From: Ophelia neglecta
Lineage: Eukaryota
Assembly: GCA_965285935.1 (NCBI GenBank)
Contig: OZ260661.1
Span: 136,400,001 to 136,464,000, forward strand
Reading direction: 5' to 3'
Length of the DNA: 64,000 nt
The position numbers were made by a program, and so were the translations under genes. How positions within the stretch are numbered: position 1 is the first letter of the stretch; each line of letters begins with the position of its first letter. Positions 1-64,000 of the stretch are shown one piece after another. The notes below the pieces were generated by a model, which saw nothing but the letters and a program-made list of their open reading frames with translations, did not search any database and was not told the origin of the DNA.

Positions 1-1554
1 TGTACTGTATATTATACTAGAAATACTTACGGATCTCAATATTTAACTGGACGATGTGCAAATATATGTCCTGACACACAGGATAACCGTCGGCTCCGAT
101 CTAGAGTTTGCTGAACACCTGGAACAAATCTTTATCTTAATATTTTGAGATATGCATCTAGATAATGCGTGTATAATAGAATTTATAATCTTATATATAC
201 AAAATATCACACGATTTAACAAATATGTATGTGTCTAGTCACAAACATATTAATAGCATACGTCTCATTCATGGTTACGCCACTGAACTGTTCTTTTTGT
301 GCCTCAGATACAGTGTAAACATACCAAAAACATTCCAACTGCGACCACACCTTAAACTTGCCTTATCAATGATTGCCTCGATCCTGTTAACCCAGCAGAT
401 ATTTACAAGAGCTACAAAAGCCGAGTTTTAATGCGCTAAAATCCCCTTGCAAGCTGTAAACTATATCCCATAATTAATCCGCACACTTTATTCAAACTCG
501 CTGTTTTACCGCTGCTTATACACGTATGTCTACTTTGGATTGCGATCAAACTGCCATGTAATATAGTGTAAGGACGGAAGCCCAATTTGTATACAGTGTT
601 TGCCTAACATTTGCTAACTATTTGAATAGGAATAATGTTATACAAAAATTGCGCAATATTGTTTGCATGCGATGAACCTTTGACCTTCTCCTTTTCGAAA
701 ATGGTCCTCTATTTGCGTATGGGCTGGGTGACTCCTCTCAGAAGGCGTTAGTGGGCTCAGCCCTCTGGATAAAGCGACTTTCGACCGTGGAGGAGTTTCT
801 AGCAGTAAATTTAGCTTACACACATGTAGTTTTAAGTTTCAACATAAATTTACAGCTAACGCCATGTTAGTTGTTGTTCATGCCAATTTATTTACAATAC
901 ATTCCCATCATTTTGTTCAATGTAATGGTTGAAACGGTGGGTTTAGTTGAGGATCTGGGGATATATTGTGGTATTTCGCCATTCTTCCATATATGTGACT
1001 GCAGTTACCATGTCTCCTTCCAAAGGAAAAGTCCAATGGCTATTTTATTTGGGAATAATCACCAAACTTTCCTTATTGCGCAACCAGTGACGACCTGGTG
1101 AAGAGTATAATGTGCGAACAATTCCCTCTTTAAACGTTGAAACAGCATTTCTGGTGAATTTCGTTTGGCGCAATTTCCCGCTGACGTATATGTTTTCGAA
1201 AGTAATAAATGGCACAGCTTTAATCTTGCCCCCTCTCAATGGGGGGTCTGTGACTTAAAACGGCCAAAGGCATAGGTGTATACATGAAACATAATCTCGT
1301 TATGGTAGTAATAAAAGTAAAGGTACAATGGATAATGCTTCGTGAAATCTTTACAACATTTTTGGAAACTATTCAAATGGCAATTTTCTCCCGGCATTCA
1401 ACTTTCAACAGTTGGAGTAAACAGAGATCTGTTATTCTTCCATAATACATTTCAATATAGCCAAACATTTTCGATTTATTAAACTGATGTGTCTGACGGA
1501 TCCATCTCCTGAAGTGACACTGTACATGCGCCCCAACTAAGAGGAGCAAAGTTA

Positions 1555-1740
1555 CCTCTCTAGGAGGGACACCAATAGGGATTCCCGCTGTGATGGACAC
1601 CAATCAAGATCCCCCTGTGGGAGGAAATACCAATTAAGATCACCCCTTGCTTGGAGGAAAAACCGAAGAGGACCCTCATCTGGGAGGAGACACCAGCCAG
1701 ATTTTCAATCTGAGGGGAAATATCAATGGGCACCCCTCCT
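1555..1740 (+). repeat. Degenerate 30-bp tandem repeat
   Basis: Recurrent GGAGGA...ACCAAT...GATCCCC units; translate as DPPVGGNTN / DPHLGGDTS. Confidence 0.55.
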
Positions 1741-2693
1741 ATTCCCCTTTACAATATCATGTGATATTTTTTAATTTTTACAAAAGACAAGAAGCCCTGT
1801 TGTTCAAATTACTGACTAAATATAACACACGCACAAAAGAGTATGAGGACGCTATAAAAGTTTCCATCAGGCTTAGGGAGAGCCAATATCCAATCAATTA
1901 CTCTCTTATAGACTGGTCGTTTTCGGTTATAATTGTTATTATTTTTAATACTAAAAAGTAAAAGGCCGCATTGGTTTTGTATGATCCATTCCGGCCAATC
2001 TAGAGTTAGTGGCCTTGTGCATCCGCTTCATGCTGGTATTACATCATATGCAAATGCACCTATTCACTCACAATAAAAGCGTGATTGGTTAACATTTTAT
2101 TGCACCTTCGATGAGCTATAACGCACGTTAGTCTTGAGTGTGCAATGACCTGTAACGTCCTTCTTTTGTCTTGTGTTTTTTATCTCTAGTTTCACAATTA
2201 AGGGTGAGCTTAGTCCATCGTAGCTTCTCCAATATTCAGCTATGTCCCACAATGACCAATTACTCGTTTGTATTGTGGACTGACTCGTAGAATTGGACTG
2301 TGTTGATTACTTCTCATTCAATATAAATTTGATTATTATTACATTAATATGGTTTCAAGCTTTACGGTTAGAGATCTGGACACAGATGTTATATTTGTTG
2401 GCCCGCAGGGGACGGTTCCTGGTGATTTAGACCCGACTATATGGACTAGTCTTGATGGACGATTTTCTTTAGTCTGTTGGTGACCCGCTCCGGTTTTTTG
2501 GGCGGTGGTAGAAACCAACCAGGATATGCACTCTTGAAAAATACACCAATCAAGATCACCGTGAGGAAGAAGACACCAGTTTTATGCCCTCGATATTTTT
2601 TATAGCAAAAATAGCATGCAACTTTAGAATTTAAATTTAATTTTATATATCGGAATAGATTATTTTGCATCAACTTCTTAACTATAACACTAG

Positions 2694-2860
2694 CATCCAG
2701 GATCCCGCCTGCCCTAAAACAGGTGCATCTAGGATCCGGCCCTGCCCTATATCACGCACACCCAAGATCCGCTGCCACCCTGAAACCTGTTCATCCGGGA
2801 TCCGCGCCTGTCCTATAATACGTACATTCAGGATTCGCGCATTCCATATACTAAGCACAT
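2694..2860 (+). repeat. Degenerate 33-bp tandem repeat, about 5 copies
   Basis: CATCCAGGATCC / CATCTAGGATCC / CACCCAAGATCC / CATCCGGGATCC / CATTCAGGATTC at 32-33 nt spacing. Confidence 0.75.
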
Positions 2861-5800
2861 TGTAGTGACTGGCGTGTAGACGCCACCACCCTCGTCAAAG
2901 TATATCTAACCCCTGACCTCTTACAAATACGACCTCGATTATCGCATGTGCATATGGCTATACCGGTACCAAGTTTTTCACATTAATGCCTAGATATTAT
3001 AATGATTCAGACTGATCGATAACTAAAGCCACCTACATGTTAGCGAGCCTGTTGCAAGATACAGCTATGTATCTTCATGCGCTGCTATTCAACCATATAT
3101 GCTATTCGACCACTTATCTAGGCTGGCGGTCCAGGTAATATGCGTCTCCTGACAATCCTAAGTCCTTATTCGACCGAACTAAGCCTGATTTAGCTTTAGC
3201 CAGGTATATCAATGTCATTATTGACCCAAATAACTTTTGGCAGTGTCTATCCAATCAGAGCCTTGCAAAGCATGCCACTGGGGATTCCCCTCTTTCCAGC
3301 ACAGATGTCCAATATTCCGATCCCGCAAGCAGAACAAGTAAGAAAAAGTTTCCAGCAGAACACATTCTTCTTAAGCAAGGGAATGCGGAATGTGTACTTT
3401 ATACTACTTGCCAGCAGATTAAAGCTGCCCGTGCTAGGGCGCCACCTCTACTTATACTCACTGCTGCGGCTAAAATGTTCTGTTTTATATTACTGTATAC
3501 TAAAATGTGCATATATATTAAGTTGAAAGCATATGCTGCGTGGGCCTAAACGCTAAACTATGACTTCATTTCTATGAAATCGTCAAAGAAGTGCAGCCAC
3601 CAACACCATACTGATTCGTTCCTGCATCTAAATGCGTTACAACGGAGTGAAGGAGCGCCGACGGATTCCAGGAAGCGAGTTTGAATGATTTGGATTTTTG
3701 GGCTTTAGCGAGACATAATCAGCATTCGGACATTTAATGTCTATTACATCATTTTAATTCGAAGGATGGGGAACAGGTGGGCGACTTGCGATTTTATGTC
3801 ATATCACACAGCATAACAGTTAGTGCTGGTCTAGAGTGTGGTAAAGGTCTAGACCAAATCGTTATCTATATCTTGACAGCGACTTATTGCTTTACTACAT
3901 ACCTGATACACTCATTTGATGTAAGAAAATAGGCAGCCCTACTTTATTGTAGCTACAATTACCACTTTCAACTGCTTCCTTCGTAGCACCACCTTCCCCC
4001 CCCCCCCATCTGCACTATTCCGCGAGCCCCTCTTCTTGACACAACCTTTTCTTCCTGTCGGCAACTCTTCAAGCTACAGGACCTAAAACACATTTTTACT
4101 TTTCCTACCCCCAACTCCCGCCACATTGCCCTCCCCTCCTCCCTTAGCTGACCTAATTGTTCCTTCCTTTCTTACAAGGTGTTGTTATTCCTAAACCATA
4201 CCCTTCGCTTGATAACTGATTCCCAAGGTTCCGTCAAACATAGCTGGTATTTACCAGAGCTCCTTTTTTTTGGGTATAATTCGCATATATTCTTATAATA
4301 ATATCTAAATACACGTCCTTTAAACTAGTTATTACCCTTGGTTATACATCTATGTCTAGTTTTGTTTGGGGAGCATATTGTCTGCATGCAGGAAAAACAG
4401 TGACTCCCAGTGTGATGAAGTTATTTGATGGGTCATAAATCTCAAACCCCAAAATGGCAATATAATTGTATGCTCATGAGTAGGCAATATACAAAGTACC
4501 TATCTACCGTTGATACGTATGTTTAATTAATTTCATACAAGACATGAGTGAGAGAGTGTAGCCTTGACAAATTAAAGATACTGTTTGATTATTGCATGGG
4601 CAAAGCTTAAAACCTGATACGTAGTTGCAGATTCGAGACACCGATAAGCATGATTGTTAACAACGAAATGTTTCATTTATCGGTTGTTGTCAAACCCCTT
4701 ACTCTAAAAATGTCACAACACAACCGTGACTTGTTTATTTCATATTTATATCCTATTTCGCTCGTATCTTGTATCATGTTTTACAATATGCTATTTTAGG
4801 TGATGATATGTTTTGTCACTAGCGAACTGCATAATGAACAATGTTTGTTTTGTTCATGATAACACTAAACATTGTTATATATAAAATAATATACTAGCAT
4901 GTTTCAAATAAGTTCCTTTTCTAATGCTTCGTATTAGTCTAATGAACTCGTGATATCAAGTAGAAAAGCCCTCGTCGCCAAGTCGCCTGAGACCATAAAA
5001 ATAACGCAAGTTAGTACGACAAATCAAACTAAGCAACGAAAACAGCAAACAGCCATTACAAACTCAATAGAAAGTAACTGAATCATATGTGTATAGTTTA
5101 TATTCTCGTCGGAGTCACGTGGGTGGCGTGGAGCTGTGACATTGTTGATGTCACAAGTGACCTCCCGCGTCCCGGATGTCATGAAACACGATACTAACGC
5201 GGCATGAAAGTGGTATATGGTAAGCCATTCACCTTCCTGCGGTGACGATCTGCTACGAGAACAACGCTAGGGCGGAAAGCATAAAGTTATCAATTCTCTA
5301 ATATCGCGCATGTTATTAATCGGTGTAGCATGTATAAGGCAATGTAACCTTATTCCGCGCACAGCGTGCTAGGAATAAGGTTACTTGTACTGTTGATTAA
5401 ACCAATGCGAGATAGTAGCCGATACACCTCATGGTTATTCTCGATCATATTATTGGTTTATTAAAAGTAAAATTACCATTTCTGAAGAAACCAGTTCCGA
5501 TGTTTCATCTCATCCCCAAACAAACTGTAGAATGCCCAACAGTTCCACAAAATGTTATTTTCAAATACCGATTAATTTGTCATGAAATTTTGTCATTTTA
5601 AATGGTGTTTAAAGGATTCAGACAGCTCCATTTTAAAAATCCTCAAAGACTTTTAACAAATTCATAATTAAATGATCTATTAGATGACCTTATTTTGACT
5701 TAATAAACTTTGACCTGATTTTAAGATCACCGCGCCTTGCAACAAGTTTAATGTTTGATATGTTCTGTAAGGTCAGGGGTAAAGGTTTCATTCGCTCAAC

Positions 5801-6723
5801 AGTGCGCACTTCTAATCTGAACATGTATTATTTTCCAAGGCATAGCTTTAATATTGCCAAAACGACAAATCAGTTTCAATTCAAACCTTTATTTATTGCT
5901 CAAGCAAAGGAAATAGTACACAAACAAATATTGAAATAATAAGCAGAAAATAAGTATAATATTGAACAATGAGGACTGGACCCCATACAGGATACACATA
6001 CTATTCAAACTTCCGGCAACTATATAAATGTGCAGGTGTATGGTGCAAGAAGAGTATAACTGAAAGCATATTCTTAACATAACGATATGGAAACATATTA
6101 TTGCGAAACTATGCAGCTATACTATACTTTACTGATGGAAATTCTAAATTGCGGCCATAGCAAATGAGTAAAGGTAAGTGTTTAGGTTTTGTTTAAACAT
6201 ATAGTACGAACAAATAGGCCTAGTAGCGACAGCAATAGAAACGAAATTCCACATAAAACACCCCTGAACTTTACGTTATTTTGAATGAATTATGTTTTGC
6301 CTTATGGCACAAGCATAACATTTCACTGCCTAGTGAAATAGTTGTGCATGTCAATATTCAATCAATACATGTCACGAAATAGTCGGTCCGCAGAACCAAC
6401 TCGGACCTATATATAACTATATCGGACCTAAGTATAAATTGAATCGATTTAAATGAGGGTTTACTACAGAGCGCTGCTCTCTCGAAGTCGAGGGAAACAG
6501 GTAGCCTATCAGGACGAGTTGGGCTTTTATAAATGCTTCGTACCTAAGTTAAAATCAGAACCTGCACAAAACAAATCAAACGCAATGGGTCTATACAAAT
6601 TATTACTATTGAATAACGTCACAAGTAGTATACGGTCACGCATTTTGTGCTCCCTTTGGAAAATGGCGCATACAATCTATAATTCCGCAGGCCTTTCGAC
6701 GGTAAAGTGTCCGTACAGTTAAT

Positions 6724-9700
6724 TCAATGGGTCAATTCCGGCGATCCTTTTCTCGTCGAAACCTTCCCCCGGTGGTACCTTGGTGGTTTGGACGTGTCAT
6801 GACCGAGAGGAAGAATACCCAGACCTTCATAATAAACCTTTACAACCAGGCCAGTCTTGTTTATTGTGTGCCTTCGAGAAAGAACTCTTTTCAATACTGA
6901 AAAGAACTACACAGTATGAGAATATGAGGAAGCACAAATGTTATAATAATCAATTGTGCATGCATAAAGTGCTTTGGATACGGTTGGAAAGTTTATATGA
7001 ATTTAAGCTCTGTCTTCCTTTTCTGTTTTTAGAATTACTTTAGATGTCATGAAGTATTTCACTTCGTATTTGATATAAGTACTAATACCAATACCAAGAT
7101 GTATTTTTGTTATCTACAATCTAATAGTCACCCTAATCTATAGTCAAAAAATAAATCGACCGGCCGCTCCTTTTCCGCCTATTGGCAAATTTGCCATCGA
7201 TTATTCTCGGGCCAAAGTCGGCAGACAATCTTTGACATGTTGGGCAAACGAACTGTGAAAGCACTTTTTTCTGACTTTTCCATATTAAATGCTGTATGAA
7301 AAAGGACCTGCCTGGTAGATGTGTTTCTGTTGACATCACAAAAACTCATCCTATGAAGTTGTTATATTGGTAATATAGGAGAAAATAGGCTGGCTACTCG
7401 AAAACGGCGCTGAACCGGTTTTATATATATAGAAAGTAGGTTCAACGTTAATGCCATTGTGCGTCCCTGGCCTAATTCTTATCAATTATACATCTACGTC
7501 CCTGGCCTACAACAAGGAACAAGTGCACAGTGTAGGTACTGATGACCGTACAGGTCCTGGACTGGCTTATGAGCTTTTTAAGGAATGTACATACATCTGT
7601 TTGGTCGGTTACAGCACTAAATTCAGTTTCTACTCTCTGCGAAACCTTCAATAAGGATGTCCCACTATAAAAGTACTGTTCAAGGACAATCGTGGCATAC
7701 TAGAAGTGGCGCGATGATCGTACAGTTTGTCTATTTTACTTGATGCTATGCTGGTGATAATGCGAGAAGTTGCAATTATCTTTTGTTCCGCAATGTTAAA
7801 TCTCTGATTTAAATGCTGCTCATGACATAACAGAGGTATGGAATTACCTTAAAAGTCTCCTGCCACCAAGATGATGACCGTACCTCCCTATACGGCCATC
7901 CCTACCTACACGGTGAAGTCGTTAATATTAAAAAGCCTACATCTGAAAAACGGAAACAACGATGAAAGTTTCAACGGCGCCTTTATTTATATTATTAGAC
8001 ATAAAGTCAGGCTATAGGCCTGGCACGATTCAGTCACCACGCTGTTCTGATGCAATATGCCATATAAACAGGACTATGCATATCATCACCTTGACAAGGT
8101 CAATGAACATCGTTCCCGTCGAAACTTTCATGTAGCGTAGCAGCCTAAATATACCTGTCAACATTAGTGCATTCAAAGAATATTATTTCCGCTTTGACTT
8201 GGCGTCTTCCAACAGGGTTTTGACAAATTTGGAGGGGGGTACTAAAAGTGTCAGAAACAGGATTCCCAAAGTGTTTTTATTCGCGGTACGAGTAAAGACT
8301 TCTAAAGAAAATTCTAAACGCAACTATCTTTATTCCTTTATTCCGTGGGAATTCCCGACTATAAAATATATTTTACCACATGTTTGACAAAGGTTGATAC
8401 AACTATCGCCCATTTAGTGATACATCGCCTCTGGAATTAAATTCCGTTAAACCACAGTTTGTGTACATGCATAATTTGCGTGTCGATGTGTAATCGAAAC
8501 CTGCATGGAATCGGCGATCTATTCCCGGGAAACTGGCAAATTGAATACACCTGTAGCATTTATGATAAACGGGCTTATGTTAAGCTCATACTCGCTGGGT
8601 AAATGTAATTTTTAAATTCAAATCGTATTTTAAAGAGCCCCGCGACCGACGGCTTTCATTATATATAATCAGGTATCTCAGGTTCAGCCAACAGGAGTCA
8701 CTGCTGTCTCAAGTGAATTGGAGACTGCTCCCCCACCCCCACCCCCCCAAGGCAGACCAAGCAGACACAGTATAATAATGTCTGATTTAGTCAGTTTCGG
8801 ATGACGAACTGTTAACACCTATGTGGTAACCAGCACCTGTAAACCTTCCCGTGTGGAGCTTAGAAGCCTGTTTGATGTCAATTCTTCGCATGAAGTAAGT
8901 TGCTTTACTCATTATCTTTCTCACTATATTAAGTAACCCCAACTAATTTAGTGGATTTTCATTGCATGCTTGATGGTGATTTTCTCGCCAACTTCAGTTG
9001 TTGTCTTTGACTGTGGGCCTAAATACTTCTGTTTAAGATCATCATTTAACTTCAGAGCCATGAACCCTTTAACATGTGTTTAATAGCAAATATGCCATGT
9101 GCCACAAATATTACCTTCTTTTTGGCCTTATGTTTTGCCCAACGAGTGGAAAATTACCTGCCGACTTTGGCCGAGAAAAAATCGATGGTAAATTTGCCAA
9201 ATGACGGAAAAGGAGCGGTCAGTGGATTTATGCGTTTGACCAGAATGACCAAAGGTTAAACAAAAGAAATGTACCTTTTCTGCGAAAAAATGCACTATTG
9301 CACAATCTAATTGCTCCTGGACCTCTACATTGGTAATACGTCCACCACCACTTATTCTTTCATTCTCAAAGTAGAGGGACAGCCAGCCCTCTGATGTCAT
9401 AATAGACATAAAATATTCAGCCTAACTTTTCACCAGAATGAATTCAATAAAAAAAAGGAAATGTACCATTTCGATCAGAAAACTGGATGGTTGCATACTC
9501 TTCATCCTTGTGGAAATCTACTCTGTTGATGGGTCCTCCACCACTTCTTCTTTCGTTCTCAAAGTAGAGGGACAGCAAGTCCTGTTTGACACCACATATT
9601 TTGTGGACCTGAATACTATCTGGGAGTGGCACTTGCTGAACACACAACATACGGCCACTCAGAGGCTTCAAACTGACTAGTTTTCTAACAGCATCATAAT

Positions 9701-11137
9701 CTGATAAAACACATGAAAGTATGGAAAGCTCTTTTGATCGGATTCTTACAGGTTGTTTAGTACTTTTATCTTCAAAGCATTAAAGAACAAATTCCAATTG
9801 TATGATCTTTGTCAAATCAATTCAAAACTGGGTTACGCGGAACAAATATCAATACTTTTAATTGCTTTTAATTGCTGTATCAGTTTTGAAACCACCATCT
9901 CTAAAGATGATATTCATATTTCTTGCTGTGCAGTATCTGAGTAAGTGGATTTAATAATTACCGGGGATACCATCGAATTCCACCAAGGCTACTCCCTCTG
10001 TCAGTCCAAACTGAACCTGTTTGACCTTACTATCGGCGGTGCACTGCAGAAACAAAACCAGGTCTTCAGTTGGGGTATCCTCATCTAGTAAACTGACTAG
10101 GATTTTGTCCTTGTCAACTGGTCCATGTATTGGCGCTACTGGTCTTGCAGGTTGTAATATCTTGATGTTTAAAGTTCCACCATCAAATACAAGGGGTTGC
10201 TTCTGTACCACTCTCCGAGGGGCTTAAATACAAATTGTTACATTAGCCATTCAGTTTAATGCCAGGGATGTCCGTTAGAATGAATGGAGAGAAACAAGAG
10301 GAAAGGTCAATTACAAAATGATTTTTGTCAATTTCGATTGTATAGCAAGTGAAATATGCTATTTAATTGACCAATAATAAGCCGGCTCCTAAAAGACCAC
10401 ACGCACCTTCAATATTTGGGTAGGTTATGATGGCACGCCTATTTGGCACATCATAATGAATAGCTTCAATGGCTTCACCCCCTGACCTCCGACGATTCTC
10501 AAAGAACATGACAAGAAGGTCTTCATTCGTGTCCACTGGAAAACCCTTGACTTCTATTGCACAACTCACTGCTGGGACTTCTATCTCAAGACCTCTTACA
10601 TTCAATGTCACCCCACACAGTTGGAATGGGTTGATTGTTCCTTTCTTTAAACCTCGTTTGCATCTTATCAGAAAAGAATTAACGTCGGATTTATTAGTGA
10701 TGTTCAACTGTAGCGTTGTAAGACACTTGCCATTTTAAAGATAATATCCATTGATTTTTTCATTGATCAAATTATAAAGAAAATGATATTTTAGAATGTT
10801 ATAAAAGTGCTGGCACAACTGGATTTTTTTTTTCTGTTTTCGCGATGTGCTCGGCAAAATTAAATAAACAAGACAAATATCGCGCTCGGACCAGCGCTCG
10901 AATTAACAGAGCTGAGCGAAGCCACTCCGCCTGTAAGCGCGTCTGACGTCAACACGTGACACAACAATATGGCGGACCGGTGATAGGCACGGGCATGAGC
11001 GGATAAATTCTAAATTCAATTCAATTCAAAATGTTTTTTTTATCACCGAAAGTATGGAAAGTAATATTTGACTTTATTACATGTATAAATATTACGATTA
11101 TCATGATATAGTAGCTGGAAAAAAAAATAATAATAAT

Positions 11138-11180
<43 letters not shown>

Positions 11181-14100
11181 TTAATAATAATAATCACAGA
11201 GAATAAATAAAGTTATCTAATCTATTTGCGATGGTGACAATAGGAGGCTAGATGCCAGAGTTTATGGGCCCCCAAGGTGAATATATTGATAAAGTATATG
11301 AAAGGGTGCAGCGCAAAAAAATACGCTCAGTCCAGAAATAAATAACATAACCACAACAAAGATAAACAAGCTAGCTATGTTAATTGCACATCTGGTTGTA
11401 CATTGGAAAAATATCTAAACTTAGAAATGGGAAGAGTAGAGTAACATATTTGTAAATAATAAGATAACATAACACTAGGACACACTTTCGTTCAGCAACA
11501 ACAAATAAAACTGCATTATTACCTGTCAACGGCAGACTCCAAAAAATACAGCCTTAACGCCCGCTTATATAAATGTATAGAAGATTTATTTGATAATTCT
11601 TTACACAGACATTCATAAGCCAATGTCCTCTAGTAAATGTAACAACCCCTTAAAATATTGATTTTTGAAAAGGGGGCGTGCAATTTGTTGGCCTATCTAA
11701 TACTTTGATTGTTTATAGATGTATTTTAATTAAACAATGACAAATTTGTGCATAATAACTGTTAAGCCGAAACTATATTAGTCGGTCAGGGGGAAGTTTG
11801 GGAATAAAAAAGAGTAGTGCATGGAAAGAAGTGTATTACTATCAGGAAATTGTCTAGTTCTTTGAATTATTCCGAACCTCCTGACAAGTTTACCCCTGAC
11901 AAGTTGGATATGATTCGTCCAGATAAGTGGATAGTCTATCATCACTCCAAGAAATTTTGTGGAGTTTACACTTTTGATTTGTTGTTCATTAATAAATATT
12001 TCATGATTAATGTTAAGCAGTTTTGTAGCACCGTTAAACAGCATGTAATGTATAAACATTGAGTGTTAATTTATTTATTTTAAGCAAATCCACAATTTGT
12101 AAGTTGTTAATATTGTTCCCAGTAAAAAAGGATAGAGACGTCTGTAAACAACAGGACAAAGGTTTATCAGAGACATTAATGAGGTCATTGATATATGGCA
12201 AGAAAAGAAGTGGGCCCAAAATAAATCCCTGAGGGACGCCAGTAGATAAATATAATAATAACGAGGCAGTTCCAGAAAATTCAACATATTTGTGTCTTTG
12301 TGTAAGATTGTTGTTAAACCAACAAAGGGCTGGGCCACTGATTCCAATATTTTTGAGTTTGAGAAGCATAATGTTATGGTCAACTGTATCGAATGCCTTA
12401 AAGAAGACAAGGAAAATACATACAGCCGAGTCCCCTTCATCTAAGGTATTGGATATTTTATCAATAAGGAGAATTAACCAAGACTGTTAGGACAATATTC
12501 CGGGAATCCAAATTGATTGTCATATAGTATATTGTGTTCGTTAACAAATGCCAATAATCGTCTGTACCATCTATTACAGGCAGCATTTCCTGTCTTAACC
12601 ATGTCTCAGATAGAGCATTAAAAGTGAATTTCATGTTCAAGGTTTATAGCTGACTATCAAACTATATATAAAGACCAGACCCCTTGTTGTTCGCTCTCAT
12701 TTTGGCTTCAGCAATTATTGCATTTCAAGAAAGTCTGTTATAAAAGTTGGCACTAGGCGACGACAATGCCCAAAAGCCTATGAAGCCTGAGCTGTTGCTT
12801 TTTGCCCATAAAGACCAGGTTGGATCAGGATATTCACAAGCACAGTACGGGGAATTCTCATCTAGAGATTATTAATGCCATGAATTCTCACACGCCATTC
12901 CCGAGATCTACTTTCCTTGGCATTCGTCTGTGCTTAAATTTCTTCAGGTCCTTTCAGGTGTTTGCAAATTATGTAGTAAGTGTTGACAATGTAATCTTCA
13001 AGGTGGCGTTCTCCGTTTGGAGCTTCTCAGTGAAAATATTGGCAGAGTTCACCAACTTCTCGATAGTATCAAGTCTTGCTGTAGAGGACTTGAACACATC
13101 CGACATTTCCCGTTTTGATAAGGCTAGAGATGGGGTCCCAGTATGAATAGACAAGGCCTCATGTGTGCCAACTTTTACTCCACCACATGTGACTTGCACA
13201 TTGGCGCCATCTAAATTGCAGTTAGTTTTTGTAAGGGGTTTAGGCATACTTATACACTTTAGGCCTGCTTACAGATTTATATTGCCTTTCTTTTCAAAAG
13301 TATAAACTGCACCAACAGTTCTCTTCCTCACTCCATCGTAGAAGTAGTAAATCGTCCTGACAATGCTTATTTGTCTAGAATATGACTATGCGATGCATAT
13401 TTGGCTGTAGTGGTACAACCAAGGATAATGTCAGTTTACATGTGTTTCCAAAAGCCGTGCTTTCCTGCCGTAAATCATAAAATTTCATGGAACTGAGGAA
13501 GCTATTTATCAAGTCTAACAAATACCATATTGGACACAATCAGAGCAGACGACAAGCCAGGGTTAACAGGTAGGTAGGCCAATGTACATTTTTTTAATGG
13601 TCACGTGATCCATTGTTATGTGTTTGATTAACCACGGTTGTTAATTCATTTTCCTCTGTGTTGTACGGTTGTGAAATTTTCTCTGGCACCATAATATACC
13701 ATATTTTTTAGCAAGACAAATGGGTTTAGATTATGTTAACTTATAAAAAGCTTCATGTACTGGTACATTGCACGGGTTGCCACCAAGTTAAAAGCAAATT
13801 CCTCAAACAGCTCTTTACGTATAACTGTTCAAACATTACCGACGGACAGACAAACGACTGACTGACAAACTGACTATATAATGCCTCCGGTCCCTTCGGT
13901 TTGATTATAATCGTATGTCTATTTATCACATTTGAGGCACGGGAACTTACTTGTGTACTTTTTTTCTGTACCATAGCAGTTTTCATCAGATCCAATTCAA
14001 ACATTAACCTTAGATTTTGCCTTACTTAGTCAAAACCACGAAGTTAAAAGCCTCCCAAAACCAGTGATGACCTAATACTAAATTAAGGATAGTAAAATAA

Positions 14101-17100
14101 TGTGTTTGCTCAAATAAAGAACATTAATGGTAGCGAAATTTAAGGTTTCTCCTGGGAGCGTCCATAAGTCGGTCTGCCTTTAGCTCTACTTCTCACCCAA
14201 GGTTTTGCTTGCATTTATTTTTCCAGCCTGCTCTTTAATATTTTTCATATACAAATGTTTTCTTTTTAGATAACTTCAAAATGTGGACTTGCTTTTTCAT
14301 TTTTATATTATGTAATTATTTGGCCATCACTTATTATATCAAACTTATATGAAAATTTTCCGGCTTGTATATGCTCAACAGCCACTATGACATCATATTA
14401 CTGCTGATAAAACTTTTGTTGCTAGTTTGTTACCTTCAGGGTTGACAAAAGTTATCTTAGCCTCGCCTGCGGCAGCATTGTAGTCTACCATCTCAATTTC
14501 ACCTCTTCCGGAACGTCGCTTGCTTTCGAAAAAATATTCAATGGTATCACAGGCGATGCTCTGCTTCAACCCTGGAAAACACATGAGATAAAAAACAGGA
14601 CATTAACACTACAATACATCCACAAAGATTTGGAGCGACGGGCCTAACTGGGGTTGGTATGAAGAATGAAAATTGGATTTCAAATTGAAACTACAACAAT
14701 GACATGTGAAGGAAATGGATCAGTGTCACATTGTTGGCAGTGTTTCAAGTGCTGATCTCAATAGGCACTAAGGGCTTATCAATTTTTAATTAGGGGGCGG
14801 GGGTAATGAACTAGTTGTAAGCCCCAGGTGAAATTATATGCTACCCCCCCCCTCACCTCCTAATCGCCCTAATAACAACTTTCCCTATAACCATGTTACA
14901 ACCCCCCCCCCCTCTTCCCTTAGGTTAATTTGGATTTAAGCATAAAAATCATCCAATGCATGAAATTTAATTAAACCTACATATAGATCTAGAGAAGTAT
15001 TCATGAGTTTTTACCAGCGTAATTAACTGCTAGATAAATATTCATTCTTCACAGCCAAAGATCAAGGTGTATGCTGAATAAACAGCATCACTCTAGACAA
15101 GGAATTCACCAAACCATCTGGATGTATTGCACCTGCCCTTGGGGAGCATGCTATATTTTGTTTCAATAAGCAAGTTTTCCGGCCATGTGGTCCAATGTAG
15201 TAATGTGAAATGAGAAAGCCATTGGTGGCAAATTTATTTGCAAATATAAGACTACTACTTGTTTATCAATTTACAAGAGCCATCCAATCTGGTCCTGGGG
15301 AATATTATTTACAAGAAAACCAAGAAGACACCATGGTGATGATAAATAATCAACAAAATTGTTCCCACCAAAATACCCCCCCCCCAACCCCAATCTTCAT
15401 TTCAATCTCCCCCACTCCCCCCCCCCTCCTAGTTTTAATTAGATAACTAGGTTAACCTGTGAAATATGCCCCCTCTAAAAGCACGAGTTGTGTGGGATAT
15501 TTAGTAATCCACATAATTATACGAGTTCCATTGAAGTTTTGATAATGACATCAGAAGTCAGTTCGTTCTTGGGGGGGGGGGGCATTCTAAATCACTAAGT
15601 CACCAAGATATCCCTGATGGGATCATTCTGATAGGAAGTTAACAACTGGTTTCACATCATCACATACAACCAAATTAGCCTCACAAACTAATCCATGTAG
15701 CTCCAGCCAGCGGTGAATGCTATCCAAACCAATTGCTAGACTGACTTATGTGGTTCTTACAGATGTCCAATGTAGTTCCAAGCTGTAGCTGATAAAGCAA
15801 AGGCACAAATGATTTTTCTATTTGACCTTGAAATAAACACCAAGGTCAATTTTGAGAACTCTATAAAATACCCAAAATATGCTTCCCTATAGGTTTGTGG
15901 ATCTAGGTGCTAGCTAAACTAAAGGCAAAATCATGAATATAATGATCTGACCTTGAAAATGAACACCAAGGTCAATTCCATTACTCAATAAGATGGGTAA
16001 AATATGCCTTCTGATAGGAGTCCAATGTTGATCTAGGTTGTTGTTGTTGTTGTTCGGGGTTTTACATGGCTTTCAACACTTATCGGTCATATCGCCACTG
16101 TGCCTACTTGTGACAGTGGGCTCAATGCCCTCTTTAGAGTGCTGCCTCACTGGAGTATCTGCCGTAGACACCAGACAGGGAACTCCACCCAGTCACTTTA
16201 TACTGACACCGGGTTGACCAGTCGTGATACTACCTCCGAAATACCGGGCGCCTGGCAGGGAAGCTATCAGTACCTATTTTTACGTTTTAGGTTTAACGCG
16301 ATCGAGGTTCGAACCCTGATCTCCCACTTGCGAGGCGGACACCCTAACCACTCGGCCACGCTTTGGTGGTCTAGGTACTAGCTTTTAAGGAAGAAATAAT
16401 GATAATAGTGCTCTGACCTTGAAAATAGACACCAGTTATTATTATTATTATTGCACTTTTATAGCGCTTAACCCTGTAAAACTTTAAGCGCTTCACAATC
16501 ACACATGCACATATATGAATTAAGAAAACAAAGTAAATTAAAAGCAATACTCTAGACTAGAGCTAGAATGACTCGAATTAAAATGAGAATGTTTTACATT
16601 AAAACTGTTTGTATATCTTCATAAATAAAAATGTCTTTCATTGCTTCTTAAAAGCTGTCACAGACTCAACATGTCTCAGGGGAAGCTGATTTCAGAGGCG
16701 CGGTGCCACTAACTTAAAACACCGATCCCCATAAGTTTTTGTAGCTGCCCGTGGAACTGGTAGAAGGGACTGAGCTCACGGCCCTGGTCTATGGTGGCTC
16801 ACAAGACTAGATAAATATGGCGGCGCATGGCCGTGCTTTGCATTATATGACAACAGCAATACCCCATAGGCTATAGATTTTGAGCTAAACATTACAGAAA
16901 CTTGGCAAGAACATGAACGTCCATAGATAGGTGGGAATCAAAATATACCCCTAAGTTTTTGACCTCTGCAACCGGCTTGATCTTACTAGAATCAAACCGA
17001 AATGACAAATCCGCACCAGACAAAGGGCAGTATTTTGGACTGAAGAAAATGATTTCAGTCTTGCTACTATTAGGTTTTAATAAATTTCTGTTCAACCAAA

Positions 17101-20100
17101 TATGGATGTCGGCCACACAGTTCTCAACATGCGTGAAAATTATAGAAAAATAATTGCAGCTACTGGCTATAGGCAGTAAATTTTTGGACCCAATACAGAG
17201 CCTTGTGGCATGGCAATACAATGTGGTTTTTCTGCAGACTCCTTGCCATGAATAGACACTACCTGTCGCCTTTTGTCCAAATATGATTTTAGCCATGCCA
17301 GGACTTTTCCACGGATACCATATATATGATAAAGACGATCTAGGACTATGCTATGCTCTAGGGTATCGAAGGCAGCAGAAAGGTCAGGCATGACTAATAT
17401 AGCACTGCTGCCCTTGTCCAATGCCTCAGCGATATCGGAGTAAACCATGAGCAAGGCGGTCTCCGTAGAGTGACCCTTGCGGTATGCTGATTGAAGCGGA
17501 TCTCTGAGGTGCTTTACGCTCAGATGAGACTCTATTTGCATGGCCACAGCCTTTCTAGGAATTTTGAAAGGAAAGGCAAGTTTGAAACAGGCTTATAGTT
17601 TTTAAGCAAATTTTTTCCAAACCTGGCCTTTTCAGGAGTGGTCGGACAAGCTATCATATCTTTTCAAGCTATCATGGAACTCTGAAGAATTAAGCGAGTC
17701 ATTCACAATAGCTGTGATAGGCAGCAATAATTCATTAATACAAAGCTTCAGAAACAAGGTGGGTATGGGGTCAGCCTCATAGGATTTTGAAGGGGAGTTC
17801 ATCATCAGCTTCTCAACCTCGTGAGAGGTGAGTGAACAAACACTGGCCAAAGGATCTCCAGTGAAGGCTGGTTCAATTTCAGAGACGACATAGTTTGGCA
17901 CTGATGCAATGGGTTCACTGTCTGGAAAATCTTATCCCTGATGTTCAAAATTTTATTAAAAAAAGAAATTATTTTACTTCTCACCCAGTTCAGAGTTATT
18001 GATACTATCAGGGAGAATTGGTTCACCATTCTCACCACCTAGTGATTAAGTAATTTTAAAAAGTTGCTTAAAATCTCCTCCGGCCGATTCGACCCTGTCT
18101 TTGAGGTAAGCTGCCTTGAAGGTCAAATCTGAAAACACCAATCAATTCGCAGCCCAGCGTTTCTATTTACACTTTAATATTAATTTAAGGTCTTTAGTCA
18201 TATTATAGAATTTATACTGCAAATAAAAACAGTCAAACTTTTATGTTCGGGGGTTTCACAAGAACAATCCCAGACCATATTATGGCATATTCTTTCTGCC
18301 AAAATAAAAAAAATTAAAAAGCAGGTGTTTTCCTTTTATCATGCGAGAAATGAATGTGGATGCCGGACCCTAAACACCGAATGACATACAAAATAAAATG
18401 TCCCCTACAAAGTATGGTGGTCATAATTAAAAAGAGAATTTAAACAAACATTTGCTACTTTATTTAACTATAATTATCTTCAAACCTTTCACTAGAACAG
18501 TATTCTTCCGCGAGTCAGCATCTAAAATATTCTCTTTGGTATCAAAAGTTACTTCTAGCTTGGACTTTTCCAGAGTCAAAGGTCCATGTTGGAGCACATT
18601 GGCAGCATCTGTGAACAAAACGTACACCTTACAAATAGTTCAAATACCGAGAGTATTGAAAAGTACATAGATTTAGGGATGACACAAGGGCTAAATATAC
18701 ACTAAATAAGTTTCTGCCTTCCTCTATGATACCAAGAGGTTGGAGACATGACTTTAAATTGCTGATTGGTTGTTATACACACATTTAAGAATTTTTTATC
18801 CTGTTTGGTAATACAGCAGTCCCTGCGATGTAGGGCCGACCCTCCATTAGAGCAAAAGTGGCCTTAATTGCAGTTGGCCCTTCGTCGGAGGGAATGGACA
18901 CCCGGCAAAATTTATCTACCCAAGCGTGAAGAATTAATCATTAATTCTAAATAAAATCATCTATAATGCTATACATATTTTTATTACACACCAGTCATCA
19001 ATTTTTACCACGGATAGACACATTTGCCTTATATAAACAGCATGAAGCTGTCAACAGCTACAGTTTTGACCACCAAATATCAAAGACTGATCCCCATACA
19101 AGCTCCAGCACAGCCAAAGCCAGCTATTACAAACAGTCTGCCTGTTAGTCGTGTCGATCAGCCAGACTGTCTATGTGATTAGCACACAACAAACAAACAC
19201 ATTTAATTACCAGCTCTGTTGATATAGTGTATTGCCTCAGTGAATTGGCTGTGTGTCCTCAGTTATGATTGGCTAATTGCAATCACACCCCTGTTGTAAA
19301 CAAAATCCGGCTTCACCCGACAGCCGAGTTTTCAGACGGACAAATTTTCTCCATGAATTATTGTCAAAAAGCATGAAATGGCCACTTGTATCAGAGAATA
19401 AAGGGATAAAATTACTGTCCCCAACCCAATTAAGCAGGTGGCCGGCCATTCCAGGTATTTTTAATGGAAAGACAATCGGCACATTGAAATAATTGCCAAC
19501 CAGAGAGTGCCCATTACAAGGACTGCACATTACAGAGTCTGCTGTATTCATTTACTATAACACTACTTGGTTCAATAAACAGGATGCTCAATTACCTTTG
19601 GGATCTTTAAATGTAATTTTCGCTTCTGTTGAGCCCTCAGAACGCACTACTTCTTCAATGTCACCACCACCTGATCTCTTCTTGCTCTCAAAAAAGTAGG
19701 TTAGCGTATCGTTAGGTGTTTGTTTATTGATTCCCTTCACCTTAATCACTCTTTGGGGTTCATTTGGCAGCTCTGGTTCTTCATTCAGGTTCTTAGCATC
19801 TAAACAAGTTTCAGCAGGGTTAAATCAGTAGCAACATTGACACATTTGTGTTCATCGTCATATGAAAGTAAGAAACACTAATTTAAGAAATTGCTAATGG
19901 TTGGGTTAGCTGAATTAATGGTTATCAAAACGAGCTCAGTGAAGAGAAATCTTTGACTTGAGTATTAGTAGTAGTAAGTTTGTAAACAATACAATAAAAA
20001 CTCCCAGTCCCTAGCACACCAATAACTACCTACTGATTTCTGTGCATTGAGGCCTTGCTTAGTTACAGACAAAACAAAAGGATTCAGCAGTGGTGGCTAC

Positions 20101-23100
20101 TGGACTGCCAGGAGGCCCAATTCATATCCCCCTATTTTGTCTTCAAAAGTGGCGGGTGGGGTGCAATTTAGGAAAGCTGTGTGATATTAGAATGCATCGG
20201 ACATACATTCGAAGGAGACAAATTAAGGAATATCATTCATTGTCTTCCAGGGTCATTTCTGACTTTCACATTTGTGAGTTACGTAAAGGCAAAGTTAAAT
20301 AAGGCATTTCGAAATACATGTTCCCCACCTATTAAAAGAATTGTAAACTTGATTGTCAAACCATCTAATCCCAACAGTATATATAAATTAAAACCAAATC
20401 CAAACATGTAAAGGCAAAACATGCTTATTCTTACAATGTGCCTCCTGTTATGTACAGAAATGCCAGAAAGTAAAGCAAAATTTAACACACTTCCGACCCC
20501 GCCCCCTCCCCCTCGCAAGGCGCCTTTCGGTCCCTTCTTCCCTATCCCCTTCTGTTCCCCCACCCCCTTCTCACCATGCCTTCATACCACATGTAATGTC
20601 CAGAAATGCAAAGAAAGAAACCTTTTTTTTTGCCATGCTATATACCCCACTCCACCCACCTCCCAGCCTGATAAGATTTTTATTTACACATCACTTACCC
20701 CCCCCCCCCCCCCATCAGCCAGGTCTCCCCCAACCCCCATTAGCCTCGTCCCCCCCCAGCTCCTTTATGCCCTCCTGCCCCTAACCACTCACACTACGTA
20801 GACATGCAAAGAAAGTAAAACATTTGAAACACCTACACATGCGGGGTGAAATAACTAGTACATGTTTAAGTGTAACTGACTGATTTCATATGTTGCCTTA
20901 CTATTGAACTAAAGAAATCTATTAAACTTTTTATAGTACTGGTACAGAAGTTGTAATTAACCATGCTAGAATAGGAAGTGTCTGCAACGTGCAGGCTTTC
21001 TAACCCTTCTATAGAACTTAAAAACAAAGATAAATATTATACAAAATTTCAATTCGACTATAGTGGTCCCTGTGATGTAGGAACACATCTAAATCCAAGC
21101 AAAAGTTTCCCTACATAGCAGATGTCCCTTCATCAGAGGTACATTAACATTGGAAAGATAGGACATGGGAAATAACCTGAACAATCATACTTTCTTATTA
21201 AAAAATGCCAAAATAGTTCCTACCTGACATATGTGCATGTATTTTCTCTAATGCATCACCAGCCCCAATAAAAATAGTATCCTCTCTTTCCATCCCTGTA
21301 GTTGGATTGTCAATAGGGGAAATGGACAAAGGTGATCCTTCTAAATAAAGACTCCTCCGTGACAAAATACGCTGAGCAACTAAATAATGAAAACATGGCT
21401 TTCAAAAACTAAATATTTCTTATACAAAACACCAATATAATATTATTCCCAATATTGGTCTTAGTTTTTCAGTGGTTTAGTTTCTAAAGGCAATAGGCCT
21501 TTTTTCCAGGATGTTATATCTGTTTGCCTAGAATCATGCATCTAGCTAAGAAATATGAATTTACATATAGTTAAATGAAATCAAATCCCAAGTACAGCCC
21601 AAGGATAGATTTCGGTAAGTGTCGCCTCTTGCACATGCAGCTAATAATTATAACATTTTAGGCCTGATAATCATAAGAACCCTGTTTAAGGATTTTCAAA
21701 CAATTGAAGTTATAAAGACCTTTGTTTTGCTTTTTAAAGATCAATCTCATTAATTGAGTGGACAGTGTTTACCTTCTCTGTCGTGGAAGGTGATGACAGC
21801 CTCACAGTCGCAGTGTGTTGCTTCCTTGATATTACCACCTCCACTGCGGTTTCTGTTGCTGAAAAAGTTCTCCACAGTTTCTGTTGTGGTTTTATGACGT
21901 ATTCCTTTTACCTAAAACCAAAGTTACATTTGTACTAATTTTAACAGGTTATGATGGTTAAGATCAACAGGTTAAGATGTTCAGTGCAGAACGCACACGT
22001 TCATATGCAAAGTGAGTCTGGTATAAAGGAGAGTCCACCAGCCCAGGCAGGTTTATGACATTTAAGACTGGTATAAATAAAATTTCATTTCTTAGAAATA
22101 ATTTTTCTAAGCACTGTCATATTTGATAAACTAAAATTGAATTTTTAATAGAAATGGTTGATCAGCACTTGTGAGACAGGGAATTGAGGGCCTCTTCATT
22201 TGCACTGCTAAAAAGTAGTACCTGACAGGAAAACCCTGTTTCCATCAGTTTTAATAAATCTATAGTATGACATAGAAATGAAACCAAGGATATCATATTG
22301 ACTGTGTCAACAGACCTCACACAGCTCTATATGTCAAAGAACAAACGACAATTTAGTAACTCCTCACACCTACGTGCAATCTGGAAGTCACTGCAGGCTT
22401 AATAGGAGATCTCTACATTACCACCAATTTTGTATCTAATCACACAACACACCTTCTAAGTATGCTTACTTGATATTTGCACAAATAGTAACTTACTGGA
22501 GAAGCACAATAAAGAAGCAGGTAAACCAGTTTGATTTGTTGCTACATAAGTGACACATGTTGAACAAATAAGTGACTCCCCAAGGTGATTGGTGATGAAA
22601 GCCAGGCATAGATCATATGAATACTATATTAAATAGTTACCCATTTCTTTACCTGTATTGTCGAAGCAATATTCTTAGATAGTTTTTCTTGCTTGGCTTC
22701 AGGCATGTCCTTCCTGACATGGGTTTGGTCTGGGGATTCTCGAAGTCTCCTTTGTTGCAACTGATCAGGATTACGTAATAGTTCGTCTGGCTTGATAGGC
22801 AGGCCATGGCTGTCAACCCAAGGCAAAGTCGTGGGGTGGATGCCGACAGTGAAACTATCTATTATCATTGTTCGGTAATTACGTACTTTTACTGCAACTG
22901 AAATGAAGAAAAGAGTTGTATTTTATCCACTGCCCATTACACAGCTGGCCAACAACCTAGAGCAGTAAGAAGGCATTGGAAGGCTCAGTGCCAGCAACTG
23001 CCTTCCTCTGTGGTAGCTGTGCAGGTGCTGACCGGCTTGAATCAACTCCCTGTTAGCACCAAATATAATGTTCTTCCCTTCTGTCATTTGTTTTCTCTCC

Positions 23101-26100
23101 ACAGATTTTGACAAAAAACAGCTACATGCTACATTGAGTTACACAAATGAAAGTAAGTTTTGAAAAATCATCACTTGAAATCAGCATGGATCCTGTGCTG
23201 TTCGCTGGATCCCGTGCTGTCATTGCTTTTTAAGAATCCACTTGATATGAACCTTCAACTTATTATGAATATACACAATTCATCATTCACATCTGGGCTG
23301 TGTACAGATGAGATGAAAAAGGCAATATTGATACCGATGCTGGAGAAAACTGGGTCAAATGTCAATATGGTTAAGATTTTACATGGCTGTTAGTACCTTT
23401 TGTTAGTATACAAGGCAATTGAGGGTGTAGATGCAGGGCAGGAGCTCTCTAAATATAGAAAGTGCTCGAGTCAGCATACTGGCTATTCCCTTATACACCC
23501 ACTGGGCGGTTAAATATTTCGAATATGGTGGCTCTATTATGATTAGATGTAGTAAAGATCAAAGTTGATTAATTAATTAACACTCATTAGCTAATTGTAC
23601 ACTCTGCTGATGTGCAACAGTGGTAAAAGTATGATGGTTGTATACTGTGATGCCAGATGCTCAAATAACACATCTCCTAAATGCTAATAAAATGAGCTGC
23701 CTGTGCAAACTTGGGAATTGTTTTAAACCTTTTGAATCCAGCTTGACCACTACTCAAATCAATCCCTAGCTCTCATCTTTCATTTTCCCTCAGTTAAAAT
23801 AACAGACTGTTAAAATTCTAATGCTAGTTTTCAAGCTGAAAGTTTACTGCCTTTGCTAAAGGAAAGGGAAACAGCAGCAAAATACTATAGGATTCAGAGG
23901 AAAACAGGTCAGGTTTTGTGCCATTAAAAAGGAAAGTTAAAATCATGGTCAGAGTGGAAAATTACTGCATGGAGGGGGGGGGGGGAGGGGACAAAAGGGT
24001 AGTAGATAGACACAAGGAAATTAGTAAAGCTGGCTATGTGAAAGGAATGACAAAGGAGTGATGCCTAGATAGCAACTGATTATGGGAATAATACGAGGGC
24101 AGCGCCACAGGTTAACAAGCTGGAGCTGACTGAAGAGGGCAGACAGTGAGCTTGACTCAGTTCAGTCTGGTGACACTGATAGATGAACTTAAAAGCATAC
24201 TGTATTGCTAATAAATTTAAAACCTGTCTATAATGAACTTCATCCTAGTCATCTCAGTACATAATGTTTCTGTCAGAACGCTTAGATAAGAATTAACGTA
24301 TTGAAAGTCACAATTTAAGGTTCATTTGTTGACTAGATCAGGAGAGCAGAATTGTTAGGTAAATGGTGGTAACAGGGAATAGACGGTATAAGCCAGGTCT
24401 CTATACAGAGTCAGTCTGCTGCTACAGTATCATAAAAACTTACTGACAACAATGGATGACCGTGGAAAAAATGTTTGGAGTCGAAGGTTAGTGTCAATAG
24501 CTTAGCCCTTGCCTAAAGACTATATAGATATTATTTAATTTCTGTTTTTTTTTCCTGAACAGAGGAAATTCAGATCTCTGCACTCATTCTCTTATAATAT
24601 GGGGTAATAATTTTCCATAAAAATGACAGTCAATACGAGAAGTCACCTTACCTGATTCGTCTTTAAATTTAATTCTTGCAGTGTGTATGTCACTGTCAAG
24701 ATGAATATATTCAATCTCTCCACCAACTTTGGGTTTCTCAAGTCTTTCTCTCAGACTAGATTCAGTAGTAATAGGGTTGAGTTGGCTGAGAAACACATGT
24801 GATGAAACGACAGCTTTTTGGGGACGTTTTATTTCTGCAATTAAGAATAGTTGAAAAAAGTATGTTTATATACTAGTATGCATGCAAAATATATCATGCT
24901 ATATAATTCAACCTCGAGGGTCCATACTGATGAAGTCGTATTTATAGTAAGTTAAATAGTATTAATCTTTAACCTTTTTAAACTACTATTTTAAAGACTG
25001 TTAATTGTCACCCAGCAGATATATATATATATATATATACATATATAGGTACTGTTTACAGCTGCTGGAGTATCTGAGGGCATACAGTCCTCAGTAGCAA
25101 CAGCTTATTGATGCTTCAATTTATTAAAAAAAAATTTCCGGCGTGTATAGGTTCAACAGCGACCATGACATCATATGTCATAGTGGCTATATACCCCACC
25201 CCACCCACCTCCCACCCTGATCCCTAAAGCCCTCTTTTCCCCAACCCCTACTTTCCTCCCTTCAGTAGAAATTCCAAGAAAAGATTTTTATTTACACATC
25301 ACTTACCCCCCCCCCCCATCAACCAGCCCCAACCCCCAACGAGCCTCGTCCCCCCCCAGCTACTTTATGCCCTCCTGCCCCTAACCACTCACACTATGTA
25401 GACATCCAAAGAAAGTCAAACATTTGAAACACCTACACATGCGGGGTGAAATTTCTAGTACATGTTAAGTGTTTAAGTGAACTAAAGAAATCTATTAAAC
25501 TGGTTATAGTACTAGTACAGAAGTTGTAATTAAGCATGCTAGAAAAGGAAGTGTCTGCAACATGCACGTTTTCTCACCCTTATAGAAAACTCAAAAGCAA
25601 CGATAAATATCATACAAAATTTCCATTCGACTCCAGTGGTCCCTCTGATGTAGGGACACATCTTATTCCAAGCAAAATTGTCCCTACATAGCATATTCAT
25701 GTTTAATTTTTACTGACTGATTTAACATGTTGCCTTACTATTGAACTAAAAAAATCTATTAAATTGTTTTTAGTACTTAACAATCATACTTTCTTATTAA
25801 AAAATGCTAAAATAGTGCCTACCTGACAGATGTGCATGTATTTTCTCTGATGCATCACCAGCCTCAATAAAAATAGTATCCTCTCTGTCCATCCCTGTAG
25901 TTGGATTGTCAATAGGGGAAATGGACAAAGGTGATCCTTCTAAATAAAGACTCCTCTGTGACAAAACACGCTGAGCAACTAAATAATGAAAACATGGCTT
26001 TCAAAAACTGAATATTTCTTATACAAATCAACAATATAATATTATACCCAATATTGGTCTTAGTTTTTCAGTGGTTTAGTTTCTAAAGGCAATAGGCCTT

Positions 26101-29100
26101 TTTTCCAGGATGTTATATCTGTTTGCCTAGAATCATGCATCTAGCTTAGAAATATTGCATACATGAATTCACATATAGTTAAATGAAATCAAATCCCAAG
26201 TACAGCCAAAGGATAGAATTGGGTGTCGCCTCTTGCACTTGCAGCCAATGGTTTGAATAAAACGTTAGGCTTGATAATCCGAAGAATCCTGGTAAAGGAT
26301 TTTCTAACAATTGAAGCTATATAAAGACCTATGTGGCGCTTTATTAAAGATCAATCTCATTGATTGAGTGGACAGTGTTTACCTTCTCTGTCGTGGAAGG
26401 TGATGACAGCATCACAGTCGCAGTGTGCTGTTTGCTTGATATTACCACCTCCACTGCGGTTTCTGTTGCTGAAAAACTGCTCCACAGTTTTTGTTGTGGT
26501 TTTATGATGTATTCCTTTTACCTAAAACCAAAGTTTCATTAGTACTAATTTCAATTAATTACAATTATGATGTTCATTGAAGATAAGGCATGTTCATATG
26601 CACAGTAATTATTGTGTAAAGAAGAGTCCATCAGCCTAGGTTGGTGTATGACATCTAAGACTGAGATGACAAAGCTCTAAGCACTGTCCATTTTGACAAA
26701 TGGAAATGCTAACTAATGCACCATCGAAGCGTGACTGAGTGGTTACGGCATCCGCCTCTAAAGTGGAGGATCAGGATTCAAATCTCGAAATATTCAAACC
26801 AAATACGTAAAAATGAGTACTGATAGCTCCCCTGCCAGGTGCCCGGTATCTCGGGGGTAGTATCAGGACTGGTCAACCCGGTGTCAGTATAATGTGACTG
26901 GGTGGGGTTCCCTGTCTGGTGTCTACGACAGATACTCCAGTGAGGCAGCACTATAAAGAGGGCAATAAGCCCACTGTCACAACCGTGGCGATGTGACCAT
27001 AACCCCAACCAACCAACCAACCAACCAACTACTGCGCCGCACACAAACCTGTGATTTAGCTGCATAAAATACATAGCTCCACTATGTGCGTGTTCGAAAA
27101 GTATGGTTTGACAGGAATACTCTGGCTCGGTCAGTTTTAATAAATCGTCAATATTATTTAAAAATGAAACCAAGCATATTTAACCTATTGACTGTGTCAA
27201 CAGACTTCATGCAGCTCTATGTGTCAAAGAACAAATAACATTTAAGTAACTCTTCAAAAGTATGTGCAATCTGGCTGGCTTAATAAGAGATCTTTACATT
27301 ACCACCAATTTTGTATCTAGTCTCACAACACATTTACTAAGTATGCTTACTTGATATTTGCACAAATAGTAACTTATTAGAGAAGCAAGTTTCAGGGAGA
27401 CACAATCTGCAATAGCCATGTTGACAAATAGCTAAACATCTGGAGTATGGGAATAATGACTGCCAATATTCCATTATGCAGCTCAACATTGTAATGTGCT
27501 AGTTGCTATATTCAAGCAAGTTAAATATCTTTTTCTCTTAACGATTATATGTCATGAATGTGAGCACAATAAAGAAGTGGCTAAACCAGTTTGATTTGTC
27601 GCTACAAAAGTGACACAGGTTGAACAAATGATTGACACCCCAAGGTGATTGGCGATGAAAGCCTAACACTACACGTGTAGGCATGGATCATATGAATACT
27701 ATATTTCTTTACCTGTATTGTTGAAGCAATATTCTTAGATAGTTTTTCTTGCTTGGCTTCAGGCATGTCCTTCCTGACATGGGTTTGGTCTGGGGATTCT
27801 CGAAGTCCCCTTTGTTGCGACTGATCAGGATTACGTAATGGTTCGTCTGGCTTGATAGGCAGGCCATGGCTGTCAACCCAAGGCATAGTCGTGGGGTGGA
27901 TGCCGACAGTGAAACTATCTATTATCATATTTCGGTAATTACGTACTTTTACTGCAACTGAAATGAAGAAAAGAGTTCTATTTTATTCACTGCCCATTAC
28001 ACAGCTGGCCAACAACGTAGAGCAGTAATTGTCGGCATTGGAAGGCTCAGTGCCAGCAACTGCCTTCCTATGTGGTAGCTGTGCAGGTGCTGATAGACTT
28101 GAATCAACTCCCTGTTAGCACCAAATATAATGTTCTTCCCTTTTGTCATTTGTTTTCTCTCCACAGATTTTGACAAAAAACAGCTACATGCTACATTGAG
28201 TTACACAAATGAAAGTAAGTTTCTCGATATATGTGAGAACATATCCAACGCCCTGGATTCTGGTGAAGAGGTTATTGGTGTCTTCATTGATTTAACAAAG
28301 GCATTTGACAAGGTTTGGCATAAAGGGCTACTTTATAAACTTAATAAGTGTGGCATAAATGGCCAAACTCTCTCGTGGTTAAGTGATTACCTGACTAACA
28401 GACGCCAACGTGTTACCCTTCCTGGAGGCACCTCCTCTTACAAGTCACTTGCTGCGGGTGTACCCCAAGGTTCTGTCTTGGGGTCTTTGCTCTTCTTGAT
28501 ATTTATCAATGACATCACGGTGGGCCTAGCACTAAGCCGTTCCTTTTTGCTGACGATACGTCACTAATTCACCGCTTTCCCACTAGTCGCATGAACGCTG
28601 CTATAGATACAATCAATGATGATCTCACTCTTATAGAATATTGGTGCAAAACTTGGAAAGTCACTATAAGCGTCCCAAAAACGAAATGTGTATATTTTAG
28701 TAGGAAGTCGAGGGACGAACTGCCTCCTCTTCTGTATCTAAGTAATAATCCCATCGAAATCTGCAAGTCTGTCAGTCACTTGGGTGTTACACTGACACGC
28801 AATTTGCAGTGGAATGAACATATAATGGATATTTCAAATAGGGCCTCTAAGCGTTTGAACATTCTACGTCTCCTTAAATATAAAATGTCTAGGAGAGGCT
28901 TAGACACAGTTTATAAGTCATATATACGACCAACTCTTGAATATGGCTCTGTTCTATTTCATGGTTGTACGCAGGACATGGCGAATGTGTTAGAAAAAAT
29001 TAATATTGCAGCTGCTCCTCTTGTGTCAGGGGCCAGGAAGGGAACCTCGCATTATCTTTTGTTAAATGAAGTGGGTTTGGTAAGTCTTGCTTCTCGACGG

Positions 29101-32100
29101 CATCGATCTGTTCTTTGTAAATTCTATGATATTTATAATGGCTCCACTCCTCAGTACCTTAGTAATTTTCTACTTACCCTGCCTCAGGCAACTCGCTTTA
29201 CCCGTAGTGTTTCCAATTTGAGGGTGCCCATGCCTCGTTTTCGCACACAACATTATCACAATTCTTTTTTTCTTTTAGCAATTTCGGAATGGAATAAATT
29301 GGCATTATCGATTAGAACCAGTCGGAGCAAAAACATTTTCAGAAATCGTATCTCCTGGCCCCTGCATAAACCTCCTGCCTGGTATTTCATGGGCTGCAGA
29401 CTTACTCAAATCTTTCTATCCCAATGTCGTCTTGGCGGTAGCTGTCTCAATCACCATCTTTATCTTAACCATTGTATTCCCTCTCCTACCTGCCCGTGTG
29501 GTACCAGCTCTGAGAGTGTCTCTCATTTCTTTCTATTCTGCGAAAAATATTCTAATTCCAGACTTCCAATCATGGAATTTTTTAATAGATACAATATCCA
29601 CAGCGATAATTGGGTCCAAACTATCCTTTACGGACCCGTTGCTGATAGAGCCCAAGAGTTTTGCAACTTAATTAGTTCTTATATTATTAGTACTGGGCGT
29701 TTTGTCACTTAGTCACATTCGCTAAACATGTTTGCATCTATGTAGACCCCGCAGGCACGAAACCATCCATCCATCCATCCATCCATATCCATCCATCCAT
29801 CCATCTATCCATCCATCCATCCCATAACACGCACTATACGTCTCTATATTCCTAACGCATGTGACAACTTGTAAATATTTATTTCTTTTCGTTATCTCGT
29901 GATACTTACCCCGATTAGCTTTTGCTATTGTAAAAAATCACGGTGTAAATAAATATGTTTAAACCAAAGTAAGTTTTGAAAAATCATCACTTGAAATCAC
30001 CATGGATCCTGTGCTTTTCGCTGGATCCCGTGCTGTCATTGCTTTTTAAGAATCCACTTGATATGAACCTTCAACTTATTATGAATATACACAATTCATC
30101 ATTCACATCTGGGCTGTGTACAGATGAGATGAAAAAGGCAATATTGATACCGATGCTGGAGAAAACTGGGTCAAATGTCAATATGGTTAAGATTTTACAT
30201 GGCTGTTAGTACCTTTTGTTAGTATACAAGTCAATTGAGGGTGTAGATGCAGGGCAGGAGCTCTCTAAATATAGAAAGTGCTCGAGTCAGCATACAGGCT
30301 ATTCCCTTATACACCCACTGGGCGGTTAAATATTTCGAATATGGTGGCTCTATTGTGATTAGATGTAGTAAAGATCAAAGTTGATTAATTAATTAACACT
30401 CATTAGCTAAGTGTACACTCTGCTGATGTGCAACAGTGGTAAAAGTATGATGGTTGTATACTGTGATGCCAGATGCTCAAATAACACATCTCCTAAAGGC
30501 TAATAAAATGAGCTGCCTGTGCAAAGTTGGGAATTGTTTTAAACCTTTTGAATCCAGCTTGACCACTACTCAAATCAATCCCTAGCTCTCATCTTTCATT
30601 TTCCCTCAGTTAAAATAACAGACTGTTAAAATTCTAATGCTAGTTTTCAAGCTGAAAGTTTACTGCCTTTGCTAAAGAAAAGGACAAACAGCAGCAAAAT
30701 ACTATAGGATTCAGAGGAAAACAGGTCAGGATTTGTTCCATTAAAAAGGAAAGTTAAAATCATGGTCAGAGTGGAAACTTACTGCATGGAAGGGGGGGGG
30801 GCAAAAGGGTAGTAGATGGACATAAGGAAATTAGTAAAGCTGGCTATGTGAAAGGAATGACAAAGGAGTGATGCCTAGATAGCAACTGATTATGGGAATA
30901 ATAGAAGGGCAGCGTCACAGGTTAACAAGCTGGAGCTGACTGAAGAGGGCAGACAGTGAGCTTGACTCAGTTCAGTCTGGTGACACTGATAGATGAACTT
31001 AAATTTAAAACCTGTCTATAATGAACTTCATCCTAGTCAACTCAGTACATAATGTTTCTGTCAGAACGCTTGGATAAGAATTAACGTATTGAAAGTCACA
31101 ATTTAAGGTTCAGATGCAGGCCCTGGGCACGGTATACTTTTGCTGTTTTTCCTGGGCCACACTCTTAGCAATGTTTATGTGTGATTTATTACAATATCGT
31201 ATTGCAATAGGGCATTTCAATTCATCTCTTTAAAATTGTGGAACATGTAAGTCTCCAGGGAGGCCCCAATTTAATAGGAATTTACTATCAAATGCTGTAT
31301 TTACTCTCTTAGTAGCTCTATTAATTTTACTCAACTGCGGTGATATAGAACTGAATCCTGGTCCTTGTCATAAGTATAATCTTAGTGTCTGCTACATGAA
31401 TATAAGGAGCTTACTTGCACCTGTCAGTATCGATGGCGTTACTACCAATGTCTCAAAACTTGACCAACTGTGCTGTTTTTCCTCCAGTTCTGATTTCGAC
31501 GTCATTGCCTTAAGTGAAACTTGATTAGGTAATACAATTTGCAGTAAGGACATTAATTTGAATGGTTTTAGGCCACCAATTAGAAAAGATCGTACACGAT
31601 CTGGAGGGGGTATGGCTGTGTTTATGTCTAACTCGTTTCCAGGTCTGTGTGCCGAGACGGTTGAATGCCCATTTATTGATAATATTTGTGTATCTTTTAA
31701 AACGGGAGGCCATTCCCTGCTGTACTGTTTTTATTACAGGGCGCCACATATGGACACCGTCCGCTTTTTAGAAGGAGTCCAAGATATAATTGATTCTTGC
31801 CGAGGTATTTTCGACTCGGTAATATTTATGGGTGATTCAAATGCTAAAAACAGTAGCTGGTGTGCTTCTGACAAAACTGACACAAACGGAAGGCTTTTCT
31901 ATGAATGTTTTGAGTCTAACAATTTTTGCCAAATGATTCACGAACCAACTAGATATGGTACAGGTGTTAAATCGTGCATCGATCATATATTTGTGAGTGA
32001 TCGGGCTTTCGTTGTCGACTCAGGTACTTAACCACACTTAGCCGAAAACTGCGATCATAAACCGGTATTTGTGCGCTCAACGTTCAAAATTTATCGCCAA

Positions 32101-35100
32101 CTCTGTTATAGTCGTCAGGTCTGGAATTTTAACAAAGGGGGCGACTTCCAACATTTTAGGGACCTTTGTTTAATGTCCCGTGGGATATTATATTCTCCTC
32201 AAATAGTATTAACGATATTACTGAAAACATGATGAGTACTATATTACAGACTGCCGAGCACTGCATTCCTCGCTATGAGGCGGTCATTCGTCCAAACGAC
32301 AAGTCATGGATGACAAGCCAGATCAGAGCGGTTATCCAGAAAAAGAACCGGTTATATAAGACTCGAAAGCTTAGTACTAGTCACAAAGAGGCTTATAGGC
32401 TAGCTCGAAATGAATGTGTAAACATCTGTAGAGTTGCTAAATCTGATTATGACGCTAAGCGTGACCATGTTCTTTCAAGTGAAACCGGTACTAAACAGTG
32501 GTACCGGGAAATGAAGCATATAGTTAAAGGGTCAGGTGGGGACAATTGCTCCCCCTTAATACTTAATGGTTCTGTGATATGTGACCCAGTTGAAAAAGCT
32601 GAAATGTTTAATACTTTCTTTGTACAGCAGTCTACTCTTTGTACAGCCAATATACTACCTGGTAACGATCTACCGATCTTACCTCACTCAATAACTGACA
32701 AGATTGTAATGGTTGACGAAGTGTACCAAGTTTTAAAGAACCTCGACACTTCCAAGGCGACTGGTCCGGATGGACTAGGGAATAAACTCCTTCGTGAGGG
32801 AGCTGTTGCCTTAGCTCAGCCATTTTGCGATTTATTTAATTTGTCTCTGTCTGTAGGGCAATTTCCTGAAGTATGGAAGAATGCCAATGTAATCCCAATA
32901 CATAAGAAGGATTCGCAAACAGATTGCAATAATTATAGGCCTGTATCTCTTTTGCCTTGCGCTTCTTAGGTCTTTGAAAGAATCATGTTTAATCACATAT
33001 ATGATTTCTTTAAATCCAACCAAGTTATCACATCCAAACAGTCTGGTTTTATCCCTGGGGATTCGACCGTCAATCAACTACTACATAATTGTGACAATAT
33101 TCATCGCAGCCTCGATGCTGGGGACGAGGTTGTAGGTATACGACTAGATTTCTCTAAAGCTTTTGATAAAGTTTGGCACTCTGCACTCCTCTTTAAATTA
33201 AACCGTTGTGGAGTGAGAGGTAAAACTTTGAACTGGATCACAAGTTATTTGTTTGCCAGAAAACAACGTGTTATACTATCTGGTGGGTCCTCTTCTTGGC
33301 GTTATATTAATGATATAATTCGCAACGTCGAAAGTGATATGTATATTTTCGCCGACGACACCTCTATCTTTAAAGTAATAAAAAACTGTACTTATATGAA
33401 CGCCCAGGAAGGGACTTGGTCTCAATTACCAAGTGGTGCTCAGATTGGGCTGTCAGCCTGAATGTTAGCAAATGTAATTATATACTTTTCACCAACAAAT
33501 TGGATCAAGGGCGGGCGCCTGTTATAAAAATAGGCGACCAGACTTTGGAGAGGTCTGCTAGTGTAACACACCTAGGTGTGATTTTGAACAGGAGGCTTGC
33601 ATGGACCGAACATATTGTATATGTATCTCTTAAAGCAAACAAAAGATTATCTTTACTCTCCAAACTGAAACATACTCTGTCTCGTAAAAGCCTAGAAATG
33701 GCATACAAAACATTTATCCGACCGCTATTAGAATACGGTTGTATTTTATTCGATTCATGCACTGAATCTGGCATAACTACACTCGAAAATGTGCAAATGC
33801 GGGCAATTAGACTGATCACTGGCATAAGGAAAGGCACTAGCCATTCAAGGCTCTACGAGGAGTCTGGTTTGGTTCCTCTAGTGGATCGAAGGAAAGCTTT
33901 CCGACTAACAAAATTCTTCGAAATTTATTCCAATACTTCACCTCGCTATCTTAAATGTCATATTTCACACTGTTTATCTACCCGGGGATATAACACTAGA
34001 GGAGCATGTACGTAACAGCTCATCTTACCTTCTTGCAGGACCACCTCATTTAAAAATTCCTTTTTCCCTCGAACTACTTTCGATTGGAATGATCTGTCCT
34101 TCCGCCTTCGCTCCTCAACAAACATCTCTAAATTTAAAAAAAATATTTTCCCTCGCGGCGAGAAAAGGTCCTACTTCTTCTACTTAGGGTCGCGTCGTAC
34201 TCAGATTTTCTTGGCTCAACTCAGAGTCCAGTGTACTGGGCTTAACCTGGACCTGTATAACAACCATTGTATCGACTCTTCGGCCTGCGCTTGTGGTCCT
34301 GTCCCTGAGTCGTGTGACCATTTTCTGTTTTATTGTACACGTTACTCTGTCCACCGTCAGGACTTTATTGATATTTTACAAAGAGACTCCGTCCAGTTGT
34401 CATCCGCTGCATTTATATCTGGTCTTGGAGATTGCGAGAGGGACAAAAACATGATAGACGCCCTAGATCACTATCTGCTCAGAAGCAGGCGCTTTGCAGT
34501 TTAATGTTATACCATCAATCTGTCTTCTCTCTTTTGGAAGCATGTCGCGAATGTCTTAGCGCTCACTTCATTTCATCAAATTTCATCTCATTTCATTTTA
34601 TTAATCCTGTCTTCATATCCATTTCTACTTATCCAATATTGTCTTCATGTATTGCTAAATATTTCACTTAACTAATATTATTTGAATATACATATATGGT
34701 TTTTTTGTACTTATTCCCTTTTCTTGTGCTACTAAAGCGACGCATTATTCATTTGTTATTACTCTCTCTGAATTATGAATTACTTATTGTAAATTTATTG
34801 TAAGTGCATCTCTATAAATTTGTATTGTATTTATGAATGTTATTGGGGTGACCCTCCACGATTAGCTTTAAGCTATTGAGGGGAGCCCACGAATAAAATA
34901 TGTTTAAACCAATTTAAGGTTCATTTGTTGACTAGATCAGGAGAGCAGAATTATTAAGTATGTGGTGGTAACAGGGAATAGACGGTATAAGCCAGGTTAT
35001 ATACAGAGTCAGTGTGTTGCGACAGAATCATAAGAACTTACTGACAACAATGGATGACCGTGGAAAAAATGTTTGGAGTCGAAGGTTAGTGTCAATAGCT

Positions 35101-37466
35101 TAGCCCTTACCAAAAGACTATATAGATATTATTTAGTTTCTGTTTTTTTTCCTAAACAGAGGAAATTCAGATCCCTGCACTCATTCTCTTATAATGTGAG
35201 GTAATAATTTCAACATAATTTTCTATAAATATGAGAAGTGACCTTACCTGATGGGTCTTTAAATTTAATTCTTGCAGTGTGTATGGCACTGTCAAGTTGA
35301 ATGTATTCAATCTCTCCACCAACTTTGGGTTTCCCAAGTCTTTCTCTCAGTCTAGATTCAGTAGTAATAGGGTTGAGTTGGCTGAGAAACACATGTGTTG
35401 AAAAGTCCCCTTAAAATAGTATGTTCATATACTAGTATGCATGCAAAATATATCATGCTTTATAATTCAATCTCGAGGGTCCATACTAATGAAGTCGTAT
35501 TTATAGTAAGTTAAATAGTATTATGATGTTTAATACAGAACATTGGTATATTCAGTAAACAACAAATAACTGAGGTTCTATGACTTGATAGACCCATGAA
35601 GAAATTGTATATAGTGCAAAGGAAAGCCTGAGCACTTTGACATTTCACATCGACTACTCGAACAAATTAATCAAGAGACCAAAAGAGACTGATTAACGAA
35701 ACTACAGTCAAAATAATATCAATAAATACCTTAACCAATTGAATGACAGTGATTGGGATTCTTTTTATAGTTTAACTGATAAACAAGATGCTTTTGCCAA
35801 GTTCCATGTGGAATTTAGTAAACATTATGAGAAATTGCAGTGTGTATGTCACTGTCAAGTTTAATGTATTCAATATCTCCACCAACTTTGGGTTTCTCAA
35901 GTCTTTCTCTCAGACTCAATTCAGTAGTAATAGGTTTGAGTTGGCTGAGAAACACCTGTGTTATAAAGTCAACTTTTGGGGGACTTTCATTTCTGCAATT
36001 AAGAATGGTTTGAAATGTTATGTTCATATGCTAGTATGCAGGGAAAATAAATGATGCAGTATAATTCAATAAACAGATGTGTCATTTTTGGAGCCAATAA
36101 ATAGCAGCCCCCATGCTGACAATTTCATTCTAGTTTTTGCTTGCCACCAGTCTCCACGCACTCTTCACTCTGCCAAACTGCCAATCTGCCGATCACCAGA
36201 GGTCGCTGTTATCAACCCAAATACGAAACTACGCATTATGCCAGCCAGGACTGAGCTTACTTTGTCCGAGAAAGTAGCTGTCAGCCGGGAAAAAGAAAAG
36301 ACGGGAAAAAGCCAGCGTGCCTTGTCTGAGATGTTCAAAGTTGGCAAGACTCAGATTCAGTGCACACTGAAGCGCAAACAAAAATAACTGGACCACTACG
36401 AGGAGAATGGGAATGCGGGCCGCAAGGAGACGCAACTACGCCGGAGAGTTCGATGAACTTAACCTCCTGACATGGCAGTGGTTTTCTAGTCTGAGAGGCC
36501 TTGTTTTTAATAAATTCTCAATATAAATGGTGTCTTATACTTTTTTGCATTTTAAATAATAAAAATATAAATTGTGGCTAATTTCACTCTAGCAATAACT
36601 TAAGCAGTGCCTTCCAATACCCCACATAAATATCACATATATTTAATAAAGTGTACTGTACATATATCATGACTATTTTGGGTAATGTTCGGCCGTACAT
36701 CAACTTTTGATAAGTAGACCACCTTTAAATTAAGACCACTTCAGCCCAGACCCATGGGTGGTCTTAATTCTAAGGTTCCACTGCACATATAGGTACTGTT
36801 TACAGCTGCTGGAGTATCTGAGGGTATACAGCCCTCAGTAGCAACAGCTTATTGATGCTACAATGAATTATAGAATCTTTTACCATGCCTTATAGCAAAA
36901 TATAACATGGTAAATGCTTGCTCTGGATTGGTCAATCAACAATAGCTATGTTCTAATTGATGTTTCCTTTGCTGACTGGCCGCCTGCGGTCATTGGAAAA
37001 AATTGAATCCTCTTGCAATGACTGGGTTCACTAGCTCGTTAACACCTAATCTGCACTTAGTAAACACATATTACATTATTTTCCAGATGGCAAGCAGCCA
37101 AGATGGAACTCTCACACTTTTTTTAAGAAGTCATCTTTAATTTATAACCCCGAATTTGCATCAGACACAGGATCACACACAGTGGACGGGCCGTTGGTAC
37201 TGAAAAGGAAGTGCATGCTAGCTAGAAGCCTGGGCATTGTTGAACTTGAGTTGGATAGGACGGGTGAGGTGAGAAATGGCGGTGATTTAATTGGAATTGG
37301 GCGTAGCAATCTGCTCGTTTGATCTCATGGAAGAAAAAACTGGCATAAAAAAGAAACATGTAAAAGACATACCACTATACAGATCAACATTCTCATCCAA
37401 TTCTTGAAACGACATGTTTGGGGGTTCCTTCCTTGTAGGCAAATCAACCAGTATCGAATTTGACAT
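6724..37466 (-). CDS. RRM gene 1: multi-exon PARP14/NMI-like (NID-type) tandem RRM protein, about 9 RRMs, no catalytic domain seen; possible frameshift at one exon
   Basis: Phase-consistent GT-AG exon chain: 37373-37466 ([13 protein letters not shown]...), 35248-35409, 27713-27957, 26383-26521, 25823-25978, 24652-24834, 22653-22897, 21773-21911, 21224-21379, 19596-19799, 18486-18608, 14434-14571, 10407-10663 (or 10652), 9962-10222, 9467-9700, 6724-6896 (stop). Recurrent motif [YF]FE[SN]xRRSGGG.I...A.ITF. Last exon reads [27 protein letters not shown], like the PARP14 post-RRM3 segment. About 965 aa if the 10652 acceptor is used. Confidence 0.8.
7141..9242. mobile_element. Probable non-autonomous TIR element (about 110-bp imperfect inverted ends) in the last intron of RRM gene 1
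   Basis: 7141-7250 (...CCGCTCCTTTTCCG...TTGGCAAATTTGCCATCGATT...GGCCAAAGTCGGCAG) matches the reverse complement of 9134-9242. Confidence 0.6.
9275..9390 (-). pseudogene. Partial tandem duplicate of the 3' half of the preceding RRM exon (probable pseudo-exon)
   Basis: [20 protein letters not shown] parallels [20 protein letters not shown] (exon 9467-9700) and has the same GTACAT donor. It ends in phase 0, incompatible with the phase-1 exon at 6896. Confidence 0.6.
10943..10978. promoter_or_regulatory. Cluster of CRE (TGACGTCA), E-box (CACGTG) and YY1-like (AATATGGCGG) motifs in a CpG-rich patch
   Basis: CTGACGTCAACACGTGACACAACAATATGGCGG; probably a LINE 5' UTR promoter remnant. Confidence 0.35.
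11010..13300 (-). mobile_element. Degenerate CR1/L2-type LINE, internally deleted
   Basis: RT fragments ([20 protein letters not shown]; KFLGVMID), APE remnant (ALSETWL near 12600), ORF1-like coiled-coil remnant at 12969-13247, (TTGAA)n-type tail near 11010. Confidence 0.85.
11127..11193. repeat. (AAT)n microsatellite
   Basis: Direct reading. Confidence 0.95.
16039..16368 (-). mobile_element. tRNA-derived SINE (Meta-SINE-like core)
   Basis: Box A TGGCCGAGTGG, box B GGTTCGAACC, core CCCGGTGTCAGTATAAAGTGACTGGGTG, (CAA)n tail, flanking TCTAGGT direct repeat. Confidence 0.85.
16436..18115 (-). mobile_element. 5'-truncated, decayed L2-like LINE
   Basis: [15 protein letters not shown]...[11 protein letters not shown]...QGSVLGP; [14 protein letters not shown]; (TAA)n tail at 16436-16452. 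Confidence 0.88.
26720..27026 (+). mobile_element. tRNA-derived SINE, same family as 16039-16368
   Basis: High similarity to the 16 kb copy, (CCAA)n tail, flanks AACTAATGC/AACTACTGC. Absent from the paralogous intron near 22.1 kb. Confidence 0.85.
28223..29965 (+). mobile_element. 5'-truncated CR1-type LINE with 11-bp target-site duplication
   Basis: RT motifs ([20 protein letters not shown]), C-terminal CxC...HFFLFC, 3' end AATAAATATGTTTAAACC. TSD AAAGTAAGTTT at 28212-28222 and 29966-29976. Empty site at about 23150 in the paralogous intron. Confidence 0.95.
29763..29822. repeat. (CCAT)n microsatellite in LINE 3' UTR
   Basis: Direct reading. Confidence 0.95.
31113..34909 (+). mobile_element. 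Near-full-length single-ORF CR1-type LINE (2A-APE-RT), inactivated, with 14-bp target-site duplication
   Basis: ORF from 31171 (QYRIAIGHF), [12 protein letters not shown] (IALSET, GDSNA, CIDHIF), RT (YRPVSLL, FDKVWH, FADD). Stops and frameshifts; GVPQG motif deleted. TSD CAATTTAAGGTTCA at 31099-31112 and 34910-34923. Empty site at about 24310. Confidence 0.95.
35815..35992 (-). pseudogene. Third, truncated copy of the VFLSQL...KVGG.IEYI RRM exon
   Basis: Homologous to 24652-24834 and 35248-35409, including upstream intron sequence. It is 1 nt shorter near the acceptor, lacks the donor, and runs into a stop (HTAISHNVY*). Confidence 0.7.
36077..36783 (+). mobile_element. pogo/Tigger DNA transposon deletion derivative
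   Basis: CENP-B-type HTH: [10 protein letters not shown]...[17 protein letters not shown]...WQWF. 3' TIR-like end ...GGTGGTCTTAATTCTAAGGTTCCACTG with repeated AGACCAC motifs. Confidence 0.8.
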
Positions 37467-37681
37467 ATTCTGGAAAAAAAACTCTTGTATACCCGGTCTT
37501 CATTTATTTGTTTAAAATTTTAAATAGTACATTCAATGATAGCGTCTGTCGGTTTGATCTTGAACACTTAGAAACACACGATCTTGAACAATTAGAACAC
37601 AGATACACAGACACATAGACAGACAGACAGACACACCCACACCCACACCCCCCCCCCACATATATATACAGGACCGTTACC

Positions 37682-37728
<47 letters not shown>
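37682..37728. repeat. (TA)n(TG)n microsatellite
   Basis: Direct reading. Confidence 0.95.
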
Positions 37729-37861
37729 AGTATGTGTGAATAGTGGACACGCCGTTGGTACACTTTTAATCAGGTGAGAACGTTTTGTCTGTCGTCAGCT
37801 GCACAAAGTCCTTTATAGAAAAATTACAGAAAATATTGCAGGCCATTTTCCATTTTGAATA

Positions 37862-39340
37862 AATACCCCCACCCCCACTTCACCAAATCAGCACCCCCCC
37901 CCCCCCTGGTTATAAATAATAAATAAATAATAATAATAATTGACAATTAAAAAGCAGCACGAAAGTACAGAAATTGGCTCTACATGCTAGTACTTCTTGT
38001 CGCAAAAAGCCCTATTATCGCCTTATGACTATTATAACAGTGTTCTTGTTTATGTTGTGGTCCTACATAGACGTTGATAACTGTTATGATTAGATATGTT
38101 AAATAACTTATTGTGTAAAATCGTGGATGCTTATTGAAAGTTAGTTCATCTGAAGTGTGTGATAATATCCTGGTTGCCCTTTATATCTCCATATATCGCT
38201 CATTACTCGATCGACACCAAACACCATAATATTTGTCCTTGAACTTGTCAAATTCAATTATAGTTGACACAGCGTAGGGGAAATGCCCACATCATTTTAC
38301 CAGTGAGATGATACTTTGAACCCCATTTGCACGCCAAGCAATAATAAAGAGATTAAGATTTGTCTGGCGTGTCCGTTTGAAAACCGTTGGGCCCAACAAG
38401 TCAGGAAAAAAGCAATATCGACGTGCGTTTCACTCGTTTAACGTTTTTCTAGAAAGAATGTTGCCCGGCAAGTTATTTTTTTCATAGCGCGGCCTAAGAC
38501 CTGCCTTTTTGGGCAAGACTGAATAAGAGAGAATGTCTAAACCTGAGAGACAAAACTTTTCTTATCTATAAATATGAAAACCCAACTTTTTGTCTCAACC
38601 CCCCCTCCCCCCCTTCACCATTTTGCTTATGGTGTTTTCCTAAGCGTAAGCTGTATGATGTAGACGTATAGGGGAAAATGGGTAGCACTGCTCACATACC
38701 GCTTCTCCCGCCCCCGAACCCATCCCATAATACCCCCTTCCCCAATCCATCCTGCCATCGACTTCGTTTCCAGGCATTCCCCTTCCCTTCCAACCCTCTT
38801 GAAGTTAGAGTATAATTAGCACGATATTAATGTCATTTAAACTAATCTGGCTCAACAAGTATAAAAGGGTGGCAGTCAAGGCGACTTTTACAAGATTAAA
38901 ATTTATCATTAATTTAAATTTTAATATTTATTATTAATTTAGATTTTAATATTTATTATTAAACCAAATAACATTTTCTTTGACTGTTTACAGGGTGCGA
39001 ATCTCTAATAATTATATATAGCGAGGCTCCAAGTTCATAATCGAAACTATAATAAATGCACATTTTAGAAGAAAGAATAAACCACTAGTATGCTGGTAAA
39101 GTTTACGTTAGTGATTGGCTTTGAGTATTGTTTCGCCCCATTGCAAAAAATTGGCTATTACACGGAAAGTGGCGGGTCAACTTTAACATAACAACGCCTG
39201 TGCATTGCCCATTGATACAAACTGTCAATATGGTCGAAAACTGTTAATTGTTTAGATTATTAATTATATTGCTTACATGAATTAGGATTGTATTTTTGCC
39301 AAATGAGTGTACAAAAACACTATTTAATTGTGCATTGCAG
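37862..39340. repeat. Upstream (5') block of RRM gene 1, with paralogs at about 49863-50500 and about 59615-60630
   Basis: Shared strings AATACCCCCA.CCCCACTTC, CGCAAAAAGCCCTATTATCGCCTTATGACTATTATA, GCGGCCT.AGACCTG, AAACCTGAGAGACAAA, CTGCTCACATACCGCTTCTCCCGCCC, TTGATACAAACTGTCAAT.TGGTCGAAAACTG. Confidence 0.9.
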
Positions 39341-39682
39341 CGCTCTCTTTGTACTTATCAATGGCGCTTCAATACCCATTACGTGCTCTAATAGTGGCTT
39401 ATAAGAAGTGAGTATACATTTGTATTTCACATTTGACCATTCGTGTGTTCTTAAATCTAGTGGGAATCGAAGCCAGATAAATCCATGTCATTGTTAGTTT
39501 CAGCATGCCCTGTATCGCTTTACCCAAAAGGCTTACTGGCAACTACAATGGCTATAACTGTGCTATGAGCGTTGTGTGACATCACTAGCTAGATCTATTG
39601 AGCGTCACATTTGCTTTGGCCAATCATCCGACTTTGGCTTCCGACGCTAACTGACTCGATCTACCAATGAACGCAGGACACG

Positions 39683-42600
39683 TCACGTAAGCTGGATTGT
39701 ATGAATAAAAGGCATTCTTCTATAATTAAGGTTGATTGTTATGTGATTGTTCACCTAAATCAGTCTTTACATTACGTTAATGTTAAATATTAGACACGCT
39801 CAGTGAATTCAGCATACAAGTCATTGTATTGAGGGCGCGGTACTAGAATGCATCATATTTATTTATCTGATAATACACTCTCCTTTCATAAATGCGATGA
39901 ATATAAAGGACAAAATTTTGGAAATTAAGTAATCATGGGTGGGTTCATACGGAAATAATCGCGATTAATAACACCAACCTCATTATGTTTTACCAGTTGG
40001 TCCACTGCATCTTCGTGTTCACGGGCACGATTGGCGCGATCTTTTTCAAACTCTTTATTCTGCCTCTTTCTGTTATCCTCCACAGCCTTTTAAAACTAAA
40101 AGAAAAACGTATTTTCAATATTTAGCTACGAATATTGTGCGGCCTAGGTGATTGTATAAAGCATAAATATTAATAGCCGGTTAGAGCACTGGTATAGATA
40201 TTTAGCAAAATTCGATAGACAGGCAACTAGGAAAAGTTCATGAAAGCCTTGCATTAAATATAAAGTGGTTCAATACTTTCTGGCCAAAGTAATTAGTGGT
40301 GATAAGAACACAAAATGTCTTCCATTTGGGTAGACCAAAACTAATTAGCTAGGAAAAACTTAATACCTGCTTTTGGAACTCCTCAACTATAGACTTGTAA
40401 GCTGTAGAAACCTGTGCAAGTGATAGCATTCGGCCACGAAAGGGGCGCATGCTTGTCAGCTCGATTGTTTTGATGAAATCTGCAATTCGAACACAATTTC
40501 TTTTCAAACCTTGTCCTAAAGCTTATACGACTGCTTATAGACGTATTACATTTATGGTCATTCTAAAAAGTGTATTATAACCTGTTCAATAAAATCTCTA
40601 TATCTACCTATAGGGTCTCTGAAGGTTACTAAGGCATATGAAAAGATTTCACTACGTTCCACATGCTCGATGCTACCGATCATGAGGCGGGAAAAAAATT
40701 TGCACAGGTCAGAGTCTTTAGTTTCAGCTGGGATATTCTTCACCAGAACCTTGTGGTCATCTACTACACATGGAATATTGACTGCTGGAGTAAGTAACTC
40801 AACCTTAAGGTTACTTCCTTTAGGACTCTGAGGGACGTTTTTCACTCTCCATGCAACTGAATAAAATTTAGAGATTTATGCTTGGTAACTTTGTATTGTG
40901 GTAAAATAAATGTTATATTGTGGTAAAAATTAAATAGTAGAATAATTATCAAATACCAAGGGATAGAGTTGTTACCTTCGACAGACTTGTACGTTATGGT
41001 CACTGTGTGGTCTTTCTTGCAGTCATCGCAATAGAAATCCTCCATTAGACCACCTGCTGATCTCCGTTCACTCTCAAACCAAAGCTCCAGGTAGTCCATG
41101 TCCATATCGGGCGGAATATCAGTAACCAACACGGCCTGAATGAATGCTTTGCCACCATGATCTAGGGAGGTTTGACCAAGTGTTGATTCTTGTGAACAAA
41201 CAAATTTCCTCCACAATCATCATATATTAATTGAAATTAACATATCATGATTGGATTCAAATATATATCACGAACGTATATACAGTGAAGTGTACGTTTT
41301 CTTTGCAGTGGTTCGAAGTATGAAGATAGTACGCACACAATATGCACACTGGGCTTTAGAATCACCGCAAGCCGCCAGCTTATTGGGACGAATTTTCTGC
41401 GTAATGGGAAAAGTCAATCAACGTATCCTGCGCATAGTACGCACATGTTCGAGAGTGACTATAATGCCAAAACACATGTCCTTATCACTCAATTAACAAC
41501 ACATCTTGCCTCCAAGGGAAAATCCGCGAGTAGAAAAAGTCCCCTTTGCCGTTTACAAAGGCTACTAACCATTTAAGCATTTTGCGCTATTCCTTGAAAA
41601 TGATTTCAATAAAGTTTCGTTCTGACTACGACTACATTCAAGAAGGTCGGTGTTGTTTTGTCAACGGGATGATAAGGCTATAGCCCAGGGGGCCAGTGGT
41701 ACGTTCATAGAATGTTATAGGAATTATTAACATGATTACTGTTCTTAGCAATGGGCCCTTGCCACAGAGTAGCTTTTTTGTATAATTCTTAGCCGTTCGC
41801 TATGAAAAGCACATTTCTTCTCTATCACATACATTTAACTTCCATCCTCCCAGCGCAGCCGAATGTGGAAATTGCCGCCTAGTGTTGTATTATCCGCCAA
41901 GGTGGAGCCAGTAATGTAGTACAGTTGACGCTTGTGATTCCCACCAATAGTAATTGGCCTCCGTAGACTCCGACAATGTATGATTATGCTTCTCTTCTCT
42001 GGTAGTTGGTTCTACCAGTCTAGCTTGCTGAGCTTACCCGATGAAACAAAAAAGCCAAGAAGGCACCAATACACTTGTTCCCAATGAGCCGTAGTTTCAA
42101 ATCGCTGAGTTCTAAATATGGATGAGCTTTCGATCCGGTTATATCGAGTGGTTGCTGTATTAATTATTTGAAATTAATCTCGGGTCTAACAGACTTTTAT
42201 TAGCTTTAAATAAGCTAACACACTCCACATGAGAACATCTCCACCTGTTGCGTTTAGGGTAGACATGAACCGTGTAGCTATGTAAATGGTCGCCTCTAAT
42301 GATAGCTTATAATTCACTGTCGAGACGTTTAGCTAACGGCAATTTTCCTATTATAGGTAACCAAACAATATCCCATCCTCGGGGAATAAACTAGCACATT
42401 CTGCATAAGCAACTCTTCATTTCTATAGTTTGTATGGTGCATGCAAGATTCTCCATCTACAGAGATACGCACTTGTTCCTCTGACAGGTTGTTTAATGTG
42501 GCGAGAAGATTATTTCTAACATTTTTCCAACATCGAAATTAACAGAATATAATATCGAATTAATTGTGACCTGCATGGAATTGGTAGAAGATTAGAATGC

Positions 42601-45600
42601 TAAGCTTTGTATCATTATAAGTCACAAAATATAACATTGTTTTCCATTATATATTTTTATTCCTATACACTTAAAATAGGCTTAATATATACCATCTGCA
42701 ATCCAGATTGTTCAGTATAAGCCTACAAAAAATACGTTTATTATACCATGACAATCATCCCATGTTCAAAGAACTCAGCTGTTTTCTTTGTGACACTTTA
42801 GTAACGTGTTATAGCTTTTACATTTTATTATAGACAAAGGCAAGAAAACCATCACTCTTTAATGTGTGAGTTTCCACATGGCGTAGGTGATCCCAGAATA
42901 TAACACGGAAAGGTACCAGCCTTGCCATACTATTCGGCACGGCAGAATGACATTCATACACACTCATGCCATAGACTTGTCCATGCACATAGTAGATAAA
43001 TGGACATTTGGCAGATGAACGAGACAAGCATGGAACTATTTGCTTATCAATGCGCTTTGCCGTAAGACAAGTTAACTTCTTGACTTAGGGCGTATTTTTG
43101 GCGTACTCGTACGCAAATATGTCACCGAATACGCAAAGAATACGTATACTTCACTGTCCATTTAGAAAAATAAATATAACACTAATGAGCCACACGAAAA
43201 TGAATTACACATTACCTTCAACATGGATCGTGTCTAGTACTGGTTTCTGCGGGAGCCTTTTATACAGAAAAAACAAGACATATACTTATTCATAATTTGT
43301 TTCCTTTTGCAAATCATGAATAAACAACGGTTTTGTCCTTTCTCACTTATATGTTTAAATGTTTGAACAGATGTCCACAACAGAATTGTTCTATTTATAT
43401 CTAAAATACATATAGCATTTTATTGAAGATAAACAAAACAAATTTTATCTTACATCATGTGTAAATTATCAAGCGCCGATTCTGTAGGTAGTACTTCTAA
43501 TGCATAAGCGCCCGGATGGGTCTGAACACCGTCTTGATAATGACTATCCATAACTCCCAAGCAATCATACAATTTTGAGACACACAGCTGATGTCCTTTA
43601 ATAGTGTGTTTTCCTTCCAAAACACTGTGGAATACTATTAAATAAACGACAGTGAGTGGATTAAATAATTTAGACAGTCATTTTAACAATCATAATTGCT
43701 GATGATCCGCTGAAATCTGAGTGATTATAATTATATGTTGTACATCCGGTGGGTGGAAACCACCCTTATAAATATTAAACATTGTTATCATATTTCCTGC
43801 AATTATACTCCAAAAATGCCGACACAACTTGTTCAAACATTTTTAATCTAAAATTTGAAGGCCTATTCTACTCGAGCACCAAGACAAGTTTACAGTTTTG
43901 CTATAGGTTTCATATGAATTAAACTTTGTTTCATACCTAAGAAGGCTAGCCATTCCTTCAAACATGCCAAGTTAAAAAAGGCATACTTTCTAAATTATAA
44001 TCTTAAACCGTGTAAGGTGTTTAACCATGTTAGCCACAGTGAACGCTTCTTTGAAATTAAGTAAAACAAAGACAATAATCATGCTTATCGTACTTCTTGT
44101 ACAAAGCTAATTTCGCAGTTGGCATCCTCAAAAGAACTGTGTTAATAATATTAAAACAATAAATCAATAAATAGGCACCATTCCTGATTTATAACAAATG
44201 ACTTTGTCCTTCGTCTCTATGCAATGTGCAATCTTGTCCGGCCACAATGTAAGCGTGATTCGTACACACGAACGACGAAATAAATAGCCAAATGCACCCC
44301 TCACTTACTCTATGGGGTCAGCAATTGAAGTCCCTTGGGTTATCGAACTGTGGGTTCTCTTTGGCAATATATATGTCAGTTAATTATATACCTTTGAACA
44401 TTGAACTGGCTTTGCATACGATAATATCCAATTATTTGATATTTGCGTCAATTATCTGCTATCGATTAAACATTTATGATGTGCTATACGCTAGAAATCC
44501 AATATAAAAACACTATATTTAACGTCAATAATGAAGGGGAGATTCTTGGCAATTTATGTGACCCTTCCTCTTTGACACCATATAACAATGTTTTTTTCCC
44601 TTAGAAAGAACCAGGTACACATGTTGTAATACTATACGTGTGGTCAGTCTTTTTAATTTGTTTCTAAAGGTATCCAAATTATTTTTTAAACCTACCTTCC
44701 TCCATCTCAAAATGAATCAACACATAGTCCTCATCAAAATGAGGATCATATTTTACGATTCTTCCTCCTCCATTTCTGTCGCTTTCGAAGTACAGGTCAA
44801 TCGGATAGTCGACTAAGCCTTTGACACCATTAACTTGAACACCCTTTGTCTTGACCACCTGCTCAACTGATAATATCGTTCCACGATATGGTCGCAGTTG
44901 TAAAGTCCTTGCTAACTTCATGAAATCTATATATCAAAGAAAAAAATGCTTCATTACCAATAAGGCGAGCATTCACGGCATTTGGAAAACACTTAACACA
45001 TATTCTTATTTATTACAGTTACCCATTTATGGTGAATACTCCCGAAAGGATTCATTAATGAAATGGTAAAAGGGTTAAGCAAAGAGGCATGTCCTGCATG
45101 TCAGACAAGTACAGCATTTACTATTGTAAACTGCATTGATTTAATCTGAAATTTAAATGACGTGCTTGACATTGCTATGTATATAATAACACTAAACATA
45201 CAGCATTGTAGAAGATGAGGTGGATTCATTTCTGTCCTTCTGGTGCACCTTAAACAACTTGGACAAGACATTCTATAAACTACAGCATAAAAACTAAACT
45301 TTCTGCCATCATTTCTCCAAACGTGTTTCAATGCCGTGTCATCTACATGTTAGAGATGAAAAAATCCGTACAAACCGCTCTATCGTATTAATCAAGTATT
45401 AATCAAGTTTGGTGCGACTTATTACAATGCGTTCCAAGTTCATTTCTCGTTTGGCCGAAATTGAAAGTTGGAACTGTGCTGGTTTTACTTAACGACTTTA
45501 ATATGTTGACATTGGTCTTCGTTGACCATATGCAATACACTACAAAACGCAACTCTACTCAAAGTAGTTGACCAGTGCCGATTAATGGTAACTCTAGTGC

Positions 45601-46923
45601 CTTTTCGACATTTGCTGGATGCTGCCTTTGTACAGATCGAGTTTAAGTGTTACTAGCTACCTGACCTGAAACCCTGAGGAAAAATTCAAATGTGAACAGA
45701 TACCCGGGAGACAAAGGGAAATGATTTATCAGAAAATGTTTTCTTAAATCGGTCCGAAATAAATAGGTAATGTCCTCTGCAGACCTACACAGACCAATAC
45801 TTAGTTATCTTAGAATTATTTAAATATTTAAAATATAATAGAAAATATACTTCAAACAAATAGTAATCTTTTAACCTTGGCAATGATGTTTAATTTCCTT
45901 CTATATATTGAAATGATGTATGCTAAAGTAATTACTCCTAGAACGAACCTATTGGGCATTCGAACACCACCAGTGCTTTGGCGGGATTTGCACCGCATTC
46001 AATACTTTCGACGGAAGAGTTTTCGTAGCGGTGGAAGAAGCGGTGTAACTCTTTTGTGCTACTCCCAGATGGTACATTTGTTACAAGCACCAATCTGTCA
46101 TCAAGAGAACCCTCCACTTCCGTCACATTGGGATCCGCGGTTAGCAACTTGACATTGACTTGGATTCCCTTTGGGCGCTGGGGCATTTCGGCCACTCGCT
46201 CTGCAACTAAATGGATGTAATAAAACTAGTACAATAAAACACACACCAGTTTGAATAGTTGTGGTTTCTCGTGGTATTGGTTATGACATAAAGCACAGCT
46301 TAATATTTAAAAGGCTTTAGTTTTTTTGTTTATTTGATATATTGGAAGAAAACGGGAGTGAATACCAGCTACATAAGCAAAAATCGTTTATAAAATGTAT
46401 TACATTAAATCGGTGCGAAATAAGCTACGGGCAGTTGAAGGGCCAAAACATCGATCCCCAGTATGAAGAAGGTCGTTCATGTTATAATAATATCGTCATT
46501 GTTTATGAGGAAAGGAAAGAGTTCGGAAACTCAACAATATTCGCGAAATAATGGCTTAACAATACTAGCTCTGATTTCCAACTAACAGCACAATAATCAA
46601 CCCTTTTCACTTGCAAATGACTGCATGTGGTTTATTACAGCTGGACATTGTTTGCGAGCAAACAATGATCCCGATATGTCTAACATATTATTTTGAAAGA
46701 ATAGAGATGATTTGGAGTCAAAAATCACATAAATTACCTTCGGCAGATTTATATGTAATAGTGACAGATTTGTTTGTAGACAATTCATCAGAGTAGAAAT
46801 CCTCCATCACGTCTCCTCCTGATCTATGCTCGCTCTCGAACCAGAGCTCTAGGTAGTCTGCGTCTATGTCAGGCGGAACATCGGTAACCACGACGGCTAA
46901 ACTTCGTGTTTTACTAGCAGGCC
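39683..46923 (-). CDS. RRM gene 2: five PARP14/NID-type RRMs plus C-terminal charged, coiled-coil-like tail; own first coding exon not found
   Basis: Phase-consistent exons: 46738-46923, 45949-46206, 44696-44926, 43454-43634, 43216-43256, 40976-41161, 40608-40856, 40367-40479, 39979-40086, 39683-39691 (LT*, uncertain). Motifs YLELWFESEHRSGG, LYFESDRNGGGRI, YLELWFESERRSAGG. Tail EEFQKQAVEDNRKRQNKEFEKDRANRAREHE. Confidence 0.8.
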
Positions 46924-48361
46924 CTACAATACAAATCACTTTAAGTACTATTGACCCCCCCCCACCCCAATTATTATGGTTCACCATTTAGTGTAATGGA
47001 TGAAAGGAACCCCAACCCTCATCATGTAGTCTGCGCCAATTGAATAAGTTTCAAGTCGTTTGGAGGTGTTACAGGCTTTTTGATTGGTTCAACAAAAGTA
47101 GTAAACCAACGAATCTACTTCATATCGGAGATTAGCAACTCATCATCCTGGAAGTGGTAAAGTAGGAATGCTCTGTATGGCTCTCTCACGATGCTAAGAA
47201 CGTAGCGTCGTGAAGGTCGTAATATTTCACAAATGAAAGGCCCCATTTTCCAGGCTATTTTCTCGACTTCATGTCCAGTCATATGGGGCGATTAAATAAA
47301 GGTATTGTGTTGGAGTGTACGAAATGTTTGTATTTTTCATCCCACTTTAGGTCTAGATACACTTCATTGACGCGAAGCCTGTCTAAATACAATGCTATTT
47401 GTTACCAACCCCCCTCCCCCATGGTTTTTAGCACCATCTATCATTTTGCAGCTTGCTTAACTTGCATCCGTTATAAAAAATTTCCAGACAGAAATTCTTG
47501 ATCAATATAATACATGACTGCATTATCCATATCAATTCATTTAGGCTTGTCAGCTTTTAGTATAAAGCGAGTGGGTGTCACTGGATGATTTTATTACACT
47601 TTTGCCTCTTACTTTGAAAAAAATCGTTTTTTACCAATTATTAAGCATGTTCCATGATTAAGCGTGCCTGATCGAAGGATCGGCCGAAATGAAAATGTGT
47701 GGCTAACTGTCGCATTTCTAAACAATGACCCATCAGCTCGTGCTTAACGTCTCAAGGTACGATAGTACAGGTCGTACCTTCAGTAAATGACGTAATGATT
47801 AAGGGCTCGTCATGGCACTTTAGTAATGGCAAACCATAACATCACCAGCCCTCATGTTTAATAATAAATAGCATCGTTTTCTTTATTAGTTGTTGAGCTG
47901 CTATATAGTAAAGTGATACTGACTTTATTTATTGCACATGTTGTATGTACGATACAAAATCAGTTCTTATTCAATTCATAAAGGTATTTTTTTTTGATAT
48001 AGTGAAATCACACATTCTTGAATAATCGGCAGCTATTCAAATAAGCAATATATCCAATACAATTGTTTGCCATATAGGTATAATGGCATAGTGCCGAACT
48101 TTTTCACGTCTGCCGTAGATACAAGGCAAATTTTGCCCTGTATTAAGCAAGTATGTACACAAAGAGCAAACAAAAAATGTTACAATACCTGCGTCTCTGA
48201 TAATGTGTTCAGACTGTCTTCCCGAATTAAACCTACAGTTAAATGTCACCAAAGAAACCAGTAGAAATAATTATATAGTGTTCATGATCAGAATGTGCTT
48301 CTTGTGCTTTGTTTAAAATAGGAATTTACTGGCCGCATAATATCTGAACGAGTAAGCTGTC

Positions 48362-49566
48362 TTACCTTTCCCAAATATTTTCGAATGTCGGTCTGCTAGC
48401 CGGAACAAATGAAAGACATCTCGCCAAAACGTTTTCTATATCTTCTAGAATCTCTCGGAGGTCACTGTAGGTTGCGGAGTGCTCTGGTAAATGTCTCTTA
48501 TTGAAGAGGGCTGCGATGCACCTTTTCAAATCTTTTGATATACTTGTATCCGCCTTGAACTCTTTTTGGAATGGATAGTCAAGGTCAGGATTCAAAATAC
48601 AGAACAATATACAACCATAGGCCCAAACATCAACCATTTTTAGATCAGAAAGGCTAACCGTTTTTAAGTAGCCAAGAATTGCTTCTGGGGCCTGGAATGG
48701 AATAGTTCCCCTGTCAACGCTAGAGGTCCGGGTTGACAGGGCTGTGTTCGTCTGGATTTCGAGGGATCGCGCTTCTCCAAAATCAGCAATCTTACAATAA
48801 ATGACAAGGCTGTCGTCTACAACCCCGTTTGTCGTGTTACCTACGAGGATATTCGACGGTTTTAAGTCTCGGTGTGCAATGCTTTTGTTGTGCAAGTACG
48901 ACAGTCCTTGAGCCGTTTGGTTTGTTATAAGTCTAAATATGTCATATTCTTCTTGAAAGGTACGGACAGCATTCAATGTATGTAGCTTTTTCAGAAACCC
49001 GCCAAGAGTGGTCACTACATCGTCAACGCCATAAGGCTTGAAGTTAAATGCGACGTATTCCAGCATCAGGGCAAGCGGGTTTGCTACAACACCCAATATA
49101 GATACAATATGGGGATGTTGGAGTGCAAAGAGGACTTTGATTTCTTTTATAAACCGTTTAAAGAACTCTTGATCATCAACCATAGTCTTTAAAACACTTT
49201 TGGTGGCTGCAAATGAATATGTAATATAATTAGATATATTGTAGAAGAAAGTATATTTGAATATTGGTCAGTAGATCCCTTGCATGAAAGTTTGTTAATG
49301 TTGGGTTTTAATGTTTATCATGTGGTAGTATGTTTACCATGTGGTACTTTATTTTCTTGTGTGATGTACTTACTTTCATGGTATTTCGTAGACACCAATT
49401 CCACTTTGCCAAAGGTCCCAACACCAATAAGTTCTTTATCCTTTATGTCATTTGAAGTCCAGATTTTAAGTCCGACATCATTTAAAGCCTGTATACGTGC
49501 TTCATGTTCACCTGTTTGAACATCAGTTTGCAGTTGGATCTTTCTTGTTGCCATTCCTACTTGCAT
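48362..49566 (-). CDS. Intact Ser/Thr protein kinase (TKL-like), at least 2 coding exons
   Basis: Exon 49374-49566 (GVGTFG loop, donor A|GTAAGT) joins in phase 1 to exon 48366-49206: VLK, FIKE, HRDLKPSN, DFG, GTIPFQAPE, DVWAYG, SRP. No internal stops. The end has either a read-through TAA at 48362 or a strong AG|GTAAG donor leading to exon 48189-48232 and then 48033-48109. Confidence 0.9.
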
Positions 49567-50516
49567 GAAAATATCAGTTTAAGGTCACAAGAAACTCAAA
49601 CCAAAATAATGAATGAGAGTTACTTCACTCTTTATTAAGGGACCATTTCTTTGCCTTATGAAGTTAATTAATTGTTATTTAAGAAGTATGTAGATGCTAT
49701 GACTGCTTCAAACAAGCACGCTTTGTTATTGTTAGATTATTGTGCCGCCTATCTCATAGTCATACACACTCGGCTTCGCTGTGACTATGGCGAGCTGCTA
49801 ATAATTTATGTCGGGCCACTGATATAGCGTAACGCCCTGCAATATCATGTTATTGGTATATTAATACCCCCAGCCCCACTTCGCCCCCCTTGGTGATAAA
49901 TAATGAGTGGCCCCAAAAATTTCGTTAAGCTAATGGAAGTTTCAGTTACAACCGTTGATTGTCTCAGAATATCTAACTGTGTTGCCCTAGATATCTGAGT
50001 TTGCTGGTTTATGTTGAGAAGCGCAAAAAGCCCTATTATCGCCTTATGACTATTATAGCAGTGTTCTGGTTTATATTGTGGTCTTACATAGACATTGATA
50101 ATTGTTATGATTAGATATGTGAGTTAACTTACTGTGTTAAATCGTGGATGCTAATTGAAAGTTAGTTCATCTGAAGTGTGTGATTATATCCTGTTTGCCT
50201 TTTATAACTCCATATATCGCTCATTACTCGATCGACACCAAACACCATAATGTTTGTCCTTGTACGTGGTAAATTCCATCATAGCTGACACAGCGTAGGG
50301 GAATTTTCCACATCATGTTACCAGTCAGTTGATACTTTGAACCCCATTTGTACGCCAAGCAAGTCAGGGAAAACGCTATATTGACGTGCGTTTCTATAAA
50401 TAATGTTGCCCGGCAAGTTATTTTTTTCCATAGAGCGGCCTAAGACCTGTCTTTTTGGGCAAGTAAATAGGAGAAATGTCTAAACCTGAGAGACAAAAAA
50501 AGCCTCAGATGAACAG

Positions 50517-50999
50517 TGGAGAATGGGTAGCGATGGGCCTGAGGCGTACAGGGGAGAACGGGTAGCGATGGGCCACAGATGTACAGGGGAGAATGGGTAG
50601 GGATGGGCCACAGAGGTACAGGGGAGAACGGGAAGCGATGGGCCACAGACGTACAGGGGAGAATGGGTAGCGATGGGCCTGAGACGTACCGGGGAGAATG
50701 GGTAGAGTGGGCCTGAGACATACAGGGGAGAACGGGTAGCGATGGGCCACAGATGTACATGGGAGAATGGGTAGCGATGGGCCTGAGACGTACAGGGGAG
50801 AATGGATAGCGAGGGCTTGAGACGTACTGGGGAGAATGGGTAGGGATGGGCCTGAGGCGTACAGGGGTGAATGGGCAGCGATGGGCCTGAGACGTACAGG
50901 GGTGAATGGGTAGCGATGGGCCTGAGGCGTACAGGGGTGAATGAGTAGGGATGGGCCACAGATGTACAGGGGAGAATGGATAGCGATGGGCCTGAGACA
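50517..50999 (+). repeat. 35-bp G-rich minisatellite, about 14 copies
   Basis: Consensus GGGCCTGAGACGTACAGGGGAGAATGGGTAGCGAT; explains the repetitive ORFs at 50440-51000. Confidence 0.95.
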
Positions 51000-52130
51000 T
51001 AGAGGTAAACTATATTGCTAAAAAAAAACCATGTTTATGCAGTACAGATCCATAGTTGTACAACATTATTATTACATACTGACCCTATATCTGAATATCG
51101 TTGTATTGATTAAACACTAATCTATATTTGAATCACGCCAGAATTAAGACTCATAACGAAGAAGTTCCCTAGAGCATGTGATATTTTTATGACACATTTA
51201 AAAACTGTTCATTGAATACAGCTTTTCCAGAAAACATCTTCAGGAAGTGTTGGGTGGAAGATGATGATGTCTTTTTTATTAAAGTTAATGTACACTTTAT
51301 TTTTATGTGTACTAGAAATGAAATCCCAACCTACCTACCTTCTTTGGCCTATTACAGGAAACAAATGTTGTTGTTTGTTGCAGTTTTACTTAAGGTAAAA
51401 GGTAAATATTGCTACTAATCATAGATGACAATCTTATTAATGTCCATTAACGTGCATGTTGCTACTAATCAGATGTAAGATTAAGATGAAGGTTAATAAT
51501 GTTGTTACATTTGCACAATATTTAACAGATATTTTACACAATGTGTGACCGTATTCTCTCTAATTATTGCCCATTATTGATCATTATGTTTTGGGGTTGT
51601 CTGGCATACAATGTTGGTGAACTACTGTAGGTTGCATGGCATTGTATTTGGAGCAGATCCTAAAACCAAGATGGCTACCACACCCACAACCATTTAAGAA
51701 TGATATCGCTTAAACCCATGAAATGATGTACTCTACATTTCTTACCAAAGTACCATATATTATTCTGTAATGTATTGGTTTGCTATGCTTCAGGTGCAGA
51801 TGCACAGTATTCTAGAGGAAGCTTTTTTTTGTTAAATTATTAATATTTCTGCCATTTTTAAAAAATGTGTCGGCAAAGGTGTGTGATTTTGGTCATGAGG
51901 GAAGGGGTAACTGTCTATGGTAAAACCAAGATATTCAGTTATCTACCCCTCTTTTTACAGTGACCTGTCAGAAGTTGAAAGAAAGAAGCATTGGGAGCCC
52001 TCAAAAGTCACGAGAACACTAGTCCGCTTTTATCTCCATGAGGAAGTGGTGTATGTTCCACTCAAAACAAGCAGAACATGTTTGGTATGTAATTTTTAAA
52101 ATTAATGTATTTTGGGGAGTAACTGGTTAG

Positions 52131-52325
52131 GGCTATTCCATTTTTGAATGTGGCGGGGGAGGGGAGGGGCAGTACGGAAGAGAAATGATCACCAGGGGTG
52201 GGCGGGGGGTAAGCAAAAATTGTGCCTAGAGGGGAGGGGGGGGAAACTTTCACACAAGGGTGGGGGGGGGGGATAAAAAAAGATCTGTTCTGCCCCCCCC
52301 CCCTTATTCGAAAATGGAATAGCTC
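52131..52325. mobile_element. Short MITE with terminal inverted repeats
   Basis: GGCTATTCCATTTT ... AAAATGGAATAGC flanking G/C runs; a related element lies at 56910-57157. Confidence 0.65.
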
Positions 52326-52562
52326 TAATAGGAGGAAATACATGAAATGTACATATCATCTGATATTGGTTTGCAGTTTATGTTTATCTAACATTTTCAG
52401 GCTAATTGGTTGACTCGCAAACCTCCTCCCCCTCAAAAGAAAAAGAAACCAATGGAACTTATCTGAGATCATACAAGCTTGAGTTTATAGATGAATCCTG
52501 TGGCCTTGAACCATGATGTAATATATTCTGGGTGTTGTCCCTGAGTTGAGGCTCAAACTAGA

Positions 52563-53755
52563 TCATAAGATGATAAAAGGCACAAGCCGCAGACATGTAG
52601 ACATGTCTTTGTAATGAAGAGATCGTGCACATATTTGTAATTTTGTTCCATTGGCTGTTTTTAGGACTTGTATGCACAGGCAGATAGAGTGAAGGGAATA
52701 CCGCTCCTATACACTCTCCAAACTTTAGCTGGTAGCATCATACCTAGAAACATTACTCGTATAAAGAAACTTCTAGGAGAGTCATTCACATTAAACATCC
52801 TTATTCTCTCTGAAGATATTGAGGTAAGGGGAACAATATTCTGTTGTATTTGTCTTGCCTTTAAATTGGTAACAATTTGGTGGGATTGCTGATCTAAAGA
52901 AGTCCAGGCAGGGTAAGATGACTAAGGACCAATCAATGTTATCTGCGATACCTATGAAGTCATGGAAAACAGGTACATACCTACACGATACGAGTATCGT
53001 TACATCAGCTAGAAAATTGATACATTATTTCAAATAAAAAATTTTTAAATCACATTATTATTCTGCTTAACATTGTTTAAAAACAATCTAAGAGGTAAGG
53101 TTCAACTGAAAAAAGTAATTAAACCTCGTTTATCGTTGTTCAATTATGGCTAGTTTGGATTTTGTGCATGAGTATCGTAACTGCTGGTGGGCGAAGCCAG
53201 TCTACTTGAGCACCTGTGTGCCATGTGTCATGCATGCTTTATGAGAGTTTGAAATGTGCTTTGCAGCCCAAGCTTAGCCAGGTCAGAGGTCATGAGTCCA
53301 CTTACAACAATTGAAACTTGTGATGGTAAATCTTTCGGGCCTTCTATTCTGATAATCTGAGCTATAATCAAGTGATAGCAGAGGTAGACAAGTTAAGGTA
53401 ATGAAACCTTATATTTGTTTCAAAACATCCCGCAACTAATGCAGGATGTCATTTACAAAAAAACCTCCGTAGGAGTCATTTAATGGCATGCGATACATCA
53501 AGCTGCAAGATTCCATCAACAGGTCAGTGTCAGTGGATCACAGTGGTGTTGTTGGAGTTGGGCCACGCTGGGCCTTTGCTGGTAATTGTCTGAAAGTGAG
53601 GAATACAATAGCTTTTGCCGATTTATTTGGCCTGGCTATGTACCAAACTTTTAGTTATTTGCAGCAGTTTAAATAACTGGCCAAATTGACGGTTCACAGG
53701 CGAAAGAATGTTTTTGTGTCCAGCAGGCCACTGCCAGCAACAAGTTCAGGGATTC
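52563..53755 (-). pseudogene. Decayed 3-exon unknown gene, divergent from the transposase
   Basis: Candidate exons 53408-53755, 53125-53361 and 52563-52951 are all phase 1 with GT-AG ends. They form one continuous frame broken only by stop codons. No domain recognised; one intron is only 46 nt. Confidence 0.35.
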
Positions 53756-54309
53756 CTTGGTAAAAGACACAAATCCTGAATTTGAGTGTTTATTTGTCAT
53801 GCCTAATGGAAAACTCGGTGGTGATTTTCCAATTTCAAGGACTTATTTCTCAGTCTGAATTAAAAACTAGCCTAATTATAAATCAAAGGTTTGCTGTCGG
53901 AATGAGATGTCCCCCTTTCACCTTTGGGCTTTTCCGTGGTAAACCTTACGGGCCTACCTTTTCTAGTTATAAAGCCTTTTGCATCACGTATTAATCAAAA
54001 TAAGTGAATGCATGTGAATAATTAAAAGGAGGTTGTTATTTATTTTGGAAACCCACCTCTTTTAAGAGAAATTTAGAAGAAAGTGGGCGTCCAATAACAT
54101 TGCACGTAAAAGTGACTTTACCTAATCTTTTCCAAACCAACCTATTTGACCTCAAATTTTCAACATATTCTACATAGGAGTGCAGAATCTGTTGCGAGCA
54201 GTAGTCACAAATGTCATCTCTCTATTTGCAAAAAATGCAGCAGAATAAGTAAAAAAAGTCTATTTATAATCCAAAAGTGTACCTTTATTTTCATATTTTT
54301 CAATTTTAG

Positions 54310-56839
54310 TTTGGACAGGCAGGAACGACAGCAAACTCATGGCAAAAGAAAGATTTGGCATCATTATGGTGAACAGGAAAAGCACCCATGGCATAGACAC
54401 TGTTCACTATGAGTACAGCTTTGCTGTCTGCGGAGGACTCATCATTGGCATCAGCGACTGTGCCACAGCAATGTCAAGAGTGTATGTCTTTTGTAGTAAA
54501 TGTAGCTTTACTTTCTCATCCAAACGATATAACAGGGGATGACAATGGTACTTTCCATCGACCTGCTGTATCCAAAACTAATGTCAGAAATGTTTATGGA
54601 AATATTCAGTCTTGCAGACAAGGAGATGAGGTGACATGGATTGTAACGCGATAGAAACTACACGCACAAAGGAACCAAGACATTCAAACGCATGGTCTAC
54701 CAATTAGTATCTCCACATGGAGACAAATATACCTATGTTATCTTACAGTATTACTTTTCTGATGGGATTAAAGTTAAATTGGACTATCTTCCCCATGGTA
54801 AAGGTAATGGTAGTGATCCCTTTATGCCTAGACGCAACAGTGTTCTAGCTAAAGCTAAATTGCTGTCAGCAAAATTGCCCCCAGAAAAAGTAGTTGCAGA
54901 GATTCAAAAAGAAGCCGGTGGATCTCTGAACTTGGTGAGCATCGCCCAAACACCAAGGAATGGTCAACAAGTCAGAAATTTAAAACGTAACCTTCCAGAA
55001 AGTCATCGATCACGGAGTGGTACACAGAAAACATCCGACTTCAGCAATATGATTAAAATGAGTCTAGATGGAGACTATATAAAAAGTTTTGAGCTGTCAC
55101 AAGGTCATCCAAGAGCATTTTTAGGCACTGATGACCAACTTAATGATATAAAGAGATTCTGCACTGGCCCCGATGGAAGAATATTCCGAATAGATGCAAC
55201 TTTCAACCTTGGGCCCTTTTATCTTACCAGTACGACATTCAGAAATCCTATGTATTTAAACAAAGGTAATGGGAAACCAATGCTAATGCCTGGTCCTTAC
55301 ATGCTCCATGCTAGTAGGGAAACCTCTGACTATGAATTCCTGGCCAGAAAAATTTCCGAAGGCATCAACCACAAAGACATAAATGCGTGCGGAAGTGATG
55401 GGGAAAAGGCAATCATAAAAGGATTTAAGAGAGCAAAATGCTTTGATCATAAAATGAAACTTTTGGAATTAAAGACTCTGTGAGAAACACCATCCTTGAA
55501 GACATCTATGGTTTTGAAATTGACACAAACAAGGGCAGGCAGAGAGTCTGTGGGCTGGTCGATATGGAAAATAGAGAAGAGTTTGATGCACAGCTGGCCA
55601 TCATTTCAATGAAATGGGATTCACTGGAAGAGAAAGACACCACCAAGCAAAGCACAATTCAGCAAATGGTTCATGCATATTAACCATGTTAAAGCCTGTT
55701 CGAGTAAAGGCTGGTTTAGGCAGTCCCCCAAACAAATTTATCACTAACGACATAGAGGCAGAAAATTCCTGTATTCAACGAGAGTTTGATTGGAAGCAAG
55801 TCTCATGGGATCGTGGTGCTAACATACTGCAGAAAAGAATTGTCCAAAGATATGAGGATATGAATAGGGCTGTCTACAAAGATGGGAGATATAGGCTTGC
55901 AGATAAATACAAAGAATTTGAGATTGAACCATTTGAATGGGCTCCTCTAACCCCTTCTGGGAGGGAGCTTCATCTTGGGAAACTGAAGCTGAAGCCCACT
56001 GTGTAGTCTGATTCAAATAGGTTGACCATCACAGCTGAAGAAAGTAGAATACAAGGATTTTCCATTGGAAAGTTAATGGAAGTTTGGCTAGAAGCTGAAG
56101 CTCTTTTGGATAAAAATATAGTTTTTCATCCAATGCACCCACAGATAAGTAGAACTGTTGTGTTTGATAAAGATGATGTATTTACAGTTTCTAAAGAGGG
56201 TAATCTTTACAATTGTGATAAGCATTGTAAGAAATTTAAAGCTTTTTGGGGATTCTTTTGCCAACACACATTGGCAGTTGCAGAAAACTTTGGTGTCCTC
56301 ATGGACTTTATCAGTGAAGTAAACCAGCAAATTGCCAAAAATGGGCAGAATCGTTTTAATGTTGCAATACATAATAAATGGGATGGGGCTGGGAGGAAGA
56401 GCCAAAGGAAAGGGCCCAATAACCAACTCTCTTCAACTATAGTAGGATCTATTGACTTGCCCCAACATGCCACCGGACCATCTGAACCTCAAAAAGGATG
56501 TGGGGGAAAGCAACCATTTTGTCTTACTTTCAGGCATGGTCTTATTCGCAAATGTTCAAGTTGCAAGCGTCCTTTCAGGGACAAAACTTGGCAGCCCCCA
56601 TTTGATATGATTTTGAAAAAGAAGCAATTTCGAACTTATCCAGGAAGTAATGGGATATGGCTTTATGCAAGCATTTGAGTAATGACTATTATCATCTAAA
56701 TTTAGACTGTGCAAGAATCAGCTATCCAAAAACAGAGCTCAAAGATATTGTTTTACATGATGAGGGCAATGCTGTACTCTCTGTTGGCCATGTTAGTAGG
56801 TTGCATAATTTTGGTTTCCACTTGGCATGCAAACATTAA
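54310..56839 (+). mobile_element. Decayed Mutator-like (MULE) DDE transposase with SWIM and C-terminal zinc fingers
   Basis: Motifs across frameshifted ORFs: RIDATFNLG (D1), GSDGEKAIIKGF (D2), CFDH (CxxH), TNDIEAEN (E), CDKHC...CQH (SWIM), CSSC...YYHLNLDC. Frameshifts near 55470, 55670 and 56660; stop at 56004. Terminal inverted repeats not found. Confidence 0.8.
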
Positions 56840-56909
56840 ACTGTTTAATAGCATTCTGAGATGAATGATTTGATTGATTATGACTGATGTGGTATGCCCG
56901 ATATGTTAA

Positions 56910-57157
56910 GGACTATTCCTTTTTTAATTTGAAGGGGTAGAGCGGATCTGGTATTTTTATGTTACCCCCTCTCCCACTAGTGACATATTTTTTGACCCCC
57001 CCCCCCCCCCACTCTAGTGCCAAAGTTATCCTCATTAACTACCCCCCCCCCCCCAAAGCCAATTATTTCCTTACCTACCCCCCCTGGGTCTAATTTTTAC
57101 ACACACCTAGTGGTCATTAAACTTCAGGTCCCCTCCAATGTAAAAATGGAATAGCCT
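56910..57157. mobile_element. Short MITE with terminal inverted repeats flanked by TTAA
   Basis: TTAA-GGACTATTCC ... GGAATAGCC-TTAA. Confidence 0.65.
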
Positions 57158-58954
57158 TAATAGTTACCAGGACATCACTTTGGTATACAAAGAAGTTGTA
57201 TAGAGCCTTAGAAATTGTGTTGTCATACAAAGAAAGTTGTATAGAACCTTGTGTTGTCATAAGTTTTTTAAAGGGGTTTAATACTGACTAATTAAATATC
57301 TATTCACACACTTTCTTGAAGAGATACATTATAGTTAAACTTTGACTACATTTTTATGTTTTTGTTAATTGGTCACCAATAAGCCGATCACCACTGTACC
57401 TAGACATGTACATGAGTATTATGCTAACTATAAAGTGGCAGCTTGTAACACATAAATTTTCCAAATGTTTTCAATTTGTTTTATTTCCCACTTGATTATA
57501 AAAGAAAGAATGGGCAATCAAATACCAACTAAAGTGTTTCTGACAGAAATATCAGATTATAAATATATGGGTGTACCATGTTGTTACAAGTTTAAAGAAG
57601 CATGACCATTTAATATGGCCAGGAAATTCCAGGTGGGAATTCCTTGTATTTCCCATCCGAATAACGGATAAACATCCATTATTTGATATCTAAACATGTC
57701 ACTGTAACTTTGGGACAACAAGGCCTGACTATCAGGGTACAGCTCCCTTAAACAACAAATAATAGACCTCCTTGGGGGGCAAGGTGACTTAATTTAAGCC
57801 ATTTCCATATTATATCCGATAGCCTAAGCATCAGCACCAATCAACAGGATCCAAAAACCGGATTTTTTTTCAATCAACACATTTCTAAAAATTAATGGGG
57901 ATACAAAAAATTGTCTGTTTCAAAGTAGTTTCATAGGAAAGCTCACAACCATGGTTCTCAACTATAGAAATTCATCACTTTCTGCAAATATTTCTCGGGT
58001 TTAATATGCCTGGAATATTAGGGTCTACACATTTATTCTTATGGACATGTATAGTTTTCTTTGGAGATATCGCCCAGGAAAGTACAATTTACGTGTTCTG
58101 TGCAGGTTATCTATGCGGTTTATATGTATTGGAGTCCTATGGTAGTCGGAATAAAGTTTGGTCAACAATCTACGATTTGTGCATGAATCCGAAGCTGTAG
58201 CCAGCATACTTGTGGTGACAACCTACCTAAGGTGGTGAGGATACTTTTATCCAACTGTATTTTAATGTATAGGCCTATTTTCACAGGCCAACTGTTGAAA
58301 TTTTGGAAAAGTCTCATTTCTCAATTTAGTGGAACACATCGCCTTAGTATATATCTGACAATGCAATTGTTGGTAGAAACAAATGGGTTTAAAAATTATA
58401 GGAACAATCTCTCCCCAATGCTAGACAAGTAAGGATAACATTTATTATATTTATATCACTATGAAGATACATAGCCATAGTGCACATGCATGTACACGTA
58501 CTATAACAAATGGATTGAAAAAAAATAATAAACAAACACCACCACAATCTCAAAGAAGTATATATCTTAAATTTCTTTTATTATTTGCTTTGATATAAAA
58601 TAACACAGTTTCTTCTAATTTGTACCATGTTTCTATAGAGTTAGAATAATATTTATTATATCTGTGTTGCCGCCTTCACTTGTAAACACATTAGTTGCTA
58701 GTTGCTATTTTAACATCCGGCAAATATATCCACCCTCATTGAAAAGATATTTTTATGAATATTTAAAGGGGTCATTTAAAAGCGGAACATTTTTATACAA
58801 GTGGTTTTGTGGGACAATTAGGAGGGGGACTTTTTTTTTATATAGTAAACTTTAATTGCTTTCCGTGATTGGCATGAAGAAGTCTAAGACACGAAGCAAG
58901 GCAATGCCCTACCAGTACATAGGCCTATTATCCGCCATGTAATTTATATCGTCC

Positions 58955-59027
58955 CCCGGCGTTCAGTCGGCGCCGCCCTATACATGGCGCAGACAGCTCC
59001 GCGGTGGAGGTGCTTACGTATATGGAA

Positions 59028-59073
<46 letters not shown>

Positions 59074-59222
59074 ACACACACACACCCACACACACTAACA
59101 AAACAACCACACGAAGATGAGCAAAACCGACCAGCCCGGCCCACTTCGGTGGTACCCGCCGGCGTCCTAAGGGAATTCGGTCTCTCCTTAGAGGTGTAGA
59201 AGCCCAGCTTCTGCCAGAGTTC

Positions 59223-59254
<32 letters not shown>
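58955..59254 (+). repeat. GC-rich repeat fragment with (AC)n, terminal hairpin and (AATC)n tail; probable LINE/SINE 3' end
   Basis: (AC)n at 59029-59095, hairpin GTAGAAGC-CCA-GCTTCTGC, (AATC)n at 59226-59253. Confidence 0.55.
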
Positions 59255-59255
<1 letters not shown>

Positions 59256-62200
59256 CGAGGCGCAGATACCGCCCGCTCTGTTACCTTCGCTGTTTAGGGG
59301 TCCCTTTCAAAGTGCTTCTCGTGAATGACCAAACAAGATTTTCCTCGAGTGTGTGCTTTGCCGGCTTTTTCATATTGTAATAACTGATTTTTCTAAATGG
59401 AAAAACGTTACATATTCAGATAGTACATTTGCCTTCGATCACCAGTTTTCATCAACCAGAACAATGTTGCTGAATTTTCTAAACCCGCCCTAACAAGCCT
59501 CTTCCAGGCACAACTACACGATAATGACAGGCCCTAGAAATTAGTATTGGGGTAGTATAATATGCTTCGCTTTTGCCTTTCGCGCGTGTTTTCGCTTTTG
59601 CCGAAAAAAAAGATATATCGACAGTGCGTGTCACTCGTTCAACGTTTTTCTAGAAATTTTTATTCGCCAAGTTATTTTTCGCTTGCGCGGCCTCAGACCT
59701 GCATTTATGGGCAAAACTAAATAGGAGAGAATGACTAAACCTGAGAGACAAATTTTTTGTTACCTGTAAATATGAAAACCAAACTTTTTGTCTCACCCCA
59801 AAAGTTGTGAGATTCGAGGACTAAGGAAAACATTAATTTCGGGAATCCGAGATTGCGGCAAAATTAACTCTTGATGGTCTGATATGGATCGCTGAATCAT
59901 ATAGCCTACTAAGAAGACCTTTCTCTCCGCTCACTTCCAATTCTTGGGCCACCTCCCACTGCCAGCATGCCTATTTCTCAGGCAACAACTGCTCACATAC
60001 CGCTTCTCCCGCCCGAACCTATCCCATCCAACCCCCTCGGCGTTGTTTCCAGGCATTCCCCTTCCCTTCTATCCCCCGCCCCCTGACAGCTGGAGTGTAA
60101 TTAGCCCGATATTAATGCAATCTAAACTAAACTGTCCCAACAACTATGAAAGAGTGACAGTCGAGGCGATTTTGGTAAGATTGATATTTATTATTAATTT
60201 TAATAACACTTTCTTTGACTTTTTGCAGGGTGCGATGCCAGAATCTCAAATAATTGAAAATAGCGAGGCTCAATATTCATATTCGAAAATATAATAAATG
60301 CACCTTTTTGTAAAAAACAACAAAAAAAACTGGTAAATCACTAGCATGCTGGCAAAGGTTTACGTTAGTGAATCAACCCCCTGTCCTGTATTGACTAACT
60401 TTTTAATGGGATTCGTGTATTGTTCGGCCCCATTGAAAAAAATAGTTACTACACGGAAAGTTGTATAAATTAACCCCTGCGCATAGCCTATTGATACAAA
60501 CTGTCAATCTGGTCGAAAACTGTTTATTTTAGCAGACACGTTTAGATAATTGATTATATTAGTCCCATGAATTAGGATTGTATTTTTGCCAAAAAAAAAG
60601 TACAAAGACATTCTGCTGCATTGCAGTGCTCTATTTTTCAGTCATTACTAAATATAAAGTATTCATGTCCCAAATAATACAACAATATAGCGGGATCTAT
60701 TTTTTAATTTTATTTTCATTTCATTTTTTTCTTCTGAAACATAGACATTTGTAGTCTCTGCACAGTAGTTCAGGATTTATGTAAATTTACCTACTAATAG
60801 GACACCTACGCCATAGGGCATCCAGTCCTCTTTTTCATGTTGCACATATATACAAATTGTAGGTGTGATTGTTGGTTGGCGTTGGTTATCTTAATTGTTT
60901 GCCACTGTTTTGATACTGCTTGTTTTATTGTTATCAGGGTACCTGTTAAATTGTTTATCATTTGTTTGTACTATGTTGTTGTTACATGGCAATAAACTTA
61001 CTTACTTACTTATTTGCCCTTATCTTTGGAACATTTGTACATATGCTTCAGTGATTCCCTATGTAGTGATGGTGGTATTCATCATAATGGCTGCTTTAGC
61101 ATTCCCTGATTAAATGAAGCTTTTCCTTTTAATAATATTTTATTTATAATTAATCAAAGACTGACATTTTTAAGTCCATTTGACGATAACGACTCTGTCG
61201 GTTAATGAAGTAAACCCATGTTTACAATATTATAATAATCAAGCGGAACATAGAACATTTATAAGAATAAAGTTGCCCCACCTTATGATGAAATATTAAT
61301 AAATCAAAGCTTGTTACTTATATATCTTCAGAAATCACAGATGAATCTGAAGTTAAAACATGGGATCCAATCTTTGCTATATTCATGGAATATACGTATC
61401 AATCATTCCTGACTCTCTTAATTTAGGTATTAATATAAATAATTTATATATAAAATCATTGAATTACATCTGCCAAAGCAATTCCAGTGTTTCAGTGATA
61501 TATGCTGATTTATGTTGATTAACACGTATAAACCAGTTTTGAATATGCATATGTTTATAAATATACAAATATTCATGTATAATATGTCTCGACCCATAAT
61601 ACACTCTTCAAGATCCAGTTTAGATTTCGTTAAGGGCACAGGAACCACATGGCATTTAGTAAATAAAGAGCGTTCTCTAAGTCCCTATGATGACAATTCT
61701 CCGTCAGTGCAAATAACATGTTAGGTGCTAACGTTATTGGTCTTAACAATCGGTAATAGTTTGGGATATAGGGGATTTCTCAGCGCCATCACTCTCTGAT
61801 TGGCTGACTACGGTGGTCAATAGTGGCTTATTGGCTCACAACGGTGGCTATGGTTGTTTTATGGTGAATGCTGGTTAAGGCTGGTACTCTCCGATAAGTG
61901 ATACATACCGGTAGAACAGCGAGAGCAAAGCGATCCGCCATTTTGAAAGGGATAGCGTTCATGAGGACTTCGGTAAGCTGGCAGTTTTGATATCGGGAAA
62001 ACAAGGGCTACATTTCTGTATTGGAGTCAGACCCGGAGGAATAAACACACCAAGGGGCTTCTCAAGACCCTCGTTATAGACACTGCCATGGGATTCCGCG
62101 TTCATGTATTCATTAAGGGGTCAATATACATAGTATACTGTACGGGCAATAACGAAATGTAACTAGTCAACCAATGAAAAAAAATACCTGTAGGGGTAAC

Positions 62201-62871
62201 TTTCAGTAACGTGACTGGGTATTGCTGGGTAATTGCTCAACAAATCAAATGGTTTTAAAATTATCTAAGTAAGAATAACCTCCTTGGGCCTAGTAGCCTA
62301 TATTGGAGGGTACACACATATCTGTTATGATGAACATCTGTTCTGTTGTCACTTTCAGATGACTGGTAAAACATCCTCATAAGAGCACATCAGTTTTTAG
62401 TCTTGTTGGCTGGCTGACATCCGATCATCTCCAAGAGACCCCTTTGGGGACCCATTTGGTCACCCTCATGATGACCGCCTGTAACTTTATATTTAGCTGT
62501 ATATGCTGCTCGGAAGCATAAAAATAAACTGCCTGCTATCCACTCTCATAAGACTCATGACGGATTGTGTAAGGTTTTTAAAACAAGTGTCAGGATCACT
62601 GAGCAGGCTTAATGCGGCGATTAATCATGTGTAATCTAATTCCTTAACTGAGTATTTACACTGCTACTCAGGATATGGCTCAAATCTATCAGTTTTTAAA
62701 GCACTAGTCTATTTGATTTCCTTTAATTTGATGACTTCATTAACACCCCCGTCTATGCTATTGGTCTACGGTGGTAAATCCGTTTAAACCACTGGTTCAT
62801 GTTATAGTTCCGATTCTACGTAACAGACCATCTTGCTTAATGTATTTGCTCCTGCTTGTCCATGTAAAGTC

Positions 62872-64000
<1,129 letters not shown>

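Follow-up and report, generated by a model that had tools for sequence, protein, structure and literature searches.

The stretch of DNA analysed here (64,000 nt; hereafter the window) carries on its minus strand, from 49566 to 39925, what we read as one protein-coding gene, built of 12 or 13 exons, in which a kinase and an array of RRM-like exons are joined. Going by the exon sequences, we give this reading a probability of roughly 0.8. In our reconstruction, 12 minus-strand exons form a stop-free frame of 2685 nt (894 aa) with its stop at 39925, and all 11 introns have canonical splice sites and compatible phases. A 13-exon alternative of 2640 nt, the length given in the original prediction, diverges from this model at the 3' end only, where a donor at 39979 leads to a 9-nt last exon (39691-39683); the joined frame proposed there holds in the 12-exon reconstruction. 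The encoded protein would consist of the kinase, a linker of ~15 residues, five PARP14/DTX3L-type RRM-like domains and a short charged tail, the RRM-like domains falling into two tandem cassettes (m1-R1-R2-R3-R4 and m2-R5-R6-R7). The predicted features, with exon borders marked by a slash, are as follows.

49374-49566, minus strand: kinase exon 1 (193 nt), with the ATG and the glycine-rich loop GVGTFG, ending in phase 1 at /gtaagt
48366-49206, minus strand: kinase exon 2 (841 nt), the remaining kinase domain (HRDLKPSN, DFG, APE), ending in phase 2 at GAAAG/GTAAGA (48366)
48189-48232, minus strand: linker mini-exon m1 (44 nt, ~15 residues), taking phase 2 to phase 1, bordered by tag/ and /gtattg
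48033-48109, minus strand: possible alternative last kinase exon, inside the 1265-nt m1-R1 intron; not taken as part of the main product
46738-46923, minus strand: RRM exon R1 (186 nt), in phase 1 at both ends, acceptor tattgtag, borders kept in paralogues
45949-46206, minus strand: RRM exon R2 (258 nt), weak RRM signal
44696-44926, minus strand: RRM exon R3 (231 nt), RRM_PARP14_3 at 2.3e-04
43454-43634, minus strand: exon R4 (181 nt), ending in phase 2 at GAT/gtaaga
43216-43256, minus strand: second linker mini-exon m2 (41 nt at this locus, 44 nt in diverged paralogues), taking phase 2 to phase 1
40976-41161, minus strand: RRM exon R5 (186 nt), a duplicate of R1 with 68% protein identity
40608-40856, minus strand: RRM exon R6 (249 nt), a duplicate of R2; RRM_1 at 0.0044 and RRM_PARP14_3 at 0.0046; borders conserved
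40367-40479, minus strand: exon R7 (113 nt), resembling the start of R3
39925-40086, minus strand: tail exon R8, a charged, helical-looking tail with stop TAA at 39927-39925 and the alternative donor at 39979 to the 9-nt exon
39858-39863, minus strand: AATAAA, candidate poly(A) signal 62 nt past the stop at 39925

The kinase half is readily recognized. Kinase exon 2 by itself matches Pfam Pkinase (PF00069) at 6.4e-34, with 118 bits against a cut-off of 31.7. GVGTFG and VLK, the latter with the beta3 Lys, are present in the kinase translation, the alphaC Glu (E14), HRDLKPxN, DFG and PE are invariant across 15 aligned kinase sequences, and the domain looks catalytically competent as far as its motifs can tell. 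Its best solved relatives are generic (ULK1, CaMKK2 and a MAP2K-like protein, at E ~1e-13), and, at the level of sequence comparison, the clade is without a close characterised relative. The same family also includes stand-alone kinases with identical catalytic motifs, but these lack downstream RRM exons. They read on to a stop within the kinase exon, whereas the RRM-linked clade stops at the splice donor, and those examined (P0003, P0007 and copies in this genome that are 39-41% identical) branch outside the RRM-linked clade.

In the predicted gene, m1 makes the junction between the two halves. The original prediction described a kinase exon with a phase-2 AG/GTAAG donor, which we find on the minus strand at 48366, and an RRM exon at 46738-46923 in need of a phase-1 upstream exon, which does begin in phase 1; its 44-nt exon at 48189-48232, shifting phase 2 to phase 1, is borne out by both borders and phases. 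Across the paralogues in this genome, m1 has AG/GT borders in 45/46 kinase copies, and its coding frame is open in 45/45. In a comparison of subfamily representatives, this frame is free of stops in 7/7, whereas stops interrupt the other two in 6/7 and 4/7. The sequence of m1 is itself conserved only modestly. It has no gaps across a 16-copy alignment, and its ungapped, splice-anchored identity is 0.57, as against 0.42 and 0.38 in the adjoining intron; we used this measure because gapped identity is uninformative here, the aligner yielding ~0.59 on shuffled sequence.

A small extra exon between the RRM cassettes had also been implied, and such an exon exists. Paralogues keep a 44-nt linker exon between R4 and R5, and in a phase-constrained scan the 41-nt m2 at 43256-43216, one codon shorter than in diverged paralogues, ranked first among the candidates in the window on phase, open frame and resemblance. 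Another candidate for m2, found by short-word BLAST at 42.16 kb, was rejected, as the sequence there is not an exon. Since an equivalent linker joins R4 to R5, m1 appears to be an internal exon type of the cassette.

Assignment of the RRM-like exons to the PARP14-type families (Pfam PF23085 / PF23222) is clearest for R1, which matches RRM_PARP14_3 at 9.2e-06 with 26.1 bits, above the cut-off of 24, and is the only exon to exceed Pfam's own threshold for an RRM family. R3 (21.6 bits), R5 (19.9), R6 (17.5) and R2 (14.5) fall under the PARP14 RRM cut-off in an exon-wise scoring that splits every domain. Among paralogues, R3 exons match at E <= 0.01 in 11 of 12 cases and R2 exons in one of 13. Profile searches against the PDB with single exons returned weak matches to canonical RRMs only (E 0.02-0.8), each domain spanning an exon junction. 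A Pfam scan of the exons gave no dsRBM match. The link to NMI/IFP35 drawn in the original prediction was not borne out, as no NID match was found at E <= 0.1 in the eight non-kinase exons searched against Pfam.

The locus belongs to a large family. There are 46 kinase copies in this genome, on contigs C1, C5 and C9, with identities of 61-98%. A matching R3 exon lies 1.5-3.9 kb downstream on the same strand in 45 of the 46, every R3 exon of this type has an upstream kinase, and the pairing is one-to-one genome-wide. All 15 copies sampled have the RRM exons in the same order, with R1-R7 in 13 of them and R5 and R6 missing in two copies on C9. Paralogue introns diverge while exon borders stay conserved. 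Four copies, this locus among them, are 97-98% identical and lie within ~200 kb. The m1-R1 intron, 1265 nt here, is unusually long for the family; a transposon as its source was rejected, the long intron being confined to the four near copies.

Outside this genome, a contig of another organism (L031) has a sister kinase, 50% identical and grouped with support of 99/95. A similar first exon precedes it, and it ends in a phase-2 donor. Next comes a compatible mini-exon of 56 nt, although many alternative mini-exons fit there by chance; beyond it lie exons resembling R1, R2 and R3, with a Macro domain after them. An exhaustive search of public proteins with the kinase gave a best identity of 50%, and no RRM exon was found in the best 150 matches; ten long public protein matches had no RRM, Macro or DTC domain by Pfam. 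A word-index protein search returned one distant kinase only, and an atlas search returned generic kinase clusters only. No RRM exons were found on the contigs of P0003, P0004, P0005, P0007, P0008 and P0088, some of which are too short.

That kinase and RRM exons form one gene is thus supported by the conservation of m1, by the strict kinase-RRM pairing in ~45 paralogues and by one contig from another organism. The paralogue pairing, the conserved m1 and the sister kinase elsewhere also suggest that the fusion is old and was then amplified. The gene had been proposed to be newly assembled at this locus, which does not hold: the fusion predates subfamilies that are 63-72% identical in the kinase and is common to the 50%-identical sister kinase. 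By its predicted layout, the gene is one of ~45 paralogues on three contigs, with a kinase-RRM junction that was inherited rather than made at the locus.

The joint inheritance of the two halves could also reflect two transcription units that travel together in segmental duplications. The kinase-only gene would end by intronic polyadenylation or at 48109-48033, and the RRM gene would start from a promoter in 46.9-48.2 kb, with the ATG at 46987 as its start codon. The original prediction had itself warned of an alternative last exon and AATAAA motifs, and both are indeed present in the 1265-nt intron. Two units would also fit with an in-frame ATG upstream of R1 in 13/16 copies (here at 46987) and with the immediate stop that is met, after a complete kinase domain, when the kinase donor is read through, and duplication alone would pass on adjacency. 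However, this would leave unexplained a 44-nt exon with acceptor, donor and open frame in 45/46 copies, of a linker type that also connects R4 to R5 within the RRM part. The intron ATGs have no conserved position, and in diverged copies no more than 350-700 nt lie between the kinase and R1. The m1-R1 intron holds no copy of a block that precedes the kinase and has two further copies elsewhere in the window. In an alignment of the first 330 nt after kinase exon 2, the other 15 copies have nothing that corresponds to the opening 47 nt of the putative last exon (to 48063); the remainder of 48109-48033 falls within a block shared with the nearest copy at 96% identity. We consider two separate units improbable. 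Because intronic ATGs precede R1 in 13/16 copies, kinase-only and RRM-only isoforms are possible alongside the predicted fused product.

A different concern is that, while the family does have the fused layout, the copy at this locus is a duplicate that has fallen silent or is decaying and yields no protein. It is, after all, one of the four near-identical copies, m2 is one codon short, and other subfamilies have far smaller m1-R1 and m2-R5 introns. Yet 12/12 exons are preserved intact, free of stops and flanked by canonical splice sites, and omega for kinase exon 2 against the three near copies is 0.2-0.5 rather than ~1, although the counts are small. The same comparison with near copies, again with small counts, indicates purifying selection on both the kinase and the RRM half, and we regard decay as very improbable. 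It seems still harder to credit that the gene is longer than modelled, with the tail exon skipped and the transcript running into the downstream RRM/Macro/RING-DTC gene, which extends from ~35.4 kb to below the window start. Such long forms do exist among the paralogues (near C1:139.52-139.66 Mb), a conserved GAG/GTTGGT at 39979 suggests that R8 is sometimes not the last exon, and Macro and DTC exons lie on the same strand as the kinase-RRM gene just below the window start. Against this, AATAAA follows the R8 stop, R8-like tail ORFs recur in other subfamilies, short-form ones included, and more than 4 kb separate the two genes, including a copy of the block also found upstream of the kinase, intergenic- or promoter-like in look. 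No Macro match was found in 39.6-49.6 kb of the window and no RING-DTC or DTC match inside the gene, the nearest (62878-63883) being part of the upstream neighbour. A search of 38-52 kb gave no Rfam family.

The single fused gene, our preferred reading, probably derives from DTX3L/PARP14-like genes, since four paralogues continue past the RRM exons into KH_DTX3L, Macro, RING and DTC domains. The kinase may have been set at the 5' end of such a gene by way of the linker exon, phase 2 to phase 1, through which the RRM cassettes were already connected. Loss of the KH, Macro, RING and DTC part from most copies would have followed, with amplification of the short form. The locus lies within a multi-megabase cluster of Macro- and DTC-encoding genes, and PARP14-like genes are also clustered in other animals (PMC13224862).

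Several known systems invite comparison. The gene resembles DTX3L/PARP14 in its RRM-like repeats, which match the Pfam PARP14 RRM families, in its long-form paralogues and in the dense Macro/DTC gene cluster around it, but it has no Macro, WWE, RING or DTC domain and no apparent ART domain, and it has an added N-terminal kinase. The DTX3L/PARP14 system couples ADP-ribosylation and ubiquitylation in antiviral defence; to our knowledge, the role of the RRM domains in the vertebrate system is still unclear. PKR (EIF2AK2) combines dsRNA-binding motifs and a kinase in one chain. Here, in contrast, the kinase comes first, the reverse of the order in PKR, RRM-like domains take the place of dsRBMs, and the kinase is not eIF2alpha-kinase-like, PKR being absent from its best solved relatives. 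UHMK1/KIS has an N-terminal Ser/Thr kinase followed by a single C-terminal UHM, which is RRM-like, whereas the gene here has five PARP14-type repeats in two cassettes; the likeness is one of layout only. In the literature searched, we found no account of a protein in which a kinase is joined to PARP14/DTX3L-type domains. The word 'kinase' has 0 occurrences in a study of DTX3L/PARP14 evolution (10.64898/2026.04.23.720386), and PMC13224862 has a glossary mention of CHK1 only and no kinase fusion. The predicted combination of a kinase with a PARP14-type RRM array is thus a layout for which no description was found.

How such a protein might work can be outlined from these comparisons. The RRM array may bind single-stranded RNA or DNA, or may dock onto neighbouring DTX3L/PARP-like proteins, and clustering by a ligand or partner could then switch on the N-terminal kinase by trans-autophosphorylation. 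Ligand-driven clustering with autophosphorylation, by a PKR-like logic, is plausible by analogy. A nucleic-acid-sensing and immune function is something that we infer only. More speculatively, and in our judgement unlikely, the ~45 genes could constitute an undescribed class of invertebrate innate-immune sensors, in which a DTX3L/PARP14-derived RRM array recognizes foreign RNA, ssDNA or ADP-ribosylated nucleic acid, the signal being passed on directly as phosphorylation via the fused kinase, and in which the long forms join a kinase, a Macro ADP-ribose reader and a RING-DTC ubiquitin ligase within a single protein.

If transcripts confirm the fused product, these genes would be a large lineage-specific family in which the nucleic-acid-binding part of the DTX3L/PARP14 system is coupled to a kinase. 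A natural kinase read-out on the RRMs would offer an easy way to ask what their ligands are. The short and long forms would show immune genes being rebuilt by phase-compatible exon shuffling and then amplified. There is also a practical point for annotation: gene finders that miss the 44-nt exon will split ~45 genes into kinase and RRM halves.

The predicted kinase-RRM gene could be rebuilt on the minus strand by joining the following exons with local scripts and checking the reading frame.

49566-49374, minus strand: kinase exon 1, carrying the ATG and the GVGTFG glycine loop (from translation)
49206-48366, minus strand: kinase exon 2, the remaining protein kinase domain (Pkinase, 118 bits)
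48232-48189, minus strand: m1, linker mini-exon of 44 nt, with splice borders ctgtag before and gtattg after
46923-46738, minus strand: R1, RRM-type exon requiring one carried base (RRM_PARP14_3, score above the Pfam cut-off)
46206-45949, minus strand: R2, RRM-type exon (conserved borders)
44926-44696, minus strand: R3, RRM-type exon (conserved borders)
43634-43454, minus strand: R4, RRM-type exon ending in phase 2 (conserved borders)
43256-43216, minus strand: m2, linker mini-exon of 41 nt (counterpart of a 44-nt exon in paralogues)
41161-40976, minus strand: R5, a copy of R1 starting in phase 1 (conserved borders)
40856-40608, minus strand: R6, RRM-type exon (conserved borders)
40479-40367, minus strand: R7, RRM-type exon (conserved borders)
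40086-39925, minus strand: R8, tail exon (conserved borders)

All 11 introns of this model have AG/GT borders and compatible phases, and the open frame spans 2685 nt (894 aa). The original prediction had relied on a phase-2 donor at the end of the kinase, a 44-nt exon at 48232-48189, and the need of 46923-46738 for a phase-1 upstream exon, all of which were borne out on the minus strand: kinase exon 2 ends at a phase-2 donor (GAAAG/GTAAGA), and m1 follows after 133 nt. The proposed 13-exon, stop-free frame of 2640 nt was indeed open when joined, and our model departs from it at the 3' end alone. There, the frame could either stop in R8 (39925) or leave R8 through a donor at 39979 to enter a 9-nt exon (39691-39683), as first modelled. 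An AATAAA lies at 39863, after the R8 stop, while the next signal beyond the alternative stop is 355 nt away.

The phase-2 end of R4 and the phase-1 start of R5 implied a missing exon between them. The R4-R5 interval of paralogues contains a conserved 44-nt exon, of which m2 is the slightly shorter form. The gene therefore reads as [m1-R1-R2-R3-R4][m2-R5-R6-R7]-tail, in which the phase-2 donor of the kinase takes the role of the R4 donor. This equivalence makes m1 an internal exon type rather than a stray fragment, and suggests that the kinase was attached by phase-compatible exon shuffling.

An open frame picked from among ORFs is weak proof of a junction, and we therefore turned to paralogues. 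The kinase exon is present in 46 copies (61-98% identity) on three contigs, C1, C5 and C9, and R3 in 45 copies genome-wide at at least 48% identity. Pairing by position placed an R3 exon downstream of 45 of 46 kinases, on the same strand and at a distance of 1.5-3.9 kb; genome-wide, no R3 exon of this type was found without a kinase. The order of the RRM exons was the same in all 15 sampled copies, with R1-R7 complete in 13; R5 and R6 are absent from two C9 copies (L018 and L023). Three kinases at 39-41% identity had no RRM exons within 10 kb. In diverged copies, R1 begins just 350-700 nt after the kinase exon, a gap in which a terminator, a promoter and a first exon would be hard to accommodate.

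The m1 exon is a stronger test of the junction than this pairing. A 44-nt stretch preceded by AG, followed by GT and free of stops in the coding frame was found in 45 of 46 copies, the sole exception being the copy that also lacks R3 (C1:139248529-139249314), which may be truncated or rearranged. Across 16 copies m1 aligns without gaps, while the flanking introns are full of indels. Among seven subfamily representatives, its coding frame is open in every one, the other two frames contain stops in 6/7 and 4/7, and its ungapped identity is 0.57, versus 0.42 and 0.38 in adjoining intron windows. The encoded peptide varies considerably, as expected of a linker. At the level of gene structure, these genomic data support a kinase-RRM fusion well.

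Several features count against the fusion or point to additional products. An alternative last exon of the kinase within the m1-R1 intron is possible: as originally noted, both AATAAA motifs and a putative last exon are present there, and the intron, at 1265 nt, is 3-4 times longer than in other subfamilies and unique to the four near copies. However, the first 47 nt of the putative exon have no counterpart in other copies; the remainder lies in a block common to the nearest copy. An RRM-only isoform from an internal start is likewise conceivable: in 13 of 16 copies, the final 80 nt of the m1-R1 intron include an in-frame ATG, although the positions of these ATGs vary from copy to copy.

Both halves of the predicted fusion look like maintained coding sequence. 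In an alignment of 15 kinase sequences, the catalytic motifs (alphaC Glu, HRDLKPxN, DFG, APE and those of the later subdomains) do not vary. Against the three 97-98% identical copies, omega came to 0.2-0.5 in the kinase exon and, over six RRM exons, to 0.43-0.50, all from small counts. Solved kinases are all distant (best E ~1e-13, to generic families), and the RRM assignment comes from Pfam matches, one above the curated threshold, together with weak PDB profile matches to ordinary RRMs. In stand-alone kinase relatives the exon reads on for another 10-20 residues until it meets a stop, whereas the RRM-linked clade ends exactly at the splice donor.

An exhaustive search of 1.84 billion public representatives returned no relative of the kinase above 50% identity, and no RRM exon accompanied the kinase in the best 150 matches. 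The best match, P0001, comes from another organism: it is an ORF of exon size in an ENA assembly, on a contig of 70.8 kb (locus L031), where kinase, R1-, R2- and R3-like exons, a Macro ORF (8.8e-28) and an ankyrin-repeat ORF follow one another on one strand. The last of these starts with an ATG (14382-15287; Ank_2, 5.9e-47). The L031 kinase exon carries a phase-2 donor (GT) at the place corresponding to that in the window. A candidate 56-nt mini-exon, whose acceptor is pyrimidine-rich and whose donor reads gtattg, keeps the frame open into the R1-like exon; since other mini-exon candidates there also fit by chance, this shows that the parts are compatible but falls short of proof. The 12 RRM-linked copies group together (100/98) in a maximum-likelihood phylogeny of 32 kinases (leaving out P0015, P0020, P0021 and P0024 onwards), P0001 is their sister (99/95), and the stand-alone kinases P0003 and P0007 fall outside the clade. 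These results are consistent with the kinase-RRM link having arisen once, before the divergence of the two organisms.

At C1:139.52-139.66 Mb, the 10 kb downstream of four copies contain neighbouring ORFs that match KH_DTX3L (weakly), Macro (4.9e-31), RING and DTC. None of these domains was found in the window's kinase-RRM gene, nor were Macro or DTC exons found near the C5 and C9 copies; R8-like tail exons recur across other subfamilies of this short form. At C1:136.2-140.6 Mb lies a very large cluster in which over 50 exons encode DTC and over 50 encode Macro, many of them within long open frames. A DTX3L/PARP14-like gene may thus have captured the kinase, after which the catalytic C-terminus would have been lost and the short form amplified, an order that we infer with some reliance on L031. 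In one long-form paralogue (L016, 5370-5687 and 5746-5910), a module of ~40 residues (DH.DLD.IRR.DVSIDDSKQRF.QP.LYGKWK) is tandemly duplicated before the KH/Macro ORF. Two C5 copies (L024 and L025) have fibronectin type III-like repeat ORFs ~1.8-3 kb past R7, probably a separate downstream gene.

PKR and KIS likewise combine a kinase and an RNA-binding domain in one protein, and domain shuffling is common in expanded invertebrate immune families. We did not find a kinase fused to PARP14/DTX3L-type domains in the literature, including work on DTX3L and PARP14 evolution. The most economical mechanism, drawn partly from the likeness to PKR and partly from known DTX3L and PARP14 biology (PMC13224862; 10.64898/2026.04.23.720386), would be that a ligand or partner clusters the RRM array and thereby activates the kinase; candidates are single-stranded nucleic acids and neighbouring DTX3L/PARP-like proteins, respectively.

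Upstream of the kinase gene lie the RING-DTC exons of a DTX3L-like gene (62878-63883, minus strand), which continues past the window end and has its Macro exon just beyond it (C1:136464799-136465116). Elsewhere in the window, genes without a kinase contain RRM-like exons at 9266-9683 and 19594-19746 on the minus strand, which resemble R3 and R6 more remotely, at 36-41% identity. Some 0.9 kb ahead of the kinase ATG, a 35-bp minisatellite (50502-51005; 14.5 copies, 85% match) gives rise to spurious minus-strand ORFs that are long and rich in proline. Finally, a block recurs at 50022-50498, 38001-38555, 59647-60636 and 38500-39350: its copy ahead of the kinase matches the one just past the end of the gene at 78% identity across 556 nt, portions of it recur near 59.6-60.6 kb, and it looks like an intergenic or promoter unit of a tandem array.
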